Source of the DNA: Candidatus Adlerbacteria bacterium
GTDB taxonomy: Bacteria > Patescibacteriota > Minisyncoccia > Phycocordibacterales > SBAW01
Reading direction: 5' to 3'
Length of the DNA: 64,000 nucleotides
NCBI GenBank assembly: GCA_903851045.1
Contig: CAINNF010000012.1
Location: 37,189-101,188 of the forward strand
Shown here: positions 1-64,000 of the stretch, piece by piece
Position numbering within the stretch: the stretch's first letter is position 1
Layout of the letters: each line of letters starts with the position of its first letter
Notes under the pieces: generated by a model
The model's database searches: none
What the model was told of the DNA's origin: nothing
Seen by the model: the letters and a program-made list of their open reading frames with translations, nothing else
Made by a program: the position numbers and the translations under genes

Positions 1-2
1 TT

Positions 3-449
3 ATCGAAGCCGCTCTGCGTTTAGGCGCAGAAGTTGGGATTATAGAGCTGATTGGCTCACGCTCCAGTACACTGAGGTACGAGTTCGAAGCGTTTCGCAC
101 CACTGAAGCTGCACGCCTCGGCCTCGAAGCGCAGTATCGCGAAGTTGTCGACCAAACTCACCTGACTGATTGGCGCGGTCGCGATGTGGTGCGGTTCTAT
201 CAGGATCATTGCCACGACATGGTGATTGATTCTGCTGGGCAGCGGATTGGGTGCAATGCGTGCCGCCGAATCCACCTTCGCGTTGGGCCGATAGCAGACG
301 GACTCGGAGCAATCCCATGTCCGTTTGAAAACCCGCGTAAAATGATTCCAATCACACACGGCGGAACACTCGTGCCTGGCAGCGTGGAAGATGCACTACA
401 CCTCAACGGTCGCGGCCCGTCGTGGGCCATTGGTACAAAATACGAATAA
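3..449 (+). CDS. 5'-truncated CDS (start outside window). The C-terminal region has a Cys cluster (HCHD..GCNACRR..LR) resembling the Zn-binding C-terminus of QueC-like PP-loop ATPases; identity uncertain.
   Basis: Open frame 3 runs from the window edge to TAA at 447-449. The pattern C-x-x-x-hh-x-x-G-C-x-A-C-x-x-x-x-L-R is similar to the QueC C-terminus (TCYNG..GCGxCxAC.LR). ORF-track entry 186..449 lies in the same frame. Confidence 0.35.
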   Translation: MEAALRLGAEVGIIELIGSRSSTLRYEFEAFRTTEAARLGLEAQYREVVDQTHLTDWRGRDVVRFYQDHCHDMVIDSAGQRIGCNACRRIHLRVGPIADGLGAIPCPFENPRKMIPITHGGTLVPGSVEDALHLNGRGPSWAIGTKYE

Positions 450-679
450 GGAAAATAACTTGGAGGAGCACGGAGACAGGTTCCTCCCCTCAACTAGAGC
501 TGCGACCATATCGAACAGTGTCGCTGCTCTTGAGAGTCTGTTCTTCGACACAACAAAAGGGAGACAATTCATATAACGAAAGACGGCCCGCAACGAGCAG
601 AGGCGCTTGAAATACTAATGGAAACGATCCGAAACAACAGACTAGCTGATACGTGCCTATAATTCTTCACATCACACCA

Positions 680-722
680 CCACCCGAGCCATGGAGGCCT
701 CGGGTGGCTTTACTTTTGTATA
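680..722 (+). terminator. Intrinsic terminator after the truncated upstream gene.
   Basis: CCACCCGAG-loop-CTCGGGTGG stem followed by CTTTACTTTTGT. Confidence 0.5.
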
Positions 723-802
723 AAAAATTGAAAGACGTATACAGCATCTTATGTTCCTTAACTGTAACGACCGTTACACACATGGAACATAGAGATTCAT
801 AC

Positions 803-836
803 AAAAACCACTCCGGCTGGCCGGAGTGGTTTTTCT
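803..836 (-). terminator. Bidirectional intrinsic terminator downstream of fusA.
   Basis: AAAAACCACTCCGGC-tgg-CCGGAGTGGTTTTTC: a perfect stem flanked by an A-tract and a T-tract, 20 nt past the fusA stop. Confidence 0.6.
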
Positions 837-858
837 CGTACAGGGGAATGTATTGGAT

Positions 859-3009
859 TTATTTTCTCGATGCGACGATGGCGTCGGCGACGTTCTTTGG
901 CACTACTTCGTAGTGATCGAACTCCATCGTGAAGCCCGCACGGCCCTTGGTCATCGAACGGAGGTCGGTCGTGTAGCCGAACATCTCCTTCAACGGGACC
1001 CGTGCGCGGATCGCTGAGTTCATGCCGCGGTCTTCGGTACCTTCGATACTTCCGCGCTTGCCCGAGAGCGAGCCGGTCACGTCGCCGAGATACTCCGACG
1101 GTGTGACGACCTCGACCTTCATGATCGGCTCAAGGATGACCGGGCGAGCGGCACGCGCCGCTTCCTGGAAGGCCATCGACGCTGCTATCTTGTAGGCGAT
1201 CTCGGAAGAGTCGACATCGTGGTAGGAACCATAGGTGAGCTCACAGGAGACATCAACCATCTTGAAGCCCGCGACGATACCGCGCTCCATAGCTTCTTTG
1301 ACACCCTTCTCGACAGCGGGAATGAATTCCTGCGGAATGACACCGCCCTTGATGCTGTTGATGAACTCGAAGTGGTCGTAGCGACTGACGTTCTTAGAGA
1401 CCTTGGCACCTTCGACGATCGGCTCCAATGGCTTGATCTTGATCTTCACGTGACCATACTGACCCTTGCCGCCCGTCTGCTTGATGTACTTGTTCTCGAC
1501 TTCCGCTTCGCCCATGATCGTCTCGCGATATGCCACTTGCGGCGCGCCGACGTTAGCATCGACATTGAACTCGCGCTTCATGCGGTCGACGATAATCTCG
1601 AGATGAAGTTCGCCCATGCCGGAGATAAGGGTCTCGTTGGTCTCGTTGTCCGAGGTAATTTTAAGTGTTGGATCTTCGTCAGAAAGTTCTTTAAGCGCGA
1701 TACCCATCTTCTCCTGGTCGGCCTTGGTCTTTGGCTCGATGCGCAGACTGATGACCGGCTCTGGAAATTTGATCTGCTCGAGGATGATGGGGTTCGCTTC
1801 GTCACAGAGCGTATGCGAGGTGCGCACTTCTTTGAGACCCACCGCGGCGGCGATCTCTCCCGCGTAGACCTTCTTCACCTCTTCGCGCTTGTCTGCCTGG
1901 AGACGGACGATGCGGCCGATGCGCTCCTTCTGACCGGTCGTGGAGTTGTAGATATAAGAACCCGCCTCGACGGTACCGGAGTAGACGCGGAAGAAGGCGA
2001 GCTTGCCAACGAACTTGTCAGCCTGGAGTTTGAAGGCGAGCGCAGCAAACGGCTCCTCGTCGCTAGCGTGGCGCACGACCTCTTCGCCGGTCACCGGGTT
2101 GATACCCTTCACTGGCGGCATGTCCAAAGGAGACGGGAGGTAGTCGACGACCGCGTCGAGCACGAGCTGCACACCCTTGTTCTTAAGCGCTGAACCGACG
2201 CACACTGGGAAGATCTCGTTGGCGATGACACCCTTGCGCAACATCTTCTTGAGGTCTTCGTAGGATGGCTCCTTACCTTCGAGATATTCGTTCATCATAA
2301 CCTCGTCCTGCTCGACAATCTTCTCGATAAGCTCGGCGCGATACTTCGCAACCTCGGCCTTCATATCCTCAGGAATGTCATAGGGAATAACTTCGTCGCC
2401 CATGTTGCCCTCGAACTTGTATGCCTTCTGGTCGAGAAGGTCGATCACGCCCTTAAAGTTCTCCTCAGCGCCTATCGGGAGCTGGAGACGGATGGCCTTC
2501 TTGGTGAGACGGTCGAGGATAGACTGGTAGGACTTCTCGAACGACGCGCCCATGCGATCCATCTTGTTGATGAAGCACACGCGGGGCACATTGGCCTCGT
2601 CGGCATAGCGCCAGTTGGTCTCGGACTGCGGCTCTACGCCCGCCACCCCGTCAAAGACGACGACTGCACCATCAAGCACACGCATCGAGCGCTTCACCTC
2701 GACGGTAAAGTCGATGTGGCCTGGGGTATCGATGATATTGAAACGATACTTCTTGGAGGCATCCTTTTTGTCTGTCTCCTGCGTCTTAGACCAAAAACAG
2801 GTAATGGCCGCCGCGGTGATGGTGATGCCACGCTCACGCTCCTGCTCCATCCAGTCGGTGGTGGTCTCCCCTTCGTGCACCTCGCCGATCTTGTGCTGCG
2901 AACCCGTGTAGTACAAAACGCGCTCAGACGTGGTCGTCTTACCGGCGTCGATGTGGGCGATGATCCCGAAGTTACGCACCTTCTCTAGTGGATAGTCTCG
3001 TGTTGGCAT
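859..3009 (-). CDS. fusA: Translation elongation factor G.
   Basis: 716 aa. G-domain motifs [17 protein letters not shown] and NKMDR. Full EF-G domain architecture with a short KK-rich insert. Confidence 0.97.
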
Positions 3010-3149
3010 ACGTGATAATTATAAAGTAAAAATCCGCCAGCCGGCGGAGCGCACAGGCGTGCTACTACAATAACGAAAACCTGGCAAAAAGCAAGAACAT
3101 AAAATCCCCGACCACTGGTGTGGTCGGGGACGTTTTGGTCAAACTTCTC

Positions 3150-3329
3150 TTAGAGCACATGACCCACCGCGGGAGAGATCACTGCCGCAATAGCGCTTGT
3201 CGTTGGCCATAGAAGGTACGCAACGACCATAATCAAGCACACGACCATGATCACAATCATTGCGGTTCTTGGCCAGAGCATGACCAGTCCAACCAAGAGC
3301 GCGGGACCGAACTGCAGTCCCACATACAT
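3150..3329 (-). CDS. Small hydrophobic membrane protein (59 aa). Paralog of 6228..6419.
   Basis: Not in the ORF track because it is under 60 aa. MYVGLQFGPALLVGLVMLWPRTAMIVIMVV... closely matches MYMGLSLGPSFLVGMVMLWPKTAATVLKLV... GGAAGG RBS 8 nt upstream of the ATG. Confidence 0.5.
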   Translation of the reverse strand: MYVGLQFGPALLVGLVMLWPRTAMIVIMVVCLIMVVAYLLWPTTSAIAAVISPAVGHVL

Positions 3330-3347
3330 GAGACACCTTCCTTTCGT

Positions 3348-3836
3348 TCATTCAGTGCTTGATTGAGACCAGTTGCCCCACCAAGCGTTGAAGCTACAAC
3401 GTATTTCCACCCCTACGCCACCACGCGATTGTTCGAAGTGGTCATCAAAGAACCCCTCAAGTCCGCAATCGCCGAAACCTCCGGAACTGGGGAGACCGAA
3501 GAAGAATTTGAGGCCTTTACGCAACCTGAAACCCACTCCCACCTGTCCGTAGTGATTCCAAGCGAGACCTGCATAGTCGAAGGTGCCCGCAGTGAACACA
3601 TACGGTCCCCCGCGGAACCCACTACCGAAATCCCACACCTTACCGATTTGCTGGTCGGCACGCCACTGAAGCGTTGGGTTATGCATACCGTCCAGTTTGG
3701 AAATATTAGGAGTACCCAAGAATGGGTATGATCCTCCTACCCATATACTCCCGGGAAGGAACGGGCCGGACGCATGTGCCCCTGGCACGGACCAGAGACA
3801 CAGTGCCATCATGATAGCCAGAGATATCGACTTCAT
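3348..3836 (-). CDS. Secreted hypothetical protein with an N-terminal signal peptide.
   Basis: 162 aa. MKSISLAIMMALCLWSVPGAHA signal peptide. Gly/aromatic-rich, no recognisable catalytic motif. Confidence 0.55.
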   Translation of the reverse strand: MKSISLAIMMALCLWSVPGAHASGPFLPGSIWVGGSYPFLGTPNISKLDGMHNPTLQWRADQQIGKVWDFGSGFRGGPYVFTAGTFDYAGLAWNHYGQVGVGFRLRKGLKFFFGLPSSGGFGDCGLEGFFDDHFEQSRGGVGVEIRCSFNAWWGNWSQSSTE

Positions 3837-3880
3837 CTGAGTCCATCCTTTTTTTCTGTGTTACGGACAGTCGAGTCACC

Positions 3881-4990
3881 CTAGTACCGCTTGACCTTTG
3901 CCCATGCGGTTTTCGTCTTCTTGCGCCACATAACCTGGTACATGGCCCACAGGTAGAGCACGTGGTTGAGATACGCGACCCAAAAGTACATCGGGAATTT
4001 GTACACCACATCAGCTCGTCGCAACTTCACGCCGAACCACAGTGCAACCACAAACGAGACAGCAGCATCCAGCGGGAAGAACCATAACACATCCCACGAG
4101 GGCACGAGAGCGACCCCAACCGCAAGCAACGTAATGCGACTGAAGGCGAGTGCCTCAAAAACGAGATACATCATAAGCGCATCGATACGCTGCTTTCTGA
4201 TGTAGGTAAAACGCCTGACCATCGTCAGGAGGTCGATCGGCTCCTTTCTGAGAGACTCGAAGTTCTCGATGAACGTGAATATCCTCTCGACTCGGTAGAC
4301 CTGGAAACCTCCATAGTACCACCGTAGCACTTGGCGTATATAGTCACGCAAGGTACTCGGGTCTTGAGTAAACACCTTCGCTTTAGGCACATACCTCACT
4401 TCTCCCCCCATTCTATGGCAGGCGATCGTGATGTGCATATCCTCAGCAAGTGTCGCTCCAGAGAAACGAAGTCGGCGCAGTGCGCTAGCAAGATAGGTCG
4501 ACGAGCATCCAGGCGCGACCATGACGACGCCACACCTGGACTGCCCAAGCTTAAAGATCGCTTGGTTTAGGCCGTACTCGGCAGCGCGCGCGGCTGTAAT
4601 CCAGCCCCCACGCAAGTTCATGACCTGGCCAACGAAAATCGCCACATTCGGATGCGCCGTGATCTCATCCACCAACACCTGAAAGTAGTTTGGTGCTGGC
4701 CGAGAATCGGCGTCCAAAAGCGTGATATGTGTGTACCGGTCCCACAGTTGAAAATGTTCGAGAGCTGCATTGAGAGCTTCCGCTTTCCCGCGGTTGCGCT
4801 CGAGCGTGAGAAGATTCACACTCTCGAATCTTCGAACAACCTCAGAAGTGCCATCATCGGAAGCGTCGTCAACTATGAAGATGTCTGCAGGGGCGACCCC
4901 GGCGAGGAACAGCGCTTCGAGCGTACGACCGATCACCTTCCTTTCTTTATACGCGGGCACTAGGACGGCGATCCTGGTATCCACTGTCAC
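3881..4990 (-). CDS. Processive family-2 glycosyltransferase (PgaC/NodC/cellulose-synthase-like) with C-terminal transmembrane helices.
   Basis: DXD motifs (VDDASDDGT and LLDADSRP) and a Q-x-x-R-W motif (QVLRWYYG). The ORF-track start at 5197 overlaps an upstream terminator, so the real start is probably GTG at 4984/4990, downstream of a sigma70-like promoter. Confidence 0.8.
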   Translation of the reverse strand: MTVDTRIAVLVPAYKERKVIGRTLEALFLAGVAPADIFIVDDASDDGTSEVVRRFESVNLLTLERNRGKAEALNAALEHFQLWDRYTHITLLDADSRPAPNYFQVLVDEITAHPNVAIFVGQVMNLRGGWITAARAAEYGLNQAIFKLGQSRCGVVMVAPGCSSTYLASALRRLRFSGATLAEDMHITIACHRMGGEVRYVPKAKVFTQDPSTLRDYIRQVLRWYYGGFQVYRVERIFTFIENFESLRKEPIDLLTMVRRFTYIRKQRIDALMMYLVFEALAFSRITLLAVGVALVPSWDVLWFFPLDAAVSFVVALWFGVKLRRADVVYKFPMYFWVAYLNHVLYLWAMYQVMWRKKTKTAWAKVKRY

Positions 4991-5050
4991 CTCACTCGCT
5001 GGAGTTACAGAAGGATGTCCTTTTTTAGTATGTAAAGAACATTTAACGGC

Positions 5051-5080
5051 ATTATATGCAGGGTGGTGTAGCTGCGTCAA
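5051..5080 (-). promoter_or_regulatory. Sigma70-like promoter for the GT2 gene.
   Basis: On the minus strand: TTGACG, an 18-nt spacer, then TATAAT. It lies between the GH-gene terminator and the GT2 start. Confidence 0.5.
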
Positions 5081-5112
5081 CGTATTACAAAAGCATTTTT
5101 GTGTTGCAGTAT

Positions 5113-5161
5113 ATTGTTTTTTTATACAAAAACCCCTTTGCATGATAGTTGCAAAGGGGTT
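5113..5161 (-). terminator. Intrinsic terminator after the GH26-like gene.
   Basis: On the minus strand: AACCCCTTTGC-loop-GCAAAGGGGTT followed by TTTTGTATAAAAAAAC. Confidence 0.55.
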
Positions 5162-5183
5162 ACAGGGAGGAGCGAGATACTTG

Positions 5184-6080
5184 CTACGGCAAGACACTTT
5201 TGAAGGCGTCGAGGGTGCTGGGATCGTGGTCGATGCGCCAGTTCACACCGTCACCGATCGCATTGAAGTAGACGACCGCTACCACATGTTGGTATGTTCC
5301 AATGTGGGCAAATCCCTGCCGTACCCACTCCGCTTGTTTTGGCCCAGGAGCCGAACCCACGGAGCAGATGCAGATCGGTTTATTGAAAATCTGTATCTGC
5401 CGTACGGGGTCGTCATAGATCTCTGCCAGTGTCTGCCAGACTCCGCCTCGGTTGAAGTTAAAGCCGTCCAGCCCAACCCAGTCGACGTATGCGTCGCCCG
5501 GATAATAGTCAACGAGCTGATTGCCTGGAATGTCGGGAAAGGAACCTGCGTTCATGACCCAAGCGAATCTGACGTTCGGTGCCTCGTTCGCAAATATATC
5601 GTGTATGTGCCTCCAAGCTGTAATGAGTTTGGTGGGAGAGTTCGGATTCTTCGCACCAGACCAGGGAGTCCAGTCGCCATTCATCTCGTGAAAAGGAGCG
5701 AGCACGACCGAGCACTTGTCGCGCGCCGCCTCCTGAGCGAACGAATGGATATAGGCGTCCAGGCGTCCGGCATTGATCCGGTCGACACTATACGGTTCGC
5801 CCGTATTTTCCCAATACACAAGGAGCGTCTGACCTTTGGTACAGGTCGAGGCAAAATTGTACGGAAATTGGTCGAAAAACCCTACGAACTTCACAACAAT
5901 GTTCGGTTGCTTCCCCAGTTCTTCGGTCGTCGTACGTACATCTGACGGCCCTCCAGAAAACAGCCCCCACTGAATGGTAGGGGGGAGCTTCGGCGTCGGC
6001 ACGAGCAGATGGTATACGATGGCCCCGACACAGACAATCCCCGCCGCGACCGCTGCGAGAACACCTATCCAATACCGCAT
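5184..6080 (-). CDS. Membrane-anchored glycoside hydrolase, GH26-like (mannanase-fold, TIM barrel).
   Basis: 298 aa with an N-terminal TM helix. Contains the GH26 acid/base motif APFHEMNGDW and the YPGDAYVDWVGLDGFN block. The expected nucleophile glutamate is not obvious, so it may be divergent or inactive. Confidence 0.6.
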   Translation of the reverse strand: MRYWIGVLAAVAAGIVCVGAIVYHLLVPTPKLPPTIQWGLFSGGPSDVRTTTEELGKQPNIVVKFVGFFDQFPYNFASTCTKGQTLLVYWENTGEPYSVDRINAGRLDAYIHSFAQEAARDKCSVVLAPFHEMNGDWTPWSGAKNPNSPTKLITAWRHIHDIFANEAPNVRFAWVMNAGSFPDIPGNQLVDYYPGDAYVDWVGLDGFNFNRGGVWQTLAEIYDDPVRQIQIFNKPICICSVGSAPGPKQAEWVRQGFAHIGTYQHVVAVVYFNAIGDGVNWRIDHDPSTLDAFKSVLP

Positions 6081-6227
6081 GACCAGTTCCTTTCACTGGT
6101 TGACTCCGAAGAGTAAAGTACATTTAGTTAGAATGTTTGTCAAAAGACCAAAGACAGTAAAAAGGCTCCGGTCATTCGCATGATCGCAGCCTGTATATAG
6201 AAATCGTAGACCGCCTACCCCTCTTTT

Positions 6228-6419
6228 TTAGCTCACCGTACTTACGATGACGTTCGCCACGACCGCCGCAACGGCGATTGTCTTGGGCCACCAAAGGTAC
6301 CCCAGAAGCCAAAGCATGAGCACCAGTTTGAGCACTGTCGCGGCGGTCTTCGGCCAAAGCATCACCATCCCAACTAGGAACGAAGGTCCGAGAGACAACC
6401 CCATATACATGGCAAACAT
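6228..6419 (-). CDS. Small hydrophobic membrane protein (63 aa). Paralog of 3150..3329.
   Basis: Two predicted TM helices. Clear sequence similarity to the 59-aa ORF at 3150..3329. Confidence 0.5.
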   Translation of the reverse strand: MFAMYMGLSLGPSFLVGMVMLWPKTAATVLKLVLMLWLLGYLWWPKTIAVAAVVANVIVSTVS

Positions 6420-6531
6420 CCTCCTTTTGGCACTATAAGTATTTTTTATGTGACATGTGTTTTGAGTGAAGTCGCAAGATGAGAAAAAAGCCTACTGGGG
6501 ACAGTAGGCTGTGTGTACGAATGGTGTGTTG

Positions 6532-7416
6532 TTATATTGGTGGTCTTTTGGTAGCGAGTGCTCGTGCGACCGGAGACCATGGGTAGTCGACGTAGATCTG
6601 GTCCTGGGCTCCCGTCACGGTCATGACACGTATCGCTTTCCCTCTTTGTAGACTCGAAAGATACAAGGCCGTCTCCTTGAACACATCAACTCTCACGGAG
6701 AGATTGTCATCAGCCAGGATCTGGTCAGGCGGCAAGATGTTGTGGTACACGAGGTTCAACCAATAACCCGTTGCCATCGCTTTATCTATGAATCCGAACA
6801 GATCACGAACCGGCGGAATCTTGCCTGTAACTCCGAGACGGCACACCTCGTATGGGTCGATCCTGTTTGGATTACACAGCAGATCAGCCTTCGTAAGAGG
6901 TCCGGCTCCCCACACACCAAAGTGGGACCTGAAACGTTTCTGGATTTCGACGAGCGTCCGATCGTCGTACGCACCGTCCGGCGACGCGAACGCTTGCGGG
7001 ACGATACCGGTATTGCGCGTGATGATATGGCGACAGTCGTCGAGCTCCCAGCATAGTTCCCGGTCAGAAAGGTTGGTCAGTTTTTCATGATGCACCGAGT
7101 GTGCCCCGACCTCCCATCCAGCGTTATGAAACTCGATTATATCGGACCACGAAAACCGTTGCACCCGAAGTATCGTCGGGTCCGATGATGGTGAGGACTC
7201 GGGCGTGGTAGGCGTATTTGGGTCTGCTATGACGAACAAAGTACCGACGAGTCCGAGCTGCTGCATGATCACCAAAGCGTTCTTTTGTGATCGCAGTCCA
7301 TCATCGAACGTGAGGGAGACGATCCCGGGCTTTTTTGGGGCAGCGTGCAGCGCTGATGCGGAGAACAAGGTCGCCGTCACCGCCAAAGGCGACGCGACAA
7401 AGGTACGACGGAACAT
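6532..7416 (-). CDS. Polysaccharide deacetylase (CE4 / NodB homology domain), secreted.
   Basis: Signal peptide plus the TFDDG motif and conserved His residues of the CE4 family. Confidence 0.8.
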   Translation of the reverse strand: MFRRTFVASPLAVTATLFSASALHAAPKKPGIVSLTFDDGLRSQKNALVIMQQLGLVGTLFVIADPNTPTTPESSPSSDPTILRVQRFSWSDIIEFHNAGWEVGAHSVHHEKLTNLSDRELCWELDDCRHIITRNTGIVPQAFASPDGAYDDRTLVEIQKRFRSHFGVWGAGPLTKADLLCNPNRIDPYEVCRLGVTGKIPPVRDLFGFIDKAMATGYWLNLVYHNILPPDQILADDNLSVRVDVFKETALYLSSLQRGKAIRVMTVTGAQDQIYVDYPWSPVARALATKRPPI

Positions 7417-7534
7417 GTGTATTCACTCCTTGACTCTAACCACAGAGGGACTTCCTCTGCTCCGGCGGATACCATATCACACTCGATCGATTAGTTCTAC
7501 AAACCCCACTTCGCTTTGCCTCTCGACAGCGGGA

Positions 7535-8512
7535 CTAGATCTGAACTATTTGGTACGCAAGTGTGTGAGAATCGTGGCGAATTAGACCTTGTTCGACGCC
7601 CGCCCGGTTCAAAAAATTACCGCGAACGATCTTCCCCACCTTGCCGCTGAGTCTCGACTCGATTGCAGGAGAGAAATCGACCGGAAACGACTTGTCCTTC
7701 TCGGCGTACCTTGCGAGAAGCTCTGCCGAAGGGGACGCGGTATTCACGATGACCACGTCGAACCCGTCTCGTCCCACATCGTAGGCCAGGAGCGTCTCGA
7801 CGAGGTCGGCGGCCGTGTACCCTCGCGTCTCTGACCATTTGGTCATAATGTTCGCCACATAGACCAACTTCGCGTTCGAACGCCGTATGGCCTCTTGGAT
7901 ACCCGAGACGAGCAGGTTCGGAATAATAGAGGTATACAGATCGCCCGGCCCGAGCACGACGACATCAGCCGCGATGATAGCGTCGACCGCCTCACGGGTA
8001 ATGAAGGCAGCGGGTTCGAGCCAAATACGCCGTATGGTGCGCTCATCCTCGATGCTGCGCGTATCGATGATACCCTCGCCGCACACGGTCGACCCGTCGG
8101 ACAACTCTGCACAGATGTTGGCGCTATTGATGGACACCGGTAACACATCACCTTGCACACCAAGCAACTTACTTACCCTCCTGATACCCTCGATCGGACC
8201 CCAGTTCTGCTCGGCAGCAAGGAGTAGGAGGTTACCGAGGCTGTGGTCAGACAGCGACGAACCGTTCTTCGCGAAACGATGGTTGAACACCGTGCGCAAC
8301 GTATCGTTAGCGTCGTCCGCCAACGCGAGAAGACATTTTCGTATATCCCCCTGTGGAAGGGACCCGAACTCATCGCGCAGCACACCCGTGCTTCCCCCAC
8401 TATCGAACACGGTACAGATCGCGGTCGGATGGACCGGGTAGCCGTGAAGCCCCCGATTGACGGTAAACCCGCCCGTTCCGCCTCCGATAGTAACTATTCT
8501 TTTTCCTAACAT
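7535..8512 (-). CDS. YvcK/CofD-family protein (gluconeogenesis factor / UPF0052).
   Basis: The N-terminal IVTIGGGTGG glycine loop and overall family pattern. The likely start is MLGKR at 8512; the ORF track extends to 8560. Confidence 0.8.
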   Translation of the reverse strand: MLGKRIVTIGGGTGGFTVNRGLHGYPVHPTAICTVFDSGGSTGVLRDEFGSLPQGDIRKCLLALADDANDTLRTVFNHRFAKNGSSLSDHSLGNLLLLAAEQNWGPIEGIRRVSKLLGVQGDVLPVSINSANICAELSDGSTVCGEGIIDTRSIEDERTIRRIWLEPAAFITREAVDAIIAADVVVLGPGDLYTSIIPNLLVSGIQEAIRRSNAKLVYVANIMTKWSETRGYTAADLVETLLAYDVGRDGFDVVIVNTASPSAELLARYAEKDKSFPVDFSPAIESRLSGKVGKIVRGNFLNRAGVEQGLIRHDSHTLAYQIVQI

Positions 8513-8589
8513 ATAACGTATATAAACATCCAAAGATGACGCAAGGTGACAGTACCACAAAGTAGAAAAAAGAATACCGCCCCGACGAA

Positions 8590-8647
8590 TGTGTCCGAGG
8601 ACACTTCGTCGGGGCGGATCGCTCGTGGGAGATTGTATAACCGTGGT
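8590..8647 (-). terminator. Intrinsic terminator (second of two) downstream of rpsG and upstream of the polysaccharide cassette.
   Basis: A 19-bp perfect inverted repeat, CCGCCCCGACGAATGTGTCC / GGACACTTCGTCGGGGCGG, followed on the minus strand by TATTCTTTTTTCT. Confidence 0.5.
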
Positions 8648-8940
8648 GTGTTAACTACCCCCATCCAAAAAAACTCTGTAAACACCGGGCGACAAAGTGA
8701 CTTGGGCCGTTCCATCATTCTGCCTTCGCAACAGGGCCGTGTCGGGGATGACGACCTCCGAAGTACTATCACTCCCCAAAGACAAGGTGATGTGGAGATT
8801 CCTGTCTCGAACAGTAACTCTTTTTACCACCCCAGAACGACCGCCAGGATAGACCATGGGACAACCGACCACGGCGCTCCACTCGACTGGCCAACCTATG
8901 CCAACCCCTCCAAAGGGCATTGTCTTCGCTCCAAAAAGCT

Positions 8941-8972
8941 AGACGCCCTATTAGCGTCTAGCGTAAAGCACA
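8941..8972 (-). terminator. Intrinsic terminator (first) about 115 nt downstream of the rpsG stop.
   Basis: CTAGACGC-loop-GCGTCTAG stem followed on the minus strand by CTTTTTGG. Confidence 0.45.
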
Positions 8973-9085
8973 TATTACAATAATACAACTATGTCGTCAA
9001 GTATACCCAAAGTGAGTTACAACAAACCGGAGCGAGCACACCTCACGAATATGCGTTCAGTGGTAGCCAGAAGCACTATTGTTGC

Positions 9086-9556
9086 TTACCAGGCGAAGTG
9101 TGCGAACGCCTTGTTCGCCTCGGCCATGCGATGAGTATCTTCGCGCTTTTTGACCGCTGGTCCTTCGTTGTTGGCGGCTGCCATCAGTTCTGCCGCGAGA
9201 CGCTCGTGCATCGGCATACCCTTGCGCGCACGTGCCGCAGTGAGAATCCAACGGTAGGCCAACGCTTGCTTGCGCTCGGGGCGGACTTCACGGGGGACCT
9301 GGTAGTTAGCACCACCGACACGACGTGAGCGGATCTCCATCTGAGGACCAACGTTGCGGATAGCGGTCTCGAAGAGTTCGACCGGGTTATCGGTCTTGGT
9401 CTTCTCCACGATAAGGTCGAAGGCATCATAAACGACCTTGCGCGCGGTCGACTTCTTGCCATCCCACATGACGGAATTGATGAACTTCTCGACGCGCACT
9501 GAACTAAACTTCAGGTCTGGGCCGGCGATATTACGATTTTTTACTGGTCGTCGCAT
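9086..9556 (-). CDS. rpsG: 30S ribosomal protein S7.
   Basis: 156 aa, typical S7 sequence ([10 protein letters not shown]... FAW). Confidence 0.95.
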
Positions 9557-9561
9557 ATAAA

Positions 9562-9975
9562 TTATTTACTCTTCTTGCGCTTCACACCGTACCGACTGCG
9601 AGAGACGTTGCGCTTGTCGACGCCGGAGGCGTCGAGACGACCGCGGACGACCTGGTAGCGGACGTTGATGTCCTTCACGCGGCCGGCGCGCACCATGACC
9701 ACCGAGTGCTCCTGGAGATTGTGACCCTCGCCTGGAATGTACGCGGTAATCTCTTGGCCGTTGGTGAGGCGTACGCGAGCGATCTTGCGGATAGCGGAGT
9801 TCGGCTTGCGAGGGGTCATCGTGGTCACCTTGGTGCACACACCACGCTTGAACGGGGATGGGTAGAAGATCGGGCGGTTCTTAAGTACGTTAAACCCGCG
9901 CTGGAGTGCCGGCGCTTTCGATTTACTCTTCAGTTTTGTGCGTCCCTTGCGGACGAGCTGTGATATGCGTGCCAT
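9562..9975 (-). CDS. rpsL: 30S ribosomal protein S12.
   Basis: 137 aa. Conserved PNSA..K..RV.L and GHNLQEHS motifs. Confidence 0.95.
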
Positions 9976-10044
9976 TAGTACTTAAAAACGCCCTCAGGCG
10001 CTTGTGGGCTACTCTACTATACAGCGGGCAATTGTGCAAACTTT

Positions 10045-10120
10045 ACTACTTGTTCGGACCATACTCCCCGTGGGCTTCGCAGATTTCTTTCATAAGCCCC
10101 GGACCTTCAAAGGTCGTATT
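10045..10120 (-). pseudogene. Diverged remnant of a pyrD 3' end (C-terminal about 23 codons) between the rpsL start and the upstream gene.
   Basis: On the minus strand it encodes TFEGPGLMKEICEAHGEYGPNK*. The authentic pyrD C-terminus is MVFEGPGLMKEICEAYAEEYGGR*. About 70 nt at roughly 80% identity to 11336-11400. Confidence 0.35.
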
Positions 10121-10126
10121 GGCCAT

Positions 10127-10169
10127 ATGGCAAAACGACCCGTCACTCACCAAGGTGAGGACGGGTCGT
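10127..10169 (-). terminator. Intrinsic terminator after the hypothetical gene 10190..10651.
   Basis: ACGACCCGTC-15 nt-GACGGGTCGT stem followed by TTTTG on the minus strand. Confidence 0.45.
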
Positions 10170-10189
10170 GGGTACTCAAACGATCTCGT

Positions 10190-10651
10190 TCATGATGTAC
10201 CGCTCAGCTGCCTGATCGTCGACAGCGTGTCTTCTGCAATGACGAGCGCAGGATCTTGAAGCTTGGCGACCACTCCATCAAGCTGCGGCTTGACCACTGC
10301 CAAACGTTCAGTCGCCCGAGCAATGACCCCTTCGAGCTCGGCCACCTCTCGCTGCAGAGCGGGTAGCTGTTCTCGATACTTACGCGCTTGGTCGACGATT
10401 TGTGAGAGTTTTTTTACCTCCGCAATAAGAAGGTCGCTGGCGACAAGTGATGGTGCCGCAGGGACCGTAGGCTGAGACGGTGCAGTCTTCACAGGCAACT
10501 CCGTTGGCGTATAGGAACTCGCACACAGCCGCTCAAGATGGTGACTGGCGATACAGAGCAACGTATCCGCGCTACCTGGCTCCAAGTAGCCCGCCTCGAT
10601 AAGACCTTGCAGGTCTGTCTCAGAGGACTGTCGGCCAAGCTGCCGTAGCAC
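10190..10651 (-). CDS. Hypothetical protein: Pro-rich linker plus C-terminal coiled coil. Probably the 3' part of a frameshifted gene.
   Basis: 153-aa ORF. Its reading frame stays open upstream across the stop of ORF 10723..11181. Confidence 0.45.
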   Translation of the reverse strand: MLRQLGRQSSETDLQGLIEAGYLEPGSADTLLCIASHHLERLCASSYTPTELPVKTAPSQPTVPAAPSLVASDLLIAEVKKLSQIVDQARKYREQLPALQREVAELEGVIARATERLAVVKPQLDGVVAKLQDPALVIAEDTLSTIRQLSGTS

Positions 10652-10722
10652 ATCGACGCACAGCTCGCGCGATACGACACCCTCTGGCGTAGCAACGGAA
10701 AGTATTTCTCCCAGAAATAGCT

Positions 10723-11181
10723 CTATCTCGTCGTCGCTAGTATCGCCGGGAACGGCTCTGTGTCTGCAGCAGCGTGTGGTAGAGCGTCAGGTGCCGCTTC
10801 GGGCATACCCACATCCTCCATCTCACCGCTCTGCAGAGCAATATCAAGCTGTCTATGGAACTCTATCGGATCCATACCATGCGGAGCGTTTACTAGTACA
10901 CTAAAACGAGTACCATTGTCTCCTGGCTGCCACAGAAACTCCACTAACCGGCGATTGGGGTTAGGGGATCCTAAATGAAAACCTTTCGTATGTGGTCCTC
11001 CTCTTATTTTGGTAGTAACCGTAGCTGTGAACTCGCCCCGGCAGCCACATCGAGCCAATAGGAGCTTAAGCGTGAATAGAAAGTCCTTCTCTTGGCCAAA
11101 GTCTTGCACGAGATTCGCTTTTCCCTTAAGCAAGACCGATACTGGATGGGTGACATCTGGAGCGAGGGCGGCCGCATTCAT
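10723..11181 (-). CDS. Hypothetical protein. Probably the 5' part of the same gene, interrupted by a frameshift near 10.72-10.76 kb.
   Basis: 152-aa ORF ending 72 nt before the next ORF. Two frames are open simultaneously at 10720-10760. Confidence 0.4.
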   Translation of the reverse strand: MNAAALAPDVTHPVSVLLKGKANLVQDFGQEKDFLFTLKLLLARCGCRGEFTATVTTKIRGGPHTKGFHLGSPNPNRRLVEFLWQPGDNGTRFSVLVNAPHGMDPIEFHRQLDIALQSGEMEDVGMPEAAPDALPHAAADTEPFPAILATTR

Positions 11182-11307
11182 TGTGGACTCTCCGTGTGCG
11201 GTTAATGGGTGCAGCAGAGCAGTGTCGAACGTCAGATACTTTTGGAAAGGTACCTCTGCTCAACAGACTACAACCATATACTTAGTGGGTCAAAACGGGC
11301 GTTAGGA

Positions 11308-12369
11308 TCAACGACCTCCATACTCCTCGGCATAGGCCTCACAGATCTCTTTCATAAGCCCTGGACCTTCGAAGACCATACCAGTGATGAGTTGCACAAG
11401 GTCGGCCCCGGCACGGAACTTGGTAAGTGCGTCTTCGCCCGAGAAGATGCCACCTGTGCCTATGATGGTGAAGCGCTTCCCATAGGTCTGACGCGTCTTG
11501 TATATGAGGTCGTTGGAGAGCGCGAAGCAGGGCTTGCCCGAGAGGCCGCCACGGTACTCTTTGGGCGCATCTTCGGGATGATCGAGCGTCGCATACTTCT
11601 TGTTGAGATTGCCGATGATGACCCCTTGATAGGGCGACGCGTCGATGATCTTCAGGAGCTTGTTGAACTCCGACCACTCTAGGTTGATCGGCATCTTAAA
11701 GTACACCGGCTTGGTGGTCGGGATCTTCTGGAGCTCATTAATCATCACCGCGAGGAGGCGCGGGTTGGCGAACGTCTCGCCGTCCTTACCGCTGTAGGAG
11801 TTGGGGCACGAGATGTTGATGGTGTAGTAGTCCCCCACCCCGGCGTCGTTCATCTTCTTGAATGTCGTCAAAAAATCCTTGAGCGCGTCGTCTTCGTTGG
11901 CAACACAGCTATTGTTGGTCGAGGCGATGGAAATGCCGATAACATAGCCAGGCACGCGCTTTTTCGACAAAATATGTTTGATAGTCCTATCCGCGCCGCG
12001 ATTGCGCAGGCCTTTGAAAACAATGAGACTCTTGTTGCGCACTAAACGCGTTTGCCGCGGCCTTGGGTTGCCCTCACACGGGAGTGCAGTGACCGAGCCG
12101 ACCTCTTCGCCACCGAATGAGAGGCTCGCGAGCACCTGGGTCAGCCGCGCATCACAGTCGAAGCCCGCCGAGAGGAGCACGGGCCGCTCGTAGCGTACGC
12201 CATCTATCACCTTGGCGATATTGGGGCCGCGGTAGCCATAGATAAGCCGCAAGAGGTAGCGGGCAGGCGGGATATAGCCAAAGAATTCGCCGAGCACAAG
12301 CACCATCGCATGCATCTTTTCGGGGTGAATAAGAAAGAAGATGGGCTTGAGAACTTTTTTATAGAACAT
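11308..12369 (-). CDS. pyrD: Dihydroorotate dehydrogenase (quinone), class 2.
   Basis: SAGFDCDA (GFDKN-like), NISCPN, IIGTGGI and GADLVQLITG motifs. The likely start is MFYKK at 12369; the ORF track extends to 12450. Confidence 0.85.
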   Translation of the reverse strand: MFYKKVLKPIFFLIHPEKMHAMVLVLGEFFGYIPPARYLLRLIYGYRGPNIAKVIDGVRYERPVLLSAGFDCDARLTQVLASLSFGGEEVGSVTALPCEGNPRPRQTRLVRNKSLIVFKGLRNRGADRTIKHILSKKRVPGYVIGISIASTNNSCVANEDDALKDFLTTFKKMNDAGVGDYYTINISCPNSYSGKDGETFANPRLLAVMINELQKIPTTKPVYFKMPINLEWSEFNKLLKIIDASPYQGVIIGNLNKKYATLDHPEDAPKEYRGGLSGKPCFALSNDLIYKTRQTYGKRFTIIGTGGIFSGEDALTKFRAGADLVQLITGMVFEGPGLMKEICEAYAEEYGGR

Positions 12370-12519
12370 TGCTACATCATACGACACCTGAGTGGGATGG
12401 GGAATGTTTTTGTTCCAGCATCCATTGCAAGTTGCAGTATTCCAGACCACTGGCGCAATGCGGGCATAATGAAGGGCTCCGGACGGCTAGTTACCTAAGG
12501 AGCCCGTTCTATTTCTCAC

Positions 12520-13098
12520 CTACTTATACACCACCACGCCACGACCAGTGAATGATTGAGAAAACAGGCGCATGGGCACAAACCTGCTTACTCCAAGATG
12601 TGCGGGACGCACTGACGTATCATGCACAAAAAATCCCTCCTGCCCTTCGTTTGTACACCCAACAACGAGCACCATATGTCCGCCATATTTTCTCCAAAAC
12701 AATAATCGCTCTTTAAGACTTTTCTTGACTGAGAAGTTGGATTTAACAGAGATAATAACGAATCGTCCGTCCTGTACCAACGCTTGAATCTGCGACATCG
12801 CGAGCGACTCGACCACATACGCCCGCACACCCATGTGTTCTGCCAGCTGTGCGAGACCAGCGTGCACCCACCCGTGCGCGTGCGTGTACGCTCCAACCTC
12901 AGTGCCTTTTCGGATATACTCCACCAGAGTGAGTGCTTCCTCGGTGAGCAGTCCATCGATTGCCATTTTGAGACACTGAATACCGCAGCTCGACACCTCC
13001 CAGTACGCCACATCCTCCGGGCTTGCGAACCCGAGCTCTTTCCAGCTCTCGGGCTTCCATGAATAATTGGAAAATGGGGCGTGTAATGTAATTTGCAT
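12520..13098 (-). CDS. Papain-like cysteine peptidase, C39-like.
   Basis: SSCGIQCLKM motif (catalytic Cys) with a downstream His in GGHMVLVVG. Confidence 0.55.
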   Translation of the reverse strand: MQITLHAPFSNYSWKPESWKELGFASPEDVAYWEVSSCGIQCLKMAIDGLLTEEALTLVEYIRKGTEVGAYTHAHGWVHAGLAQLAEHMGVRAYVVESLAMSQIQALVQDGRFVIISVKSNFSVKKSLKERLLFWRKYGGHMVLVVGCTNEGQEGFFVHDTSVRPAHLGVSRFVPMRLFSQSFTGRGVVVYK

Positions 13099-13113
13099 AA
13101 AAGAAATCGCCCA

Positions 13114-13767
13114 CTAGGTGCGGGCGAGGAGGCGCTGGAGCCGCGAAGGAACGAAGCGAACGCGAAGACTCTTGAACGCGAGCTTCGGGAACAAGGGCGA
13201 CGGCTTATCGAGTTCGATGTTGCGAAAGACAATGAAGTGCAAGTGGTCACGGTCAGTCCAGCCAGTCTTGCCGACTGTGCCAATCCGCTGCCCGCGCTTC
13301 ACCCTCGAACCAACCGTGAGTCGAAAGTCCGCGACCGACCACTGCGCCAAGTGGCAGTACTGCGAATACTCGCCGTTGCTATGGTCGATGGTCACATAGT
13401 TGAGAGTGTTTGCAAACTCTTGCGTCGGCCCCCACTCATCCGACAACTCTTGCACCTCAATAATGACCCCATCGCGTGCAGCAACCACCGGCGTCCCGTC
13501 AGGTACCAGAAAGTCGATGGCGTTCCGCCACGGCCCCGTGTGCGACTGCGGACTCGAGGCGCAGACATACGGTCCAAAGCGATATGTCTCGTGTGGCGGA
13601 TTCCCCACCGCCAGACGAGTACCTGCCGCGAGTGCTTCCCTTCTACCAATGGAAACCGGATAGAAGTACCAGTGCTTTGTCGGTTCTTTGTCGAAGATTG
13701 GATTATGTGCCAACCGTTCGAGTTCGCTCATCTGCACACTCCTAAACTGTCCTCGTTCAGTTTGCAT
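13114..13767 (-). CDS. M23 (LytM-type) metallopeptidase.
   Basis: The HxxxD ... HxH pattern (DHSNGEY...GWTDRDHLHF) typical of M23 peptidases. Confidence 0.8.
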   Translation of the reverse strand: MQTERGQFRSVQMSELERLAHNPIFDKEPTKHWYFYPVSIGRREALAAGTRLAVGNPPHETYRFGPYVCASSPQSHTGPWRNAIDFLVPDGTPVVAARDGVIIEVQELSDEWGPTQEFANTLNYVTIDHSNGEYSQYCHLAQWSVADFRLTVGSRVKRGQRIGTVGKTGWTDRDHLHFIVFRNIELDKPSPLFPKLAFKSLRVRFVPSRLQRLLART

Positions 13768-13828
13768 ACTCTGCTGGTACTATAACCAAGTTTATAGGAA
13801 AAAGTAACCAGCTTGGACGAGTCTACCT

Positions 13829-14518
13829 CTACGCCGCTACACCTGTGATGAGTTTGAAGAGCGTTGTTATGACAACGTCGAAGACCGGTATCAAAAAGAA
13901 GTAAAAGATAAGGAGTAGAAACAGCGTCCCTGACAGTACGCCGAAACGCTCGAAGTTCGCGCGAAAGTTACCGTATATGTGCGCCAAACCACGGGGCAGA
14001 ATGGCGGACAACACTTTGGAGCCATCGAGTGGCGGGATAGGGATGAGATTGAAGAGTCCAAGTACGAGATTCGTGAACACGATGGTCCCGAATGCTGTAA
14101 AAAGCTCTGGACTCATGGAGACACCGCCGAACCGTATCGCGAGTCCGAAGAGGAGCGCGAGCGCGAGATTGGTCGCCGGACCTGCCCCTGCCACTAACGC
14201 CTCGTCGTACTTGCCTGAGAGGTTGTAGGGGTTATATGGCACCGGTTTGGCATACCCTATCATGATGGGCGAGTGAGTGATTACCAGAAGTGCGGGCAAA
14301 ATGATAGAACCCATGGGGTCTATATGTGAAAGTGGATTGAGTGTGAGGCGTCCTTGGAGTCGCGCGGTCGGGTCGCCAAGCCAGTTCGCCATATAGCCGT
14401 GTGCCACTTCGTGGAGAATGACCGACACTATGAGAACGATGAGGGAAAAGATGAGTATTTGCATATCCGAAAATCCATGATACCATGGCCTAGCTTCACA
14501 AGCGTATACATATGGCAA
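13829..14518 (-). CDS. M50 family membrane zinc metalloprotease (site-2 protease-like).
   Basis: HEVAHG HExxH motif inside a TM helix; multiple TM segments. An alternative start MQILIF lies at 14464. Confidence 0.75.
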   Translation of the reverse strand: MPYVYACEARPWYHGFSDMQILIFSLIVLIVSVILHEVAHGYMANWLGDPTARLQGRLTLNPLSHIDPMGSIILPALLVITHSPIMIGYAKPVPYNPYNLSGKYDEALVAGAGPATNLALALLFGLAIRFGGVSMSPELFTAFGTIVFTNLVLGLFNLIPIPPLDGSKVLSAILPRGLAHIYGNFRANFERFGVLSGTLFLLLIFYFFLIPVFDVVITTLFKLITGVAA

Positions 14519-14754
14519 AAGTTTGTCCAGTCACCCAAAAAGGTTCGCAGGTCGGAGGCGGGTACTCCAACCGTATTCGTGCAACCAAATTCAACCCGAC
14601 TGGCAAGGTCCGCCGCCAGCCGAACCTCCAGAAGAAGCGGATTTTCGTCCCTGAGATAAACAAGACCATCACGCTCACCCTCTCGACCCAGGCTATCAAG
14701 ACCATTGCCAAGAACGGCGCGTACAAGACGCTCAAAAAGGCTGGACTGCTCTAA
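14512..14754 (+). CDS. rpmB: 50S ribosomal protein L28.
   Basis: 80 aa. MAKVCPVT...R.PNLQKKR resembles L28. Confidence 0.85.
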   Translation: MAKVCPVTQKGSQVGGGYSNRIRATKFNPTGKVRRQPNLQKKRIFVPEINKTITLTLSTQAIKTIAKNGAYKTLKKAGLL

Positions 14755-14774
14755 ACTCCAAGAACATATAAAGA

Positions 14775-14804
14775 AAATGCCGCTCTCATAAGCGGCATTT
14801 TTTG
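14775..14804. terminator. Bidirectional intrinsic terminator between rpmB (+) and the hypothetical gene at 14811 (-).
   Basis: AAAATGCCGCT-ctcata-AGCGGCATTTTTT. Confidence 0.6.
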
Positions 14805-14810
14805 GCTACA

Positions 14811-15320
14811 CTAAGTCTTTTTTCGCCTAATGGTGAGCGACTGGGTCACGCGCATCCGGACTTTTTCGGCGGACACATCGGTCTGAGGGGAATATATCTC
14901 AGCAAGCACATCAAGGAACGCGGAGTCTTTGTGCGTCCTGAGCGACACGAAACGGATCCGTGCTTGAAATACCATTCCAGTGCGCACTATCGTCAGCGGT
15001 TGCCGCTGTCCCCCCGCATCCACGAGCGTTCCCGCCTCTTCGCACGCCTTGAACAGGTCGGGCATGAGCGCGGGCAACATCGCCGCAAGAAGCGCTCCAG
15101 GCACCACCGCCCGACGCGTCCCGACCGACGTATGTAGAACGTTCCCGTCTTTTACCGCGAGGCAAAAATTGGCCACCTCGAGGTCACCCAGCACACAGGG
15201 CGTATCACACTCGGTCCACTCCCCCCGCGCACTGCGATGGGCAAGATCCCGTAGGATTGATGGGAACCACCCAGGTGGAAACCCAACCAACGCAAGCGGC
15301 AGCGAAAAGCTCGATCCCAT
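14811..15320 (-). CDS. Hypothetical protein.
   Basis: 169-aa ORF with no recognised motif. Confidence 0.4.
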   Translation of the reverse strand: MGSSFSLPLALVGFPPGWFPSILRDLAHRSARGEWTECDTPCVLGDLEVANFCLAVKDGNVLHTSVGTRRAVVPGALLAAMLPALMPDLFKACEEAGTLVDAGGQRQPLTIVRTGMVFQARIRFVSLRTHKDSAFLDVLAEIYSPQTDVSAEKVRMRVTQSLTIRRKKT

Positions 15321-15506
15321 AACCCCTCCTTAAGCAAAGAACGTGAGGCACCTGACCAACAAGTCTATATATGAGATAACACCTACTCTTTCCTTTGTCG
15401 AATCACCGTACCCGTGTAAAAAAGTTGACACACATCATAAATAAGTTACTATAAACCACGGTTTTGTGTTCCAATCAAGGGATGCAGTGGTAGGGAGTAC
15501 AGAGAC

Positions 15507-16301
15507 ATGCGGTTTCGCTGGGTCAAAATCATCGGATTGATGACGACGATAGTGATTTTGGGTGCTATCTACCTGGTACCACGCGCGTATGAGACGTGGC
15601 GTGCGCACCAGCGACTTGCCATCGCAATCGACACGATCAAACGAACACCGGCGACACAGCTGGTGACAGCCGATCTGATCTTCAGTCATGCCGCCAGTAT
15701 ATATACAAACGACGACGACCGGTATCGAGCCATACTGTCTGCCAATCTGTGCGGCCCTCTTCTGAAGACAAGTACTCGTAACGATGACCGGTACCGGTGC
15801 AGCGCTCTAATCGAATTGACCCTCGGGGCAAGTCGCCCTCGCTTACCTGTGTTACCTTGGGACATGTATCTGAGCGATATATATACTGCTGGCCTTTGGA
15901 GCTTTCTCATCTCCGGTGTCCACACTTTCGAGCAAGAAATGGATCGCACCTTAGCGAACGCATTCTACACACCCGAAGGAGCGCGCACGTTCTATCAGGC
16001 TAAGAAACCTGAGATACTCGAGGCGTTTCATCAACAGCAGCTACTGCCGAAAGACCAGTACTATGCGATTCGACCTGAAGAGATGCGACGGATCGACCTC
16101 GACCATCTCCAAGGAATCGTTGAACTCGCCGCACTATATGATGGGTCGAGCCACGAAGACTCGGAGATCGTACGGCACCGCGTGAGCAGTAGATATGCTC
16201 AGGACTTTGTTCAAGAACTTTTCCGTGAAGGAGGGGTGGAACTGGTCAAAGTGTACGCAGAACTCGCACAAGACCTATTCGTCACATTGACCAAGAACTG
16301 A
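15507..16301 (+). CDS. Hypothetical membrane-anchored protein.
   Basis: 264 aa with an N-terminal TM helix. Upstream TTGACA-16-TACTAT promoter-like sequence at about 15426-15455. Confidence 0.5.
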   Translation: MRFRWVKIIGLMTTIVILGAIYLVPRAYETWRAHQRLAIAIDTIKRTPATQLVTADLIFSHAASIYTNDDDRYRAILSANLCGPLLKTSTRNDDRYRCSALIELTLGASRPRLPVLPWDMYLSDIYTAGLWSFLISGVHTFEQEMDRTLANAFYTPEGARTFYQAKKPEILEAFHQQQLLPKDQYYAIRPEEMRRIDLDHLQGIVELAALYDGSSHEDSEIVRHRVSSRYAQDFVQELFREGGVELVKVYAELAQDLFVTLTKN

Positions 16302-16359
16302 ACATTCGATATCCAGACACTCCAAGCCCCGCAGTATACTGCGGGGCATTTTCATTTAC

Positions 16360-17283
16360 CTATCGTATTCGCCTGAAGTGGGTGCCATCGGATGCGAACT
16401 CGATGGTGCCTACCTGGTCGGTACGGAGCACTTCGACACCTGCGGCGTCGAGACGGTCGAGCGTGTCTTGCGTCGGGAGGTGGTACATGTTGTGTGCGCC
16501 AACGGAGATGAGCGCCACCTGCGGGCGCACGAGGTTAAGCAGCGCTTCGCTCGTGGAGGTCTTGGAGCCGTGGTGACCAACCTTCAAGATGTCGCTCGTT
16601 AGTTCGCTCGTCGAGGATGCACTGTCGGCGATGATCTGACTTTCGACACCTTGCGACACATCCGCCATCAGCAACACCGAGGTTGAGCCGTACACGAGAC
16701 GCGTCACTACCCCACCGTCGTTGTCGATGTTCTGGTTGATATGCGATACGTCGTGGTCGGGATACAAGATCTGAAGTTCCGCTCCCCCGCCAAGGTCGAC
16801 GACCTCGCCACGACGTGCGATGTAGCGCGGGATATGCTCATCCAGTATTTCGCTTTCGAGTGTCTGTGCGGTTTTCGAATCTTTGATGATTCCAGGCTCG
16901 ATGAACGCGCCGACGTGGTAGCGCTTAAGGAGGTCGACGAAACCGGAGATATGGTCGGAGTCCGGGTGGGTCTCGATGACCGCATCGAGCGAGTGGCTCA
17001 AAAACGGCATCACCTTGGGCAACGCACGCAAGACAGAGTCGTCCGGGCCGCTGTCGATGAGTACTCGCTCGCCAGTGGGCGACTCGATGTATATAGAGTC
17101 GCCCATGCCGACGTTGAGCATCGCGACCTTCACATGACCCGACGGCGTCTCGGCAATGACCACCACCCATACCCCAACCGCACACAAGATGAGTCCGCTA
17201 AAGATGGCGTACGGAATGTAGCGGAAGTAGGGGCGCAAAAATTCCACAGCGCGACTATACAAGAAACAAGCATACCCCGGCAA
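16360..17283 (-). CDS. MBL-fold metallo-hydrolase, ComEC C-terminal (lactamase_B) domain type, with an N-terminal TM helix.
   Basis: VAMLNVGMGDSIYIE ... ETHPDSDHISG metallo-beta-lactamase motifs. Resembles the C-terminal domain of ComEC/Rec2. Confidence 0.8.
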   Translation of the reverse strand: MPGYACFLYSRAVEFLRPYFRYIPYAIFSGLILCAVGVWVVVIAETPSGHVKVAMLNVGMGDSIYIESPTGERVLIDSGPDDSVLRALPKVMPFLSHSLDAVIETHPDSDHISGFVDLLKRYHVGAFIEPGIIKDSKTAQTLESEILDEHIPRYIARRGEVVDLGGGAELQILYPDHDVSHINQNIDNDGGVVTRLVYGSTSVLLMADVSQGVESQIIADSASSTSELTSDILKVGHHGSKTSTSEALLNLVRPQVALISVGAHNMYHLPTQDTLDRLDAAGVEVLRTDQVGTIEFASDGTHFRRIR

Positions 17284-17346
17284 CTCATGGAAGAAACAGC
17301 AAATAGTGGTATCGTGGAGAGACTAACCACTAAATCATGTATAGTT

Positions 17347-17940
17347 ATGACGTACGAAGAAAAGAAATTTATCATACCCGAACTCGATGGTATCTCAGCT
17401 AAGTCGGTCGAGGAGCACCTTGGACTCTATGCGGGCTATGTGAAGAATTTTAATGCTGTAACCGCGCTTGCTGGCAAGCTCATGAAAGATGATGCTGCAG
17501 GCAATGCGCTCGCCGTGGCAGAGTTGATGCGCCGACGTTCGTTCGAGTTCGGCGGCATGCGGCTGCATGAATATTATTTCGCGCAATTCGAAGATGGTGC
17601 AAAACCACTTACTGATACTTCGTTCGAATCCGCAATCAAAGCGCAGTACGGTGAGGTTGAAAATCTGATACAAGAAGTCCGCCAAGTCGCGCTCATGCGC
17701 GGGCCGGGCTGGTCAATACTGTACTACGACCCGCAGGCGAAACAATTCTTGGTCGGCTTCTCCGAAGAGCAGCACCAGGGCCACTTCGTCGCGCTCCCCA
17801 TCATCCTCGCGCTCGACGTCTGGGAACACGCCTTCCTGCTAGACTACGGCGCCCAAGGCAAAGCGAAGTACGTCGAAGCGTTCTTCAAGAATCTCAACTG
17901 GGGCGTGCTTGAGGCACGGTTCGCAAGTATGCCAAGGTAG
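17347..17940 (+). CDS. Fe/Mn-family superoxide dismutase.
   Basis: 197 aa. DVWEHAF (D-x-W-E-H) motif and metal-ligand His residues in the EEH and RLHEYYF contexts. The ORF-track entry 16741..17940 is an artefactual 5' extension that runs antisense to the MBL gene. Confidence 0.8.
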   Translation: MTYEEKKFIIPELDGISAKSVEEHLGLYAGYVKNFNAVTALAGKLMKDDAAGNALAVAELMRRRSFEFGGMRLHEYYFAQFEDGAKPLTDTSFESAIKAQYGEVENLIQEVRQVALMRGPGWSILYYDPQAKQFLVGFSEEQHQGHFVALPIILALDVWEHAFLLDYGAQGKAKYVEAFFKNLNWGVLEARFASMPR

Positions 17941-18045
17941 CAACAATAAAAGGATTGCCTTGGTTGGGTATGCGTGATATACAGTCTAGTGGTCACTGCG
18001 GCATTACACAGTGACCATTGGCTCTTTTTAGAAAGGAGATACAAA

Positions 18046-18252
18046 ATGAGCTTTATCTCAGAAACGCTACCGGATATGACATCTGCTGTCGAAAAGATAT
18101 CGGTAAAAGAACGATCATCTAAACCATACCTGTCGCCGCCTCAGCTCCAACTGAAGCAACGGGATCAAAAAACCTACAGAAAGATATTCGTTGCTTCTAA
18201 CGGTATTGTGTGTACCTCAAGCTCTGACGCCAGAGAAGCATCTGGTGATTAA
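18046..18252 (+). CDS. Small hypothetical protein (68 aa).
   Basis: AAAGGAGA RBS 6 nt before ATG (MSFISETLPD...). Confidence 0.3.
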   Translation: MSFISETLPDMTSAVEKISVKERSSKPYLSPPQLQLKQRDQKTYRKIFVASNGIVCTSSSDAREASGD

Positions 18253-18292
18253 GGTATAGTCGCACGGACTCATTCGTTTGTGTCATTAGTGC

Positions 18293-18335
18293 CATGGACC
18301 CTATATATCAAAACGATATATAGGGTCCATTTGCG
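18293..18335. repeat. Perfect 15-bp inverted repeat (ATGGACCCTATATAT / ATATATAGGGTCCAT) with a 6-nt spacer.
   Basis: Read directly from the sequence. Sits between the small gene and the comEC stop. Confidence 0.6.
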
Positions 18336-19829
18336 TTATGACTGATGATAGAGCGATCTTGCATACTGTTTCGTGGCGAACCATATGAGCGGTATATATG
18401 CAACGATCAAGAACCAGGGGGAGAATTCACTGATTACAACGGTGCCGAACGGGATGCTTGCTGCAACATTCGCTACCAGCATCATCCATTTTAAGATCAC
18501 GTCAGAGAGGAGCGCGGGGATGAAGCCGAGTGTGGGCGAGATGAATCCAAGGAGGCCAGCGACAAAGCCGAAGAACATCGCTTCGGGGACGAGCGGGAGC
18601 GCTATCACGTTCGCTGGCACACTCAAGAACGAGAGTACGCCCGAGAAATAGAGCAGCGCAGGGAGCGTGAAAATTTGCACCGCTATCGTGCTCGCGGCAG
18701 TTGCGCGGACGTCGCTCCAGCGATTGCCGCGAAAGATTTTGAGACGTGAGAGATAGCCTTCGACCCATGGGGAGAGTGTGATGAGCCCAAAGGTGGCGAG
18801 CACACTAAGGATGAATGACGTGTCATGCAGCATCGACTCCGGATTCCACAGCACCATGCCGACTCCTGCGAGCGCGAGTGCGCGTAGCGCTTCCGTTGGT
18901 CGGCGGAGGTATCGCCCCAAGAGTCCCACGAGCGCCATGATGAGCGCGCGGATGGTCGTCGCACCCGCGCCCGTCATGAGCGCGAAGAGTATCATCACGA
19001 ACCCGCCAACCCCGAGACTTATCGTGCGTGGCAAGAACGCGAACGCGCGGAAGATGCCGTCAGAGACTATCGAGATATTGTATCCGGAAAGCACGACAAC
19101 ATGAACAAGACCACTCGCAATAAATGCCTGAGTAAGATCTTTCGGGATGCCACTTTTCTCGCCGAGCAGAATTCCTTCAAGCAGCGAGGCGTCTGGCTCG
19201 ATGAATATTTTTTCGAGCGATGACTCGAACGCGTGTTTGAAAGTGAACAAAACGCCCATGGGCGACGTCCTGGCCGGGACGTCGCCCACCAACTGAGCTT
19301 TGGGCAACTCAGTCGAGATTCCCTGTGCGCGCAGGTAACCAGGATAGTCGAAGGTGTGGCCCGTGTCTGTCTCGAAGGTTTGGGGCAGCGCGAGTGTGCC
19401 GCGCAGCTCTACTGTGTCACCATATGAAACCTTCTCGTCGCGCTCCAAGAGCACAAGCACCTTGCCCAATGCTTGATGGTCGCCAATCTTCTCAACATCA
19501 ACCGTGACATGCAGCGACGTCTCGCGTCGGTCGGGGTCAGCACTCACTCGCCCCGCAAGCATGACATCCTGACCCACAAAGAGTGGTACCGTCTCGGTCG
19601 CTTCCTGTTGCAGCACGAAGTCGGCGCGTAGCATCCCCAGTGACACGGCCGCGAGCAACGCCACAGCCAAGAATAGTGACGGCACCTTGCGCCAGAGAGC
19701 AACCACCAGAACACCCAGTGAAACAACAAGTAGTGTGGCGATAGTCAGGAACCCAGTATGAAACAGGAGTCCCACTGCGACACCGAGCAGCACCCCCGCG
19801 ACAGTCGCATACAAAAACGCGCCTTGCAT
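18336..19829 (-). CDS. comEC: ComEC/Rec2 competence membrane channel (DUF4131 + competence domain) lacking the MBL domain.
   Basis: 497 aa, polytopic. Conserved GAGATTIRALIMALVGLLGR region. Confidence 0.85.
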   Translation of the reverse strand: MQGAFLYATVAGVLLGVAVGLLFHTGFLTIATLLVVSLGVLVVALWRKVPSLFLAVALLAAVSLGMLRADFVLQQEATETVPLFVGQDVMLAGRVSADPDRRETSLHVTVDVEKIGDHQALGKVLVLLERDEKVSYGDTVELRGTLALPQTFETDTGHTFDYPGYLRAQGISTELPKAQLVGDVPARTSPMGVLFTFKHAFESSLEKIFIEPDASLLEGILLGEKSGIPKDLTQAFIASGLVHVVVLSGYNISIVSDGIFRAFAFLPRTISLGVGGFVMILFALMTGAGATTIRALIMALVGLLGRYLRRPTEALRALALAGVGMVLWNPESMLHDTSFILSVLATFGLITLSPWVEGYLSRLKIFRGNRWSDVRATAASTIAVQIFTLPALLYFSGVLSFLSVPANVIALPLVPEAMFFGFVAGLLGFISPTLGFIPALLSDVILKWMMLVANVAASIPFGTVVISEFSPWFLIVAYIPLIWFATKQYARSLYHQS

Positions 19830-19847
19830 GCCCCACGTTCTACCAAA

Positions 19848-20564
19848 CTATTTGAAATATGAAAACTCTTGCTTGATCACCGCTTCGTCCTCAGGCGAGA
19901 TCGACTTTTTGTATCGCGCCTTCTTTCCCTCGACACGTCGCTTGCACTCATCCCATGTCTTATGCGTCATCACGACACCATCGACGGCGCTCACATACGA
20001 ATACGCCTTGGCCTTGGCATGCGTACGCGAAGCGGACTTCTGCTGCTTCTTCTCTTCATCATGTGCGACGGTCTCGAGGTCGACACCATACGCCGCACGC
20101 GAACCGTGATAGAGCTCGAGCGGCTCCTTGAGCGCAAACGAGGTCGCGATAGTATCCGCTCGTTCATTACCAGGAATATTGATATGGCCGCCGACGTTCT
20201 CCCACGTGACGCGTCGCGCGATAGATTTATATAAAGCAAGGAATGGCTCCCATAATTCGCGGTTCGAGACATCCTTCCCGTCGAGCGTCTTCCATCCGCG
20301 TTTGTGCCACCCATAGCTCCACTTGGTCGCGCCGTTGATAACGTATGCCGAGTCGCTGCGCACGACTATCGGCTGCTCGGGCAGCGTCGCCGCGTAGGTC
20401 AGCGCCTCGCACACCGCCAGTAGCTCCATGCGGTTGTTGGTCGTGTGCGCCTCGAACCCGCCCATTTCGTGCACCGCCTCACTATCGGCGACGATAGACC
20501 CCCACCCACCGGGACCCGGGTTCCCCCTCGACGACCCGTCAGTATAAATAAGTATGCGGCTCAT
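19848..20564 (-). CDS. rnhA: Ribonuclease HI with a C-terminal extension resembling an RNA/DNA hybrid-binding (caulimovirus VI-like) domain.
   Basis: RNase H catalytic motifs: IYTDGSSRGNPGPGGWG, the E in NRMEL, and D in SDS. The C-terminal tail YSYVSAVDGVVMTHKTWDECKRRVEGKKARYKKSISPEDEA matches the HBD pattern. Start taken as MSRIL at 20564. Confidence 0.85.
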   Translation of the reverse strand: MSRILIYTDGSSRGNPGPGGWGSIVADSEAVHEMGGFEAHTTNNRMELLAVCEALTYAATLPEQPIVVRSDSAYVINGATKWSYGWHKRGWKTLDGKDVSNRELWEPFLALYKSIARRVTWENVGGHINIPGNERADTIATSFALKEPLELYHGSRAAYGVDLETVAHDEEKKQQKSASRTHAKAKAYSYVSAVDGVVMTHKTWDECKRRVEGKKARYKKSISPEDEAVIKQEFSYFK

Positions 20565-20653
20565 GTGACTTGTAGTATAGCGCAATTGGAGAGTTGCTTC
20601 TCGGTGGCTGTTTGATACAGTGCTATGAGGAGCAACAAGGAGAGAGGACGCTC

Positions 20654-21325
20654 ATGACTCGAAAACCAAGAGATGGTTCAGAGGATGCGCCGATTAGCGA
20701 CGTACGGATTGCATTAGAATTGCTGACCGACAAGGGAGGTCGGTGGTCATCTGCGCGTCTGCAACGGTTTCGTACGTACGAACCTAACATAATCGTACAA
20801 TACTGCGGCAGGGAGCGAGACCCGGATCCGGAATATTATAGGATAACAACTGACTGCGCTAACGCGCTTATAACGAATCAGTGGGTTCAGGGTCTCAGAC
20901 GACCAGGCTACGTGGACGAATATGAGTTCGAGATCTCACAACCTGGATATGTCCAAGTGCGGAGCTGGGAAGCCGAGGATTCCAAGATGGCGTTGGCGAT
21001 ACTCCTGAGCGAAGGAGGGTTGCCGTCCTCTATCTGGTGTCGCACCTTCAGGCAATATGGCCGCAGATACAAACACTGGAAAGATGAGCGAGACGGCCTA
21101 TACTTTGTCAACGTGACGGGCGAGGGCTTCATCGTCTATCTCGACACCAAAGAAGTGGTGCGACACGATGAGGATCAATTTATCCCACAACCGCTCACCT
21201 CCGCCCGGTTTCAGCCCGCTGACACTGTGTTCTCTGATTACGGACAAGGATTTGTGTTCCGAGATGACAAAACCGGGGAAGAGAAGATCTTCTACCCCGA
21301 CTCGGACATGATTCGAAAAGGTTGA
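20654..21325 (+). CDS. Hypothetical protein.
   Basis: AAGGAGAGAGG RBS before ATG (MTRKPRDG). No recognised motif. Confidence 0.45.
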   Translation: MTRKPRDGSEDAPISDVRIALELLTDKGGRWSSARLQRFRTYEPNIIVQYCGRERDPDPEYYRITTDCANALITNQWVQGLRRPGYVDEYEFEISQPGYVQVRSWEAEDSKMALAILLSEGGLPSSIWCRTFRQYGRRYKHWKDERDGLYFVNVTGEGFIVYLDTKEVVRHDEDQFIPQPLTSARFQPADTVFSDYGQGFVFRDDKTGEEKIFYPDSDMIRKG

Positions 21326-21365
21326 CCCTGTCAATAAAATCCAGCTTCGGCTGGATTTCTTTTGT

Positions 21366-21839
21366 CTACAAATACCCTAACCGCGCAAAAAGTGCTGTCG
21401 ATGGCGGCGTAAGTTTGCACTCATGTAGTTCCGAAATGGTGAACCACCCATACTCGATAAACTCATCTGGATGGAGTTTTATTACTACGTCACTCGCGGG
21501 TTTGTCGAGCATGATTTTGTAAATTGCAAAACGCATCTTCACAAGTACGTGCTCACCGGTATCCTTGAGCACCTTTTCGGACTCACCATGACCACCATCG
21601 TCGACGAGTGTGATGATGAAAGGAGAAATATCAAGACCCAGCTCCTCGTTGATTTCGCGCACGAGCGCATGCACCGGGTCCTCGCCCTCCTCGACTCCCC
21701 CGCCGGGGATATGCCAACAGTCGAGATACACACCACCCTTCTTTGGATCCTTCATCGCCTGCAATAACTTCCCATCACTCGAAAAAATGAGGGCCGACAC
21801 GATCTCCCGCTCGATAGTTCTCATAAGCAGAGTATGCAA
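21366..21839 (-). CDS. NUDIX hydrolase.
   Basis: Nudix box GGGVEEGEDPVHALVREINEELG. Confidence 0.85.
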   Translation of the reverse strand: MHTLLMRTIEREIVSALIFSSDGKLLQAMKDPKKGGVYLDCWHIPGGGVEEGEDPVHALVREINEELGLDISPFIITLVDDGGHGESEKVLKDTGEHVLVKMRFAIYKIMLDKPASDVVIKLHPDEFIEYGWFTISELHECKLTPPSTALFARLGYL

Positions 21840-21845
21840 GGTTTC

Positions 21846-23666
21846 CTAAATAATATCCACGATGCGCAAGCGCGGGCCGCCGCGCCAGTCGGTCTCGACA
21901 TGACCTATCACATCGGCTCGGTCGCCCGCCTTCACCTTCTTTTGATATGAGTCGGGGGTGCTAAAGAATGAGACGCCTCCGATAGTCACACCATCGCGCT
22001 CGCAGGTGACTTCGAGATGATCCTTCTGTTTGCCGAACGTACGGACTGACTGGATCGACACATTGGGGAATATGAAAAGTGGTTTGGTGTTCTCGACACC
22101 AAACGGCGCGAGCGCGGTGAGCTCTTTGTGTGCGCGAGCGACTTCGGCGAGGTCGAGCTGGCGGTCAACCACCACTTCACTCTCCCCGACCTGCTCGGGC
22201 AGGAGCGCAAAGGCAGCGTTGAGTCGCGGCGAAAGTTCGTGGATGCGCTCTTCGAGCACTGAGAATCCGCCCGAAGCTGTGTGTCCGCCGAAACCCGCGA
22301 ACACATCCCCCGCCGCTTGCATCAGCTCCACCACATTCACCTTGCCGTTAGATCGACACGACCCCCGTAAAAGACCTGCGGTCTCACGGGGCAAGCCTCC
22401 AACAACATCTCCCCATTCCCTCCCCCACATAAAGGCGACCTTGCCGGTCGATTGCATCACCGAGTTGGCGACGAGCCCGAGAATGCCCGGGCGCCAGTTG
22501 GGGTTACCCATCACGACAATCGGCGTCTCGACTTCGCTGTTCGCAAGACGCTTGTTGACCTCCTTCACCGTCACCGCGACGGCGCTCTTTCGCTCATCAT
22601 TGATGCCGTTGAGCTTGTGCGCGAGTTCGAACGCCTGACCCAAGTCGTTTGTCGCGAGCAGCTTCGCGGCGACGTCGGGCGAGTCCATGCGTGATGCGGC
22701 ATTGATGCGCGGACTCACCATAAAGCCAATGTCATCCTCGGTGAGCGTGCCGGGTTTTATCTTCAAGATCGAGAGCAACTGCGCAAGACCGGGCCGACGA
22801 TTCTTGCGCATCACCAGCAGTCCAAAACGCGCGAGCATACGATTCTCTCCCACGAGCGGCACCATGTCCGAGAGCGTCGAGATGCCCACGAGGTCGAGGT
22901 ACCATTTTTCTTGGCCTTCGCTAAATCCATCAGGCCGCTTCTTCACCAGAACCGCTTGTACCAACTTCCACGCAACACCACACCCACACAATCCATCGAA
23001 CGGGTACGTACTGTCGGGGCGCTTCGGGTTTATGACAGCAAAAGCATCACGAGGAAGCAATTGCTGAACAAAATAGTCTGGCCCGCCAGGCTGGCCTCCA
23101 GCCGGGACGGGAGACCCGAGGACTTTTTGGGAGGCAATTGCTTCCTCTGATGCTTTTTCCTCATGCACCAAGTGGTGATCGGTCACTATCACATCCACCC
23201 CTTTAGACTTCGCATGCGAAATATTTTCGTGCTCGACGGTGCCGAGGTCGATGGTGATGATGAGCGTCACACCACCACCAATAACATCATCAAGTCCATC
23301 TTTATTGAGCCCATACCCTTCACGGTGACGATGCGGGATATAGTGACGCACATCGAGCCCGAGCTTGCGCAGGAAGTCGGTGAGCATCACGCCGCCTGGG
23401 ATACCGTCGCAGTCGTAGTCGCTCCAGACACACACCTTCTCGTTATGCTTGAGGGCTGAGAGGATGCGGTCAACCGACTTCTCCATGTCAGGCAGAAGGT
23501 AGGGGTCGTGCGAGTCGCGGTCGAACTCCGGCGAGAGGAACTGTGCTGCTAGCTCCCCCGTTGTGACCCCACGCGAGTACAGCAGGTCTTGCAAGAATTC
23601 GGAATGGTTCGAGAGAGCGGAGCGCACCGCTGCCGGAGCACCATCCCGTACCCGGTACGATTTCAT
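21846..23666 (-). CDS. recJ: Single-stranded-DNA-specific exonuclease RecJ.
   Basis: DHH motifs (DYDCDG, IVTDHH) plus a DHHA1 region. Start taken as MKSYR at 23666. Confidence 0.9.
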   Translation of the reverse strand: MKSYRVRDGAPAAVRSALSNHSEFLQDLLYSRGVTTGELAAQFLSPEFDRDSHDPYLLPDMEKSVDRILSALKHNEKVCVWSDYDCDGIPGGVMLTDFLRKLGLDVRHYIPHRHREGYGLNKDGLDDVIGGGVTLIITIDLGTVEHENISHAKSKGVDVIVTDHHLVHEEKASEEAIASQKVLGSPVPAGGQPGGPDYFVQQLLPRDAFAVINPKRPDSTYPFDGLCGCGVAWKLVQAVLVKKRPDGFSEGQEKWYLDLVGISTLSDMVPLVGENRMLARFGLLVMRKNRRPGLAQLLSILKIKPGTLTEDDIGFMVSPRINAASRMDSPDVAAKLLATNDLGQAFELAHKLNGINDERKSAVAVTVKEVNKRLANSEVETPIVVMGNPNWRPGILGLVANSVMQSTGKVAFMWGREWGDVVGGLPRETAGLLRGSCRSNGKVNVVELMQAAGDVFAGFGGHTASGGFSVLEERIHELSPRLNAAFALLPEQVGESEVVVDRQLDLAEVARAHKELTALAPFGVENTKPLFIFPNVSIQSVRTFGKQKDHLEVTCERDGVTIGGVSFFSTPDSYQKKVKAGDRADVIGHVETDWRGGPRLRIVDII

Positions 23667-23683
23667 CGGTGTAGTATATACTA

Positions 23684-23796
23684 AGCCAAGCAAAAGTCCG
23701 CAGAAAAAGTCCTTAGCCCCACTTTTTATAGTCGCTTCGCTCCTTAAAAAGCGGCGCGCCCCCACCTAGACTTTTTGTGCGGACTTTTGCTAAGCT
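23684..23796. repeat. About 27-bp inverted repeats (AAGCcAAGCAAAAGTCCGCAgAAAAAGTC / GACTTTTTgTGCGGACTTTTGCTaAGCTT) flanking a 57-bp spacer, in the recJ-HIT divergent promoter region.
   Basis: Read directly from the sequence. MITE-like, or an operator. Confidence 0.55.
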
Positions 23797-23802
23797 TTAT
23801 TC

Positions 23803-24186
23803 ATGGAAAACTGTATATTTTGCAAGATCGTCGCCAAAGAGATCCCGGCACATGTCGTGTACGAAGATGACGGCTTCATCGCCTTCCTCGACATCCACCC
23901 CCAGTCGCCCGGGCATGTGCAGGTGATACCAAAGAAGCACTACCGCTGGGTATGGGATGTGCCTTCAGACACGAGCGAGCCAGACAATATCGGCACATAC
24001 TTTGCCGTCGCACAAAAGATCGCCCACGCACAACGTATGGCCTTTGGTACCGAATGGATACTTTCCAAAACGGTCGGCGACGAAGTCCCCCACGCGCACC
24101 TATGGGTCTTCCCGAGCAACGAAGTACAAGGAAACAAACACGACCTCGCCAACAATGCGGAGAAGCTGCGCGCAGCGCTTGCTTAG
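23803..24186 (+). CDS. HIT-family (Hint-like) protein.
   Basis: Histidine-triad-like motif PHAHLWVFP. 127 aa. Confidence 0.75.
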   Translation: MENCIFCKIVAKEIPAHVVYEDDGFIAFLDIHPQSPGHVQVIPKKHYRWVWDVPSDTSEPDNIGTYFAVAQKIAHAQRMAFGTEWILSKTVGDEVPHAHLWVFPSNEVQGNKHDLANNAEKLRAALA

Positions 24187-24261
24187 TGTAGCGCTCGCAT
24201 GAAACCACCTTGCTCAATATATGTGAAACGCTGCGCAGAGGTGCGGTGCTAACGATACAGT

Positions 24262-24792
24262 GTGCATTATGCTATCGTTGTAAACGTGACACTTGAACCA
24301 AACAAAGTTGAAATAAAGAATAGCGACATCGAAGGTAAGGGTGTGTTCGCTACCGAACACATACAAAGCGGTGAGATGGTTTTAGATATGGATGACACGC
24401 ACGTTGTTGAAGACAAAAGCACACTCGCCCAATATGAAAGAGAATACGAGTGCGACTGGCTCGGCGATGGCAAGACAGTGCATATGCAGGCCCCCGAAAA
24501 GCACATAAACCATTCGTGCGACCCAAACACCTACGTCAAAACTGTCGACGGCATCAGGAGAGTTGTTGCAATGAAAGATATAAGGGTTGGCGATGAAATC
24601 ACCTACGACTACGCCATCAATGGCTACTACGATTCGGATATTGCATGCCATTGTGGAAGCAAAAATTGCAGAGGAACACTAAGCCCAAACTTCTTCAAAT
24701 TGCCAAGAGAGCGCCAGTTGCAATACCTGCCATACTTAGACATTTGGTTTGTCGAGAAGTTTAAAGATCAACTAGAGGAGATTCGCCAGTGA
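24262..24792 (+). CDS. SET-domain protein (putative lysine methyltransferase).
   Basis: GKGVFA, INHSCDPN and GDEITYDY motifs plus a post-SET CHCGSKNCRG. Confidence 0.85.
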   Translation: MHYAIVVNVTLEPNKVEIKNSDIEGKGVFATEHIQSGEMVLDMDDTHVVEDKSTLAQYEREYECDWLGDGKTVHMQAPEKHINHSCDPNTYVKTVDGIRRVVAMKDIRVGDEITYDYAINGYYDSDIACHCGSKNCRGTLSPNFFKLPRERQLQYLPYLDIWFVEKFKDQLEEIRQ

Positions 24793-24808
24793 TATACCAT
24801 ACCGACAT

Positions 24809-25372
24809 ATGGAGATGAACCAGCCAAACACAAAACCGTTTGCAAAAGTGGTAAAGAAAATCTGTGAGTTTCGCTCGGGCGGGAGCGTGCTTGATGTCGG
24901 CACGGGCGAAGGGACGCACGCACTGTTTCTCGCGTCGCAGGGGTTCGACGTGACAGTGCTCGATGTCACTAACGAGAAGTTTTCGAAGATTGAGGAAGAA
25001 GCAAAACAGCAGGGTGTGGATATTAGGACGGTAGTCGGTGATGTTTTGTCGCTCGACCAGCTTGGCACCACATTCGACATTATTATCTGCACCTCCGTGC
25101 TGCACTTTCTCACTATCGACAAAATCGCTACCGCAGTGGAGCAACTACAAAAGGCAACAAACCCGCACGGGCTCAATGTCGTCTCTGCACACACGACCAA
25201 GAACGAGGGCGAAGTCCGCACCCACCTGTTCGCCGAAGGCGAATTGCAAGCGTACTACAAAGAGTGGCACATGCTCTACGAGTGGGAAGGCCTCGGCGGC
25301 CCATTTGTGACCACAACAGGTGAGATGGTGCAAAAACATCGTGCCGAGCTGATTGCCGAAAAACCAGAGTAA
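24809..25372 (+). CDS. Class I SAM-dependent methyltransferase (TehB-like).
   Basis: VLDVGTGEGTHALFLASQG motif I. Confidence 0.8.
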   Translation: MEMNQPNTKPFAKVVKKICEFRSGGSVLDVGTGEGTHALFLASQGFDVTVLDVTNEKFSKIEEEAKQQGVDIRTVVGDVLSLDQLGTTFDIIICTSVLHFLTIDKIATAVEQLQKATNPHGLNVVSAHTTKNEGEVRTHLFAEGELQAYYKEWHMLYEWEGLGGPFVTTTGEMVQKHRAELIAEKPE

Positions 25373-25409
25373 GAAAACACCCCGACACAAGTTCGGGGCA
25401 AATTTTCCT

Positions 25410-26069
25410 CTACTCTTTTGACTGGAAGATAACAATTCGACGCTCTGCGCGGAAGGTAAAGTTTCGCTCTTCCAAAAATGACCGGATCTGGTTGTGATTC
25501 CGCGTCGGCAGCATAGACTCGATGTAATCATCGACAGAATCAAAGTGGAGCACGGTTTCATTCGGGATCTCTTGCACCAGACGCAGCCCCGGATGCTCCA
25601 TCATCGCACGATACGCTGCCACTTTTTCTTTTTCTTCGTCTTCGTCACCGGTGCCAAAAAGTTTTTCTGCATCAAAGGCCGAACCATCCATCGCGGGCTC
25701 AACAAAAACGATGTATCCATCCTTCTTCACCACACGCAACGCTTCGTCTATCGCCCGAGGCATCAGCTCGAGTGGCACATGATGGAACGAGAGCGAGAAG
25801 AAGATGATATCGAAAGAGTCGTCGGCAAAATCGAGACGCTCCGCACGACCTGCCGCAAAAACAGCGTTGGTGAGCGATCGTTCAAGCAACCGTTGCCGTG
25901 CAGCAGCAATAGAGTCTGAGTTTGGATCAACACCAACCAACGACCCACACCGCTCAGCAATGAGCGCCGACAGCCTCCCCCAACCACAACCAACCTCAAG
26001 CACCCGCTTTTCTCGAAGCGGCACATATTCCTCTAGCTGATCAAGCAGTACCTCCTTTTCTCGTCTCAT
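25410..26069 (-). CDS. Class I SAM-dependent methyltransferase.
   Basis: VLEVGCGWGRLSALIAE motif I. Confidence 0.8.
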   Translation of the reverse strand: MRREKEVLLDQLEEYVPLREKRVLEVGCGWGRLSALIAERCGSLVGVDPNSDSIAAARQRLLERSLTNAVFAAGRAERLDFADDSFDIIFFSLSFHHVPLELMPRAIDEALRVVKKDGYIVFVEPAMDGSAFDAEKLFGTGDEDEEKEKVAAYRAMMEHPGLRLVQEIPNETVLHFDSVDDYIESMLPTRNHNQIRSFLEERNFTFRAERRIVIFQSKE

Positions 26070-26267
26070 AGTTGCAGTGTCCTAACAAGTATAACCCACA
26101 CGAACATACCAGATGCGCGATGGAAAAGAACTCGTCTATTTCTAAGAAAATAGCGACGAATCAGCTCAACTCGTCTTGAAGTTTATCCAACAATCCGTCC
26201 TGGTAACAGGGAAACCAGAGTAACCCTACTTCTTGTAATTCTCATTGATATTCGGTAGCATTCGTGT

Positions 26268-26549
26268 ATGCAAAAGCTTCGCGCGACTCCACGAAAAACC
26301 ACAAAGAAGGCACCAAAAGCTGCCTTTGAGACGTTGCCCGTGCTTATTGAGCAGGATGAAGACGGTATGTATATCGGCACCGTGCCGTCACTGCGCTCGT
26401 GCTATACCCAAGGGGCGACGCTCGCGGAGTTGTACGAAAATCTTCAAGAAGCGGTCGACCTGTCACGCGAAGTCGAGAAGGACTATTTTGGGACCAAACG
26501 CCGCACGAGTCGTATCGTCGGATTTCAAAACATCGACTTCCGCGCCTAG
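26268..26549 (+). CDS. hicB: HicB-like antitoxin.
   Basis: LPVLIEQDEDGMYIGTVPSLRSCYTQGATLAELYENLQEAV is a typical HicB N-terminal domain. The start may be internal. Confidence 0.75.
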   Translation: MQKLRATPRKTTKKAPKAAFETLPVLIEQDEDGMYIGTVPSLRSCYTQGATLAELYENLQEAVDLSREVEKDYFGTKRRTSRIVGFQNIDFRA

Positions 26550-26552
26550 CGT

Positions 26553-26786
26553 ATGCCGCACCTCTCCCCTATTGCTCCCAAACGGTTGATGAAACTCTTG
26601 GAGCGAGAGGGCTTCGTGTGTATACGAATCAAAGGGAGCCACCACTTTTTTATACATGAAGTCGACAAGCGGACGACGAATGTCCCCGTCCACGGCGGTC
26701 GAGACATCGGCGTTGGCCTTCTGCGCCAAATCCTCAAAGACCTCAACTGGTCTGCTGATGAATTCCACAAACGACTACACAGATAA
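26553..26786 (+). CDS. hicA: HicA mRNA-interferase toxin.
   Basis: KGSHHFFIH motif; 77 aa; 4-nt gap after hicB. Confidence 0.8.
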   Translation: MPHLSPIAPKRLMKLLEREGFVCIRIKGSHHFFIHEVDKRTTNVPVHGGRDIGVGLLRQILKDLNWSADEFHKRLHR

Positions 26787-26802
26787 AATACGAAACTCTC
26801 GT

Positions 26803-27936
26803 TTATTTTTTCAACACCTCCAAGGCGGGCAGTGTGCCGCCGTTTGCTAAAAATTCGAGCATCGCGCCGCCGCCAGTGGAGACGAATATTCTCGCTGGGT
26901 CGAAGGTGAATTTTGAGAGGGCTGCTGCCGTGTCGCCGCCGCCGATGACCGCTTTCGTGTTTGACTCGACGAGCGCCTTGGCGAGCACGTCGGTGCCGTC
27001 GACGAATCCTTTTTCATACACACCCATCGGGCCGTTCCATAGGACGAACTCCGAGTCCTCTATCTGTTTGGACCATGCAACTTCGGTGAGTGTACCGATG
27101 TCGACGATATGGTCATCCGCATGTACGTCGGCAGTGTGTGCCACACGGACGGTCTCTCCTTGTACCCGCACATCGTCCGGCATGAGGATACGTTCGTCCC
27201 CTGCCAGATCCTCCGGCACTGGCGCATCCGACGTGAGCGACTCGCCGACTGGCATACCACGTGCTTTCAACAGATCGTTCGCAAGCGCGCCACCGAGCAA
27301 GATGTGCGGATAGACGGTCAGTAGTTTCTCCAGCAAGGGTTGCTTGGTCTCGAACTTCGCGCCGCCGACGATGGCGAGCGACTGTGCGGGAGGCACGAGC
27401 GCGTCCGACAACCGAGCGACCTCTTCTTCAAGCAAGAGACCTGCGTATGCGGGGAGTAGTGACGCGACGCCGACGTTGGAGGCGTACGCACGGTGAGCTT
27501 CGGGGAAGGCGTCGTCGACGAAGACGTCCGCCAGTTTTGCGAGACTCGCGGCGAGTGCTGGATCGTTCTTTTCCTCGCCCGGCTCTTTGCGGATATTCTC
27601 GAGCATCAAACAGGTTCCTTCTTTGAGAGTCGCCACTTCCCCACCAACATCCGCAGCGGGGGTTGTCGTGAAGGTCACCGGTATCGATGGGATGAGCGCC
27701 TGCAAGGCCTTTGCGACCGGTTCGAGCGTACCTCCCTCACGACCGATGTATCCGACTAGAACGATCTTCGCTCCTTTGCCCGCCAGTAGCTCGATCGTGG
27801 CGATATCCTTCTGCAGTCGAAACTGGTCACCCACCGACCCATCCGCCGCTATCGGCACGTTCAAGCTCGTACGGAGCAGTACCCGCTTTCCAGAAACGTC
27901 CGCATCTCGCACCGACCGCAGTGATATGTTCGCCAT
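26803..27936 (-). CDS. pgk: Phosphoglycerate kinase.
   Basis: 377 aa with conserved PGK N- and C-domain motifs. Confidence 0.95.
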   Translation of the reverse strand: MANISLRSVRDADVSGKRVLLRTSLNVPIAADGSVGDQFRLQKDIATIELLAGKGAKIVLVGYIGREGGTLEPVAKALQALIPSIPVTFTTTPAADVGGEVATLKEGTCLMLENIRKEPGEEKNDPALAASLAKLADVFVDDAFPEAHRAYASNVGVASLLPAYAGLLLEEEVARLSDALVPPAQSLAIVGGAKFETKQPLLEKLLTVYPHILLGGALANDLLKARGMPVGESLTSDAPVPEDLAGDERILMPDDVRVQGETVRVAHTADVHADDHIVDIGTLTEVAWSKQIEDSEFVLWNGPMGVYEKGFVDGTDVLAKALVESNTKAVIGGGDTAAALSKFTFDPARIFVSTGGGAMLEFLANGGTLPALEVLKK

Positions 27937-27942
27937 GTTCGA

Positions 27943-28695
27943 TTACGCTAGAGCTGTCAATATTTCGATAAAAGAGTCTATGTCCGCACTCGCGTGTCCG
28001 ACCAAAAAACCACCCACTCCACCATCTGTCAGAAGTTCCTTCGCGTTGGAGCCTTCGACCGAGCCGCCGTATAGGATCGGCACTTTTACGCCCTGTTCAC
28101 GCCCGAGTATATCCGCGAGCGTCTTTCGGATGAAAATGACCATCTCTTGGATCTCCGCCGGCTTTTCAGCGCTCCCGGCCGTCTTCCCTATCGCCCACAC
28201 CGGCTCGTACGCAACGATGAGTTTCCCGGTGGTCTTATCCTTCAATGCTTGCAACAGTTGTCGTTCGATAACGCCGAAGTGCGCACCATGTGGGTCGCGC
28301 TCGACCTCCCCTATGCACAACACCGCCGTCATACCGGCCTCGTGTGTACGTTTGATCTGTTCACGAATCATGTCATCTTTCTCTCCCGCCGCGCGTCGCT
28401 CGGAGTGACCGACGATGACAAAGCCGATACCGAACACTTTGAGCATGCGCGCCGACACCTCCCCCGTGTGCTTCGCCTCCAGGAACGCAGATACCGTCTG
28501 TGCACCAGTGCGGATGGTCTTGGTGGTACCGAGCACCTGTGCGAGCGCCGGAAGGAGCGTGTACGGAGGCGCGACTACGACGTCTGTTTTTGATAGTAAC
28601 TGCGGACGTCGTTTCAATTTCATCACGAACGCCTTCACCGCGTCCGGCTTCTCGACGTACATCTTCCAGTTGCCGATGACGATAGGTTTCTTCAC
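27943..28695 (-). CDS. tpiA: Triose-phosphate isomerase.
   Basis: IGNWKM, catalytic H in VVGHSERR, and AYEPVWAIGTG-like motifs. Confidence 0.95.
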   Translation of the reverse strand: MKKPIVIGNWKMYVEKPDAVKAFVMKLKRRPQLLSKTDVVVAPPYTLLPALAQVLGTTKTIRTGAQTVSAFLEAKHTGEVSARMLKVFGIGFVIVGHSERRAAGEKDDMIREQIKRTHEAGMTAVLCIGEVERDPHGAHFGVIERQLLQALKDKTTGKLIVAYEPVWAIGKTAGSAEKPAEIQEMVIFIRKTLADILGREQGVKVPILYGGSVEGSNAKELLTDGGVGGFLVGHASADIDSFIEILTALA

Positions 28696-28707
28696 TCCAC
28701 CACTATA

Positions 28708-30453
28708 CTACAAGCTTGCCTCGAGCACCTCCTCAATCGAGGTCAGACCAATCGCCGCTTTGAACATACCATCTTCGAGTAACGTCAGTCGTTCGCTTGT
28801 TCGGATCTCCTCCTCCACACGTTCAAAACGTTCGCTCAGGAGCGCATCCTTCACCGTGAGCGTCATGGGCACCACCTCCTGTACCCCCACGACCCCTACG
28901 TACCCGCCCTCACATGCGGAACACTCCTTCGCTCGTCCGAACAGAACATCTTTCCACTGCGCCCCCGCATCTAACGATCCTTCTTCTTTGAGCGCATTGA
29001 GCACCTTCGGCAGTCGAGCGCCGCGCGCTTCCAGCTCATCGAGTTCGGTGCGAGAGAGTTTCGTCTTTTCGTGGGTCGGGCATAGTTTGCGCACCAAGCG
29101 CGTCGTGATGACCCCTCGCAACACCGACGTCAGCAGGGGCAACTCGACGTTCTTGCAAAGGTCCTGCAACCCTTCGAGCGCGGTCTGCGCCGGGACACTG
29201 GTGATTACGAGTCGTCCACGGTTCGCCGCATGCGCCACTTGGGTGGCGACATCCTCGTGGGAACTTTGCGACACCATGAGCACGTCCGCATCCATGCGAA
29301 GTGCGGATTCTAGGCGTGTTCGAAGCGTCGTACCTTCTTGGATGTCGGTCTGTATCTGCACCGCACCCGGAATGGTGTATTCGATGAAGTCTTCAACCGT
29401 GACGACACTTCGGGTCGGATCGACCAATTGGTCGATCAACGAGTACAATAGTGTCGTCGTCCCCGACCGGCTACCTCCACACACGACTATCAGTCCCCCG
29501 CGGGCGTGAAGCAACTCTTGGATCACATCGAGCCCTGCCCCATGGAACCCGAGGGACTCGAGCGTGAACCCTCGTTTCCCTGTCTTCTCTTCAGCGATGC
29601 GGATCAGCACCTTCTCCGGTGCGACATCGCTCACAGTTGGGAGCGTCGAGATACGAAACGCGATATGTTCGGAATCTCTGCCTGACCGCAGCGCGATCTT
29701 AAAGCGCCCATCCTGTGGCTCGTGCGACTCCAGGTCGAGTTGTGCCAACATCTTCAATCGGTCGATGATACTTTTCGCGGCATACGTGGGGAGCTGCATC
29801 GCGTCATAGAGAGCACCACCAAGACGATACCGCACCAGGAGTCCCCCCGGACGAGGTTCGAGGTGGATGTCCGAGGCCGACTGTGACAGTGCATGCTCGA
29901 GCAGTGCATCGATGACATAGGTGACCGACAAACGCTCGGCACTATAGCGAATATCATCAATCGACGGTGACAGGGCAGGATTGATCGCTTGAGATTGCTC
30001 CGGGATAAGTTTTGCGTACCGCTCACGCAGGACTCGTTGATATTTCAAAAGCCCGCGCTTGATGGTCTGACGATCGGTCAGGTTCGGTACGATAGTGAAC
30101 GGCAAGCGCAGACGTTCGATCTGTTCGACGACCGCAAGATCGGTCGTCGCCACCATCAAGCGGTCTCCCTCGAGTCGATACGCGAACACGGTGTGCGTCC
30201 GGCAAAAGGCCTCAGGTAACAGGAACAGTGCTTCGGGAGAGATATCGTCCGGTTGCAGTGTGACGAACGGTATGCCAAGACTGCGAGACAGCGCACGTCG
30301 CGTCTCATCTTCCTCGAGGATCCCACTGCGAAGCAGCACGGTATAAAAAGGTTCTCCGGACGTAGCGGACTCTCGCTCGAGCGTCTCTATCTGCCCACGC
30401 GACAGAAGTCCCGTATCACGAAGAAAATGGATAAGATGATCATCGCCCCGCAT
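28708..30453 (-). CDS. Type IV pilus / type II secretion assembly ATPase (PilB/GspE family).
   Basis: N-terminal GspII-like domain; Walker A GGSRSGTTT; Asp and His boxes. Start taken as MRGDD at 30453; the ORF-track extension to 30600 overlaps the promoter region. Confidence 0.85.
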   Translation of the reverse strand: MRGDDHLIHFLRDTGLLSRGQIETLERESATSGEPFYTVLLRSGILEEDETRRALSRSLGIPFVTLQPDDISPEALFLLPEAFCRTHTVFAYRLEGDRLMVATTDLAVVEQIERLRLPFTIVPNLTDRQTIKRGLLKYQRVLRERYAKLIPEQSQAINPALSPSIDDIRYSAERLSVTYVIDALLEHALSQSASDIHLEPRPGGLLVRYRLGGALYDAMQLPTYAAKSIIDRLKMLAQLDLESHEPQDGRFKIALRSGRDSEHIAFRISTLPTVSDVAPEKVLIRIAEEKTGKRGFTLESLGFHGAGLDVIQELLHARGGLIVVCGGSRSGTTTLLYSLIDQLVDPTRSVVTVEDFIEYTIPGAVQIQTDIQEGTTLRTRLESALRMDADVLMVSQSSHEDVATQVAHAANRGRLVITSVPAQTALEGLQDLCKNVELPLLTSVLRGVITTRLVRKLCPTHEKTKLSRTELDELEARGARLPKVLNALKEEGSLDAGAQWKDVLFGRAKECSACEGGYVGVVGVQEVVPMTLTVKDALLSERFERVEEEIRTSERLTLLEDGMFKAAIGLTSIEEVLEASL

Positions 30454-30623
30454 ATGCTCTATAGTATACGTCACTTTTAGAGGATGGTTGCTTTTTGGTG
30501 GGGAATAGTGTACAGTGCATGCATCCTGGTAACCGCCCCGAGTTGGGCGGTTATTCTTTACCCTACGGATTCCTGGGGGTAGACTAGAAGTACCGGGCAA
30601 TTAGCTAACACAATAAAATATGT

Positions 30624-31781
30624 ATGTTTGACCTTAAAGTCATGAACTCGGTGCTGGGAGAGCTCGAGGAGGAGCGCGGCATACCGCGTGTCAAAGTGCT
30701 CGAAGCTATCGAAGCTGCGCTTGCCACCGCATATAAGAAGGAATACGCCAAGCGCGGGCAGATCATCCGTGCCCACCTCGACCTCTCGACCGGCACGACC
30801 GAATTTCAACAGGTCAAAGAGATCGTCGACGACACTTCGGTCCGTTTCGACGAAGAGGATGCCGAGGACGTATCCCCCGAAGCTTTGGCGAAGGAGGATG
30901 ACCTGCGTCCACGTTTTAATCCCGAGCAACATGTGCGGCTCGAGGATGCGAAACTTATGAAGCGTGATGCGAAGGTGGGTGACGAACTCGTCTTCCCGCT
31001 CGAAACGAAAGACGACTACGGCCGCATAGCGGCTCAAACCGCCAAACAGGTCATCATCCAAAAGATCCGCGAGGCCGAGAAGGTGTCCGTCGTCGCCGAG
31101 TACGGCGCACGACAGGGCGAGATTGTTTCCGGCACCGTCCAGCGCATGGAGCGCGGCAATATATACGTCGACCTCGGTCGCGCCACAGGCATACTCCCCT
31201 ACGACGAACAGATACCGGGCGAACGTTTTCGCCAAGGTGAGCGAGTGCGCGCACTTCTCTACCAGGTAGAAGAGTCCCCGCGTGGCATCTATCTGCGCCT
31301 TTCTCGTGCCAATGGCCAATTCCTCCAGAAACTATTCGAGATGGAAGCCCCCGAAGCTGCGAATGGCGTCGTTGTCTTTAAAGCGGTCGCTCGTGAGGCT
31401 GGCAGTCGCTCAAAGGTTGCGGTCGCATCCAACGACCCACACGTCGACCCGGTCGGTTCGCTCGTCGGCCAGCGCGGTGTCCGCGTCTCGACGGTCACAT
31501 CCGAACTTGGTGGCGAAAAGATCGACATCATCGAGTGGAACGGGGACCCGAAGGCATTCATAGAAGAAGCGCTCTCCCCTGCGCGCATCTCCAAGGTTGA
31601 GCTCGACGAGTCAGAGCACAAGGCGACCATCACAGTTGCGAGCGACCAGCAGTCCCTCGCCATCGGTCGCGGTGGTCAGAACGTCCGCCTTGCCGCCAAG
31701 CTCACCGGTTGGCGCATCGACATCCAATCTGTCGGCGGCGACGCTCAGGCTTCGAAAGATGCCGAGGTTGTAGAAGAATAA
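30624..31781 (+). CDS. nusA: Transcription termination/antitermination factor NusA.
   Basis: N-terminal domain, S1 domain and two KH domains. Confidence 0.9.
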   Translation: MFDLKVMNSVLGELEEERGIPRVKVLEAIEAALATAYKKEYAKRGQIIRAHLDLSTGTTEFQQVKEIVDDTSVRFDEEDAEDVSPEALAKEDDLRPRFNPEQHVRLEDAKLMKRDAKVGDELVFPLETKDDYGRIAAQTAKQVIIQKIREAEKVSVVAEYGARQGEIVSGTVQRMERGNIYVDLGRATGILPYDEQIPGERFRQGERVRALLYQVEESPRGIYLRLSRANGQFLQKLFEMEAPEAANGVVVFKAVAREAGSRSKVAVASNDPHVDPVGSLVGQRGVRVSTVTSELGGEKIDIIEWNGDPKAFIEEALSPARISKVELDESEHKATITVASDQQSLAIGRGGQNVRLAAKLTGWRIDIQSVGGDAQASKDAEVVEE

Positions 31782-31806
31782 TTATCTGCGATAAATCACA
31801 AAGCAT

Positions 31807-32337
31807 ATGAATCTTTGGAAAGAAATTGCACCAGGTACGGCAGGCGAGATGAACGTTATCATCGAGATCAATCGCGGTTCGAACAACAAATACGAACTCG
31901 ACAAGGAGACAGGCCTCATCAAGCTCGACCGCGCCAATTACTCTGCGGCCGCATACCCGTTCGACTACGGCTTCGTCCCCCAGACGCTCTGGCACGACGG
32001 CGACCCGCTGGATGTCATCGTCCTGACCACCTATCCGCTTCTTCCTGGGATCCTCGTGACCGTACGCCCGGTGGCAGTGATGGAGATGATTGACAGCGGC
32101 GACTCGGACTACAAGATCATCGCGGTACCGACCGAGGACAAGCGTTGGGATGATGTGCAAGATCTTGCCGACATCAACAAACACACGCTCAAGGAGTTCC
32201 GTCACTTCTTCGAAACCTACAAATTGCTCAAGGGCAAGCCTGCACCGGTCGAGGTTGGTGAGGTACAAGGTAAGGAGGCTGCTGTCGCTGCATTCAACGA
32301 AAGTCTCGACCTCTACAAAAAGAAATTTGCTAAGTAA
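31807..32337 (+). CDS. ppa: Inorganic pyrophosphatase.
   Basis: DGDPLDV and YGFVPQT motifs. Confidence 0.9.
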   Translation: MNLWKEIAPGTAGEMNVIIEINRGSNNKYELDKETGLIKLDRANYSAAAYPFDYGFVPQTLWHDGDPLDVIVLTTYPLLPGILVTVRPVAVMEMIDSGDSDYKIIAVPTEDKRWDDVQDLADINKHTLKEFRHFFETYKLLKGKPAPVEVGEVQGKEAAVAAFNESLDLYKKKFAK

Positions 32338-32371
32338 TCGCACGAGGTATACCTCCTGCTAGTATCGCCAC

Positions 32372-33661
32372 ATGACACACAACGAGCATTTAGACGAGCT
32401 CGCGAGATCCTTCGCGCTCAAAACGCTTCCCGACTCCGAGGTCGAACTCGAGGGGGACATACCCTTTGCCGACATAGAGCCGCTCCAGGAGCGCGCACTC
32501 AGGCACTTTGCCGAAGAGGTGGAGTTGCCCGGCTTTCGCAAAGGGCATGTACCGCTCGACATGGTCAAGAAGCGCGTCGGCGACATCGCGATCCTCGAGG
32601 AGGCGGTGGAGTTCTTCATGCGAGACTTCTATCCCGCACTCGTCACGGTACGCGAGGTAGAGGCCATCGGCCGCCCCGAGATCCGCATCACGAAATTGGC
32701 ACCCGGCAATCCGATCGGCATCGTCATCAAGACCGCCGTCTACCCTACCATCGAACTCCCCAAGGGATGGAAGACGCTCCACGAGTCTATCCCCCAGGAA
32801 GATGCGTCGGTCGTAACCGACACTGAGATCGACGACGCACTCACCTCGATCCGTCGCGCATATGCGAAGGCGAACATGACGACCGCAGCAGGAAAGTCGG
32901 ATTCTGCAGCGTCCCCTAGCAGTCCTGCAGCGGAGGAGTCCGACTTTCCTGCTGCGGATACACAAATCCCCACCCAGGCAGCGGCAGCATCTGCTTCTTC
33001 CGCTGCAGGTCATAACGGGGACGCTGCAGAAGCAGATGCTGCCGCTGCCTCCCCCATCACCAAAATTCCCGCAGAGGACACGCTTCCTTCGCTCGATGAC
33101 GCGTTCGCGCAGTCGCTCGGACCGTTCGCGAACCTTGCGGACCTCAAGGACAAGATGCGTCAAAATCTTTTGACGGAGAAGGAGCAAAAAGCTCGCGACG
33201 CTCGCCGCGGTAAGGTAATCGAAGCGCTTCTCGCGAAAGCCGACTTTTCTGTCCCGACCATCTTCGTCGACAGCGAGCTCGAGAAGATCCTTGGTCAGAT
33301 GGGCGAGGATGTGCAGCGCTACGGCATGACGATGGAGGACTATCTCAAGCGCATCAACAAGACCGAGACGGATGTGCGCAACGAGCTTCACGACCAAGCG
33401 ACCAAGCGCGCTCGACTCCAGCTGATACTCAACAAGATCGCTGGCGAAGAGAAGATCGAACCCGACCAAGCGGCGGTAGATGAGGAGATGAAGCACGCGC
33501 TCGAGCACTTCCCCGAAGCGCGCCCCGACCTCCTCAAGATTCACATCGAGACCATCATCCGCAACGACAAAGTCCTCCAGATGCTCGAGGGCAAAGAGGT
33601 CGAAAAGGCAAAAGCACCCGACCACCACAACCACGAAGAGCACGACCATTCACACGGGTAA
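32372..33661 (+). CDS. tig: Trigger factor with an Ala/Ser-rich low-complexity insert and a His-rich C-terminal tail.
   Basis: GFRKGHVP signature. Insert AAGKSDSAASPSSPAAEE... and tail DHHNHEEHDHSHG. Confidence 0.85.
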   Translation: MTHNEHLDELARSFALKTLPDSEVELEGDIPFADIEPLQERALRHFAEEVELPGFRKGHVPLDMVKKRVGDIAILEEAVEFFMRDFYPALVTVREVEAIGRPEIRITKLAPGNPIGIVIKTAVYPTIELPKGWKTLHESIPQEDASVVTDTEIDDALTSIRRAYAKANMTTAAGKSDSAASPSSPAAEESDFPAADTQIPTQAAAASASSAAGHNGDAAEADAAAASPITKIPAEDTLPSLDDAFAQSLGPFANLADLKDKMRQNLLTEKEQKARDARRGKVIEALLAKADFSVPTIFVDSELEKILGQMGEDVQRYGMTMEDYLKRINKTETDVRNELHDQATKRARLQLILNKIAGEEKIEPDQAAVDEEMKHALEHFPEARPDLLKIHIETIIRNDKVLQMLEGKEVEKAKAPDHHNHEEHDHSHG

Positions 33662-33681
33662 TCACCTTTTTAGAAACACAA

Positions 33682-33713
33682 AAACACCACCCAACTCGGA
33701 TGGTGTTTTTTTG
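33682..33713 (+). terminator. Intrinsic terminator after tig.
   Basis: AACACCA-loop-TGGTGTTTTTTTG. Confidence 0.6.
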
Positions 33714-33978
33714 TTATTGTAACCCCAGCGCTACGGGCGCAAGATGCGCGAGGAGAGAGATTTGTGAGCGCCTCGCTTCCGCCTAGTATGACCTAGTACG
33801 AAGCCAAGCGCTCAACACACCTCACACCCGCAGCGCCGGGGGTACAATGTTTCGAAACATTCCTGTCTCTTGAGACACCACACAATGTGTTAGTGTGACG
33901 TCCCCAGTAGACAGAGCGAGGTGTCGGCACTGATGCAACCACGCATCCAACCGATACTCGCCCATAAACCATAAGAAC

Positions 33979-35532
33979 TTACTTACAAAGCCGCTCCCGC
34001 AGCTCAGCAAGTTTGGCGAATGGACTATCCGAGTTGGTTTCACCAACCCGGCCATCCTCCGAAGTATCGTCCACCTTGGGAGCTTGTGGCTCCCGTTTGG
34101 GTTTTACAGGAACAGTAGGTGACACCTGCTCCTGCCTTGCGGAAGCGACGCGAACGCCGCTTTCCGTCACCCACGAGCAGCCGTGAAGCTGCCCGAGCCG
34201 AGCGAGGGTTTCCCTTTGTTCGGGCGTGAGCCCGTCAACAGGAAGTTTGTGCACCACACCATCGCGCTCGGCATGCTCGCGGAACCCCTCCCACGAGAGA
34301 GACGCCTCCCTTGGGTACACATAGTCCCAGTGACGGGTATGTGTCCCCCGCTGGTGCGACCGAGAGTATTCGTCTCGGTCGTGCTCGCGCAGCGATCCGT
34401 CTGGACGGATAACGTACCCGCCCCCGTCGCCGCGCTGACTGCTCGTATGCACAAAAGCGGAGAAATCCGCGAGAGCACGACCAGACGCAACTGCTGCAGC
34501 CATCTGCTCGGCCTCTTCGGCTTTGCGTCTAGCTTCAGCTTCTTCTGCAGCCTGACGCCTTGCCTGCTCCTCGGCACGAACGCGAGCAGTCTCGAGCTGT
34601 TCGCGGAACTTCACCAGCTCCGCGACCGCATGGTTGCATACCTGTTCCGCCTCACTGCGCTGCCGTTTCCAGGAAAGCACGAAATAGGTCCGAGACCAGG
34701 ATGTATTTGCCTCGACCACGCCGTATACCTTGAGGTCGCGGCCATTTATGTCGCGGCCGTAGACAAACTCAACCAGTGGCGGAATCGTCGCCGTATGATT
34801 GGACGCAAAATCCGGCACAGAAACTTCCGGAAACTTCGCAGCCCGCCACACAGCATCATTCCATCCAGCAGACGTGAGTCCGCCAGATAAATCAACCTCA
34901 ACCAACGGGGCTGAAAGAAGCAACTCACCGTTCGCAACGCGAGTTGTGATGCTCGCGACCGCTTCGTCGGTGAGCTGCGGAACAGGGAAATTATATTCCA
35001 AGTCCCTGCCCTCTTGCCGCCGCGAGTAGAGATCGCCCACGAACGGCTTCACACCACCCGCAATCCAGATGAGTGGTTCGACCATACCCTTTGCGGGGGC
35101 ATGGTCGAACTGCTCGAAAACGAGCAGTGCAGCGGGCGAAAAGCGACTCGCATAGACTGAACCGTTAGAATGGAAGTAGTACGTCGAATACCCCTTCCAT
35201 GCATCGGGCACTAGCCCGAAACGAGCGGTAAGAAGCGCAGACGCTTCTTGTTCGCCGAACAGTGCACACGAGCGGAGGACCTCCGCTTCATGTGCAATTG
35301 CCTGTCGGACGGCCTTGCCCAGATCGAACCATGCATGGTTCGCCTGGTACATTGCTCTGCCCCGCGCGTCGCGCTTCTCTACCGGGACGAGCTCGACCCG
35401 GACGATCTGCCCAGGATCAACATCGCGCGGCAAGAAGACGATGCTTCCGCCGTGCGACGAGATGCACTGACGCGTCTCGTCGTACTTTTTCCCCTTCTCT
35501 GCAAGAAGGGTCGCAATAGGTGTGTCGGCCAT
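33979..35532 (-). CDS. Hypothetical 517-aa protein. N-terminal TRAM-like beta-barrel domain (paralogous to 38585..39322), a central coiled coil and an uncharacterised C-terminus. Last gene of the island operon.
   Basis: GGSIVFLPRDVDPGQIVRVELV resembles a TRAM domain (G.V.F.P...PGE.V.V.I). GAGGGAGGG RBS. ARRQAAEEAEARRKAEEAEQ coiled coil. Confidence 0.6.
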   Translation of the reverse strand: MADTPIATLLAEKGKKYDETRQCISSHGGSIVFLPRDVDPGQIVRVELVPVEKRDARGRAMYQANHAWFDLGKAVRQAIAHEAEVLRSCALFGEQEASALLTARFGLVPDAWKGYSTYYFHSNGSVYASRFSPAALLVFEQFDHAPAKGMVEPLIWIAGGVKPFVGDLYSRRQEGRDLEYNFPVPQLTDEAVASITTRVANGELLLSAPLVEVDLSGGLTSAGWNDAVWRAAKFPEVSVPDFASNHTATIPPLVEFVYGRDINGRDLKVYGVVEANTSWSRTYFVLSWKRQRSEAEQVCNHAVAELVKFREQLETARVRAEEQARRQAAEEAEARRKAEEAEQMAAAVASGRALADFSAFVHTSSQRGDGGGYVIRPDGSLREHDRDEYSRSHQRGTHTRHWDYVYPREASLSWEGFREHAERDGVVHKLPVDGLTPEQRETLARLGQLHGCSWVTESGVRVASARQEQVSPTVPVKPKREPQAPKVDDTSEDGRVGETNSDSPFAKLAELRERLCK

Positions 35533-35656
35533 GTCGGCCCTCCCTCAGAGGAATCATTCCTCAACGGCCCAATCTCCCCCATGGAGACAAGGCCGATAAA
35601 GGAGGCCTCGGACACACCAACCACGGTGCGCCCGAGACCAAACCAGAAAAGAACTG

Positions 35657-37261
35657 TCAGAGGCGGTTGAATACCTCTTGTGCGTCGGCGTCGGAGAACG
35701 ACGAGGCACGAAGAATGTCGCCATCGCAGAACCTCTTGAGCGTGGCGTCGCTCGTATGGCCAACGTCGCAGAGAATCCCCACGACATTGACCCCACGCAG
35801 ACGCTTTTCTGCAAGAAATTCCGCCAGAAACGCCTCCGTGACATGGGCGTCGCCATCGGTGATGAAGGCAATGTCCGCTTTTTTGAGACCCTCAATCCGA
35901 ATCGTATTCATCGCGTCGGTGAGCGGACGCTCAAAGTCCGTACCCGATGCTTTGAGAAACGTTTCGGCGATCTCAAGGGTCTCTCTGGGCGAGAGTCGTC
36001 CACCTTTATACACACGGGTCACGTTTTTGGAATCACGTGCTCCGTAATGTATCCAAACGAACGATCTTTTGCGGAGTTTTGCATAGTATGCAAGTGCGAG
36101 CACTGTCGCCTTCGCCCACACCTGCTTCGCCCCTTCCATAGAACCGGAGCCATCTTCGCAGACCACCACCGGCCCCTCGCCCATTTTTTGCTTCGCCTCT
36201 TCGCCACGCAGACGAAGCTCGCCCCTGCTCCAGCGCGTGAGAGCTTTCGTACGGAGTGCAGGATGCGCGAGCGCAACAAGCTCGGAGGAGACCGCGCGTT
36301 TGATGTCGCGGCCCGTCTCAAACTTCGTCACGCGCACACCCTCGGCCTGCTCCTTGGACCGCGCCTTGCGAGCAGCGATCTTTTTGATTCGGCCGAGGAT
36401 TTTAGCGAAGTCCTTGAACGCTTTATTATTTTGTATGCGTTCAAGAAGGGCGAGAGCTTCGGGGATACCCTCACGGGTCAACTCCCCTTCCTCAAAGCCC
36501 CATGTCTGGAGGGTCTCCGACACCTCCTCGACCTTCTCTTTGGCTCGCTTCGCTGCGGCGAGGCCGAGGCGTGCGAGCTCTTGCAGTTTCTTTGCCGCTG
36601 CTTCGCTCCCGGGTTTCCCCATCAGCGATTCGGCGGCGGCATCGGCTTGCGCCTGCGCAGTATCAGCTGCCGCACGAGCAGCTTGCGCCTGTGCACGTGC
36701 CTCTGCCGCTTGCGCGGAGAGACCGGCTGCTTGTGAAGAGGGTTGCCCCGCCCCGCCAGCAGATTGTGCTTGCTCGGCCAATTCGCCGAGCATATCAGCC
36801 TCAGCTTCGGCCTTTTGAGCTTCGGCCTCTGTCTCGTCCGCCGTATTTTGCGCGTCGGCGGACTCTTGAAGCTTTTTTGCATCCCCTTTCGACACATTCG
36901 CGACGATGGTGTCACCCATCGTGAGCGTGCCAAGGATGGACGCGAGCTCCGAGAACCGCGTCTGCGCATGGAGCCCCTCGTAGGCGGATGTCGCCATCGC
37001 GCCTTTGAGAATCTCCGCGAAGAAGCTCCGGTCGCTCGGCGCATCATCGCGCACCACAGGCGTTGCCGCCCAAAGCACGTGATAGATGTCGGCGAGCGCG
37101 CCGGCAGTGCCGGGGAGCTTCTGCTCCCCGGCAGCCTCGAGTTCGGCAAGTGCGGGCATACGCTCGCGTTGCCGGAGGAAGCGGAGCGCCGTGAAGGCGT
37201 CCGCGTCTGTCACGAGCAGCTTTTGCAAGTCTGCCCGCGACAGTGTCTTCGGTGCCTTCAT
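35657..37261 (-). CDS. vWA-domain protein (CoxE-like; C-terminal von Willebrand A domain with MIDAS). Partner of the upstream MoxR ATPase.
   Basis: VVVCEDGSGSM (DxSxS) ... ITDGD MIDAS motif. Ala/Gln-rich coiled-coil N-terminal half. The start is 8 nt after the MoxR stop, with a GGTAGGAGGGG RBS. Confidence 0.8.
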   Translation of the reverse strand: MKAPKTLSRADLQKLLVTDADAFTALRFLRQRERMPALAELEAAGEQKLPGTAGALADIYHVLWAATPVVRDDAPSDRSFFAEILKGAMATSAYEGLHAQTRFSELASILGTLTMGDTIVANVSKGDAKKLQESADAQNTADETEAEAQKAEAEADMLGELAEQAQSAGGAGQPSSQAAGLSAQAAEARAQAQAARAAADTAQAQADAAAESLMGKPGSEAAAKKLQELARLGLAAAKRAKEKVEEVSETLQTWGFEEGELTREGIPEALALLERIQNNKAFKDFAKILGRIKKIAARKARSKEQAEGVRVTKFETGRDIKRAVSSELVALAHPALRTKALTRWSRGELRLRGEEAKQKMGEGPVVVCEDGSGSMEGAKQVWAKATVLALAYYAKLRKRSFVWIHYGARDSKNVTRVYKGGRLSPRETLEIAETFLKASGTDFERPLTDAMNTIRIEGLKKADIAFITDGDAHVTEAFLAEFLAEKRLRGVNVVGILCDVGHTSDATLKRFCDGDILRASSFSDADAQEVFNRL

Positions 37262-37269
37262 AGCCCCTC

Positions 37270-38472
37270 CTACCGGCGGACGCCCGTCGCCTTCGCGACG
37301 AACTCCGCCTTCTTTTTGCCAACCTCTTTCCGCAGGTCGGCGATTGCGGTCTTATCGACCCCGCTTGCCTCACCTTCGAGACGACCGAGCTCGCGCTCGG
37401 TCTCCTCGAACTGCGCGAGCGCGGGAACCAGCTTGTTGCGGTCGCCGCCCTCGACGAGAGCGACCATGCCACCCGGCGCAAAAAGCGCGTCCACCTGCTC
37501 CTGCGCATCCGAGAGAGGCGTGCGCACGAGCGGGGCAATCTTCGCCTTCACGACCGGGATCTGCTCGGGAGTGTCCCAGAGCAGGTACTCGAGCACGCGC
37601 AGATCGGCAGAGCCGACCTGCGCACGCCCGTCGAGTATCGCCGACGCTTGCAAGACGTCGAATACCCGCCCGAATCGCCGATCGTCGTCCCAGAGCCACT
37701 GGAAACCGGCCGTGTCCTCGTCGAGCAGCTGCTGATACAAGTCGAGAACGAGCTCGACCATATCGTCAGCAACCTCGACGAACGGCCGCGCTTCCCGCAG
37801 CGTCTCGACTTCCGCGAGCGAAAGCCGAGCAGCGGCAGACACAGCAGCACCACGGTCGCGAACAAGTCGCGCCGCAACGAGCGACAGCTTTCCACCGCGA
37901 TCCAGCGGGTCCACCTGCACGCGGAGGGTCATTCGCGACCACATCGCGCCCAGGTTTCCTTCTGGGTCGGGCGGCTCGTTGCTGGCCGCGAGAAACGCGA
38001 GAAGCGGCGGCTTGAAGTCGCGCCCCTCGTGCCGGATTGCGTCCCCGTTCGCGAAGTCGAGAACGGTCTGGAGAACGCGCGGGTCCCCCTTCCATATCTC
38101 GTCCGCGAAGAAGAAATGTGCGTTCGCGGCGCGCCCGATCGAGTCACGCGTGCGAATGAGCTTGCGCCCCTCCGCGTCGACTGACTCCTCGATCGCGGTC
38201 TCTTCGACGAAGAGTCCCTCGAACGAGGTCATGGTCGGCATGAGAGCCCCGTAGTAGCGGGCACCCTCGATCACGCGCGACAAGTCCTTCACGGTGCCCG
38301 TTTTGTTGATACCGGGCGATCCGAGAAAGAACGCGGGGTGGCCGGCGACCGTCGCGAGCATCGTTGCCCGCACGATTGCCTCGCGTCCGATGTTGCGCGA
38401 AGCAACGTCGGCCCCGACAATCGCCACTTTCGGCGCGAGGCCTGTGGCGAGATTGAGAATTTCCTTATTCAT
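37270..38472 (-). CDS. MoxR-family AAA+ ATPase.
   Basis: Walker A GSPGINKT, Walker B FFFADEIWKG and sensor-1 AASNEPP in MoxR-type spacing. 400 aa. Confidence 0.85.
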   Translation of the reverse strand: MNKEILNLATGLAPKVAIVGADVASRNIGREAIVRATMLATVAGHPAFFLGSPGINKTGTVKDLSRVIEGARYYGALMPTMTSFEGLFVEETAIEESVDAEGRKLIRTRDSIGRAANAHFFFADEIWKGDPRVLQTVLDFANGDAIRHEGRDFKPPLLAFLAASNEPPDPEGNLGAMWSRMTLRVQVDPLDRGGKLSLVAARLVRDRGAAVSAAARLSLAEVETLREARPFVEVADDMVELVLDLYQQLLDEDTAGFQWLWDDDRRFGRVFDVLQASAILDGRAQVGSADLRVLEYLLWDTPEQIPVVKAKIAPLVRTPLSDAQEQVDALFAPGGMVALVEGGDRNKLVPALAQFEETERELGRLEGEASGVDKTAIADLRKEVGKKKAEFVAKATGVRR

Positions 38473-38486
38473 CAGTCTGTCCCTTT

Positions 38487-38590
38487 CTTGCCCGTGACCT
38501 TCGACTTCGCTCAGGTCGTGGGCGTGGGTGCCGCGAGCGTCCTCGCAGCTTGTTTGAAGATTTCATCGCCATAATCCCGTCGGATTATGG
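38487..38590 (-). repeat. Leader repeat copy 1 (about 104 nt) immediately upstream of the MoxR start. Contains the palindrome CCATAATCC-gacg-GGATTATGG.
   Basis: About 90% identical to 39347..39428. Both copies end 25-30 nt before a start codon, with GGTCACGGGCAAG then an RBS then ATG. The palindrome overlaps the TAA stop of the upstream gene. Confidence 0.7.
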
Positions 38591-39322
38591 TTCGCGGAGT
38601 ATTCTGTCTGCCTCCGCGTCGGACATCCCTACAGTGAGACGCGTGCTTAGCGCCTCATTGCGTGTGGATGCCCGCTCGACACTCTCAAGCCATGCATCCG
38701 AAATCTGTACACGCCGATACTCCTTACCGGCCTGCACAGCATCTGCGATAGACGGATTAGCCATCCACTGCAGACACTCTTCCAGCTGGAGCTGGTCTGC
38801 GCTTGGCAGAAGCTCGAACACAAGGAGCATCTGCCGCGAGAGAGTCGTGTGACGTATCTCCCCCGAGGCGAATATGACGCGACCGTACTCAATACTAGGT
38901 GCGCCACTCCACTCACGCGCCAGACTGAAGAGCAGAGCTCGACGCTTTATCCAAGAAAGCGACCGAGCGAACCCAGTCCCCTCTTGGAGCATGCGAGAAA
39001 AAGCCTGCTCCATTGGGAGCGACTCTCCATCACGCTCCATGCGGAGAAGCATGCTTGCTTCTTCCGCAATTGCTCGCCTGCACTCTTGCGATAGGGTTGG
39101 AGGTGCGAGCTCGCCACGGTACATGAATGCCCCGGTAGCACTTCTTTTCGCCAAAACTTGTAGTCTGGCTCGTACAACCGAGCCAATTTTCAGACTTGGC
39201 GGCAAAAATACAATGGGTCCGCGACGAATCCTCCCGCCGATGAAGCCGACGCGGTCGGCGTCACTTCTTCGGCCTCGCTCGACAGCGAGGTATTCCACCT
39301 TGCCGTCCCTGTTTTCATCCAT
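38585..39322 (-). CDS. Hypothetical 246-aa protein with an N-terminal TRAM-like domain (paralog of the N-terminus of 33979..35532).
   Basis: GRIRRGPIVFLPPSLKIGSVVRARL aligns with GGSIVFLPRDVDPGQIVRVEL, and RRAIAEEA aligns with RQAIAHEAE. The ORF track starts at 39436; the ATG at 39322 (MDENRDGK), preceded by GGAGAGGATGGAGAT, is the likelier start. Confidence 0.55.
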   Translation of the reverse strand: MDENRDGKVEYLAVERGRRSDADRVGFIGGRIRRGPIVFLPPSLKIGSVVRARLQVLAKRSATGAFMYRGELAPPTLSQECRRAIAEEASMLLRMERDGESLPMEQAFSRMLQEGTGFARSLSWIKRRALLFSLAREWSGAPSIEYGRVIFASGEIRHTTLSRQMLLVFELLPSADQLQLEECLQWMANPSIADAVQAGKEYRRVQISDAWLESVERASTRNEALSTRLTVGMSDAEADRILREP

Positions 39323-39346
39323 ATCTCCATCCTCTCCTTGCCCGTG

Positions 39347-39428
39347 ACCTAAGTCGTGGGCGTGGGTGCTGCGAACGTCCTTGCAGCTTGGTTGAAGATG
39401 TCCTCGCCATAATCCCGTCGAATCATGG
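39347..39428 (-). repeat. Leader repeat copy 2 (about 82 nt) upstream of the TRAM-like gene. Contains the imperfect palindrome CCATGATTC-gacg-GGATTATGG.
   Basis: Alignment with copy 1 shows a 12-15-nt indel and about 8 substitutions. Confidence 0.7.
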
Positions 39429-39627
39429 CGAGCCAACGCGTCGCTTTCGCGACACCGGTAGCCTGCATGCCTCCGATGCCGTGCTTGTGCGCCGCGATGG
39501 AGGCAAGGTCGAACGCGGCCGAAGGCGACTTATCCCGCGCAATGCCAATGCACTCCATACGGAGCGCCTCGGGCACCTGCGCGAGCACACCGGCACGAAG
39601 CTGGAGCTCATGCAGTGGACGAGACAT
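39349..39627 (-). CDS. Possible small ORF (92 aa) overlapping the HD-gene stop and reading through leader repeat copy 2. Doubtful.
   Basis: Start overlaps the HD stop by 20 nt. GC-rich region. The corresponding frame in copy 1 is closed. Confidence 0.25.
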   Translation of the reverse strand: MSRPLHELQLRAGVLAQVPEALRMECIGIARDKSPSAAFDLASIAAHKHGIGGMQATGVAKATRWLAMIRRDYGEDIFNQAARTFAAPTPTT

Positions 39628-40132
39628 GCTCGACCTCCCGCAAAAGCTCCTCGATTAAGGGCGCGCCATCCGGATCGATCTCGTACCACAGCGGCAGCGC
39701 AGACCGAATCTCCGCAAGCTTGCGCTCACGGAACTCAGGTGGCGCGTGCCGCAGAGTGTTGAGATTGTCCAGGCGGTCGGACCGCTTCACAGTGACCGCT
39801 AAGCAGCCACCGACGGCCACGCGACGAAGATACACTGCATCCGGCTCCTCTTCCTCCTCGTGGCTTAATGCACGAACGACCCGCGCCACTCGCTCGCCGA
39901 ACTGCTCGGCAAGCGCAGCATCCGTCGTGTCCGTATCCTCGAGCACATCGTGCAAGAGGGCGGACACAATGAGATCCTCAGCATCACTGCCGAGGAGCCC
40001 GTTGTCGCACGCGAATTGCGCGGCAATAAGCGCCACGCGCATCACGTGCTCAATCTGGGACTCGCCGCCGGGGCGGGTTTGTCCCTTATGTCCCACTTGC
40101 GCGAACGCAAGCGCTGCGGGAATTTTATTCAT
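39608..40132 (-). CDS. Stand-alone HD-domain hydrolase of Rel/SpoT type (small-alarmone-hydrolase-like), 174 aa.
   Basis: HVMRVALIAA...ALLHDVLEDTDTT...EQFGERVARVVRALSH matches the ppGpp-hydrolase HD domain of RelA/SpoT/Mesh1 (RVA...ALLHDVVEDT...FG..VA.LV.GVTK). Start MNKIPAAL at 40132 with a GGAGA RBS; the ORF track over-extends to 40519. Confidence 0.7.
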   Translation of the reverse strand: MNKIPAALAFAQVGHKGQTRPGGESQIEHVMRVALIAAQFACDNGLLGSDAEDLIVSALLHDVLEDTDTTDAALAEQFGERVARVVRALSHEEEEEPDAVYLRRVAVGGCLAVTVKRSDRLDNLNTLRHAPPEFRERKLAEIRSALPLWYEIDPDGAPLIEELLREVEHVSSTA

Positions 40133-40241
40133 AGGTCTCCTCGTCCCTATCAACCCGCGAATGATCCGCGAGCTGAATAAGTCTGGCGAACGCACACGGT
40201 ACCACCGCGCACGCTCGCCAAAAAACCAAGAACCAGTTACT

Positions 40242-41975
40242 TCACCACGGGCACCGTGTCGTTTCGGTGCCCGAGATGACCTCTTCTGCGTCCCATATAA
40301 GGGCGTTTTCGTTCCAGAACGTGGCGGAAGTCTTGTCCGCGTTCCGGTCCCACGGCTCAGCGGGACACCGTGTCCCGATGAAAGCCGTGAGGAGAACGTA
40401 GGCACCGCCGGTGGTGCGCTTGACCAGCACCACCACCCGCGAGCACGGCTCGGGCTTCCGGTTTTTGACGAACCGGGTGAGCCCGCGACGATTCGGCCGC
40501 TGGGCATAGACGATTTCATCCGCGCTAGTTGTCGCGACGCGGATGTTTTCGCCGACGACTCGCCCCATGTCGAGTTCGGCGATAACGACCTCGCGGCTGT
40601 CCGAACTCATCATACTGAGTGCCTCAGCGAGGCACGGAAGCACGCTCGAGTGCGTGGCGACGTGACTATCTTTCACGTCGACCACAAATTCACCCGACGC
40701 AAGCCGTCCCAAAATGGGGACGCCCCAGCGCAAAAGATCGAACGAAACCGGGAAGATTTCCCCGACCTTTTCGTCCGGGCCGGCGACGACAACCGCCGGT
40801 CCAGCGAAGGGGTACGCCTCGTCCCACAGCCGCCCGCCGAGGGTAGGCTGCGCCCGGCCGGACTCAACCGGCCAGAACTGCCCCACCCACGGACAGCCCG
40901 CGCGCGCGTAGGCACGCACGAGTGTCGCATGGAGCCACATCGGCGGGCCGTCGTTTGCGACGACGGCCGGCCGTGAGGTGTCCACACCGGGCGGCACCAG
41001 TTGCCGCAGGTCATCCACCGTGATGAAGCGCGTATTGCGCCACTTCACCAAAGTGAATTCGGGAAGTGCGAGCACTTCCCACTCGACACCCGGACAAAAG
41101 CCCGAGCCCGACGGCGTCACTTCGGGGATACGGATGTACCCCTTGCTGACGTCGTAGAGCTCGACTGCGCCCGAGAGTCGGGCGGCGTAGGCCGAGGCCA
41201 GAATCGCCGCGCGGGCGTTGTACACTCGCACGGTTTCGAGTTTGTTTGCCGCACGCGCCAAGACGAGTGCCGGACGCAGATGCGCCGGACGCACGCCAAG
41301 AAATGGATCGTGCGCATCGTCAACGCCAAGCCGCGTCAACAGTGACGCGACATTAATGTTGGCGATGAGCTCTCCATTCGTGATCTCTCCGTTTTCACGG
41401 ATGATCTCACGAAGACGATTCACAACCGCGTCGAGCGTGGGCGACTGGATAGTCTGCCCACGCTCGAGTCCCGAGATCCGCCCGCGGACGACGCCGTCGC
41501 CGCGGTCGACATACAGCTCGCAGGTGCCGTGAAGCACACTGTCGAGCTCGGCGAGCACGGCGACATTGCGCGCAGCAGCAAATTGCCGCCACGCAACGAC
41601 TTCATCCTGCTTGGACGAGAGGATGATGCACGCGTCGCATGCATCAAAAATCCTCTCGTTCGCCTCGGAGCGAACGCCGCCGGTGTCTACCAACACCAGC
41701 GGTTGTTCGTTGGCTTTGATGGCCTCCACCATCGAGCCAACGAAGTTTTCCGTGAATTTTCCCTTTTGCCGCACCGCGGCGACCAAGACTTGGTCGCCAA
41801 AGTTACTCCAGTGCCACTCCCCATCGGGGGCGGCAAAGGCCAGATAGAAGCTGTCTGGCGGCAGCTGGCACATCAACTGCGCCAAGAATACGGACTTGCC
41901 GCTGTGCGGCGGCCCGCAGACGATGACACGCCGCATGGCGCTTCTCCTCTCTTTGTTTGTGTGAACCTTTATCAA
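40242..41975 (-). CDS. 577-aa protein: an N-terminal P-loop NTPase/kinase-like domain (about 150 aa) fused to a large uncharacterised C-terminal domain.
   Basis: Walker A VIVCGPPHSGKSV and LVLVDTGG (Walker B/G3-like). The C-terminal 400 aa have no recognised motif; the ELD..K / VVLVK stretch could be nuclease-like. GAGAGGAGAAG RBS. Confidence 0.6.
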   Translation of the reverse strand: MIKVHTNKERRSAMRRVIVCGPPHSGKSVFLAQLMCQLPPDSFYLAFAAPDGEWHWSNFGDQVLVAAVRQKGKFTENFVGSMVEAIKANEQPLVLVDTGGVRSEANERIFDACDACIILSSKQDEVVAWRQFAAARNVAVLAELDSVLHGTCELYVDRGDGVVRGRISGLERGQTIQSPTLDAVVNRLREIIRENGEITNGELIANINVASLLTRLGVDDAHDPFLGVRPAHLRPALVLARAANKLETVRVYNARAAILASAYAARLSGAVELYDVSKGYIRIPEVTPSGSGFCPGVEWEVLALPEFTLVKWRNTRFITVDDLRQLVPPGVDTSRPAVVANDGPPMWLHATLVRAYARAGCPWVGQFWPVESGRAQPTLGGRLWDEAYPFAGPAVVVAGPDEKVGEIFPVSFDLLRWGVPILGRLASGEFVVDVKDSHVATHSSVLPCLAEALSMMSSDSREVVIAELDMGRVVGENIRVATTSADEIVYAQRPNRRGLTRFVKNRKPEPCSRVVVLVKRTTGGAYVLLTAFIGTRCPAEPWDRNADKTSATFWNENALIWDAEEVISGTETTRCPW

Positions 41976-42110
41976 GCCAACCCCGTTTCACTGGGACGAG
42001 CTTGAGCAAGGTCTCGAGCCGGTTACCAACCAGCTCGAGGACCAAACCGAGTGAGCGTGCCGTGCCACGCTCACCAAACCGTTAACACCTACAACACGGG
42101 CAAGTGAAGA

Positions 42111-42536
42111 TTACGATTTCTGGAGGATCTTCACCTCCACCCGCGTGTACGTGACGTACACGCGGAACTGTTCGAAGCGCTCGCCGAGCTTGGCGGCGTA
42201 CGATTCGACGAGCACGGCCCAGTCCTCGTCGGACAGATTCGCCGCGTAGAGCGGCGACTTGTCGGACGTCAAGACGAGCGCCGGCTCGTGCTCGCCGTGC
42301 CAGCCGTCGCCAGTCGGGTAGGCGTAGGTGATCACCGAGTCGGTGACGATGAACGGAACGAACGGCTTGCCGGCAGCGCCGTCCTGCTTGTACAGGTCGG
42401 TCAGAAAGGCGAGGACCTCGCCCTTCTCCTGCGCGAATCCGGTGTAACCCTTCTTCAGACCGAGGTTGATCTCGGCCCGAATCGTGTTCCTGGCATGACC
42501 GACGTTGCCGTTCTCGGTCGGGATCGAATAAACCAT
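42111..42536 (-). CDS. Hypothetical protein (141 aa from the MVYSIPTEN start).
   Basis: Perfect AAGGAGG SD 7 nt before the ATG at 42536. The ORF track starts at 42572. Confidence 0.5.
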   Translation of the reverse strand: MVYSIPTENGNVGHARNTIRAEINLGLKKGYTGFAQEKGEVLAFLTDLYKQDGAAGKPFVPFIVTDSVITYAYPTGDGWHGEHEPALVLTSDKSPLYAANLSDEDWAVLVESYAAKLGERFEQFRVYVTYTRVEVKILQKS

Positions 42537-42731
42537 GAGTGTCCTCCTTAAGGACGTTTGGGGTATTGGCATGATTGCCTCACCCTTTCAAACAGTCGTG
42601 TATATGCAACGACACACAACAACTTGAAAGGGTGCACGAATGGGTACCAGCCATTCGTGCGAAAACCTGTACCAACGCGCCATACCGCGCTGATGCTATT
42701 AACCTTGCTCCTTATATGGAGGAGTTTGCCG

Positions 42732-43130
42732 TCAGGCCCGGACGAGCCGGGTGACGGCGTAGACCTGGCCGTCCGCCGTGCGGACGACTCCGTCCCGCGG
42801 GCCGGTGCCGGGGATGAAGACATCCTCGCGTGCGGCCACTTCGGGCCGCCCGCCGACGAGGGCGGAGACCAAGTAGACGGTCCCCTCCTCGGGCTCGGGC
42901 AGCCCCTCCACCGCACCATACGCGGTGCGGTCGAAGGTGGGCACACCGCCCAGGTCGGGCAGGCGCCCGCCTGGCGTGGTCGAAACCCGCGCGGGCGCGG
43001 GCCTGCCGTCCGCGCCAAGGCGCGGCAGGACGACGATGTCGGTCTCGTCCGGCTTCGGCGCCGTATTGGCGGCGTTCATCCGCAACCGGAGCGGGTGCGG
43101 GTTCAGGTTGAGGAACTTGACGTCGATCAT
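42732..43130 (-). CDS. Hypothetical protein (132 aa), Pro/Gly-rich. First gene of the island operon.
   Basis: GAGGGGG RBS before ATG (MIDVKFLNL). Confidence 0.5.
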   Translation of the reverse strand: MIDVKFLNLNPHPLRLRMNAANTAPKPDETDIVVLPRLGADGRPAPARVSTTPGGRLPDLGGVPTFDRTAYGAVEGLPEPEEGTVYLVSALVGGRPEVAAREDVFIPGTGPRDGVVRTADGQVYAVTRLVRA

Positions 43131-43336
43131 TTTTTAAAACCCCCTCGCATAACGGGAGCCCTTTCTCGCTTGGCGCTACTCAAGCAGAGTCCTGTATTTT
43201 TCCACTATGGGCCGCAGGACGCGGATGTTGATGATCGGGAATCAGCCCGCCTTCGCCACAGTGGCTACGGTCGAGCAAGAATGATCCCCGTGCAAAGACT
43301 TATGCATCGGTCTTCGCACGGGAAACACTCGGTTTG

Positions 43337-43425
43337 GTATGCGACCCCTCTTTCCAGCACGATGGGGCGAGCGCAATATATTTGTGCTGCTCGCATGCCG
43401 GCATAGTGCGGAAAAGAGGGGTCAC
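43337..43425. repeat. Nested-hairpin element: outer inverted repeat ATGCGACCCCTCTTTCC / GGAAAAGAGGGGTCACAT enclosing the GCGAGC..GCTCGC and ATGCCGGCAT palindromes.
   Basis: Read directly. The GCGACCCCTC core recurs at about 44207 and 49487. Confidence 0.5.
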
Positions 43426-43644
43426 ATCTGTGGATTTCCTTTCTCCTCGTTTGAAACCGCTATTCGATTAGCTCGAAGTGAGTCATCAGATACTGGTTTC
43501 AAGTAGGAGGACGAGCGCATAACCAAGCGCTCGCCTCAAGTTTGGAGAGTTTATACCCAGGCACTCCCCTGCCTGTTGCGAACGCTGCCGTGTCAGCGTT
43601 CGCGATGAACTATTCCCCTGCACGGAGGGGTTTGGAGGCGAATC

Positions 43645-44019
43645 TCACAAATCGTTGAGGTTCACCTCCACCGCCCCATCCTCCGGCCACTGCCGGAGTA
43701 CAAAACGTTTGCGATAGAGAGAGTACATCTCCCCACCGCGTCCGACGGCAACCTCGCCCTCAACCCCCACGAAGAGGGTCCGGGTGCCGTCGGAAGACCA
43801 AGTCACGACCAACCCCGGCATAGTGCCCGCCTTGGCATTTAGCCAAGGCGTGCAACCGGGATTGTCGACGAGCTGGGCGTAGCCAAGCTCTGGGAATTCC
43901 TCCCAGAGCCCTTTGGTACCCCACAGGGGACCCATCGAAACCCCAACCCACTTCCCAATCTGGCCGGAGAAGGCCAAAAAAGTAAGAGAGTTGTCGGAGT
44001 TCCGCATAATTTTTTTCAT
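43645..44019 (-). CDS. Hypothetical protein (124 aa from the MKKIM start).
   Basis: GGAGGA RBS before ATG. The ORF track extends to 44115. Confidence 0.45.
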   Translation of the reverse strand: MKKIMRNSDNSLTFLAFSGQIGKWVGVSMGPLWGTKGLWEEFPELGYAQLVDNPGCTPWLNAKAGTMPGLVVTWSSDGTRTLFVGVEGEVAVGRGGEMYSLYRKRFVLRQWPEDGAVEVNLNDL

Positions 44020-44949
44020 GTAATCCTCCATTTGGAGACCTCGTCCATCCCACACCCATGACAGTGCGGCGAGGCGGCCTTGCGGCCATGTTTGTGTGCC
44101 CGGGCAACGTGACACTGCACGAATTGGCGCGATGAAGGCGCCAACGGCCCGGTTTTAGTCAGCGTGACACTGCACGCGGGATCGCTCTTCTTTCGAAGTG
44201 CACATGCGACCCCTCTTTCCGGTTCGACTTCCCTCGATAAATCTCGGGATAAATCGCTCACCGTAAACGGCAAACGAACATTCAAGCCGGAGAAGAGGAA
44301 TAACATTGTGATTATCTGCTTTCGCAGAAAGTTTTTTCACGTTTTCCTGTTCTACCTATGGCATCCAGACACACTGTTTAGGAGCGATCTGGAAGAATTT
44401 TGTCAAAGACCTTTCCTTCAGGCGGCCGTGGCCTTGGCGAAGGAGCCCTCTCTATGAGGACATTTCTAAGCATGAAAGCTGGTTTAGGTCTTTCGTGCTC
44501 AGCCGATGTCTCCCCGAGCCTTTGGCTCGGGACCCCGCAAAGCTCGTGAGAGCGCAGTGGGGCCAAAACAACGTTCGATACAGCTGGCTTCTCGCCCTAC
44601 TCTCACGGCTGGGGACCCATTTGCGGAGGTGCCATGCCCGAGAGACCGTATCTGCAAATAGAGATTTATTTCGAGCCGCCTCTCATCCCCACTCTCTCCT
44701 CTTTCTACGCTTAGCCGCTTTGCAGCAGGGGCCGTAGTACCCTCCCGGCGAGCCGGGACTAGAGGTGGGGGACGATTCGAATGAAACCTCCCGTCTATGA
44801 TGAACTCTTGCTTCGGGCTATTCCCTCGGCATCTGACAACATCTTAGCATTTTCATTGCCAAGTGTCAAGCCATGTGTGGCAAATAATCGTTCTCGTGTC
44901 ACGCAAAATACCCTTGATTTGTATGTATTTTATACGAAATAAGGTTTTA

Positions 44950-44991
44950 TTTGTCACAGAAGCTTGACAAATCAACCCCTACGAGTATACT
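44950..44991 (+). promoter_or_regulatory. Promoter plus palindromic operator of TrmB paralog 1.
   Basis: TTTGTCA-cagaagct-TGACAAA palindrome overlapping the -35 TTGACA. A 16-nt spacer, then -10 TATACT, then 6 nt to the ATG (near-leaderless). Confidence 0.55.
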
Positions 44992-44997
44992 GGCAGT

Positions 44998-45840
44998 ATG
45001 GATACCAAAGAACTTTCGTATGGTCAGAGCTTGGTCGAGGCAGGTTTGACGAAGGACGAGGCGCTCGTCTACGAGACCCTCGTGCTGCGCGGCCCACTCC
45101 AAGCTGGCGTATTAAAGCGGCATGTTCCTCTCTCCCGCCCGCTGGTATATAAGGTGCTAGGGACACTTGAGGCGGCTGGGTTAGTCGAAAAAAGGGATGA
45201 ACCCGGCAAAGTCGCCGTCTTCGCCCCCGCGCATCCGCTGAAGTTACAGGAGTTGGTCGAGAGGCGCTTCGACGACGCTCAAAATGCAAAGTCCTCTCTC
45301 GAGGGAGCAATCTCGCGACTCATCTCCGACTTCAACCTCGTTTCGGGTAAGTCGGGTATACGGTTTTATGAGGGTACAGACGGCGTGCGTGAAGTACTTA
45401 ATGACGCACTCACAGCAAAGACCGAGATACTCGCCTATATAGACATCGAGACGGTGGAGCGCGAGATGGGGGAGGCAAGCAAAGCGTTTGGTATCGCTCG
45501 CAAAAAACGCGGCCTCCACAAGCGCAACATCGCCGTCGACACACTCGCTAACCGAGCACTCGTTGACCAAGAATATCTTGATGACATAACTAAAGAGCGG
45601 CTTATCCCTTGGTCAACGCCCACATTCAGTGTCTCGACGCAGATATACGACGATCGTGTGTCATATCTCACATTCGGCGCCCAGAAGATCGGCGTCATCG
45701 TCAACGACCCAGCAATTGCCGCCATGCATCGCGGGTTATTTGAGTTGGCGTGGAGTCACCCGAGCGCATATGTACCAAAGACTCACGCAGCTAAGGCAAG
45801 CGGCTCAGCTACTGACGACAACCGCTCGAATGCAGCATAA
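44998..45840 (+). CDS. TrmB-family transcriptional regulator (paralog 1).
   Basis: N-terminal winged HTH (LTKDEALVYETLVLRGPLQAGVLKR...LVYKVLGTLEAAGLVEK) plus a TrmB-like C-terminal domain. Confidence 0.8.
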   Translation: MDTKELSYGQSLVEAGLTKDEALVYETLVLRGPLQAGVLKRHVPLSRPLVYKVLGTLEAAGLVEKRDEPGKVAVFAPAHPLKLQELVERRFDDAQNAKSSLEGAISRLISDFNLVSGKSGIRFYEGTDGVREVLNDALTAKTEILAYIDIETVEREMGEASKAFGIARKKRGLHKRNIAVDTLANRALVDQEYLDDITKERLIPWSTPTFSVSTQIYDDRVSYLTFGAQKIGVIVNDPAIAAMHRGLFELAWSHPSAYVPKTHAAKASGSATDDNRSNAA

Positions 45841-46694
45841 TACTTTTGTGTACCCGACTCGTCCTGCTCCATGAAATAGCGCGTTAATACCATCCTGTCG
45901 TGCAATAAAGTTGGAAAATCTGGTACAGTCTCGCTCGCCACAAACTGCGTGAGCACAGAGCGCTCGCCGCGAGCAGCTCGCTCCATGATGTCTTTCCTCG
46001 ACAAACGTTTTGTTGCGAACAGATTGCCTTCGCGCCGCTCTAGAGCAAGTGTTGGCTCGCCCTGGTCTTCGAAACGGTGCGTAGCGTAAAAGTTGTAGTC
46101 CTCGAAGTATTTGCTCACGATAGGGGTGCGCACAATGTCGATGTCCGACTCTGCGACCAATACCGAACCCTTTTGTTCTTGGTCGATGCCTTGCTCCATC
46201 ACCGCCTGACCAAGCATGCCTCCCTCGAATGACTGACTGGTGAGAAACGAGGCGAGATGCTTCTTGGGGAGTTCGTCTTCACTGGTGCCGACTTGCTCGG
46301 CTGAAAAGTAACAAGCGATCTGCCCTTTATAGCGGTAGATATAGAACGTGGTTTGCTCACTCCCGAGCGCCTTTTCAAATTGTGCTCGCAACTCATGCTC
46401 CAACTCTGCGCCATACTTCCCCGCGTAGCGATATTCCCAAATGTGCCGCATATCTGTACGATTAACCTCCTGAAGCTGTGCCGCGTTGACACTTTCGAGC
46501 GTACCATCTCGCACTTGCTCGAGCGATAATTGGTTGCGTGTTTTGAGCACACGACACGCGTCGGTAAACAGCGCAATGTCTGCTTGCACCGACTGCGCGA
46601 GCGCCACCAGTCGCTCGGGTTCGTCTTTGTACGTGTGCGCATCAGCAAGTAGCTTGCGTGCGCGGTTAAGTTGTCGCTCAACTACCGCACCCAC
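45783..46694 (-). CDS. Hypothetical protein (303 aa). Its 3' end overlaps the TrmB-1 3' end by 58 nt.
   Basis: Long ORF with lower GC than its surroundings. Its start overlaps the upstream gene's stop by 13 nt, suggesting translational coupling. Confidence 0.55.
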   Translation of the reverse strand: MGAVVERQLNRARKLLADAHTYKDEPERLVALAQSVQADIALFTDACRVLKTRNQLSLEQVRDGTLESVNAAQLQEVNRTDMRHIWEYRYAGKYGAELEHELRAQFEKALGSEQTTFYIYRYKGQIACYFSAEQVGTSEDELPKKHLASFLTSQSFEGGMLGQAVMEQGIDQEQKGSVLVAESDIDIVRTPIVSKYFEDYNFYATHRFEDQGEPTLALERREGNLFATKRLSRKDIMERAARGERSVLTQFVASETVPDFPTLLHDRMVLTRYFMEQDESGTQKYYAAFERLSSVAEPLALAA

Positions 46695-48385
46695 GACGCC
46701 TGTGTCCTGCGCACCAAACGACTCGGCAAATAAGTACCCATAGTATCAACAGACTCTATGAGCGAACTGTACGCCGCAAAGACCGCGTGCGCCTGCTCGG
46801 GTGCTGTCGTGTGTGCAAACTCAAACACTTTATCCCGTAATGTCGGATCTTGTTCAGTGACGAGAAAGGTACGCAGACCATCTACGCCGAATGAGTGGGT
46901 GAATTCTTTTGTCGATTCAGCGTCCTGTACAGATACGGTCTTTAAATACTGCAACATGCGGAACTGTTCATGTAGTGTGAGGTCAGCGAGCGTACACCCA
47001 AATTCGTTTTCTATCGTCTTTCGCACTGGCCTCGTGAGCATATACTCAAAGTCGTGCTCGGCGATCTTCGCTTGCTCTAAATCCATCTCCCCATCCTTGG
47101 TCTGAAGTACGAGATCACGAGCATCTACTTTATAGGTAAAAAGTGCCGCAATCGCAGTTTGCGTCTCTTGATACTGATCCCATAATTGTCTATTTGGTGT
47201 CCAAATTATTTCGTGTTCACCCTGTGCTATAGCCGCATCAACCAACTCTTGTGGAGGCTGGAGTTGCCCACGCAACTCACGGAGTCGAAACAAGAGCCCC
47301 TCTACTTTTCCACGCGTCTCTCCTTCAATTATGTATAATCCATCTGACTTATGAAACCCAAGAACTCCATTCGATACCTCGAACGGTTCACCATCATTAT
47401 CAGGCAACGTGTCGTGCTTCTCCATGCGATCATATAGTTGGCGAGCACGCATATTGAGTAGGTAACTACCTTCCCTGTGTTCGACTGCGCGACGCAGCGA
47501 AGACGATATCGCTCGCGGGACAGCTTCTTCCGAAAAACTCCAGTGCGAACCCTCGCGATGTAGATGTCGCAACAACTCGAGAAAGTGGCCAGTCTGTGAG
47601 TAATTCTGTGGATTGTTAAAATCAAGACTACGAAGTATTGCGGCTTCATACCGTGGACCCCAATGAAATGAAAAAATATAATTTAGTGATGCAACGCCGC
47701 TAGTTCGTAGTGAAGGATGTACATCATTTCTCCAATATATGTCAGCCACTTCCTCGATAAGTACGTTTGGGTCGATCAGTTGGCCGTTCTGACCAATAGC
47801 ATCATCCATCTGCTGCATAGCCCATACCGCACGACGGTCTTTAGAAAAATGCGGATCTTTCATTGCGGCATACAAAGCGCGATACGCCTTTGAAGTAAAC
47901 GAGTCTCGGGATATCTTCCCTCCGCGAGCAAGGTTAAACCCAACATGATGCGCATCGGCACTATGTTCTGTACAAAACTCTATTGCTTTGTGCACCATCG
48001 TGTCTACCTCTTCTTGAGAAAGGTGGTTGAGAAACTCGCCGCTGTATGGCAACCCACGAAATAATTTCTGTGTAATTTCTTCTGGTGAACTGTCAACAAT
48101 CCACTCACGAACTATGTTCAATTGTTCGCGTTCTACTTTCGTTAATTCGGGTTCTACCTCTTCTTGTCGTTGAGACTCCTGCTGTACTAATTCGTGATTA
48201 CGAGGAGGGACGAGTTGTTTCTCCAACAACGTCTTTGACTTCTTCGGCGCTCCACCAGGCATTTTCATATCCTCTATGCTACCGCGAAATGATGAGGTGC
48301 AAAATAGTTCTTTCTTGCTTTCGTCCTTTCCTTGTCCGCCGAAGTCTCGACGAAGGGGGTTAGACTCATCAGCATAGATACACAT
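46682..48385 (-). CDS. Hypothetical protein (567 aa, or about 527 aa from the internal MKMPGG start).
   Basis: Long ORF of about 47% GC with no recognised motif. Confidence 0.55.
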   Translation of the reverse strand: MCIYADESNPLRRDFGGQGKDESKKELFCTSSFRGSIEDMKMPGGAPKKSKTLLEKQLVPPRNHELVQQESQRQEEVEPELTKVEREQLNIVREWIVDSSPEEITQKLFRGLPYSGEFLNHLSQEEVDTMVHKAIEFCTEHSADAHHVGFNLARGGKISRDSFTSKAYRALYAAMKDPHFSKDRRAVWAMQQMDDAIGQNGQLIDPNVLIEEVADIYWRNDVHPSLRTSGVASLNYIFSFHWGPRYEAAILRSLDFNNPQNYSQTGHFLELLRHLHREGSHWSFSEEAVPRAISSSLRRAVEHREGSYLLNMRARQLYDRMEKHDTLPDNDGEPFEVSNGVLGFHKSDGLYIIEGETRGKVEGLLFRLRELRGQLQPPQELVDAAIAQGEHEIIWTPNRQLWDQYQETQTAIAALFTYKVDARDLVLQTKDGEMDLEQAKIAEHDFEYMLTRPVRKTIENEFGCTLADLTLHEQFRMLQYLKTVSVQDAESTKEFTHSFGVDGLRTFLVTEQDPTLRDKVFEFAHTTAPEQAHAVFAAYSSLIESVDTMGTYLPSRLVRRTQASWVR

Positions 48386-48397
48386 CTATGGAGCAAG

Positions 48398-48430
48398 CCG
48401 CACGGAGTCGAACCGTGCGGGTTTTTTTGT
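48398..48430 (+). terminator. Orphan plus-strand intrinsic terminator. Its complement has a tRNA T-arm-like sequence.
   Basis: CCGCACGG-agtcgaa-CCGTGCGG followed by GTTTTTTTGTG. The complement reads CACGG-TTCGACT-CCGTG. Confidence 0.45.
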
Positions 48431-48473
48431 GTCTGTCGCCAAGCGGTGTTGTCCTTGTTGCTGCCTAAGAAAC

Positions 48474-48701
48474 TCACTTTCGCTCTCGTTCGAGCATCTC
48501 CCCGAGTGTCAGTTCGTTGGCTCGAATACCGAGAACTACGAGGATTTCAGCGACCCCCTTGCGCCCCAGGTTAGGGACACGAAGCAGATCTTGTACCGTT
48601 TGTTTCAGCAGGTCGTCGCGCGTGAGGACACCTGCCTCCTTGAGAGCATTCCTGACGCGCACCGGCAGCGACAGTGCGTCGATGTCTATAGTCATGACCA
48701 T
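48474..48701 (-). CDS. Stand-alone RNA polymerase alpha-subunit C-terminal-domain (alphaCTD)-like protein, 75 aa.
   Basis: LPVRVRNALKEAGVLTRDDLLKQTVQDLLRVPNLGRKGVAEI matches the alphaCTD helix-hairpin-helix consensus. GGTGAGGA RBS. Confidence 0.6.
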   Translation of the reverse strand: MVMTIDIDALSLPVRVRNALKEAGVLTRDDLLKQTVQDLLRVPNLGRKGVAEILVVLGIRANELTLGEMLERERK

Positions 48702-48889
48702 TCCTCACCCCAGAACCCAGAGGAGCAGGTGTGCGCATGTGGCGCGATAACACGATGAATCCGCGAAACTATTTTCACAGACTCAATAGTGTCCACCATC
48801 TTACAGTCAAAGATGGTGGAGGTGTCTCTGTAACGCGGGCAGAGACGACCCAGCGATTGAGTTACGGAGTTCGCCACACTCCGGCGCCA

Positions 48890-49090
48890 CTAGTGCAAAC
48901 AGCCCGACACGCACCAACGCTCGAGAAGATCTTCAGCCTCCTCGACATGTCCGGTGCGACTGAGCCGCAAGCACTCCGCCAGGACGACCGTGTCGTCCAC
49001 TGGCACGCGCGCGAAGAGGCGCGGTGCACATCCAGACACGAAGTCTGGAGTGACGGCGCGCGCGATAGGCACGATTAACTCACAGTTCAT
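48890..49090 (-). CDS. Small hypothetical protein (66 aa).
   Basis: GGAGGAAG RBS 8 nt before the ATG. A 14-bp perfect hairpin (49120-49160) lies in its 5' region. Confidence 0.4.
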   Translation of the reverse strand: MNCELIVPIARAVTPDFVSGCAPRLFARVPVDDTVVLAECLRLSRTGHVEEAEDLLERWCVSGCLH

Positions 49091-50086
49091 TAGTCACTTC
49101 CTCCGTTTGTTGGTGAGCAGTGTGCGAGGTATGCATCGCTCGCACACTGCTCAACCCAAAATGAGGTCTACAACTTTTTGAATCCACAACGTGACCACAA
49201 CCTGTTTTGTCAGCCACATATGCGAACTCAATAAAGTGGACGATGCATGGCTCGTCCAGACCCTGACAGCTGATGTTCACACCGCCCGAGAGTATCCTTT
49301 CTCGGCTTGCGTCCTCAACTGGAGCCCCAGTTGAAGAACGGTGTAAGCACCTTCGCCCCTACCGGGCGTGGCTGGGGTCAAACAGCCACCTCCCTCTCCG
49401 TGACTCGGAGTCCCCTCCCGTCGTGGGATGGGGCGTCTGGGAGCAGACGCATCACGGTGACCAGCCGCGATACTGTGGACCGTATTTGCATACGACCCCT
49501 CGCACCTTGCCGACGTTCGCGCAAAACCCAATATATTTTGCGGGTTGGCTCAAGGCCTGAAGCGCTTATTCAGCAAGGTGAAGGAATCACATACGATGTA
49601 CCGTATTGAGTTGTCAACGATCCGCGCCCCTTGGACTTCCTTTCGTCCGCCCAAAGACCGTGTCAAAACTCATTGACAGCGGCAGTATAGTCGAATCTTA
49701 ATTTTTGTCAAGTCCTAGTGACATAACTAAATATAAAATACTAAAAAAGGCCTTATATATAGCCATAATATGTATTATATAAATCAATACACATTGACGT
49801 ACAATAGTCCAATGCGCGTATAGTATTGACTTAGAGCTTTGACTATGTTAATCTCTTGACAAGAGCTCCTTGGAGTTCTGGATTGATAGGCTTTCTTGCC
49901 CAGCTGCAATCCGCTGGACTAAAAACGCTGAAAACTGGGCAAATTTTTCGCGGCACAACATGCCGCAAAAAGGAAGATCATGAGAAACCCAGGTGATGGC
50001 GGCGGCATCTGACACCTGTCGGATGTCGACGTCATGAAAATCGGTCAGGAATTCCTGGCCTGAACATCGTGTGATTGGTAGACTAG

Positions 50087-50138
50087 GGGCGGTTCACGAG
50101 GTGCATGCCGCACCCCGAGAACCGCCTTTCAATATTTT
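50087..50138 (+). terminator. Plus-strand intrinsic terminator closing a promoter-rich AT region (49.6-50.1 kb).
   Basis: GGGGCGGTTC-23 nt-GAACCGCC followed by TTTCAATATTTTA. Confidence 0.4.
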
Positions 50139-50889
50139 ACCCCTCCTGCCCCATGTCCCATAAAAGAGAAAACAGTGCGTTCATACTTTGGGCTATTTCC
50201 TCACTTTCAATGACAACTCCGAATATCTTTTTTCGTAGAGCCATAATGGCGACCGTGTGGTCATATATGTAGATATCCGAACTGATGGGCATTTTTTCAT
50301 ATGGGATAAATCGCCTCTCAGTATTCGACACTATGTCCGTAGGCGCCAGCGGTCTATCTTTTCGTGTATATACAGTCTTTACTTGAATACCTTTTGCAGC
50401 TCTCTTCTTGGCATACTCGGTTCGCTCTTCCTCACTAAAAACCTGTTCAAGCGCATCATGTGCATATATCGACCTTAGTTCTGTCCCGGCAGGAAGCTGC
50501 AAAAAACCTTCCCGCATAGCGGTAATTCCTTCCTTACCGCTAAAAAAACGTACGAGCGGCTTGTCACCAGCACTTGCGAACTGACGCAGCAGATCAGGCA
50601 ACAATACATTAAGCTCCTTCTCCTTCACGTCAAACTCTTGGCGCTTTAGTTCGAACGTGCGCTTGAGATATTCGGGTGACTCTGGTGCAAAATAGGTTTT
50701 TTTTCCCTCTTCGTAGGTGCTCATGAGTCCCTTCTTCATAAGCGACTCGAGCTGTACATAGGTCGTCGAGCGGACGATCTTGGCGTGTTTGGCAAGTTGG
50801 TCGGCCGTCGCGCGCCCTATCTCCAGGGCAGCGAGATATACTCGCGCCTCTTTATCCGAGAGTCCAAAATCCTGCAACTCTTGTAGCAT
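50137..50889 (-). CDS. TrmB-family transcriptional regulator (paralog 2).
   Basis: N-terminal wHTH (LSDKEARVYLAALEIGRATADQLAKHAKIVRSTTYVQLESLMKKGLM). Confidence 0.8.
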   Translation of the reverse strand: MLQELQDFGLSDKEARVYLAALEIGRATADQLAKHAKIVRSTTYVQLESLMKKGLMSTYEEGKKTYFAPESPEYLKRTFELKRQEFDVKEKELNVLLPDLLRQFASAGDKPLVRFFSGKEGITAMREGFLQLPAGTELRSIYAHDALEQVFSEEERTEYAKKRAAKGIQVKTVYTRKDRPLAPTDIVSNTERRFIPYEKMPISSDIYIYDHTVAIMALRKKIFGVVIESEEIAQSMNALFSLLWDMGQEG

Positions 50890-50949
50890 GGTCTTAATTG
50901 TATACGATATTTTAGCCGTAAAGTATACTTTCTCTGGTACGTATAAAAA

Positions 50950-51906
50950 CTACTCTTGCGATTCCTTTCCCTCACTCGCGCTCCTTGCTATCCGGGCTTT
51001 CGTCATCTTCAAACTCCTGTCGATCTGTTCGCAGACCCTGTCCCCTCTGAACATCCCAAGGGGGAGCGATGATTTTTCCTCAAGCATCTTCTGGAGCACA
51101 AGTCGAGCCTTCTGGCAGAATGCGGCAACATTTCGTTGACCTTGTGTTGGATGCTCTCCTCGAAGGGCATACGCTTCGTACACCTCGAGCTGCTCGACCA
51201 CCTGCTTCAAGATCATGTGTTGGATGGGGTGTGTGCGCAATTTCTCTTTTTTTACTCTATGTGTCTCCTTCTCCAACCAGAGGTCCGCCAACTCTTCCAC
51301 TACACCACGTTCGACCCCCACCACGGTTCGGGGAACGTTTCGTAACGTCTCTTTCGTTCCTGCCGACTCATAGTATTTAATTTTTGCAGCCTCTCCCCTA
51401 TCGATTTCCTCTAAGATGCGACGAAATTTATTCGGTACTGCCCACTCGCCGAACGAGACGTCTACCGCGAGCGCCAAGTGGCGACGCCCTCCGGACGGGT
51501 CGGTCATTTCTATGACTATATCGACACCGTTCACTATGTCGTCATAGGGAGTGGTCCGTACCGCCACTACCCCCTCACCTAACCATCCAGACTCGTTCAC
51601 TTCGTCATATACCACACCCTCAAACACGTCTGCTGCAAACTTTGCCTCACGATGTTCGGCGCGCTCCCTCGGTGAAAGTCTTTGCTCGTCCGATGCGAAT
51701 CTTTTCTTACACTCCTCGACCGTTCGTTTGTCTGCTTCTACTGTGTTGCCGGGTGATGCCCCGAAAGAATCCATATCGACACCGGTTTTAAATACGGTCG
51801 CCGACATGCGGCCGTGGGCGTCACGTAGCGTCTTTTGCGCGCGTTCCCGATCCTCCCGAGCAAACACATCCGCAAGGGTCGCTCTCCGTGGTCCTTCTCT
51901 AAACAT
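50950..51906 (-). CDS. Hypothetical protein (318 aa), immediately upstream of and co-oriented with TrmB-2.
   Basis: Long ORF with no recognised motif. Confidence 0.5.
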   Translation of the reverse strand: MFREGPRRATLADVFAREDRERAQKTLRDAHGRMSATVFKTGVDMDSFGASPGNTVEADKRTVEECKKRFASDEQRLSPRERAEHREAKFAADVFEGVVYDEVNESGWLGEGVVAVRTTPYDDIVNGVDIVIEMTDPSGGRRHLALAVDVSFGEWAVPNKFRRILEEIDRGEAAKIKYYESAGTKETLRNVPRTVVGVERGVVEELADLWLEKETHRVKKEKLRTHPIQHMILKQVVEQLEVYEAYALRGEHPTQGQRNVAAFCQKARLVLQKMLEEKSSLPLGMFRGDRVCEQIDRSLKMTKARIARSASEGKESQE

Positions 51907-51977
51907 ATCCTATATGCTACCGCACAACAGCGCAGGATAAAAATTGCGCGCAGTGGCCAATTTGGTAGTATGTTTGT

Positions 51978-52619
51978 ATGCAAGATAAGACGATCTACAA
52001 CCAACTGGTGCCCATGGTCATCGAAAAGTCGCCGTATGGTGAGCGGGCTTTCGATATTTATTCACGACTGCTCAAAGACCGTATCGTGTTCCTCGGTGGA
52101 CCGATCGACGACAATGTGGCCAATTTAACCATTGCCCAGCTCCTTTTTTTGGCCTCCGAAGACCCCAAGAAGGACATTATGCTCTACATCAATTCCCCTG
52201 GCGGCTCAGTGACCTCGGCACTCGCGATGCTCGACACCATGTCCTACATCAAGCCGGATGTCGCGACGATCTGTGTCGGCATGGCAGCGTCGGCTGCGGC
52301 CATCCTCTTGGCGTGCGGTACGAAGGGCAAACGCTTTGCACTCCCGAACGCCGAAGTGATGATCCATCAGCCGTGGGGCGGTGCTCAGGGCCAGGCGACC
52401 GATATCGAGATCACGGCTCGCCACATCCTCGGTACCCGTGACCGTCTCAACAAGATCCTCTCAAAGGCGACTGGGCAAACCCTTGCCAAGATCGAGAGTG
52501 ACGTCGAGCGCGACTACTTCATGAGCGCGGAAGAAGCCAAAAAATATGGTATCGTCGATGATGTTTTTTCGACCAAACATTCTTTGACTCCGACCGTGAC
52601 TCCAAAAAGTACTAAGTAA
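51978..52619 (+). CDS. clpP: ATP-dependent Clp protease proteolytic subunit.
   Basis: Catalytic Ser in GMAASAAA, His in MIHQP and Asp in the ClpP fold. 213 aa. Confidence 0.9.
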
Positions 52620-52734
52620 ACGACCCAAGTAGCACAGAAGCCCAAAAAATTGCCCCATAAGGGGTTTTTTGGTATTGTTGAAGGCGTTCAAGAGCCTATT
52701 TTGAACCACATTAACTTTATGTCCACTTTCACAT

Positions 52735-54264
52735 ATGTCATTAAAAGTATTACTCTCGCTACTGGCACTAGCGGGGCTGGTGGGAGGCGTCATTGGATAC
52801 GTCTTCCGATTGCTCCTTTCGCTCGGTCGTAAGGGTTCGATAGAAGTAGAGGTCAAACAACTCTTACTGGATGCTCGGGAGGAGGCGAAGAACATCACCT
52901 CTCAAGCTGAGGAGGAGACGAAGCAGAAAATAGCGGTCGTTGAAGCGGAACTGCGCGAAAAAGAAGAGAAGACATCACGCGCCGAGGATCGCGTTTTTAA
53001 ACGTGAGGAGGCGCTCGACAGGAAACAGTTGGAGCTTGATAAGGAGATCAGCGCGGTCAAGGCGAAGATCGAAGAGATCCGATCCATCAAGGAGCGTGCC
53101 GACACATTACTTAGTGAGCGCAGCAACGAACTCGCGCGAGTCGCTGGCCTCACCAAGGAAGAGGCGCGTGAGCGGCTCTATGCGGAAATGAAGCGTGAGG
53201 CTGATGAGGACCTCATGGTGCGCCTCGCCAAACTTGAACGAGACGGGATGGACCGCCTCGAGCGTCGTGCTAAGGAGATCCTCACGACCGCTATACACCG
53301 TCTCGGCAACTCGGTCGCATCTGACACTATGGCGACCGCGGTCACTATCCCTAATGATGAGCTGAAGGGAAAGATCATCGGCAAAGAGGGCCGCAACATC
53401 AAAGCGCTTGAACGTGCGACCGGCGTCGAGATTATTATCGATGACACTCCCGGCTCGATACTTCTCTCCTCGTTCGATCCGATACGACGCGCCATCGCTC
53501 GCGTGTCGCTAGAGAACCTCATCGTCGACGGTCGTATCCAACCTGCCAAGATTGAGGAAACGGTAGAGAAAGCGAAGAGCGAAATAAACAAGATCATCAA
53601 GGAAAAGGCCGAGGCTGCCGCTTTTGAGGCAGGTGTACTCAATCTTGATCCGCGACTCTTGATGATCCTTGGACGACTGCACTTCCGAACCTCTTATGGT
53701 CAGTCGGTCCTCCAGCACTCAGTCGAAATGGCACACATTGCGGGTATGATCGCAGAGGAGGTCGGTGCGAATCCTTCGATAGCCCGAGCCGGAGCACTGC
53801 TTCACGACATAGGTAAGGCGCTCGACCACGAGGTACAGGGCACCCACGTCGAGATTGGCCGTCGTATACTCCAAAAATTCGGTGTTTCAGAGGAGGTGGT
53901 CAAGGCGATGCAGGCCCACCACGAAGAGTATCCATACGAGACTGTCGAGTCGGTCATCGTCCAGGTCGCCGACGCTATCTCTGGCGGCCGCCCAGGCGCA
54001 CGCCGCGACTCGGTCGAACAATATCTTAAGCGCCTTGCGGATATCGAAGAAATTGCAATGTCCTTCCCTGGTGTCGAGAAATGCTATGCCATTTCAGCCG
54101 GTCGTGAAGTGCGAGTATTCGTGAAACCAGACGAAATGAGCGACTTCGCCGCTCGCGAATTGGCACGCAACATCGCTCTGCGTATCGAAAACGAGCTCAA
54201 ATACCCAGGAGAGATCAAGGTTGCCGTCATCCGCGAGACACGAGCGATCGAGTTCGCCCGCTAG
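52735..54264 (+). CDS. rny: Ribonuclease Y.
   Basis: N-terminal TM helix, coiled coil, KH domain (GKIIGKEGRNIK) and HD domain (LLHDIGK). Confidence 0.9.
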   Translation: MSLKVLLSLLALAGLVGGVIGYVFRLLLSLGRKGSIEVEVKQLLLDAREEAKNITSQAEEETKQKIAVVEAELREKEEKTSRAEDRVFKREEALDRKQLELDKEISAVKAKIEEIRSIKERADTLLSERSNELARVAGLTKEEARERLYAEMKREADEDLMVRLAKLERDGMDRLERRAKEILTTAIHRLGNSVASDTMATAVTIPNDELKGKIIGKEGRNIKALERATGVEIIIDDTPGSILLSSFDPIRRAIARVSLENLIVDGRIQPAKIEETVEKAKSEINKIIKEKAEAAAFEAGVLNLDPRLLMILGRLHFRTSYGQSVLQHSVEMAHIAGMIAEEVGANPSIARAGALLHDIGKALDHEVQGTHVEIGRRILQKFGVSEEVVKAMQAHHEEYPYETVESVIVQVADAISGGRPGARRDSVEQYLKRLADIEEIAMSFPGVEKCYAISAGREVRVFVKPDEMSDFAARELARNIALRIENELKYPGEIKVAVIRETRAIEFAR

Positions 54265-54317
54265 TCCCATCAACTAACGTAGTCTGACTGCGTTAGAACA
54301 TACAAGGAAATTGCGCC

Positions 54318-54350
54318 GGCGGGGGACATGTCCCCCGCCAGCGCTTTTGG
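54318..54350 (+). terminator. Intrinsic terminator after rny.
   Basis: GGCGGGGGAC-at-GTCCCCCGCC stem followed by AGCGCTTTTGG. Confidence 0.5.
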
Positions 54351-54367
54351 CACCCTACAGAATTTCA

Positions 54368-54724
54368 CTACGGAATCGGCACTTCCTCAAACCGCGACTC
54401 CCATTCTGGATTGATAAGTTCAACCCGCACCATCTTCTCCCCGACAGCAATAACTCCAATTCTACGTATAAACAGGTGGGGTTGATCAAAACCAGCATAG
54501 CTCTCGTGTCGCCACTTCCACTCTTGCGTTACATGTTTGCCACCAGTGACAACATAGAGCCGCGAGAAGTAGGCTACTCCACGACCTAACCTTGAGTCAG
54601 ACCTCTCACCCAGAAGAACAGCGACGTCCCCAACTTCCCTCATTGACTCAACATCAACAGAAGCGTTCCGAAGAAGTTCTGTGGGTCGCAGCGTCTCCAA
54701 CACATACGCTCTATTGTTGTTCAT
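54368..54724 (-). CDS. Hypothetical protein (about 118 aa from MNNNRAY), divergent from TrmB-3.
   Basis: The ORF track extends to 54856. The intergenic region shared with TrmB-3 contains TGTCGACA and TTTGACAA motifs. Confidence 0.35.
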   Translation of the reverse strand: MNNNRAYVLETLRPTELLRNASVDVESMREVGDVAVLLGERSDSRLGRGVAYFSRLYVVTGGKHVTQEWKWRHESYAGFDQPHLFIRRIGVIAVGEKMVRVELINPEWESRFEEVPIP

Positions 54725-54838
54725 AACGAACACTTCTCCTGTTACGAGAACGCTGGATAAAATACACCAATATCTTATATCTGTCGACAAAATATGTCGT
54801 TCTTTGACAACATATAAACCAGTACTTTGCTTAATTTG

Positions 54839-54866
54839 TTGACTACTCACCAACAACCTCTATACT
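54839..54866 (+). promoter_or_regulatory. Promoter of TrmB paralog 3.
   Basis: TTGACT, a 16-nt spacer, TATACT, then 7 nt to the ATG. Same architecture as TrmB-1. Upstream TGTCGACA / TTTGACAAC operator-like motifs. Confidence 0.5.
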
Positions 54867-54873
54867 GTACCGT

Positions 54874-55632
54874 ATGTTGGAGAAGGAGTTTCAGGCACTT
54901 GGGTTCAATATGAACGAGAAAGATGTATATCTAGCGCTTGTGCAGCTGGGTAAAGCGTCGCCGGTACGTATCGCCAAAGAGACGGGCATTAATCGCACCA
55001 CTGTCTACAGCATCTCGCGCAAGCTCATCTCGCTCGGACTTGTTGGCGAGGACTTGAGCGCGAAAGCCGCCTACCTCTATGCCGAAAGACCCGAGGCGCT
55101 TAGACACATGTTCGCGAAAGAAGAGACCGCTTTACATACACGAAAAGCTCTCGCTGAGACCATCGCCCACGAAATCGCCGCATTACCATCAGCGGGCGCC
55201 TACTCTGTCCCACGTATCAAATTTGTAGAAGAAACCGACTTGAGTGAGTACCTGTACAGCGCGACCGAGCAGTGGGTCACGAGCGGCATGCAACGCGACA
55301 ACCTATGGTGGGGCTACCACGACGACTCGTTCACGAGCGAATACCGCGAGTGGATTGAGTGGTGTTGGAAGCGTTGGCCAGAGACGCACGTACGCCTCCT
55401 CAGCAACAAAGCCGAGGTCGAAGAACGACTATCCGAGAAATATGCACAGCGCATTACACGTACCCTGCCTGACACGCACGACTTCGATTCGAGCTTGTGG
55501 GTAATTGGCGACTATGTGCTCATGGTGCAGACGCGCGAGCGGCCACACTATCTCGTCGAGATCCATGACGCTGTCTTTGCTCGCAACCAACGTCAATTAT
55601 TCAAAAGTTTATGGAACCTTTCCTCACAATAA
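54874..55632 (+). CDS. TrmB-family transcriptional regulator (paralog 3).
   Basis: N-terminal wHTH (MNEKDVYLALVQLGKASPVRIAKETGINRTTVYSISRKLISLGLV). Confidence 0.8.
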   Translation: MLEKEFQALGFNMNEKDVYLALVQLGKASPVRIAKETGINRTTVYSISRKLISLGLVGEDLSAKAAYLYAERPEALRHMFAKEETALHTRKALAETIAHEIAALPSAGAYSVPRIKFVEETDLSEYLYSATEQWVTSGMQRDNLWWGYHDDSFTSEYREWIEWCWKRWPETHVRLLSNKAEVEERLSEKYAQRITRTLPDTHDFDSSLWVIGDYVLMVQTRERPHYLVEIHDAVFARNQRQLFKSLWNLSSQ

Positions 55633-55776
55633 GGAGGCGGTCTAGGCGCAGCCAACTGAGTTTGTGTCACCCATGGACACAAGACACTATCCCCGTGGCT
55701 CTATTGCAAGGTTTTTTGGAGGCGGTATACTGCTGTGGCAGGGCAAACTCTTTTATCAGTTATATTCATAGCTATG

Positions 55777-56046
55777 AATAAACAAGAAATCGCAGAAAAA
55801 GTGCACGGCGTTCTTGGCACCACCAAAGCAGATGCTGAACGGGCAGTCGAGACGGTGGTTGAGTCTATTGTATCAGCCCTCAAAAAGGGCGACGAGGTCT
55901 CTATCGCAGGACTTGGTATCTTCAAGACCAAGGTCCGTGCAGCACGAGCCGCTCGCAATCCTCGTACTGGCGAGACGGTGCAGGTACCTTCGATGCGAGT
56001 GCCAAAGTTCCAACCAGCTAAAGCTCTTAAGGAGGCGGTCAAATAA
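55777..56046 (+). CDS. hup: DNA-binding protein HU.
   Basis: MNKQEIAEKV... GLGIFKTKVRAARAARNPRTGE arm motif. Start taken as M at 55777. Confidence 0.9.
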   Translation, partial: NKQEIAEKVHGVLGTTKADAERAVETVVESIVSALKKGDEVSIAGLGIFKTKVRAARAARNPRTGETVQVPSMRVPKFQPAKALKEAVK

Positions 56047-56068
56047 GTGTTGATAGATTCACAAAAAC

Positions 56069-56104
56069 AAAATCCCGCCAATATGGAGGCGGGATTTTGT
56101 TTTA
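56069..56104. terminator. Bidirectional intrinsic terminator between hup and tRNA-Trp.
   Basis: AAAATCCCGCC-aatatggag-GGCGGGATTTTGTTTT. Confidence 0.6.
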
Positions 56105-56109
56105 ACCTG

Positions 56110-56180
56110 TGCGGGATGGGAGAATCGAACTCCCCACCTCAGTTTGGAAAACTGATGTTTTACCAATAAACTAATCCCGC
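56110..56180 (-). tRNA. tRNA-Trp (anticodon CCA). The 3' CCA is not encoded.
   Basis: Manual cloverleaf: GCGGGAT acceptor, anticodon stem CAGTT/AACTG with loop TTCCAAA, T-arm GGGGAGTTCGATTCTCCC. Confidence 0.8.
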
Positions 56181-56219
56181 AGCGCCCATCGTAGCCTTGG
56201 CGAAGAAGGGCCTTCGCTC

Positions 56220-56267
56220 GCCATAGCGAGCTTCGGCGGGCAAGCCCGCTAAGTTCGCGACGATGAG
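56220..56267 (-). promoter_or_regulatory. Conserved 48-nt element upstream of tRNA-Trp containing a GCGGGC-tt-GCCCGC hairpin (copy 1).
   Basis: Nearly identical to 59886..59934 upstream of tRNA-Pro. Confidence 0.5.
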
Positions 56268-56335
56268 TTACGTTAGAGTACCAGAGAACGGGTAGTACCT
56301 GCAATATCGCACGATTTCGATATACTAAAGGTGCT

Positions 56336-57511
56336 GTGTCGCTTCTAACCTCTACCCTCTCGATCTGTATGCATGTCTTACTTACCCTTGTCATGACGGT
56401 AGGTACATTTTGGCACACTGACAAACAACCAAACACTCTTACACCACCAAGACTTATCACTTCAACTACCACCACATCGTCGTCTGTGGTAATGCACACA
56501 ACCAGTGTGCCGTCCGTCGCCACAACAACCACAGCAAAAGCATCAGGAACATCGACAACGTATATCCCACCAAAGGCAGCTACTGTGCCTTCACACGCCA
56601 CAACCGCTCCTTTAGTAACTCAGACACCACTACCAACCAAAAAAGCTTCCTATCGCGACCCGGAGGCGGTAAACAATGAATTACGTCAAAACTTGGTCAA
56701 TATTTTATGCACCACCAAGGGTGGAGGGTATTTTCAGCCGCTGAGCGGCAGCGGAATCATAATAGGAGGTCAGGGTGTAATTCTTACGAACGCTCACGTT
56801 GCGCAATTCTTTTTGTTACGAGATTATCTTGTGACAGATAATGTCGACTGTATAGTGCGCACCGGGAGTCCTGCTACCGCGACATACCAAGCAACCTTGC
56901 TGTATCTTCCTCCTGCTTGGATTGCCGCAAATGCGAATCAGATCAAGGGCGGCGAAGCGGTAGGAAGTGGCGAGGATGACTATGCTTTTCTGCTTATTAC
57001 AGGCCGCATAGACGGGTCTACACAACCCCCAAGCTTTTCTAACCTGCTGTTCACCGCTGATACGCCAGACGTGGGTGAGCCGGTAGTACTCGACTCGTAC
57101 CCGGCACAATTTTTGGGTGGCAACGATATCCAGACGAATCTGTACGCAAGCGCATCGGTCTCGACCGTGCAAAAACTGTACACTTTTTCGAGCACAACTA
57201 AAACGGTAGATGCGGTGTCTTTAGGGAATCCGATCGTTTCGCAGTCTGGCTCTTCCGGTGGCCCCGTTGCAAGACTCACCGATGGCGCCCTATTCGGTAT
57301 CATTTCGACCGCAACCGCAGGAACGACGACCAGTAGTCGCGAACTTCGAGCCATAACACTTGCGCACATTGACCGTAGCCTTGCTGCATATGGCCAAGGA
57401 GGCCTCGTTTCTTTCCTGACAAGCGGCGACCTCGTCGAAAAGGCAAACGATTTCAATACCAACATCGCACCGAAACTCTCCAAACAACTTGAGGATGTGC
57501 TTGGAAACTAA
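56336..57511 (+). CDS. Membrane-anchored trypsin-like (S1 family) serine protease with a Thr/Ser-rich linker.
   Basis: GVILTNAHV (His), an Asp, and GSSGGPV (Ser) catalytic motifs. N-terminal TM helix. 391 aa. Confidence 0.8.
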   Translation: MSLLTSTLSICMHVLLTLVMTVGTFWHTDKQPNTLTPPRLITSTTTTSSSVVMHTTSVPSVATTTTAKASGTSTTYIPPKAATVPSHATTAPLVTQTPLPTKKASYRDPEAVNNELRQNLVNILCTTKGGGYFQPLSGSGIIIGGQGVILTNAHVAQFFLLRDYLVTDNVDCIVRTGSPATATYQATLLYLPPAWIAANANQIKGGEAVGSGEDDYAFLLITGRIDGSTQPPSFSNLLFTADTPDVGEPVVLDSYPAQFLGGNDIQTNLYASASVSTVQKLYTFSSTTKTVDAVSLGNPIVSQSGSSGGPVARLTDGALFGIISTATAGTTTSSRELRAITLAHIDRSLAAYGQGGLVSFLTSGDLVEKANDFNTNIAPKLSKQLEDVLGN

Positions 57512-58245
57512 CGAACGATACGATCTATAAAATTTGGTATCAAGGACGATGCCTCTGGGGATTGTTTTATGATTGCATCAATATCGACTCCTTCTGGCAA
57601 CAATCCTGGCGAATTAAGCAGGCGTGACTTCATGTCCTCACCCGACAATTCGGGATGAAACTGTACCGTGTAGCCCGATGTGCCGTAGCGTAACGCGCTA
57701 GCTCGGCAAATAGCGCTATTTGCGAGCAATACTGCACCATCCGGCACTCCAGACAAACTGTCTTTATGCCCATATTGACCTACAAAAGTCTCTGGCAACG
57801 AACCAAACACCGCATCCTCTACACCTGCTTGTGTCAATATGACGGGAAATGAGCCTCGCTTTGTCTGCTCTTTGTCATGCAACACGGCCGTACCCTTCAC
57901 CTCCGCGACAATCTGGTGGCCATAACACACGCCAAAAAGAGGTAGGTCTTGAGACAGCAGGTGTTCGACCAACGGCCGCACACGTTCCAGGATGATCTTA
58001 GACGTCACTCGAGCAGGATCGCTCATTTCTCGCCCCCCATCAAAGTCGAAATCCCCCGATCCGCCGAAAATAACGCCATCCACACCCTCAAGCATACGTG
58101 GGGGTTCATGCCAAGGACGATTTTCGTCAAGCGATGAGATAAAATGGACTTCTGCCTTATCGCTAATAGTTCGCTGATACTTCTCTCGTTCAGACTCAAC
58201 AACCTCAACCCGCATGCGGGATTGTATGATAAGTATTCTTTTCAT
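57508..58245 (-). CDS. Class I glutamine amidotransferase-like protein.
   Basis: GVCYGHQ nucleophile-elbow motif plus an HPE His-Glu pair. Confidence 0.75.
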   Translation of the reverse strand: MKRILIIQSRMRVEVVESEREKYQRTISDKAEVHFISSLDENRPWHEPPRMLEGVDGVIFGGSGDFDFDGGREMSDPARVTSKIILERVRPLVEHLLSQDLPLFGVCYGHQIVAEVKGTAVLHDKEQTKRGSFPVILTQAGVEDAVFGSLPETFVGQYGHKDSLSGVPDGAVLLANSAICRASALRYGTSGYTVQFHPELSGEDMKSRLLNSPGLLPEGVDIDAIIKQSPEASSLIPNFIDRIVR

Positions 58246-58394
58246 AGTATTTTTTAGTATACATAAAAATTTGTAACCCTATACAAGCAAAGAAAAAGCT
58301 TGCGCAGTCAGCTCAGGACGGTGCGCAAGCTTATGTGGAACAAGAACGTGCTCGTGTGGTCGTTGGAGCAGAGCCGAGCTTAGCCGGAAACCTC

Positions 58395-58577
58395 TCAACT
58401 TGTTCTCTTGTTTCCTTCTACTTGTGTCGTGTGTGGCAGATCACCACCGGTCTGACCTTTGGGTTGCTGATTATCCACCACAGCGACAGGAACAGGCATG
58501 GTTGACTCGCCACAAACATCCCAATCTATCGGACCTGGACGTCCAGCCAAAAAGGGCCATGGTTTACTTGGAGTCAT
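58395..58577 (-). CDS. Small hypothetical protein (60 aa).
   Basis: Strong GAGGAGG SD 7 nt before the ATG. Confidence 0.35.
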   Translation of the reverse strand: MTPSKPWPFLAGRPGPIDWDVCGESTMPVPVAVVDNQQPKGQTGGDLPHTTQVEGNKRTS

Positions 58578-58691
58578 ATGAGACCTCCTCTGTACGGTGT
58601 ACGATCCCCTCCTCCCGCTCCAACCCCTGTGGGTTGGTTCAGGTGGCGGTGTAAAAAAGAATCTTATATTCCTTACATCGACACCCGAACG

Positions 58692-58734
58692 AAAACAAAC
58701 AGAGCCCCCGTGGGAGCTCTGTTTGTTTTTTGCT
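58692..58734. terminator. Strong, probably bidirectional intrinsic terminator downstream of the MTase gene.
   Basis: AACAAACAGAGC-ccccgtgg-GAGCTCTGTTTGTTTTTTGC. Confidence 0.55.
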
Positions 58735-58894
58735 TTCCTAAGTTTATTTAGAAGACTAGCAACCTACAAAACTCCCTCTGGTAAAGGTGGTGTCAGTAAA
58801 CCAGAAGAAATATGTATTCGCTCGCAATCTCACATTCCTACAATAATCAACGCGATCTGTTCAGTCAAGCTTTCCTGTTGTGGAAAGCAGCGTC

Positions 58895-59788
58895 TCATCT
58901 CGTCCACCGTGCATAGATACCGCATGGGAGTTCCCGTTTAGTGTTCTTTTCCCGTATAGAAAGCTCACCACATTCGACGGATCCACCGAACCTCCTCTCA
59001 AATCGTTCTAGATTATAAGCGAACGCAAGTGGGGAATATCCGGCAGCATATCCGCTCATGAGGACGAATAAGGGATCGTCAGACAAAACCTCGTTACATA
59101 AAGCAATGAGAGTAAGGAGATCGTCCTCTATCTTCCACAGCTCGTCTTTCGGTCCGTGCCCAAAAGCAGGAGGGTCCATAATTATGGCATCATATTTGTT
59201 ACCCCGTTTTACTTCCCTCTTGAGGAACACGAGCACATCCTCGGTTATCCAACGAATCGGCTTATTACTGAGACCTGATAATGCAGCATTCTCTCGTGCC
59301 CAAGCGACAGCCGTCTTCGACGCATCAACATGTGTGACTTCGGCCCCCATCTGTGCAGCTGCCAAAGTTGCTCCACCCGTATAAGCAAACAGATTAAGGA
59401 CCCGTGGCGGCATCCCAAGACCCCCTACCCTATCCCTGATCCAGTCCCAATTCGAAAGCTGTTCTGGGAATAGGCCGGTGTGTTTAAAAGACGTGGCACG
59501 GATCTGGAACTTGAGTCCACCAAACTCGACTTCCCACTGTCGAGGAAAGCCCTTCTTTGTCTTCCAATCCCCTTGTCCACGAGAAACAGTACTCCCCTGC
59601 CCCTTTGACCTCACATACAAACCATCAGCACTATTCCAGTCAGTTTTTGACAAATACTTCTCCCACAGTGCTTGAGGATCTGGCCGCGCCAACACTACTG
59701 AACCATATCGCTCAAGCTTCTCCTCTTCGCCTGAGTCAAGAAGCTCATAGTGCTGTTGAGGCAGCAAAGTTAGGGTTGCTCTTTTCAT
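58895..59788 (-). CDS. Class I SAM-dependent RNA methyltransferase (RlmI/YccW-like).
   Basis: LNLFAYTGGATLAAAQMGA motif I. Start MKRATL at 59788; the ORF-track TTG start is at 59797. Confidence 0.7.
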   Translation of the reverse strand: MKRATLTLLPQQHYELLDSGEEEKLERYGSVVLARPDPQALWEKYLSKTDWNSADGLYVRSKGQGSTVSRGQGDWKTKKGFPRQWEVEFGGLKFQIRATSFKHTGLFPEQLSNWDWIRDRVGGLGMPPRVLNLFAYTGGATLAAAQMGAEVTHVDASKTAVAWARENAALSGLSNKPIRWITEDVLVFLKREVKRGNKYDAIIMDPPAFGHGPKDELWKIEDDLLTLIALCNEVLSDDPLFVLMSGYAAGYSPLAFAYNLERFERRFGGSVECGELSIREKNTKRELPCGIYARWTR

Positions 59789-59805
59789 TATTAGCAATAT
59801 ATCTG

Positions 59806-59876
59806 TCGGGCCGCCGAGAATCGAACTCGGTCAACCTGCTCCCAAAGCAGGTGTACTACCGGTATACTACGGCCCG
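59806..59876 (-). tRNA. tRNA-Pro (anticodon TGG). CCA not encoded.
   Basis: Manual cloverleaf: CGGGCCG acceptor, anticodon stem CCTGC/GCAGG with loop TTTGGGA, T-arm CCGAGTTCGATTCTCGG. Confidence 0.75.
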
Positions 59877-59885
59877 CCTTCGTCC

Positions 59886-59934
59886 GCCATAGTGGACTTC
59901 GGCGGGCAAGCCCGCGTAAGTTCGCGACGGAGGA
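59886..59934 (-). promoter_or_regulatory. Conserved element upstream of tRNA-Pro (copy 2) with the GCGGGC-aa-GCCCGC hairpin.
   Basis: GCCATAGTGGACTTCGGCGGGCAAGCCCGCGTAAGTTCGCGACGGAGGA versus copy 1 GCCATAGCGAGCTTCGGCGGGCAAGCCCGCTAAGTTCGCGACGATGAG. Confidence 0.5.
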
Positions 59935-59971
59935 TAACATCGACTACTGTATCACAGATCTCGAAATATCT

Positions 59972-60355
59972 TTACAGCACTATATTTTCTATAATCTCCA
60001 CTCGAGCCTGCCTATTAACTAGGCTTATATAAACACATGCGAGATCAATTTGCCACGGCGTCTCTTCGCTCATCCTCTTTTGTAACATGTATGTCTGAAT
60101 AGCCCGATGCAGTCGATGGAGTTTTTGGGCATGCATATTCTCCTCTGGACGATAGCCTGCTCCCCTACCTGGTTCACGTGTAACACTCTTTACTTCAACA
60201 AAATGGATCTGATTTCCTTTCTGGGCAACTATGTCCAACTCGCCCCACGGTCGTAAATAATTACGATCAATCACCTCAAACCCTTTGTTTTCAAGGTATC
60301 TACACACTATTCCTTCTCCAAGGTCACCTATTTTTCTTTTTTTAGTCGTCGCCAT
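59972..60355 (-). CDS. YraN-family (UPF0102) endonuclease-like protein.
   Basis: GE.IV..YL...GF.V..RN...P.GELDIVA pattern. 127 aa. Confidence 0.85.
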   Translation of the reverse strand: MATTKKRKIGDLGEGIVCRYLENKGFEVIDRNYLRPWGELDIVAQKGNQIHFVEVKSVTREPGRGAGYRPEENMHAQKLHRLHRAIQTYMLQKRMSEETPWQIDLACVYISLVNRQARVEIIENIVL

Positions 60356-60420
60356 ACTTGAGTGTTACACAAGAAACGATTTGCATATTCTGGAATTGAA
60401 TTTGACTGTCTTTAATACAC

Positions 60421-60518
60421 ATGTCCCCAACGTTATCCACAGGTATTCCGAAAAAACCTTTATTTTACAACAACATGACCTTTAACCCTGTCCCTGACTT
60501 TGTGGATAGGGGACACAA
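60421..60518. promoter_or_regulatory. Inverted repeat GTCCCC..TTATCCACA / TGTGGATAGGGGAC containing a perfect DnaA-box 9-mer (60433-60441) and a reverse box with one mismatch (60501-60509).
   Basis: Read directly. Located upstream of yraN and downstream of tRNA-Gly. Confidence 0.4.
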
Positions 60519-60553
60519 CTTATCAAACTGCAAACAATGAACTTGTTTGAATG

Positions 60554-60624
60554 TGCGGCCAGGGAGAATCGAACTCCCGTCTACTCCTTGGCAAGGAGTC
60601 GTCATACCACTAAACTACGGCCGC
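60554..60624 (-). tRNA. tRNA-Gly (anticodon GCC). CCA not encoded.
   Basis: Manual cloverleaf: GCGGCCG acceptor, anticodon stem ACTCC/GGAGT with loop TTGCCAA, T-arm GGGAGTTCGATTCTCCC. Confidence 0.75.
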
Positions 60625-60656
60625 ATTTTGAACTATCTGAATATATCACATTTTTG

Positions 60657-60729
60657 TGCGCCCGGCAGGACTCGAACCCACAACCCCTTGGTTCGAAGCC
60701 AAGTGCTCTATCCATTGAGCTACGGGCGC
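60657..60729 (-). tRNA. tRNA-Arg (anticodon TCG). CCA not encoded.
   Basis: GCGCCCGTAGCTCAATGGATAGAGC 5' half; anticodon stem CTTGG/CCAAG with loop CTTCGAA; T-arm GTGGGTTCGAGTCC. Confidence 0.75.
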
Positions 60730-60769
60730 ATATGCACCAATATTTGCTGCCTAATGGTAGAATTGCCCT

Positions 60770-62245
60770 ATGCAAATCTCACGCAGCCAAATACCTAGGG
60801 AGATAATACAGGTAACTGACACACTTGAAAAGGCCGGGTTCGAAGCCTGGATAGTCGGAGGCTGTGTGCGCGACCTATTCATCGGTCGAAAACCGAAAGA
60901 CTGGGATATTACCACCAATGCCAAGCCCGAGGATATACAAGCATTATTCGAAAACACTTTCTATACCAACGAATTTGGGACCGTCGGCATAGTCAACGAG
61001 GGCGTAGCGGACGAATCGCTTAAAATCGTTGAGGCAACACCGTATCGCACTGAAGGGGAGTACTCGGACGCACGCCGTCCGAGTAGTGTCGTGTTTAGTC
61101 CTCATGTTGAGGATGATCTTAAACGTCGAGATTTCACGATTAACGCACTCGCCTTTAACCCATCCAAGGGCACCTTGCTCGATCTGTACGACGGGACAGG
61201 GGATATGTCAAAGGGTGTTCTCAAGGCTGTAGGTGAGCCCCAGGAGCGTTTTATGGAGGACGCACTACGAATATTACGGGCAGTGCGCATAGCTGCCGAA
61301 CTCGACTTCGCTATAGATCCAAAGACCGAATCGGCAATGGAACAGTGCGCCAAACAACTTGGGAAGATCTCTCAGGAGCGTATTCGGGACGAGTTTGTTC
61401 GTATTATAAACTCACCACAACCAAAGAAGGCGCTCGAACTCGCTCAAAAGCTAGGAATTTTGTCCTTTATTGTCCCTGAGCTCGAGCAGGGGAGGGGGGT
61501 AGACCAAAACCAAGCTCACAGCTTCGATGTCCTTGAGCACAATTTACGTGCCCTACAGCATGCCGCAGACAAAAACTGGAGCTTTATTGTCAGAATATCG
61601 GCTCTACTGCACGATATAGGAAAGCCAGCTTCAAGACGGTGGTCCAACGAGAAACATGACTGGACCTTCCACGGACATGAAGTAGTAGGTGCCAGAATGA
61701 CTAAGGTAATACTCCAAAGGTTGAAGTTTCCACGTGAAACAATAGAGACCGTGCAAAATCTAGTCCGTTGGCACATGTTCTTTTCTGACCCCGACAAGGT
61801 TACCTTGTCGGCCGTTCGACGCATTATACGAAACGTTGGACGTGAAAACATTGAATATCTTGTAAACCTTCGTGTTTGTGATCGTATTGGCACAGGTAGG
61901 CCAAAAGAACAGCCATTTAGGCTCCGAAAGTACCAGGCAATGATAGAACAGGCGTTACACGACCCAATATCTGTCACAATGCTTGAAATCAATGGTAAGC
62001 AGCTTATGGACGTTACACGTGAAAGTCCCGGACCACGTCTTGGATGGATGTTACATGCTCTGCTTGAAGAGGTTATTGATGATCCATCAAGAAACACTTT
62101 AGAATACTTGGGGAATCGAGCAAAAGAACTTTCAAGACTCGATGATAGGGAGCTGCTCGCACTCGGGAAAGAGGGGAAGGAGCGGAAAGAAGAAGCTGAA
62201 CAAGAAAACACTAAAGAAATTCAGAAGAAATACTTTGTAAACTAA
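60770..62245 (+). CDS. cca: CCA-adding tRNA nucleotidyltransferase with an HD domain.
   Basis: GGCVRD...DWD pol-beta head, HD domain (LLHDIGK), 491 aa. TGgTAGAAT extended -10 sits 7 nt before the ATG (leaderless-like), only 40 bp from the tRNA-Arg 5' end. Confidence 0.85.
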   Translation: MQISRSQIPREIIQVTDTLEKAGFEAWIVGGCVRDLFIGRKPKDWDITTNAKPEDIQALFENTFYTNEFGTVGIVNEGVADESLKIVEATPYRTEGEYSDARRPSSVVFSPHVEDDLKRRDFTINALAFNPSKGTLLDLYDGTGDMSKGVLKAVGEPQERFMEDALRILRAVRIAAELDFAIDPKTESAMEQCAKQLGKISQERIRDEFVRIINSPQPKKALELAQKLGILSFIVPELEQGRGVDQNQAHSFDVLEHNLRALQHAADKNWSFIVRISALLHDIGKPASRRWSNEKHDWTFHGHEVVGARMTKVILQRLKFPRETIETVQNLVRWHMFFSDPDKVTLSAVRRIIRNVGRENIEYLVNLRVCDRIGTGRPKEQPFRLRKYQAMIEQALHDPISVTMLEINGKQLMDVTRESPGPRLGWMLHALLEEVIDDPSRNTLEYLGNRAKELSRLDDRELLALGKEGKERKEEAEQENTKEIQKKYFVN

Positions 62246-62251
62246 GACGTT

Positions 62252-62290
62252 GTCCTTTATAAAGGACGTTATCCACAGATTGTCCTTTAC
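62252..62290. promoter_or_regulatory. Perfect 16-bp palindrome GTCCTTTATAAAGGAC, then a DnaA-box 9-mer TTATCCACA, then a TTGTCCTTTA direct repeat, in an AT-rich 410-bp intergenic region.
   Basis: Read directly. Lies between the convergent cca and xth genes. Confidence 0.45.
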
Positions 62291-62655
62291 AATGTCTTTT
62301 ATAAGAATATAGTTATATCAGAGCTAGCGAGACAAAAGTAGAAAAAGTTGCATCTGCCCTGTTGCAACCAGAGTCTGCACTCACTAGCAAAAGTTCGATT
62401 AAGTTCTTTTGAGAACACACCGGTGGTGTGCAATCTTCCAAGTCAATTTCAGGAACAGTACGAGTCCTCCTCAAACAAAAATAAAAATAAAAAGAGGTAC
62501 TCTGATGAATTTCTAAATTCATTTAGAAGATACATGCACACAAAAATAGAAGCCTTCGCCTAAAATTTGAGGATAAATATATCTCCAACCCTCACCTATT
62601 GAAGCGAAGGCTTTATCGTACCCAAAATTTATAAAACACATGAATCAAGGAGAGG

Positions 62656-63468
62656 CTATTCTTTTGAATATTCGAGTTCTAGGGTAACAGGGCAATGGTC
62701 GGAACCTGTGACGTTAGATAGGATCTGAGCCTTGACCACCTTTTCTCTTAGTGCCCGGGAGATGAAGAAGTAATCTATGCGCCAGCCAACGTTTCGCTCT
62801 CTAGCGTTCGCCCAATGCGACCACCAAGAATAGTGACCATTACCATTGGTGAATAGGCGAAAAGTGTCCACAAACCCTACTTTGATCATCGCGTTGATGC
62901 CTTCGCGCTCCTCCATAGTGAAGCCGTGCTCGCCCTCGTTATCTTTCGGGTTTGCGAGATCGTCGGGAGTATGGGCAACATTAAGATCGCCACAGAAAAT
63001 CACTGGCTTATCCTCCTCAAGCTGCTTCATGTAGGCCAAGAATGCTGGGTCCCACTGCTCGTGTCGCAGCTTTAGGCGACTAAGGTCGGGCTTGGCATTA
63101 GGTGTATAAGAAGTAACGACGTAGAAATCATCGAGTTCGACCGCAATAATGCGTCCTTCCTCGTTCGGGTCACCGTAGCCATCATTTTCGAATCCAAAAT
63201 CCTTATATATTTCATCAGGAAAGCCGAACATGACCCAGTGTACCGGAATGTCTTTTTTCACAAAGATAGCGGTGCCGCTGTAGCCCTTCTTCTTGGCGGA
63301 GTTCCAGTACTCCTCGTACTCGGGCAAATCGATAGCCGCTTGCCCACGCTCAGCCTTGGTCTCCTGCAAACAAAGCACATCCGGTTTGTACTTCTCAATA
63401 AAAGGCAAAAAAAGCCCCTTTTTATGCACCGCGCGTATGCCGTTCACGTTCCATGAGATGAGTTTCAT
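62656..63468 (-). CDS. xth: Exodeoxyribonuclease III (AP endonuclease, EEP family).
   Basis: MKLISWNVNG N-terminus, LCLQETK, NVAHT and SDHCPV motifs. Start taken at 63468; the ORF track extends to 63579. Confidence 0.9.
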   Translation of the reverse strand: MKLISWNVNGIRAVHKKGLFLPFIEKYKPDVLCLQETKAERGQAAIDLPEYEEYWNSAKKKGYSGTAIFVKKDIPVHWVMFGFPDEIYKDFGFENDGYGDPNEEGRIIAVELDDFYVVTSYTPNAKPDLSRLKLRHEQWDPAFLAYMKQLEEDKPVIFCGDLNVAHTPDDLANPKDNEGEHGFTMEEREGINAMIKVGFVDTFRLFTNGNGHYSWWSHWANARERNVGWRIDYFFISRALREKVVKAQILSNVTGSDHCPVTLELEYSKE

Positions 63469-63527
63469 TTCCACATCATACCAAAAGAAAAGGCGGCCAT
63501 TACTGACCGCCCAGGCTATGATATTGC

Positions 63528-64000
63528 TTATGTCGCTACGATGAGCAGAAACGGGGGACACATCCGCTCCATTGCCCACTCGTTACCCCAGTCATCGCCC
63601 GGCACTGGTTCTTCCATGGCCTCGACGGAGAACCCTGCTTCCTCGAGCAACTGGCGATAGTCGACGTGGCGGCGGTACACATCGTTCGTAATAAGAATGG
63701 CGTTTTCGCCGGACCCGAGCATCACGCTGACGTAATCCCCGGCCTGTACATCCTCCTTGGAGAGGTAGTGAAGCTCGCGGTATTTAACGCCATGCGCCTT
63801 CTCTTGGTTCGGGTCAGCTATGACCAGCCTCCCGCCTTTCGAGAGAATACTTCGCATATCTCGCAGGATATACCTGATTTCTCTATCGGGGATAGTACAA
63901 AATGAGAAGCTCATCAAAATAAGGTCGACGTGCTCACTTCGCAACGCTTCAGCGAGCAAACCGTTATAAACACGGTAATCGCTGTACGGATCATGTCGGC
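63528..64000 (-). CDS. Class I SAM-dependent methyltransferase, 5'-truncated (N-terminus beyond the window end).
   Basis: The frame stays open to 64000. C-terminal MTase fold motifs (GGRLVIADP). Confidence 0.55.
   Translation of the reverse strand, partial: RHDPYSDYRVYNGLLAEALRSEHVDLILMSFSFCTIPDREIRYILRDMRSILSKGGRLVIADPNQEKAHGVKYRELHYLSKEDVQAGDYVSVMLGSGENAILITNDVYRRHVDYRQLLEEAGFSVEAMEEPVPGDDWGNEWAMERMCPPFLLIVAT

Follow-up and report, generated by a model that had tools for sequence, protein, structure and literature searches.

Two genes of the window (the whole stretch analyzed, 64,000 nucleotides of a Candidatus Adlerbacteria contig), here called A and B, encode proteins that, by sequence comparison, belong to a single undescribed family, and members of this family form the third component of a conserved MoxR-vWA operon found mainly in the ultra-small CPR/Patescibacteria. 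The joint explanation, in which A and B belong to an undescribed two-module family that serves this operon through the switch mechanism proposed below, has in our estimate a probability of about 0.55. The original prediction of a shared N-terminal domain was partly confirmed at the sequence level, and its interpretation, TRAM-like paralogs with different outputs, was partly supported; the place of both proteins in the third-component family of a MoxR-vWA operon was not part of that prediction.

Homology and domain architecture of A and B

Both open reading frames lie on the minus strand where they had been predicted, and the strings quoted in support of their similarity were recovered: GGSIVFLPRDVDPGQIVRVELV at residues 28-49 of A and RGPIVFLPPSLKIGSVVRARLQV at residues 34-56 of B, then RQAIAHEAEVL (A 76-86) and RRAIAEEASML (B 82-92). 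The features of the two genes are as follows.

33979..35532, minus strand: gene A, 517 aa, family long form directly downstream of the vWA gene (ORF; 13 close homologues)
35317..35532, minus strand: A module 1, residues 1-72 (~70 aa), predicted TRAM-like five-stranded beta-barrel (AF2, Foldseek, Pfam, hhalign)
34888..35316, minus strand: A module 2, residues 73-215 (~140 aa), alpha/beta domain (distant-member profile, E=1e-28)
34486..34773, minus strand: A residues 254-349, predicted three-stranded sheet, then a long single helix (292-349) (AF2 secondary structure)
34138..34497, minus strand: A module 3, residues 346-465, beta-rich, motif WVIRPDGSLRE (BLASTP against family members)
33982..34035, minus strand: A C-terminal tail motif, residues 500-517, DSPFAKLAELRERLCK (C-termini listing)
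38585..39322, minus strand: gene B, 245 aa plus stop, short core-only family member (BLASTP, profile matches)
39086..39307, minus strand: B module 1, residues 6-79 (distant-member profile)
38636..39094, minus strand: B module 2, residues 77-229 (distant-member profile)

The N-terminal similarity proved larger than claimed and far above chance, with 29% identity between A 3-167 and B 6-194 (BLASTP E=1e-11). Profiles built from distant family members only, leaving out the A family and B, detected both modules of B, residues 6-79 (E=3e-17) and residues 77-229 (E=7.6e-11), and in the full alignment B pairs with A 1-215. The second half of B is thus homologous to A 73-215, that is, to module 2, so that the alignment to A spans practically all of B and the assertion that the C-terminal halves are unrelated was wrong. 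Since the two modules cover nearly all of B, leaving ~15 residues after module 2, B is on sequence grounds a core-only copy, the bare two-module core; the part of A that is missing from B is everything beyond approximately residue 215. Of the proposed “paralogs with different outputs,” the homology therefore stands, whereas B has no output region to differ by.

A appears from its sequence and structural model to be a long form, consisting of the core, a coiled coil (probably helix 292-349), the beta-rich module 3, a disordered linker (residues 464-499 in the AF2 model; whole-protein pLDDT 83.5), and the tail motif. Module 3 was found in ~29 proteins, many of them long-form relatives, and was absent from B (BLASTP against family members); the one lead it gave was a weak similarity to a PAS-like segment of PDB 3nja (E 0.021). 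The tail runs from an acidic/polar stretch through an amphipathic helix to a basic end, and most full-length family members carry this motif at their very C-terminus.

A profile search of 1.84 billion proteins yielded 118 cluster representatives of the family, and 185,579 species genomes gave 6 matches, mostly in Patescibacteria, with none in most CPR genomes. Modules 1 and 2 are ~220 aa apart in most long forms, many relatives carrying a beta-rich, zinc-ribbon-containing insertion between them, and stand-alone forms of ~200 aa also exist. Module 2 had no Pfam match and no PDB sequence match. The regions after the core vary across the wider family, and no recognizable effector domain was found anywhere in it.

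Module 1 and the TRAM fold

A comparison of an AlphaFold model with RumA had been proposed as a check on the TRAM reading, and it came out in favor of that reading: AlphaFold2 predicted residues 1-74 of A as a confident five-stranded barrel (pLDDT 91.8), and the best Foldseek match in the PDB was RumA 1UWV (E 0.013, prob 1.0, TMq 0.52). RlmCD, MMP0076, and RimO, which carry TRAM domains, were also among the matches, and the S1/OB domains of Rpb7, NusA, and RNase R gave TM-scores about as good as that of RumA. TRAM (PF01938) was the most frequent Pfam match of module 1 (8 of 50 members, best E 7.9e-4) and the only Pfam family matched by several of them; A itself scored E=0.053 (13.8 bits, below the 21-bit cut-off). 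With hhalign, module 1 matched TRAM at 77.7% probability (E 1.9e-5; target a small alignment of only four sequences) versus 2.1% for an S1 control. A PDB sequence search at E<=10 returned three matches, IsrB first (0.023) and MM1357 (1yez) second (0.034). The resemblance thus survived every test run (AF2, Foldseek, Pfam, hhalign), but at sub-threshold strength, as none of the Pfam, Foldseek, PDB sequence, or hhalign results reached a conventional significance threshold; we regard module 1 as a TRAM-like fold, at that sub-threshold level, from sequence and model.

Like the TRAM domain (RumA/RlmD, MiaB, RimO, and the stand-alone archaeal MM1357 and MMP0076), module 1 has ~60-70 residues and a predicted five-stranded barrel. 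Its motif G-x-[IV]-A...[IV]-V-F-L-P-x-x-x-P-G-x-x-V-R-V-x-L aligns with the TRAM signature, the parts around the central strand-loop-strand being alike (IVFLP..PG..VRV.L versus lFiPg.lPge.v.V.v). Unlike TRAM proteins, it is below the Pfam cut-off, has a family-specific loop (K-x-D-x-R-G-x-x-M-Y-R), and is fused to an alpha/beta module of no known relative rather than to a radical-SAM or methyltransferase enzyme. By analogy, we infer that the barrel may bind nucleic acid; in A its acidic and basic residues are roughly equal in number, with no net positive charge (count from sequence). In RimO, a TRAM domain works in an enzyme with a protein substrate, a known protein-directed use, so the fold is no proof of RNA binding.

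The MoxR-vWA operon and linked genes

The family gene lies directly after MoxR and vWA orthologues in all related loci whose upstream sequence was readable (L001-L010, L012, L013, and L018), the orthologues sharing 45-92% (MoxR) and 46-87% (vWA) identity with the window genes.

35657..37261, minus strand: vWA protein, 534 aa, ViaA-like, intact MIDAS (Pfam VWA_CoxE 5e-4; NCBIfam ViaA 2.9e-10)
37270..38472, minus strand: MoxR-type AAA+ ATPase, 400 aa, RavA-like (Pfam bpMoxR 1e-17, AAA_lid_8 7e-12; RavA PDB matches)
39349..39627, minus strand: 92-aa conserved protein (in L001-L005, L007, L009, L010, L018)
39608..40132, minus strand: HD phosphohydrolase of SpoT/RelA-hydrolase type (HD_4), ~174 aa, start inferred from homologue lengths (Pfam HD_4 1.2e-13; NCBIfam spoT_relA 6e-20)
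40242..41936, minus strand: AAA-Csx3 protein (PADLOC C3a67 AAA-Csx3 8.7e-45; Csx3 structures 6yud, 3wzg E 4.5e-4)
42111..42536, minus strand: ~141-aa conserved protein (homologues in L004, L009)
42732..43130, minus strand: Crn4-like (Unk_01) small protein, first operon gene (PADLOC Unk_01 6.3e-11; PDB Crn4a 9sma E 0.006)

Walker A, Walker B, and sensor 1 of MoxR were conserved in 10 orthologue sets, as were the MIDAS motifs DxSxS, T, and D in 10 vWA orthologues. The third component of L007 and L018 is itself a core-only protein (212-216 aa). The GC content of the island is 60-63%, versus ~53% in its flanks. Flanking genes vary from one genome to another, with a serine recombinase, a DDE transposase, and DNA methyltransferases among them; genes for trigger factor, NusA, and pyrophosphatase adjoin the system in the window, in L003, and in L018.

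Genes for AAA-Csx3, the HD hydrolase, and the Crn4-like ring nuclease are often near the family gene in related loci, and the 92-aa gene is always just upstream of MoxR in relatives; neither the 92-aa nor the ~141-aa protein had a Pfam or PDB match. The AAA-Csx3 protein, of a family described previously (PMC6546367), has a P-loop NTPase, a Csx3/Crn3-like domain (~residues 296-367), and an uncharacterized C-terminal extension of ~200 aa. Unk01 is equated with Crn4 in PMC12830947, and both Crn4 and Csx3/Crn3 are cyclic-oligoadenylate (cOA) ring nucleases (PMC12830947, PMC6546367). No cas genes (including cas10), CRISPR array, or cyclase were seen in the window or related loci; with no effector domain in the family either, it is the gene neighborhood from which a defense or cOA reading comes.

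Gene B and its flanking duplication

The nearest relatives of B are stand-alone short forms in other genomes, not the co-resident A. Only two B-type proteins were found in a 5.8-billion-sequence collection, and B is confined to the source lineage and its closest relative. Against its L003 orthologue B has a dN/dS of 0.18 (dS ~0.49; open reading frame intact in both lineages), similar to neighboring genes (0.13-0.26); B is a real gene under purifying selection. It carries Ser61 at the family Asp55 position (Asp in >90% of the family) and Thr63 where A and most members carry Arg57. B is flanked by a junction duplication of ~115 nt (repeat search, alignments):

38467..38590, minus strand: downstream copy (repeat families D1, D7; alignments)
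39317..39428, minus strand: upstream copy (repeat search, alignments)

The upstream copy comprises the true 3' end of the 92-aa gene and the ribosome-binding site and start codon now serving B; the downstream copy, at whose edge the B stop codon lies, comprises a remnant of that 3' end and the ribosome-binding site and start codon now serving MoxR. L003 likewise carries the two copies; loci without B have a single one.

Comparison with known systems

Four types of MoxR-vWA ternary system have been described, namely, VMAP, iSTAND, FtsH, and beta-propeller (Kaur, Burroughs, Iyer and Aravind 2020, PMC7159879), in a paper from which the word TRAM is absent. As in those systems, a faster-varying third protein is encoded alongside a MoxR ATPase and a vWA protein with a MIDAS motif, the window MoxR matches Pfam bpMoxR, and the distribution is patchy and island-like. 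The third component had no match to the VMAP, STAND, FtsH, or propeller families and so appears, by sequence, to differ from all four types. Gene order also differs (MoxR, vWA, third component here; VMAP, MoxR, vWA in VMAP systems), the vWA protein has no fused effector domain, and the hosts are apparently CPR bacteria rather than multicellular actinobacteria and cyanobacteria.

The closest solved or curated relative of the ATPase and vWA protein is RavA-ViaA of Escherichia coli (MoxR versus RavA: PDB 3nbx and 6q7l, E 4e-26; NCBIfam 5e-30), with equivalog cut-offs far from reached (105 versus 681 bits for MoxR/RavA; 40 versus 500 for vWA/ViaA). The ATPase has 400 aa versus 498 in RavA, and its match ends near RavA residue 304, so the RavA C-terminal part, which holds the LARA domain, is unmatched. 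Unlike the window operon, RavA-ViaA has no TRAM-core partner. Two genes of the operon match the type III CRISPR accessories AAA-Csx3 (C3a67) and Crn4 (Unk01), to which A and B are unrelated; the setting differs in its lack of cas10, other cas genes, and a CRISPR array, and the window AAA-Csx3 protein in its extra 200-aa C-terminal region.

Alternative explanations

Were only the first ~80 residues shared, A and B would be sensor or adaptor paralogs in which a TRAM module precedes two unrelated output domains. The barrel is indeed common to both and TRAM-like, and regions after the core do vary in the wider family, but the homology of B 77-229 to A 73-215 leaves B no separate C-terminal domain, only those ~15 residues, and its closest relatives are core-only; we find this very unlikely. 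That B is instead a functionless pseudogene fragment, left by partial duplication of A and now decaying, is scarcely credible: its narrow distribution, flanking duplication scar, and loss of Asp55 would fit, yet the frame is intact in two lineages under the constraint given above, a ribosome-binding site and start copied from the MoxR junction serve B itself, and the functional stand-alone short forms resemble B more than A does.

The barrel could be a generic small OB/S1/SH3-like fold, TRAM-like by convergence and used for docking to proteins such as vWA or MoxR rather than to nucleic acid, as the sub-threshold TRAM scores, the comparable S1/OB TM-scores, the lack of net positive charge, and the protein-directed precedent of RimO would allow. 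We consider this unlikely, since the hhalign signal is specific to TRAM over S1, no other Pfam family recurs among members, a stand-alone TRAM protein (MM1357) is second of the three PDB sequence matches, and the module motif lines up with the TRAM signature. The system might also be a housekeeping CPR chaperone outside defense, its MoxR-vWA pair assembling or remodeling an RNA-protein complex and A and B contributing as assembly factors that bind RNA, comparable to midasin/Rea1 in ribosome biogenesis. The adjoining trigger factor, NusA, and pyrophosphatase genes and the missing effector domain are consistent with such a role, and known MoxR-vWA pairs such as RavA-ViaA, CbbQO, and NorQD act as maturation factors (PMC7159879). 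Against it stand the rarity and patchiness of the family, the GC contrast and variable, recombinase-, transposase-, and methyltransferase-bearing flanks of the island, and the linked AAA-Csx3 and Crn4-like genes, typical type III CRISPR accessories; it seems quite unlikely.

Proposed mechanism

In the two-module, third-component reading that we favor, the core would bind a ligand, most plausibly RNA, through its TRAM-like barrel, and the vWA MIDAS site would capture a peptide, acidic or extended, from the third component (possibly its C-terminal tail). Systems with a core-only third component have no tail motif, so the tail cannot be a universal vWA ligand. The MoxR ring would then use ATP to remodel or release the captured third component, making the whole a threshold switch; vWA peptide capture with MoxR-driven release follows the model of Kaur et al. 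2020, and threshold-switch action has been proposed for other MoxR-vWA ternary systems (PMC7159879). B, without the later modules, the tail, or the nearly invariant Asp55, may be a second ligand binder that has no output and acts as a regulator or competitor. Linkage to the AAA-Csx3, Crn4-like, and HD genes suggests a role for the switch in conflict (defense), coupled to signaling by cyclic oligonucleotides or other nucleotides. The consistent position of the family gene behind MoxR and vWA suggests that the operon of the TRAM-core family is an undescribed variant within the known class of ATP-driven sensing or defense modules.

A MoxR-vWA system with a previously undescribed third component

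The most informative result of our analyses was the placement of proteins A and B in a previously undescribed family that forms the third component of a MoxR-vWA system, known mainly from the Patescibacteria (CPR). Their genes lie within a run of nine to ten minus-strand genes (33979-43130), the operon (33900-43400) being GC rich at 60 to 63% vs. ~53% in its flanks. The features discussed here are as follows.

33979-35532, minus strand: protein A, 517 aa
33982-34035, minus strand: C-terminal tail motif of A, from a listing of family C-termini (P0001-P0127)
Between A and B, minus strand: von Willebrand-type (vWA) protein, ViaA-like (ViaA, 2.9e-10; VWA Pfam match weak; MIDAS motifs)
Between A and B, minus strand: MoxR AAA+ ATPase (bpMoxR, 1e-17; AAA_lid_8; AAA_5; RavA structures, 4e-26)
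38585-39322, minus strand: protein B, 245 aa
Upstream of B, minus strand: conserved 92-aa protein
Upstream of B, minus strand: HD_4 hydrolase
40242-41975, minus strand: AAA-Csx3 protein (PADLOC, 8.7e-45; Csx3 structures, 4.5e-4)
Upstream of B, minus strand: ~141-aa protein
42732-43130, minus strand: Crn4-like (Unk_01) protein, first gene of the operon (PADLOC, 6.3e-11; Crn4a structure, 0.006)

Upstream sequence was available for 13 related loci, and in each of them the family gene lay directly downstream of orthologues of this vWA and MoxR gene pair. The MoxR motifs GxPG[IV][ND]KT, F.DE, and AASNE and the vWA MIDAS motifs DxSGS, GGT, and ITDG were retained across 10 orthologues. Pfam matches of the vWA protein fell below gathering cutoffs (VWA_CoxE, 19.9 vs. 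26.4 bits; VWA_2, 15 vs. 27 bits), so that its vWA/MIDAS assignment rests mainly on these motifs; the protein ends with its vWA domain, and no known effector domain was recognized in it. In published MoxR-vWA ternary systems, the third component is of the VMAP, iSTAND, FtsH, or beta-propeller type, and the genes are ordered differently (PMC7159879). The system described here resembles them in having a MoxR whose Walker A, Walker B, and sensor motifs are all intact, an adjacent MIDAS vWA protein, and a strictly coencoded third protein, but differs in that the third component is a TRAM-like barrel joined to a second module; no VMAP, iSTAND, double-FtsH, or beta-propeller family from Pfam, NCBIfam, or PADLOC was found in A, B, or 55 full-length relatives. 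Its matches to RavA and ViaA fell short of the equivalog cutoffs (RavA, 105 vs. 681 bits; ViaA, 39.9 vs. 500 bits). Our literature search found nothing linking MoxR with a TRAM domain. The system is a new variant of the MoxR-vWA ternary class.

Distribution and architecture of the family

Close homologues were few: among 5.8 billion sequences, only 13 were found for A and 2 for B, while a profile of the region that A and B share matched 118 cluster representatives in a set of 1.84 billion proteins. Scanning species genomes with the close-family alignment gave no match, and with the long-form alignment gave six loci, which are counted among the 13 above and come from Doudnabacteria, Saccharibacteria (two), WWE3, an unclassified Patescibacterium, and a MAG labeled Gammaproteobacteria. 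Scans of viral contigs for the family yielded no match, and a large protein search with the barrel profile gave just one protein, which added nothing.

Most family proteins are 500 to 900 aa long, with module 1 (the barrel) at residues 3 to 75 and module 2 at ~295 to 450; stand-alone forms of ~200 aa also exist. Long forms (P0025 to P0125; e.g., at 1300-3687 of locus L006 and 8001-10688 of L010) carry an insert of ~220 aa between the two modules. This insert, which is missing from both A and B, is beta rich and has a cysteine-rich zinc ribbon (CxCGR...C..C...C..C...C..C) at its end. Neither A nor B could be assigned to a Pfam, NCBIfam, or PADLOC family, and the 55 full-length relatives gave nothing consistent in these libraries beyond sporadic zinc ribbons and five matches of long forms (alignment A4) to PADLOC LmuB, the Lamassu SMC-like protein (best E value, 1.6e-7); the latter probably reflect coiled-coil segments and not homology. 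The region following the core varied in length and sequence across the family, with no known effector domain recognized. In two loci, L007 and L018, the third component is itself a core-only protein (212 to 216 aa), making the two-module core the constant part. Several distant relatives have, adjoining the MoxR, vWA, and third-component genes, a small conserved protein (KILWMSQHEPLPSQ..AL...FG..V.V..DP+PF; L010, 3796-4098; L012, 4439-4828; L013, 10497-10850) that was not seen in the island of the window.

Proteins A and B share a two-module core

The original prediction held that A and B share ~80 N-terminal residues and that their C-terminal halves are unrelated. The N-terminal similarity is genuine and better than chance: the sequence strings on which it was based were present in both proteins, and BLASTP aligned A 3-167 with B 6-194 (E = 1e-11; 29% identity), an extent well beyond the ~80 residues proposed. 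In a multiple alignment with the 13 A-type homologues, nearly all of B spanned A 1-215. To guard against circularity, profiles were also built from distant relatives only, leaving out B and the A family; these matched B 6-79 at an E value of 3e-17 and B 77-229 at 7.6e-11, and the shared region therefore comprises two modules. Since the second of these matches is to module 2, the supposedly unrelated C-terminal half of B belongs to the core. Judged by its sequence, B is a core-only protein without an output region; the two are paralogous as proposed, but what they share is the two-module core.

Module 2 (A 73-215) had no sequence relative in Pfam or the PDB, its profile matches being at chance level only. 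The AlphaFold2 model of full-length A (pLDDT, 83.5) placed after the core a small sheet (254-289), a long helix (292-349), a beta-rich domain (354-456), and a disordered stretch (464-499) followed by a terminal helix. The beta-rich domain, with its motif WVIRPDGSLRE, recurred in ~29 family members and was hence taken as a third family module. Its profile matched PDB sequences and Pfam at chance level only, the sole lead being a PAS-like RPDG stretch (3nja; E = 0.021). Foldseek searches with full-length A gave nothing at an E value of <0.04 in the PDB, only OB-type barrels and noise, and one unnamed, uninformative match among viral structures (4e-4; rmsd, 16).

The C termini of most full-length members carry a similar short motif, e.g., PFAKLAELRERLCK, LDALRRKFGGPR, and TAMAAALRKAGLV, in which an acidic or polar stretch leads into an amphipathic helix, then K/R-[FW]-G-G, and finally basic residues; the preceding regions are very variable. 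This tail, absent from B and the other short, core-only forms, may be a docking peptide.

Module 1 is a probable divergent TRAM-like domain

The resemblance of the N terminus to TRAM domains was borne out, at moderate strength, in predicted fold and in sequence. AlphaFold2, with a 50-sequence alignment, predicted a five-stranded barrel for A 1-74 (pLDDT, 91.8; strands 6-10, 23-27, 30-33, 43-54, and 60-66), agreeing with the small (~60-aa) five-stranded antiparallel beta-barrel that defines TRAM. The suggested comparison with RumA came out as anticipated: RumA structures (1uwv and 2bh2) were the top Foldseek matches in the PDB, the best being 1UWV (E = 0.013; probability, 1.0; TMq, 0.52; 19% identity). 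RlmCD, RimO, and MMP0076 (1yvc; TM, 0.52/0.54; rmsd, 2.7), all of which carry TRAM domains, were also listed, interspersed with the S1 domains found in Rpb7, NusA, and RNase R. No Foldseek PDB match of module 1 reached an E value of <1e-3.

TRAM (PF01938) was the only Pfam family matched repeatedly by module 1, in 8 of 50 family modules at an E value of ≤10 (best, 7.9e-4), but module 1 of A scored 13.8 bits (E = 0.053), short of the gathering score of 21 bits. The Pfam scan of full-length family members found none with TRAM at an E value of ≤0.01. Among PDB sequences, the module 1 profile matched MM1357 (1yez), a stand-alone TRAM protein, at 0.034. With hhalign, the profile aligned over 42 columns (Prob, 77.7%; E = 1.9e-5; query segment, DETGEAIASY.RSIVFLP..V.PGQ.VRV.L) to a target made of only four TRAM segments, namely, E. 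coli RlmD, MiaB, and RimO plus MM1357, vs. a probability of 2.1% for an S1 control (six RpsA domains and the NusA S1 domain). The barrel profile of family alignment A5 also weakly matched residues 209 to 255 of a PDB fusion containing the RNA-guided nickase IsrB (8dmb_P; E = 0.023; 'VALAVDPGAKYDGVAVASH...AMVFLPDDV'), scoring about the same as for MM1357. Taken together, these results argue with moderate strength for module 1 as a divergent TRAM-like domain below the formal threshold of Pfam membership, with RNA binding only putative.

A TRAM domain binds RNA (tRNA or rRNA) or in some other way presents the substrate to an attached modification enzyme; the family barrel has no modification enzyme fused to it. 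B carries Ser61 in place of Asp55, which is kept in >90% of the family, and Thr63 in place of the Arg57 of A and most members. It is possible that the barrel serves purely in protein docking.

Origin of protein B

B is known only from this operon and from one relative (L003); elsewhere, the 92-aa gene abuts MoxR. Bracketing B is a direct repeat of ~115 nt (39317-39428 and 38467-38590; 89% identity over the longest 76-nt stretch), in which the 3' end of this 92-aa gene is duplicated along with a ribosome-binding site and a start codon; the downstream copy has the stop codon of B at its edge. By virtue of this duplicated junction, one copy serves B and the other serves MoxR. Loci lacking B have a single copy and L003 has both, so the insertion occurred before the two lineages diverged. 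B matched stand-alone short forms (E = 2e-17 and 3.5e-15) better than it did the coresident A (1.6e-9) and is thus not a recent copy of A. With a dN/dS of 0.18 (neighbors, 0.13 to 0.26), B is under purifying selection.

Nucleotide-signaling neighbors and flanking elements

The Csx3, Crn4-like, and HD genes of the operon suggest a tie to cyclic-oligonucleotide signaling. Unlike type III CRISPR cyclic-oligoadenylate modules, these accessory genes have no Cas10/cyclase or array near them: the window and the related loci showed no CRISPR array, the island proteins and ten of the larger window open reading frames (ORFs) gave no cas family when scanned, and no cyclase was seen near the island genes in the window scan or related loci. 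The locus holds a ring-nuclease homologue with no CRISPR-Cas nearby. The AAA-Csx3 protein, a P-loop NTPase with a Csx3/Crn3-like domain, has a C-terminal extension of ~200 aa with no library match, which is kept in relatives of 564 to 570 aa. An 'LNLNPHPL' motif at the N terminus of the Crn4-like protein may be the counterpart of the catalytic Thr-x-His of Crn4. Assignment of this small protein to Crn2/AcrIII-1 (DUF1874) was based on one faint match in L005 and was rejected, PADLOC and PDB matches indicating Crn4.

The operon usually has a divergent TrmB-type regulator gene close by (44998-45840 in the window). Between it and the island lies an unannotated 156-aa ORF (43645-44115, minus strand) flanked by a 24-nt repeat (ATGCGACCCCTCTTTCC...; 43339-43362 and 44204-44227). 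The neighborhood of the operon differs among relatives: it adjoins trigger factor in L003 and L018, whereas in L004 it lies beside methyltransferases and genes for a serine recombinase and a DDE transposase. Farther away, a 40-nt element (GCCTTCG..CGCCATAG..GCTTCGGCGGGCAAGCCCGC; 56210-56249 and 59876-59915; 88% identity) precedes two minus-strand tRNA genes, tRNA-Gly(tcc) by ~30 nt and tRNA-Pro(tgg) immediately, and is a candidate for a leader or promoter element common to both.

Proposed mechanism and significance

Beyond the observed linkage, intact motifs, and fold, the mechanism that we propose is drawn by analogy with other MoxR-vWA pairs. The TRAM-like core would bind a ligand, probably RNA; the MIDAS site of the vWA protein would capture a peptide of the third component, which MoxR would remodel or release with ATP, and B would act as an output-less second binder. 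A bolder reading, to which we give a probability of roughly one in four, is that the operon represents a fifth class of MoxR-vWA ternary conflict systems, one specific to CPR bacteria, with an RNA-binding TRAM core as its third component, wired to cyclic-oligonucleotide signaling through AAA-Csx3, Crn4-like, and HD proteins with no CRISPR-Cas nearby, and with B as a decoy or threshold setter for the RNA or vWA interaction. A housekeeping role in RNA-protein assembly is a possible alternative to a conflict system.

MoxR-vWA pairs are widespread ATP-driven switches whose targets are known in few cases, and Patescibacteria have tiny genomes with few recognized defense systems. The family described here is compact, conserved, previously unnamed, and found mainly in that group, and it carries a barrel of an RNA-binding type; should the core bind RNA and be remodeled by the ATPase, it would offer a tractable new case of such switches reading a nucleic-acid signal. 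A link to Csx3- and Crn4-type ring nucleases with no CRISPR-Cas nearby would extend cyclic-oligoadenylate biology past its usual setting. That one operon encodes both a full-length protein and a core-only paralog provides a natural experiment on which parts serve sensing and which serve output.

Follow-up and report, generated by a model that had tools for sequence, protein, structure and literature searches.

Within a 64,000-nucleotide stretch of DNA, analysed as a whole and called here the window, a MoxR-like ATPase gene and a second gene of the same operon are each preceded by nearly the same segment. This raises the question of what the repeated segment is and whether it has a function of its own. 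The operon comprises the following genes.

40242 to 41936, minus strand: AAA-Csx3 fusion (padloc AAA-Csx3 9e-45), its end coordinate taken from the 564-aa gene call on related contigs.
39608 to 40132, minus strand: SpoT-like HD hydrolase, 174 aa, the length as called on identical contigs.
39349 to 39627, minus strand: small92, a conserved 92-aa gene (56 homologues, alignments).
38585 to 39322, minus strand: ins245, an inserted 245-aa gene, paralogue of the terminal 198-aa/p517 family.
37270 to 38472, minus strand: MoxR/RavA-like AAA+ ATPase (Pfam bpMoxR 1e-17; NCBIfam RavA 5e-30, below the curated cut-off).
35657 to 37261, minus strand: gene of a ViaA-like VWA protein.
33979 to 35532, minus strand: p517, which shares homology over its N-terminal ~200 aa with ins245 and with the 198-aa proteins encoded in related operons.

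This MoxR-VWA/AAA-Csx3/HD operon is uncharacterised and occurs mainly in uncultured Patescibacteria (CPR). Annotation of defence systems gave a padloc match for the AAA-Csx3 protein alone, and no relative that would indicate a phage origin was found among viral contigs. The small92 ORF had been overlooked in an earlier reading of the window. Its predicted model (pLDDT 93.5) consists of five helices with the last 6 residues disordered, matches no fold in the PDB and has no recognisable RNA-binding fold. A 245-aa database protein (P0057) confirms the start of ins245 at 39322. By sequence, ins245 is a homologue of p517 (E 1e-11) and of the 198-aa proteins (E 4e-16). It is without a Pfam match; its N-terminal domain, over which the model (pLDDT 79.9) is less confident, weakly resembles TRAM and S1/OB folds (Foldseek E 0.03-0.1, probability up to 0.96), the weak matches being the TRAM domains of RimO, RumA and RlmCD and the S1 domains of Rpb7, bS1 and NusA.

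We delimited two direct repeat copies on the minus (coding) strand, copy 1 at 38472-38597 and copy 2 at 39322-39435. They are 89% identical over a 76-nt core (38515-38590 and 39353-39428); the interval between the core and a block GGTCACGGGCAAG, which does not differ between the copies (38487-38499 and 39337-39349), holds a single 12-nt indel. This agrees with a preliminary description of the locus, which had reported two copies about 90% identical with one 12-15-nt indel and a fixed distance from the end of each copy to the ATG: in both, GGTCACGGGCAAG is followed by 14 nt and then by the start codon (MoxR at 38472, the 245-aa gene at 39322). Other parts of that description need amendment. The copies are real, but copy 2 reaches 39337 and not 39347, a boundary that left most of the GGTCACGGGCAAG block out of the earlier range. 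The repeat does lie before the MoxR and TRAM-like genes, but as a duplicated leader only copy 1 qualifies, copy 2 being the 3' end of the 92-aa ORF. The 9-bp palindrome around a GACG loop is perfect in copy 1 and corresponds in copy 2 to a 13-bp RNA stem with two G·U pairs; its overlap with the stop codon of the preceding gene holds for copy 1, where the TAA of the 245-aa gene (38585-38587) lies within the 5' arm, but not for copy 2, where the hairpin is inside the 92-aa ORF. The parts of the two copies, with three hairpins (H1 to H3) each, are as follows.

39322 to 39435, minus strand: copy 2, the last 27 codons and stop of small92, Shine-Dalgarno (SD) sequence and spacer to the 245-aa gene (R1 covariance model, translation).
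39403 to 39432, minus strand: H1 of copy 2, the 13-bp stem with GACG loop.
39368 to 39387, minus strand: H2 of copy 2, GCUGCAAG-GACG-UUCGCAGC, with one A·C mismatch.
39340 to 39361, minus strand: H3 of copy 2, GCCC-AC-GACU-loop-GGUC-AC-GGGC.
39320 to 39339, minus strand: SD of copy 2, AAGGAGAGGA (39330-39339), spacer and ATG of the 245-aa gene (39320-39322).
38472 to 38597, minus strand: copy 1, a non-coding relic of the small92 tail with the MoxR leader (R1, comparison with the related locus L001).
38569 to 38590, minus strand: H1 of copy 1, the perfect 9-bp stem with GACG loop.
38530 to 38549, minus strand: H2 of copy 1, an 8-bp stem with one G·U, GCUGCGAG-GACG-CUCGCGGC.
38490 to 38523, minus strand: H3 of copy 1, stems as in copy 2, with the ancestral loop 12 nt longer.
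38470 to 38489, minus strand: SD of copy 1, AAGAAAGGGA (38480-38489), spacer and MoxR ATG (38470-38472).

H1, H2 and the 5' arm of H3 fall within the 3' third of small92. H1 of copy 2 encodes L-A-M-I-R-R-D-Y-G-E, the most conserved small92 motif, and the small92 TAG (39349-39351) falls in the H3 loop and on the first base of the 3' inner arm; the H3 loop of copy 1 holds a relic stop, TGA (38511-38513). A pattern search revealed no further copies in the 64-kb window. With filters off, the covariance model R1 returned copy 2 (117 bits, E 3e-30) and copy 1 (101 bits, E 9e-26); the next-best match scored 20 bits and was an ordinary terminator hairpin, which is also what the model match at 58661-58728 amounts to. 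Both searches uphold the earlier statement that no other gene of the island is preceded by this sequence, and a wider set of hairpins with G(A/G)CG loops across the window was not in excess over chance. The element is, by the R1 and hairpin searches of the window, specific to the operon. Dispersed palindromic repeats (REP/MITE-like, integron attC) do not account for it: there are 2 copies per 64 kb, both in one operon, and the single copy of the relatives is intra-coding. The arrangement is 100% identical on contigs of several independent samples and is thus no assembly artefact.

What is repeated is a sense-strand stretch of the operon's mRNA that is both conserved and structured. RNA folding had been proposed as a check, and H1-H3 were predicted independently by RNAalifold, with compensatory changes at 12 of 20 pairs. 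In a MAFFT alignment (A3), 88.9% of cells were paired against 81.6±0.6% after shuffling (0/500 as high) and 17 pairs had changes on both sides against 7.9±1.7, and in a 53-sequence alignment (A4) 86.6% were paired against 73.8±0.6%, with 183 double-change cells against 49±8; the homologous sequences share kinship, and these shuffle-based statistics overstate their independence. When the structure was slid along A3, pairing was 31-43%. When the protein was kept fixed and synonymous codons were resampled, pairing exceeded the control in both hairpins: H1 formed 211 pairs against 153±5 (maximum 173 of 5000) and H2 148 against 115±3.4. The ratios of G·U to A·C pairs were 53:18 and 105:52 (P about 3e-5), and this preponderance of G·U is what a folded sense-strand RNA would show. 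The loops of H1 and H2 are both G(A/G)CG tetraloops. In H3 the outer stem GCCC/GGGC is nearly invariant and the inner stem covaries freely; between them lies an unpaired, A/C-rich 2x2 internal loop, and the hairpin loop usually includes the upstream stop codon. The 3' end of H3 is 0-1 nt from a long purine-rich SD, and its base is 11-21 nt from the start codon (median 16, 28 sequences). In a group of loci with shorter small proteins (82-84 aa), all that is kept is a hairpin of simpler form whose loop contains the stop codon; the GACG loops are absent. Rfam 15 gave no match at E <= 1 in window positions 36000-42000 and none over the element in six related loci, and the structured operon spacers of the window contain no ribozyme or other known RNA. 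Covariation, the excess of pairing at synonymous sites and the G·U bias together support the earlier suggestion of a shared cis-acting RNA before the ATPase and TRAM-like genes.

How two copies came to stand in one operon is seen from the related loci. In about 50 of them small92 lies directly 5' of MoxR, and palindrome and spacing are kept; the element is not, as the preliminary description had allowed, a duplication found here alone. Insert and relic are confined to the window lineage and a single relative, L001; L002-L004, L052, L054-L056 and others are insert-free. Two of the insert-free relatives (L056, L013) have a junction laid out as in copy 1. The 12 nt are kept in them and in copy 2 of L001, and the difference is a deletion in copy 2 of the window. 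In the window and in L001 direct repeats flank ins245, as in a segmental duplication with gene insertion, and the duplicated unit spans small92 codon 67 to the start codon. Since the whole unit was duplicated, ins245 and MoxR each retain the same element in front. The ancestral element is the coding 3' end of a small gene together with the MoxR translation-start region, and the duplication is a by-product of the gene insertion seen in two lineages. The simplest account would be that tandem duplication or recombination carried a copy of the terminal gene to the small92-MoxR junction. Derived states (ACC ATA, AAA, GCG, TGA) are common to copy 1 of the window and copy 1 of L001, showing that the duplication is older than the split between the window lineage and L001.

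The relic allowed us to assess selection on the RNA apart from coding. Between the window and L001 it is identical at 74 of 79 positions against 74.7% at pooled fourfold sites, an estimate from two lineages with P = 1.2e-5, or P = 0.08 if the HD gene, the most conserved neighbour (88% fourfold identity), is taken as the neutral rate. It forms a 105-nt island of 95% identity between divergent flanks (~50-68%), and its unpaired linkers are likewise constrained (P = 0.002). Gene conversion is an unlikely cause, as the copy 1 sequences resemble one another more than either resembles the copy 2 found in its own genome. The L001 relic has lost an Asp invariant in the family (Asp-to-Gly), so the constraint does not act on the protein, and the substitutions in the relic have no codon-position bias. 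Copy 1 codes for nothing and yet is conserved, which argues that sequence and structure of the RNA are selected independently of coding. H3 is, in addition, entirely intergenic in four loci (L010, L018, L038, L039), of which L038 and L010 have additional H3-plus-SD modules before other operon genes; where its 5' arm is coding, it encodes the last six residues of small92, which are predicted to be disordered. Probably, then, the RNA itself matters.

We think it rather probable that a sense-strand structured element, copied with the insert and serving in cis as a recognition site at the translation-initiation region (TIR), best explains the observations as a whole. The element would act on the TIR of the following gene, most likely as a site recognised specifically by its sequence and its structure, in other words a translational operator. 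Loops, internal loop, outer stem and linkers are conserved in sequence, and the structured site has a fixed position relative to SD and start codon, as expected of an operator. Against this reading, small92 does not resemble a known RNA-binding fold, the loci with the shorter small proteins lack the GACG loops, and in thermodynamic modelling the fold leaves the accessibility of SD and start unchanged: the unpaired probability from SD to AUG is 0.609 in native and 0.598 in shuffled sequences (32 sequences, P = 0.54). Any control would therefore have to run through a factor or through kinetics. By the same values, neither masking of the SD nor an insulator exposing it is supported, and an attenuator or riboswitch expression platform, which would sequester the SD or start, was rejected. 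A riboswitch aptamer would be expected to have a multi-helix junction with a conserved ligand-binding core; the consensus consists of three independent hairpins without a junction, and tertiary contacts between the conserved loops and linkers could exist. The terminator or antiterminator entertained earlier fails, as no hairpin is followed by a T-run on the coding strand; H3 is followed by purine-rich AAGGAAAGGA, and neither copy has a terminator-like site on the minus strand. The partner would probably be a factor of the system itself, the obvious candidate being the OB/TRAM-like 198-aa/p517/ins245 family; once bound, it would set MoxR translation or mRNA fate and, in the window lineage, also those of the paralogue ins245. 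The more specific proposal that H1-H3 are an operator for an OB/TRAM-like or other operon protein, giving translational feedback in a MoxR-VWA/AAA-Csx3/SpoT-like-HD conflict system, is tentative.

A purely structural role in cis with no dedicated factor, as an mRNA stabiliser, a processing signal or a docking site for 30S on standby, is the alternative with a real if minor chance of being right. As a stabiliser, a 5' hairpin left after processing against a strong SD would protect the MoxR-VWA segment, which fits with H3 always lying against the SD, with only 11-21 nt separating it from the start, with the reuse of H3-plus-SD modules before several genes and with the retention of a relic whose H2 and H3 are never translated, implying that it is the folded form that counts. 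Candidate hammerhead ribozymes on the sense strand of related operons suggest intercistronic processing in the operon family, but the window's own operon spacers have no ribozyme or other Rfam match. A generic stabiliser would moreover leave unexplained why the linkers, the G(A/G)CG loops, the outer stem and the internal loop with its A/C bases all keep their sequence among loci with no more than 45-50% identity between their proteins.

Translational coupling, in which ribosomes ending the small gene would melt H3 and re-initiate at the adjacent SD and ATG, tying MoxR synthesis to that of the small protein, appears unlikely. Of 26 loci, 16 do have the upstream stop within the H3 loop, and the start codon follows within about 30 nt, and the short-group loci too have a stop-in-loop hairpin before the next gene; however, the stop is 5-23 nt upstream of H3 in seven loci and downstream of it in three, and the fold leaves SD and start codon unmasked and the initiation region unblocked. 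In copy 1 ribosomes would stop in H1, ~95 nt before the MoxR ATG, yet the untranslated H2 and H3 are still conserved, and H3 modules also follow long untranslated spacers (L038 3966).

A DNA-level element, either a palindromic transcription-factor operator or a gene-capturing recombination hotspot, is very improbable. In its favour, the breakpoint of the insertion is exactly at the 5' arm of H1 and unrelated small genes were gained at the same junction in other lineages, but the excess of G·U far above A·C fits one RNA strand only, the stems undergo compensatory substitutions with no fixed sequence, H3 is no true DNA palindrome because the AC/AC internal loop breaks it, and the coding strand has no promoter-like site. 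We give still less weight to the reading without RNA function, in which the structure is a by-product of coding and the relic of a recent segmental duplication has had no time to decay. In its favour, 8 of 10 non-stop differences between the copies are at third codon positions (P = 0.003), and the palindrome encodes the invariant IRRD(H/Y)G motif; against it stand pairing at synonymous sites far above the coding-aware null, the persistence of H3 where it is non-coding and the age of the duplication, which predates a lineage split across which fourfold sites differ by 25% and the relic by 5%. Finally, a programmed -1 frameshift, stimulated by H1 at the end of ins245 and appending a 26-residue small92 tail (ins245 extended by ...IIRRDYGDEIFKQAARTLAAPTPTT), was rejected as scarcely credible, for although copy 1 keeps the tail frame open over 47 codons, at -1 relative to ins245, and a stable hairpin lies at the stop codon, a slippery X-XXY-YYZ heptamer, expected 5-9 nt before such a structure, is absent 5' of H1 both in the window (…AGA AUA CUC CGC GAA CCA UAA) and in L001 (…CUC AAA GAA CCA UAA), the stop codon is within the stem and not upstream of it, and the L001 relic has two second-position changes, the Asp-to-Gly at the invariant Asp and a Pro-to-Leu.

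The element is previously undescribed, a three-hairpin mRNA structure with no Rfam family match, and we found no description of it or of the small92 family in the literature. It adds a well-supported, unannotated cis-acting mRNA structure to bacteria (Patescibacteria/CPR) in which almost nothing is known of gene regulation. The insertion provides a natural experiment in which the RNA element was split from its coding role while the non-coding copy stayed conserved, and the conserved relic implies that the last third of small92 is under dual selection, on protein and on RNA. The R1 covariance model can be used to find and annotate the element, and the fixed hairpin-plus-SD module offers a way to test how the system sets its subunit ratios. 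If the feedback reading were true, the duplication of the operator would have subjected a newly inserted paralogue of the regulator to the control that already governs the ATPase gene; in a rarer variant of that reading, the element would sense a nucleotide signal on which the Csx3 or HD enzymes act.

Among known systems, the MoxR-vWA ternary conflict systems, whose protein architectures have been described (Kaur et al., eLife 2020, PMC7159879), are similar in that a vWA gene comes after the MoxR AAA+ gene, with other components linked to the pair, and the Pfam bpMoxR domain matches; the parts of that description available to us make no mention of the RNA element, the small92 family or the AAA-Csx3/HD/small92 upstream module. 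With the intercistronic coupling structures that are the subject of a review (PMC12548453, J Bacteriol 2025) and a biophysical model (PMC4538824), our element shares a close stop and start joined by a structured intercistronic region. Classic structures of this kind occlude the downstream SD/AUG until a ribosome opens them, whereas here accessibility equals that of shuffled controls and the relic is conserved without translation of H2 and H3.

A stable hairpin directly 5' of a strong extended SD, forming a modular and portable unit, is a feature that the element has in common with 5' stabilisers. These include the E. coli ompA 5' UTR hairpins, the Bacillus aprE and ermC leaders and the B. thuringiensis cryIIIA STAB-SD, all of them located where a primary or processed transcript begins. 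Our element instead lies within an operon, overlapping coding sequence, and its sequence conservation exceeds what a generic stabiliser needs. Protein-bound operator hairpins at the translation-initiation region are known from the coat-protein operator of MS2/R17 and from ribosomal-protein operons, whose leaders are autoregulatory. The MS2 hairpin includes the start codon, whereas H3 ends just 5' of the SD and leaves SD and AUG both unpaired; the present element also differs from these operators in having three hairpins, of which two lie within the upstream ORF, and a binding partner that is so far a candidate. Like them, it consists of a hairpin beside the ribosome-binding site that belongs to one operon only, its stems free to vary if they stay paired, certain unpaired nucleotides and the nearby base pairs conserved.

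The repeat that precedes the MoxR gene and the inserted 245-aa gene (ins245) is genuine, as the preliminary description had claimed, and the repeated unit is a structured RNA of three hairpins (H1, H2 and H3), beyond what coding demands. The minus strand carries all genes of the repeat region.

38472-38597, minus strand: copy 1, before the MoxR gene
39322-39435, minus strand: copy 2, before ins245
39349-39627, minus strand: small92, a conserved 92-aa gene
33979-35532, minus strand: p517, a gene whose N-terminus is homologous to ins245

The copies share a 76-nt core that is 89% identical (38515-38590 and 39353-39428) and a block, GGTCACGGGCAAG, that is identical in both (38487-38499 and 39337-39349) and is followed in either copy by 14 nt and the ATG; a single 12-nt indel lies between core and block. 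The arrangement is 100% identical on contigs of several independent samples, which excludes an assembly artefact. The sequence had also been said to stand before no other gene of the island, and pattern searches of the whole window, together with a covariance model run with filters off, indeed returned just these copies (117 and 101 bits) and no third. The next-best match to the model (20 bits) lies at 58661-58728 on the minus strand and is unrelated to the H1-H3 element; its 17-bp hairpin (AAACAAACAGAGCUCCC/GGGGGCUCUGUUUGUUU), perfectly paired and with a U-rich stretch after it, resembles an ordinary intrinsic terminator.

Copy 2, previously taken for a non-coding leader, is coding sequence instead: it makes up the final 27 codons of small92, a missed 92-aa ORF ending ...AMIRRDYGEDIFNQAARTFAAPTPTT*. 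With 56 homologues (82-103 aa, identity down to 45%), small92 is a member of a real protein family. Within it, conservation is highest in the motif AKATRWLA[VM]IRRD[HY]G, and the H1 "palindrome" of copy 2 encodes A-M-I-R-R-D-Y-G. The structure is confidently predicted (pLDDT 93.5) as five helices, with disorder in the six C-terminal residues, for which the 5' arm of H3 codes; the fold has no significant match among PDB structures and the protein no Pfam family. In copy 1, the small92 frame is still open (...TIIRRDYGDEIFKQAARTLAAPTPTT*) and runs at -1 relative to the upstream 245-aa gene, the TAA of which sits in the hairpin 5' arm. Stop codons aside, the copies differ at ten positions, eight of them third codon positions (P = 0.003).

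Both copies fold well, one at -46 kcal/mol (z = -3.5) and the other at -49 kcal/mol (z = -4.2). RNAalifold, applied to a MAFFT alignment of 23 sequences, independently predicts the three hairpins, with compensatory changes in 12 of 20 pairs.

Pairing in alignments of the element (A3, 23 sequences; A4, 53 sequences, model-fitted)
Paired cells, A3: 88.9%, against 81.6±0.6% in shuffles (0 of 500 as high) and 31-43% for slid partners
Pairs in which both partners changed, A3: 17, control 7.9±1.7
Covariation score, A3: 0.291, control 0.167
Paired cells, A4: 86.6%, control 73.8±0.6%
Double-change cells, A4: 183, control 49±8
H1 pairs: 211, against 153.4±5.2 (maximum 173 of 5000) when synonymous codons are resampled under a fixed protein
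H2 pairs: 148, against 114.7±3.4 (maximum 126) by the same resampling
G·U against A·C in paired columns: 53:18 (A3) and 105:52 (A4), P about 3e-5

That G·U is more frequent than A·C fits a sense-strand RNA; it fits neither a palindrome in DNA nor an antisense transcript. Covariation in H1 is exemplified by ATG...CAT, GTA...TAC and ATA...TAT, and by Ile(A)...GAT versus Val(G)...GAC. H1 and H2 each bear a G(A/G)CG tetraloop, and the GACG loop is kept despite changed Arg codons (AGA CGT in loci L024 and L028). The outer stem of H3 hardly varies (GCCC/GGGC, with GCGC/GCGC and GGCC/GGCC as compensatory alternatives); its 2x2 internal loop is unpaired and rich in A and C (AC/AC in 14/28), and 22 different inner stems occur. 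The upstream stop codon lies within the H3 loop in 16/26 cases, and the base of this hairpin adjoins a long purine-rich Shine-Dalgarno sequence (SD), with the start codon 11-21 nt away (median 16). H3 is wholly intergenic in L010, L018, L038 and L039, where small92 ends early. H3-plus-SD modules precede the p153 homologue, small92 and MoxR in L038 (2412-2435, 3966-3988 and 4257-4280), and MoxR and the p517 homologue in L010 (4176-4198 and 7120-7142); hence the module has been copied more than once within operons.

We gathered about 60 related loci (about 50 distinct), mostly from Patescibacteria/CPR MAGs and groundwater, sediment or hot-spring metagenomes. Their common gene order is AAA-Csx3, SpoT-like HD, small92, MoxR (RavA-like), VWA (ViaA-like) and a 198-aa/p517-family gene, small92 lying 25-40 nt upstream of MoxR in nearly all. 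Only the window and L001, whose small92 is 82% identical to that of the window, carry a 245/246-aa gene between small92 and MoxR, followed by a second tail copy. A collection of 5.8 billion proteins contains just two cluster representatives of the ins245 protein. The gene is a divergent paralogue of the one that ends the operon, with BLASTP matches to p517 (E = 1e-11) and a 198-aa protein (E = 4e-16). In the insert-free loci L056 and L013, the junction reads tail, TGA, GCRRAGTCGAAGG, H3 3' arm, SD, ATG(MoxR), which is the ancestral state; copy 1 has the same layout. Copy 2 of L001 also retains the 12 nt of the indel, which is therefore a deletion in copy 2 of the window, and derived states common to both copy 1 sequences place the duplication before the split of the two lineages.

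In eight other loci (L007, L008, L021, L022, L025, L027, L029 and L043), unrelated small ORFs (65, 70 or 115 aa) lie between small92 and MoxR, with long structured spacers between them and MoxR; most of these loci have a simpler hairpin whose loop holds the small92 stop codon. The junction appears to be a hotspot of gene gain. A serine recombinase gene (Resolvase/Recombinase/Zn_ribbon_recom) just downstream of the L003 operon (9317-10279) is a hint of possible mobility of the system.

Copy 1 has ceased to encode a C-terminus. In L001, this relic carries an Asp-to-Gly change at a family-invariant Asp and a Pro-to-Leu change, and the relic substitutions have no codon-position bias. The relic tails of the window and L001 are identical at 74/79 positions, against 66-88% (pooled 74.7%) at fourfold sites of neighbouring genes (P = 1.2e-5), in a comparison of two lineages where P is only 0.08 if the best-conserved of these neighbours is taken as neutral reference. 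The conserved island, from CCATAATCC to GGGCAAG, has 5 differences in 105 nt between flanks roughly 50-68% identical; both stems (P = 0.003) and linkers (P = 0.002) are constrained.

Other structured sequences lie nearby. The 124-nt spacer between the VWA gene and p517 (35533-35656, minus strand) is 95% identical to L001, above the flanking genes, and has a very stable predicted fold (-68.7 kcal/mol for 141 nt) with hairpins unrelated to H1-H3; the operon may possess a second conserved RNA element here. A long spacer upstream of the AAA-Csx3 gene (about 41937-42110, minus strand) contains several strong hairpins (-70.3 kcal/mol for 166 nt). Neither spacer matches Rfam. A short repeat, ATGCGACCCCTCTTTCC..., 88% identical at 43339-43362 and 44204-44227 with an inverted partner at 43402-43427, lies in spacers upstream of two 156-aa genes of the same island and may be another shared intergenic motif. 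Strong inverted repeats at 32883-32957 and 32976-33050 (22 nt, 95% complementary; 28 nt, 93% complementary) fall within or beside the ORF region 32372-33661. Sense-strand candidates for type III hammerhead ribozymes occur within two related operons, L004 (8733-8787, plus strand; 44.2 bits, gathering score 48.5; intact CUGAUGAG...CGAAAC core) and, more weakly, L038 (3008-3071, plus strand; 32.3 bits), which suggests that the operon mRNA of some relatives is processed by self-cleavage; the window yielded none.

The folded element would act beside the ribosome-binding site. We tentatively read it as a recognition site (translational operator) serving one of the system's factors, since loops, internal loop, outer stem and linkers are conserved in sequence, the start-codon distance is fixed and the element is operon-specific. 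Its candidate partner would be the 198-aa/p517/ins245 family, whose N-terminal beta-domain gives weak matches to TRAM domains (RimO, RumA, RlmCD) and to S1/OB domains (Rpb7, bS1, NusA). Second to a recognition site comes a factor-independent role in stabilisation or processing, which we consider rather unlikely. Ribosome-driven translational coupling is weakened in its simple form: ribosomes on copy 1 halt in H1 and never get as far as H2 or H3, yet H2 and H3 are conserved, and the stop-codon position varies among loci. The terminator proposed earlier was not borne out as an intrinsic one, no T-run following any hairpin; SD masking or exposure is unsupported (unpaired probability 0.609 native versus 0.598 shuffled), a -1 frameshift has no slippery site, and a dispersed repeat is rejected on two copies only.

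No Rfam family matches the element, a literature search found no description of it, and it stands outside every curated RNA family. It is a cis-acting mRNA structure that overlaps a coding region and has a well-documented duplication history. Its closest functional analogues are protein-bound translational operator hairpins, 5' hairpin/SD mRNA stabilisers and intercistronic coupling structures.

Follow-up and report, generated by a model that had tools for sequence, protein, structure and literature searches.

The window (the whole stretch of DNA analysed, 64,000 nucleotides long) holds, between tig and clpP, an 11-kb operon on the minus strand in which a small HD-domain gene overlaps a second small gene, g92. 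The features discussed below are given here with their coordinates, their strand and what they are.

33680..33710, minus strand: terminator-like hairpin 3' of g517, between the cassette and tig
33979..35532, minus strand: g517, last gene of the cassette, with a conserved N-terminal part (~300 aa) and a variable C-terminal part
35657..37261, minus strand: vWA protein, 534 aa, with a long Ala/Glu-rich N-terminal half and a C-terminal vWA domain
37270..38472, minus strand: MoxR/RavA-type AAA+ ATPase, 400 aa (Pfam, NCBIfam, motifs)
38585..39436, minus strand: g283, which lies between g92 and MoxR and is a paralogue of the N-terminal region of g517; public calls give it 245 aa
39349..39627, minus strand: g92, 92 aa, conserved ~90-aa partner of the HD protein (8 loci; fusions to HD)
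39608..40132, minus strand: stand-alone RelA/SpoT-type HD (HD_4) hydrolase, 174 aa (profiles, PDB relatives, motifs)
40242..41975, minus strand: P-loop–Csx3–C-terminal-domain protein, 577 aa (PADLOC, Pfam, AF2/Foldseek)
42111..42572, minus strand: g153, small protein in the slot directly upstream of P-loop–Csx3
42732..43130, minus strand: Unk_01-family small protein, 132 aa (PADLOC PDLC01138, E 6.3e-11; phrog_30542, phrog_21731)
44841..44991, no strand assigned: promoter-like elements facing both ways, between the minus-strand cassette and TrmB (consensus matches only)
44998..45840, plus strand: TrmB-family HTH regulator, 280 aa, divergent from the cassette (Pfam TrmB, E 5.4e-12)
45783..48385, minus strand: g303 and g567, two overlapping ORFs whose membership of the cassette is uncertain

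The HD gene runs on the minus strand from an ATG at 40132 to a TGA at 39610-39608 and forms the inner part of a longer mechanical ORF of 303 aa (39608..40519). We place its start at 40132 because AGGAG stands 5 nt before this ATG and because public gene calls agree on a product of 174 aa, found with 100% identity on 13 contigs. The only Pfam domains matched by these 174 residues are HD_4 (PF13328, E 1.9e-14, 54.1 bits against a cut-off of 27.2), the profile with which comparison had been proposed, and the generic HD domain (PF01966, E 2.8e-8). NCBIfam TIGR00691 (spoT_relA) is matched with E 1.2e-20 over profile positions 1-133 only, that is, over its hydrolase part, and the best solved relatives in the PDB are Rel hydrolase domains, Mesh1 and small alarmone hydrolases (E 1e-12 to 1e-4). 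Since no synthetase, TGS or ACT domain is present, the protein is by architecture a small alarmone hydrolase (SAH).

Hydrolases of the RSH family carry six motifs, namely an Arg (HD1), a His (HD2), His-Asp (HD3), Glu-Asp (HD4), Asp-Arg/Lys (HD5) and an Asn (HD6) (PMC9293644). These map to R20, H29, H61-D62, E65-D66, D119-R120 and N123 of the HD protein and are invariant in 29 homologues (51-85% identity). The RVA...ALLHDVLEDT...FGE.VA.VV block to which the preliminary description had drawn attention is indeed found in the translation (MRVALIAAQ...SALLHDVLEDTDTT...QFGERVARVV). Judged from its sequence, the family assignment lies far above chance level and the HD protein is a RelA/SpoT-type phosphohydrolase, small and stand-alone, whose active site is intact. 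The initial identification as a stand-alone Rel/SpoT-type HD hydrolase is thus borne out by the HD_4 score above cut-off, by the six catalytic motifs and by the Rel, Mesh1 and SAH relatives in the PDB, which together place the protein among HD domains with alarmone-hydrolase residues and not in an unrelated HD subfamily without them.

Set beside the known SAHs (Mesh1, PaSAH, RelH, ATfaRel/PbcSpo and the phage protein PaSpo), the HD protein shares the HD_4 domain, a similar size, motifs HD1-HD6 and the lack of synthetase and regulatory domains, but its identity to phage or solved SAHs does not exceed ~40%, and it differs near the active site, where the subfamily reads SQ.EHV in place of PY..HP and carries an acidic SHEEEEEPD loop. 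These changes may be a sign of a non-alarmone substrate. It further differs from them by being paired or fused with a novel ~90-aa domain (in L091 another small gene takes that slot) and by lying inside a MoxR–vWA operon, not alone, beside toxSAS or in a phage.

The subfamily is rare, with 37 of 1.84e9 representative proteins matching at E<=1e-30 versus 36,444 at E<=1e-3, and in the match list the members of its clade reach E<=1e-31 and the HD_4 proteins that follow only E>=1e-10, with a clear gap between them. This gap and the mere 37 representatives suggest that the clade is a separate subfamily. Jimmy and colleagues are said to have named 11 SAH subfamilies in 2020. Across 185,579 GTDB species-representative genomes scanned, at least one genome among the matches listed holds a subfamily-level HD match, the rest being generic Rel/SpoT, and the sole named genome with the subfamily among the matches listed is a Candidatus Saccharibacteria MAG; as part of the reading that we favour below, the subfamily may well belong to Saccharibacteria-type ultrasmall (CPR) bacteria. 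Searching metagenome contigs with the subfamily pattern H.GQ.RPGGE returned 120 chance matches and zero family members, and complete E. coli genomes gave no match when the 9-kb core was run against them with megablast. No subfamily member occurs among the IMG/VR or GenBank phage matches, the best of which are generic SAHs at no more than 40% identity, and this speaks against the earlier suggestion of a phage counter-defence factor. The literature search found no paper joining a small alarmone hydrolase and Saccharibacteria, and Csx3 did not appear among the papers listed by a looser search.

The link between the HD gene and g92 is tight. The start of g92 overlaps the HD stop by 20 nt, with a GGAGG (an internal SD) within the 3' end of the HD gene, and in 8 loci a g92 homologue (51-78% identity) lies directly 3' of HD; its recurrent motifs are IAR.KSPSA and AKATRWL..IRRD.G. 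The same domain is fused N-terminally to the HD domain in six relatives (P0192, P0200, P0187, P0185, P0202 and P0209; BLASTP E 1e-14 to 3e-6). g92 has no match in Pfam (also at a lenient E<=1), PHROG or PADLOC and shows no synthetase features, and where another small gene occupies its slot (L091), the HD-MoxR-vWA-g517N arrangement is otherwise kept. As to the idea that the HD protein is the antitoxin of a toxSAS toxin, neither the island nor any related locus has an SAS gene beside HD, which argues against it. Modules of toxSAS and SAH (type IV toxin–antitoxin) are operons of two genes that often overlap; the overlapping HD–g92 pair lies inside an operon of 11 kb. More generally, the preliminary description was right that no alarmone synthetase is recognisable in the island: RelA_SpoT (PF04607) is absent at E<=0.01 and at E<=1, it is also absent from the Pfam tables of 12 related loci, and neither the island nor the related loci hold a producer of alarmones or cyclic oligoadenylate.

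Directly upstream of HD on the same strand lies, as originally located, the P-loop ORF of 577 aa (564 aa in public calls, which start it at ATG 41936). It matches the AAA-Csx3 profile of PADLOC (PDLC01059, E 8.7e-45) and, just above cut-off, Cas_csx3 of Pfam (22.3 bits against 21). Its AF2 model (pLDDT 90) consists of a kinase/SIMIBI-like P-loop domain, a Csx3 fold that superposes on AfCsx3 (6YUD) with a TM of 0.86 in Foldseek, and an additional C-terminal beta domain. The nearest folds of the P-loop domain in Foldseek are MinD, FtsY, MeaB, ApbC and kinases; its weak kinase-type matches are to APS kinase, adenylate kinase, shikimate kinase and AAA_18, and its best viral structural match is APS 3'-kinase. 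Residues 435-563, at the C-terminus, match phrog_23674, a domain also found free-standing and in phages, in which a lenient Pfam scan (E<=1) returned nothing meaningful. The protein thereby resembles the AAA-Csx3/Csx3-AAA accessories of type III CRISPR systems (Shah et al. 2018, clusters 67 and 35; PMC6546367), from which it differs in its extra C-terminal domain, in the lack of type III cas genes and of a CRISPR array in the window, and in its Csx3 residues. AfCsx3 uses H57, H60, D69 and R71 as ring-nuclease residues and S44 and R46 as ligand residues (PMC7371418); in the HMMER alignment to AF_1864 these six are R, A, W, V, A and D here, and since both the catalytic and the side-chain ligand residues are missing, the link to cA4 is weak for the copy in the window. 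The 577-aa protein had also been put forward as a candidate cryptic synthetase of the HD substrate. There is no nucleotidyltransferase fold among the listed structural matches of its model, so it is not an RSH-type synthetase, and this part of the proposal is unsupported in the form given. A partnership with HD is supported, because in two relatives (P0214 and P0215) an N-terminal HD domain and a C-terminal P-loop domain are fused, which ties the P-loop protein to HD functionally.

Downstream of HD–g92, the MoxR gene occupies the 3' side of the pair in 10 of 10 HD-bearing loci of sufficient length. Its product is matched best in Pfam by bpMoxR (E 1.1e-17), then by AAA_lid_8 (E 6.9e-12) and AAA_5, and in NCBIfam by RavA (E 5e-30), and its translation shows a Walker A (GSPGINKT) and a Walker B (FFFADE). 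The vWA protein, 41-62% identical across 9 loci, is matched by NCBIfam ViaA (E 2.9e-10) and, under cut-off, by Pfam VWA_CoxE (E 5e-4); a MIDAS-type motif of the form DGSGS...T...D is present (CEDGSGSM and ITDGD in the translation), and a lenient Pfam scan (E<=1) of the N-terminal half gave nothing meaningful. The N-terminal part of g517 follows vWA in 10 loci. The AF2 model of g517 (pLDDT 82.8) comprises an N-terminal beta-barrel, an alpha/beta region, a helix of 58 residues (292-349) and a C-terminal beta domain, and its Foldseek matches are weak only (E>=0.01), the compact ones being RNA-binding S1/TRAM/OB domains. Neither g517 nor g283 has a Pfam match, even at a lenient E<=1. A TRAM domain in these two proteins was considered and dropped, Pfam giving no support and Foldseek being weakly suggestive. 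The insertion of g283 between g92 and MoxR is seen in this lineage only (not at the same position in L004, L088 or L090); the gene is flanked by a 76-nt direct repeat (38515-38590 and 39353-39428, 89% identity) and resembles the g517-like genes of L089, L090 and L296. The terminator-like hairpin beyond g517 has a 14-bp stem (AAAAACACC...GGTGTTTTT) followed by a T-rich tail.

On the other side, g153 has no family match in Pfam (including the lenient scan at E<=1), NCBIfam or PADLOC; its homologues adjoin P-loop–Csx3 genes in L008, L089 and L173, and the same slot elsewhere holds a weakly STIV_B116-like protein (L172) or a stand-alone Csx3 (27.4 bits, L173), to neither of which g153 is similar in pairwise comparison. 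Unk_01 has been listed beside Csx16 and Csx20 as a predicted ring nuclease family (PMC8284326); it is present in five further loci (L004, L088, L090, L008 and L091), and a lenient Pfam scan (E<=1) of the protein gave nothing meaningful, as was also the case for g156. TrmB homologues occupy the same divergent position in L004, L088, L089, L172 and L173. A CARF domain in the TrmB protein TrmB250 was rejected, the PADLOC 'CARF3' match spanning the HTH part only. Promoter-like elements, which are matches to consensus only, face both ways, with TTGACA-16-TATACT (11/12) at 44964-44991 on the plus strand and TTGACA-17-TAAGAT with a TG (10/12) at 44869-44841 on the minus strand. Beyond TrmB, g303 and g567 stand where relatives have a single protein of 850-1050 aa with a GNAT domain: residues 423-547 of g567 are 40% identical to a 973-aa protein of L004, and GNAT matches occur in the counterparts of L172, L088, L089 and L173, while the copies in the window have no GNAT or other Pfam match (including the lenient scan at E<=1) and none in PADLOC.

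Comparison across about 12 related loci shows how these genes travel together. The order HD–g92–MoxR–vWA–g517N is kept in L004, L006, L008, L088, L089, L090, L173 and L296, and upstream of HD there usually stand P-loop–Csx3, the predicted ring nuclease Unk_01 and the divergent TrmB. Parts of the arrangement are exchangeable: in L174 a 604-aa protein replaces the HD–g92 module beside P-loop–Csx3, MoxR, vWA and g517N, the C-terminal part of g517 varies as well, L172 combines P-loop–Csx3 with a DEAD/HA2 helicase and lacks MoxR–vWA, helicase modules (DEAD/HA2 or DEAD) follow the P-loop gene in both L172 and L295, and in L091 the HD gene is surrounded by a 2H phosphoesterase (2H-SAK) and by AAA_33/KTI12-like and AAA_28 P-loop genes. 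By gene content and order, the HD gene is part of a conserved, undescribed multi-gene cassette with MoxR, vWA and P-loop–Csx3. Its chromosomal site differs between genomes (tig|clpP here, EF-G|EF-Tu in L004, near G6PD in L006, near pilM in L088). GC content was set aside as proof of a foreign origin, the neighbouring tig and PGK being about equally GC-rich (0.59 versus 0.60 for the cassette); as the cassette is only modestly above its housekeeping neighbours, the case for foreign origin is left to its variable location. Neither an integrase nor phage structural genes were recognised among the island proteins tested (Pfam, PHROG), there is no CRISPR array and no tandem or short-spaced direct repeat within the 64 kb, and PADLOC found no cas genes in the window, its matches on the 67 window ORFs being Csx3, Unk_01 and HTH-type only. 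A match to phrog_990 is at family level only.

One of the closest described organisations is that of the MoxR–vWA ternary conflict systems (Kaur, Burroughs, Iyer, Aravind 2020, PMC7159879). The cassette has in common with them a MoxR AAA+ gene next to a gene for a vWA protein with a MIDAS motif, additional components that are conserved, and an enzymatic module that can be exchanged; the variable effectors of those systems include Csx3 and RelA-type nucleotide domains. However, neither Pfam nor the g517 model and its Foldseek search reveals VMAP, iSTAND, FtsH or a beta-propeller as a third component here, and since the third component lacks a VMAP, iSTAND or beta-propeller signature, the cassette is not a classical ternary system of this type. 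The effector-like HD is moreover a separate gene and not fused to a vWA or VMAP protein, and where that study stresses multicellular lineages, the cassette appears in ultrasmall CPR bacteria. A search of PMC7159879 by terms gave no mention of an RSH hydrolase, a domain distinct from the RelA synthetase domain.

We favour, with a probability of about one half, a reading in which the HD protein is a catalytically competent SAH, a Mn-dependent ribose 3'-(pyro)phosphate hydrolase, that serves a conflict cassette of the MoxR–vWA type as its interchangeable enzyme module. HD and g92 would form a two-part, exchangeable module, and the MoxR AAA+ ATPase, the MIDAS-bearing vWA protein and the OB-like/coiled-coil protein would form the constant core. 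With Mn2+, the HD enzyme would hydrolyse a phosphate or pyrophosphate ester carried at the 3' position of a nucleotide's ribose; our guess at the default substrate is (p)ppGpp or (p)ppApp. HD would work together with the P-loop domain, and MoxR and vWA would jointly govern access to HD or its assembly (a direction of regulation that we infer). By clearing a nucleotide signal or a toxic product, HD would provide the output, or the reset, of a conflict system gated by MoxR–vWA, and this would be the presumed role of the cassette in defence. SAHs are known to reverse the products of RSH toxins (PMC7229694). A bolder version, which we consider quite unlikely, casts the two enzymes as writer and eraser: the P-loop domain would phosphorylate the ribose 2' or 3' position of a nucleotide or RNA end, producing an unknown signal or toxic mark, and HD, held in check by g92 and released by MoxR–vWA, would erase it, so that the cassette would be a new CPR nucleotide-signalling conflict system with Csx3 and Unk_01 modules and without CRISPR. 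This version draws on the APS 3'-kinase as best viral structural match of the P-loop domain and on its fusion to HD in the two relatives.

Several other readings take the same genes in other directions. HD could act in the healing of RNA 3' ends, freeing damaged tRNA or RNA of a 3'-phosphate, a pyrophosphate or a 2',3'-cyclic phosphate, with the P-loop domain as a polynucleotide kinase and the two forming an HD-Pnk-like pair in a cassette for RNA repair or RNA conflict. The domain order of HD-Pnk of Runella slithyformis recurs in P0214 and P0215, which mirror its architecture (Munir & Shuman 2017, cited in PMC6097658), and MESH1 and ATfaRel strip 3'-pyrophosphate off tRNA CCA ends, an activity likened by its authors to the 3'-phosphatase of T4 Pnk. 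The 2H and PNK-like genes of L091, the helicases of L172 and L295, the weak RNA-binding barrel matches of g517, the kinase-type matches of the P-loop domain and the original description of Csx3 as an RNA deadenylase point the same way. Yet the 2H and PNK-like genes occur in one locus only, none of the loci has an RNA ligase, RtcB, Hen1 or obvious RNase toxin, the P-loop domain resembles SIMIBI NTPases (MinD, FtsY, MeaB) no less than kinases, and the OB-fold assignment of g517 is statistically non-significant (E>=0.01). HD-Pnk also differs in that the HD and P-loop domains of the window are separate adjacent genes, that this HD is of the RelA/SpoT (HD_4) type, and that the P-loop domain is not demonstrably a polynucleotide kinase and has no ligase gene linked to it in any locus. 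We regard RNA healing as unlikely. Still lower we rate a role of the neighbours in metalloenzyme maturation, in which MoxR–vWA, perhaps with the SIMIBI-like P-loop, would act as chaperones of assembly, loading or remodelling the Mn centre of HD, which would itself be a dedicated alarmone hydrolase. Characterised MoxR–vWA pairs do help to assemble complexes and to insert metal clusters or cofactors (CoxD/E, MoxR, chelatases, RavA–ViaA; PMC7159879), the metallochaperone GTPase MeaB and ApbC are among the nearest PDB folds of the P-loop, HD is a predicted Mn-dependent enzyme, and its acidic SHEEEEEPD loop could conceivably serve as a MIDAS ligand. Against this stand L174, with MoxR–vWA–g517N and P-loop–Csx3 and no HD, and L172, with P-loop–Csx3 and no MoxR–vWA; the occurrence of these proteins without HD means that they are not dedicated to it. 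Other SAHs, besides, work without such factors.

Saccharibacteria live on Actinobacteria, and HD might be a free-standing SAH of the immunity or antitoxin type, its neighbours unrelated in function, that detoxifies in trans the products of RSH-type toxins of host Actinobacteria, competitors or phages. Several SAH subfamilies neutralise all tested toxSAS toxins in trans (PMC7229694), a section heading of the same paper names Actinobacteria, Firmicutes and Proteobacteria as groups with widespread putative toxSAS modules, SAHs reverse tRNA pyrophosphorylation, and the active site of HD is intact. Gene order, frame overlap and fusions nevertheless bind HD to g92, the P-loop domain and MoxR–vWA, no locus has an adjacent SAS gene and no subfamily member is among the IMG/VR or GenBank phage matches, and we hold this account to be improbable. 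A (p)ppGpp hydrolase with a housekeeping task, complementing the Rel that the cell already has, would fit the canonical HD motifs and the presence in Saccharibacteria of bifunctional Rel proteins of ~480 aa (L041, L053), by which (p)ppGpp exists in the group; the great rarity of the subfamily (at least one GTDB genome among the matches listed), the variable location of the cassette and the exchangeable HD slot make such a role very improbable.

The roles of SAHs understood so far are housekeeping, neutralisation of toxic alarmone synthetases as antitoxins, and phage counter-defence. In the cassette an intact SAH is tied, by operon structure and by fusions, to MoxR–vWA, to P-loop–Csx3 and to a new 90-aa domain, in apparent hosts that are ultrasmall episymbiotic bacteria. 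Elsewhere P-loop–Csx3 is known solely as an accessory of type III CRISPR systems; the window and the related loci are without CRISPR or synthetase. Should the cassette be a conflict system, as in our preferred reading, it would offer an easily assayed enzymatic output for MoxR–vWA 'ternary' systems and AAA-Csx3 proteins, and it might reveal that RSH hydrolases act on a new class of substrate. The title of PMC10633639 indicates that Saccharibacteria have of late become amenable to genetics. Across the cassettes, a nucleotide-signal theme recurs in the Csx3 fold, in Unk_01 and in the stand-alone Csx3 of L173.

HD, the RelA/SpoT-type hydrolase gene of the island, has a reading frame of 174 aa (minus strand, 40132 to 39608) nested within a longer mechanical ORF of 303 aa, with AGGAG lying 5 nt upstream of the ATG. 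Public gene calls give the same product, which is 100% identical across 13 metagenomic contigs. The motif block quoted in the preliminary description is present verbatim in this protein and the Rel/SpoT-type assignment made there was confirmed: the protein matches Pfam HD_4 (PF13328) at 54.1 bits (E 1.9e-14; curated cut-off 27.2) and NCBIfam spoT_relA (TIGR00691) at E 1.2e-20, over profile positions 1-133 only, the hydrolase part, and the HD_4 comparison did not place it in an unrelated HD subfamily. Its closest known structures are Rel hydrolase domains (6S2T/6S2V, 5XNX, 1VJ7), Drosophila and human Mesh1 (3NQW, 3NR1, 5VXA), small alarmone hydrolases (SAHs; 6YVC, 6Z3N/O, 7QOC) and the (p)ppApp hydrolase 7SMG.

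RelA/SpoT homologue (RSH) hydrolases have six catalytic motifs, HD1-HD6 (PMC9293644), and each has a counterpart in HD: the base-stacking Arg of HD1 (R20), the Mn2+ ligands of HD2 (His, H29), HD3 (His-Asp, H61-D62) and HD5 (Asp-Arg/Lys, D119-R120), the nucleophile-activating Glu-Asp of HD4 (E65-D66) and the base-contacting Asn of HD6 (N123). Judged from these residues, HD is an intact RSH-type HD hydrolase; and because they are invariant in 29 aligned homologues with only 51-85% identity, the enzyme is very likely active.

While the enzyme family is already known, profile comparisons set the HD clade apart as a small, distinct subfamily. A word-indexed search returned ~60 close homologues (at least 52% identity), beyond which E jumps from 1e-31 to 1e-10 (ordinary HD_4 proteins), and of 1.84 billion representative proteins, 36,444 matched a clade profile at E<=1e-3 but only 37 at E<=1e-30. 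The 'GEPY..HP' of generic HD_4 proteins and of two Saccharibacteria Rel enzymes is 'GGESQ.EHV' in the subfamily, which also carries an invariant acidic loop, SHEEEEEPD (T-K/D-D-K at that place in other members). Among the matches listed for GTDB species-representative genomes, the sole subfamily member (52% identity) is at locus L008, in an uncultured Candidatus Saccharibacteria MAG. Saccharibacteria carry bifunctional Rel enzymes of ~480 aa (L041, L053), and (p)ppGpp signalling is therefore present in the group. The literature searched held no description of the subfamily or its obligatory 90-aa partner domain, of HD fusions to a Csx3-type P-loop domain, or of the MoxR–vWA operon in CPR bacteria.

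Read from ~44.85 kb towards 33.7 kb, the cassette has only minus-strand genes separated by short gaps: g156, Unk_01, g153, P-loop–Csx3, HD, g92 (the 90-aa partner), g283, MoxR, vWA, g517.

Features of the cassette and its divergent neighbour
44998..45840, divergent to the cassette: TrmB-family regulator
42732..43130, minus strand: Unk_01
40242..41975, minus strand: P-loop–Csx3
39608..40132, minus strand: HD
39349..39627, minus strand: g92; 20-nt overlap with the HD stop, GGAGG within the HD 3' end
38585..39436, minus strand: g283; paralogue of the g517 N-terminal region (g517N), which other lineages lack here
37270..38472, minus strand: MoxR; bpMoxR, AAA_lid_8 and RavA matches, Walker A and B motifs
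35657..37261, minus strand: vWA; ViaA and CoxE-type models, DGSGS...T...D
33979..35532, minus strand: g517; end of the cassette, followed by a T-tailed hairpin

The region between TrmB and the cassette contains promoter-like hexamers pointing both ways. The motif ATGCGACCCCTCTTTCC occurs three times (43339-43364, 43402-43430, 44201-44227) in intergenic sequence ahead of Unk_01 and g156, one of these in inverted orientation at 37 nt from a direct one; these repeats could be a TrmB operator or an RNA hairpin. A 76-nt direct repeat (89% identical) and a 34-nt repeat flank g283 (at 38467-38590 and 39317-39428) and duplicate the g92 3' end and MoxR junction on either side. The g283 gene looks like a recent duplicative insertion within the operon. 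The whole block parts two plus-strand genes, tig (32372..33661) and clpP (51978..52619), by ~18.3 kb that hold the cassette, two TrmB-family regulators, the overlapping ORFs g303 and g567, and an ORF-poor stretch (48.4-50.1 kb).

Twelve related loci from different samples were compared by tblastn. A constant core, HD – g92 – MoxR – vWA – g517N, was found in seven (L004, L006, L008, L088, L089, L090, L173), in a compact four-gene form with g92 and HD fused in L296, and with another small gene in the g92 place in L091; in the loci examined, HD always adjoins MoxR–vWA. Upstream of the core there is usually P-loop–Csx3 (long, short, split into genes in L006 or duplicated in L089), together with Unk_01, a small 'slot' gene and a divergent TrmB. 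Further out, at several unrelated chromosomal sites, is a protein of 850-1050 aa that has a GNAT acetyltransferase domain towards its C-terminus (L172 2597-5740, L088 2128-4785, L089 2969-5824, L173 2836-5394); in the window, g303 and g567 occupy this place (45783-48385) without a GNAT match. L174 carries a short P-loop–Csx3 protein (P0142; NCBI source, a Candidatus Uhrbacteria genome), a 604-aa protein, MoxR, vWA and a g517N-like gene without HD, and in L172 that front module precedes a DEAD/HA2 helicase, without MoxR–vWA. Because these two loci carry other genes instead, the HD–g92 module is exchangeable. The slot gene preceding P-loop–Csx3 is g153 in the window, a stand-alone Csx3 in L173 (27.4 bits) and weakly STIV_B116-like in L172 (19.4 bits, under cut-off), a Pfam family which we take to be the DUF1874/AcrIII-1 ring-nuclease family; Unk_01 is counted among the predicted ring-nuclease families in PMC8284326. 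The chromosomal site of the cassette varies: tig|clpP in the window, EF-G|EF-Tu in L004, the vicinity of G6PD in L006 and of pilM in L088, and a place adjoining RNase Y/clpP in L089. Such behaviour is that of an island that is mobile or often exchanged; an integrase was not recognised. The divergent L091 cassette surrounds HD with 2H phosphoesterase (2H-SAK, 2782-3288), AAA_28 (4940-5575) and AAA_33/KTI12-like P-loop (8859-9353) genes, without P-loop–Csx3, a set that hints at RNA-end chemistry.

Domain fusions were surveyed in 37 subfamily representatives. The g92 domain is fused ahead of HD in six (P0192, P0200, P0187, P0185, P0202, P0209; BLASTP E 1e-14 to 3e-6), and HD is fused to a P-loop domain of the P-loop–Csx3 type in two (P0214 and P0215; E 1e-14 and 1e-12, 29% identity over ~190 residues). 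HD appears translationally coupled to g92 here and fused with it elsewhere, and functionally tied to the Csx3-linked P-loop domain; the fusions are the strongest evidence that it would work physically with both. The C-terminal ends of P0215 and P0206 weakly match a Fic/DOC-like domain with the motif HFFADGCGKT (Pfam E 0.033 and 0.005 respectively, under cut-off in each), and a DEAD-box helicase comes next after P0215 (L295 912-2969).

P-loop–Csx3, the 577-aa protein, corresponds to PADLOC 'AAA-Csx3' (PDLC01059, E 8.7e-45) and matches Pfam Cas_csx3 barely over the cut-off. AAA-Csx3 (cluster 67) and Csx3-AAA (cluster 35) are type III CRISPR accessory families in which the ATPase is proposed to be controlled by the Csx3/CARF-like domain (Shah et al., PMC6546367). 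Its confident AlphaFold model (pLDDT 90) has three parts: an N-terminal P-loop domain closest to MinD, FtsY and MeaB and more weakly to nucleotide kinases (best viral structural match, a phage APS kinase); a Csx3 domain that superposes on AfCsx3 with TM 0.86; and a beta-rich C-terminal domain (40242-40700, ~150 aa; phrog_23674, E 6e-22). This last domain is a separate gene in L006 (7928-8341) and L174 (8325-8972), has conserved SH...H, RxGLTRFVKNR and PAEPWD motifs, and found no fold among the matches listed. AfCsx3 requires H57, H60, D69, R71, S44 and R46 for cA4 cleavage or binding (PMC7371418). In the window copy, H57, H60, D69 and R71 align with R, A, W and V, and S44 and R46 with A and D, replacements that make a ring nuclease unlikely; the SGRG motif is retained in shorter relatives. 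A fold of the nucleotidyltransferase (RelA/SpoT synthetase) type did not appear among the matches listed for the model, nor was such a profile matched, and its suggested candidacy as a cryptic alarmone synthetase is not supported.

Several known systems were considered and rejected. Profile searches of island proteins agree with the preliminary description that no alarmone synthetase is recognisable, and since neither these proteins nor the related-locus gene tables contain a RelA_SpoT synthetase domain, the toxSAS-antitoxin reading lacks a partner. Searches of IMG/VR and GenBank phages found at best generic SAHs of <=40% identity, which argues against a phage gene and a counter-defence role. 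A CRISPR locus is not indicated: the window has no arrays and its cas matches are only Csx3, Unk_01 and HTH. Unlike classical Kaur-type ternary MoxR–vWA systems, whose third component is of VMAP, iSTAND, FtsH or propeller type, the cassette has g517, which bears none of these signatures; its model (pLDDT 82.8) combines a beta-barrel at the N-terminus with a helix of 58 residues and a beta domain at the C-terminus, and has only weak Foldseek matches, the compact ones being S1/TRAM/OB RNA-binding domains.

HD would hydrolyse a 3'-(pyro)phosphate on ribose, with (p)ppGpp/(p)ppApp as default candidate substrates because this is, to our knowledge, the chemistry of every characterised member; known extensions are the Mesh1 NADPH 2'-phosphatase and the tRNA 3'-pyrophosphatase of MESH1 and ATfaRel. 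With a probability of about one half, HD may clear a nucleotide as the output or reset step of a conflict cassette gated by MoxR–vWA. A nucleotide-messenger theme is favoured because the front module holds several ring-nuclease-type families, because Csx3 and RelA-type domains are effectors of MoxR–vWA systems according to Kaur et al. (PMC7159879), and because SAHs detoxify in trans (PMC7229694). That the P-loop kinase and HD form a writer/eraser pair for a new signal, either a phosphorylated nucleotide or an RNA end, seems improbable.

The HD–P-loop fusions would also suit RNA-end healing by an HD-Pnk analogue, as would the 2H and PNK-like genes of L091, the helicases of related loci, the OB-like g517 and the removal of tRNA 3'-PP by SAHs; we consider this unlikely. 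Metalloenzyme maturation by MoxR–vWA with a SIMIBI-like P-loop protein draws on roles already known for MoxR–vWA pairs and on the MeaB-like fold, and an immunity enzyme acting independently in trans on the neutralisation of toxSAS toxins by SAHs; we hold either to be quite improbable. A housekeeping hydrolase, consistent with the canonical motifs and with Rel being present in the group, is the least credible.

GC content is 0.60 in the cassette and 0.545 and 0.50 in the flanks, which alone proves nothing because tig and PGK are at 0.59. The window also encodes EF-G, S7/S12, ComEC, RecJ, PGK, TIM, a type IV pilus ATPase, NusA, pyrophosphatase, trigger factor, ClpP, RNase Y and four tRNAs, and its gene content resembles that of a small-genome bacterium of the Saccharibacteria kind. 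PADLOC matches among 49 window ORFs outside the island, mad2 (3 ORFs), LmuA (E 5e-24), RTasMBL, Avs1a, PDC-S07 and PDC-M48B, probably reflect shared housekeeping domains (methyltransferases, the ComEC MBL domain). Finally, a 75-aa ORF (48474-48701, minus strand) corresponds to an L001 gene matching RNA_pol_A_CTD (PF03118), which would make its product a stand-alone protein of the island resembling the RNA polymerase alpha C-terminal domain.
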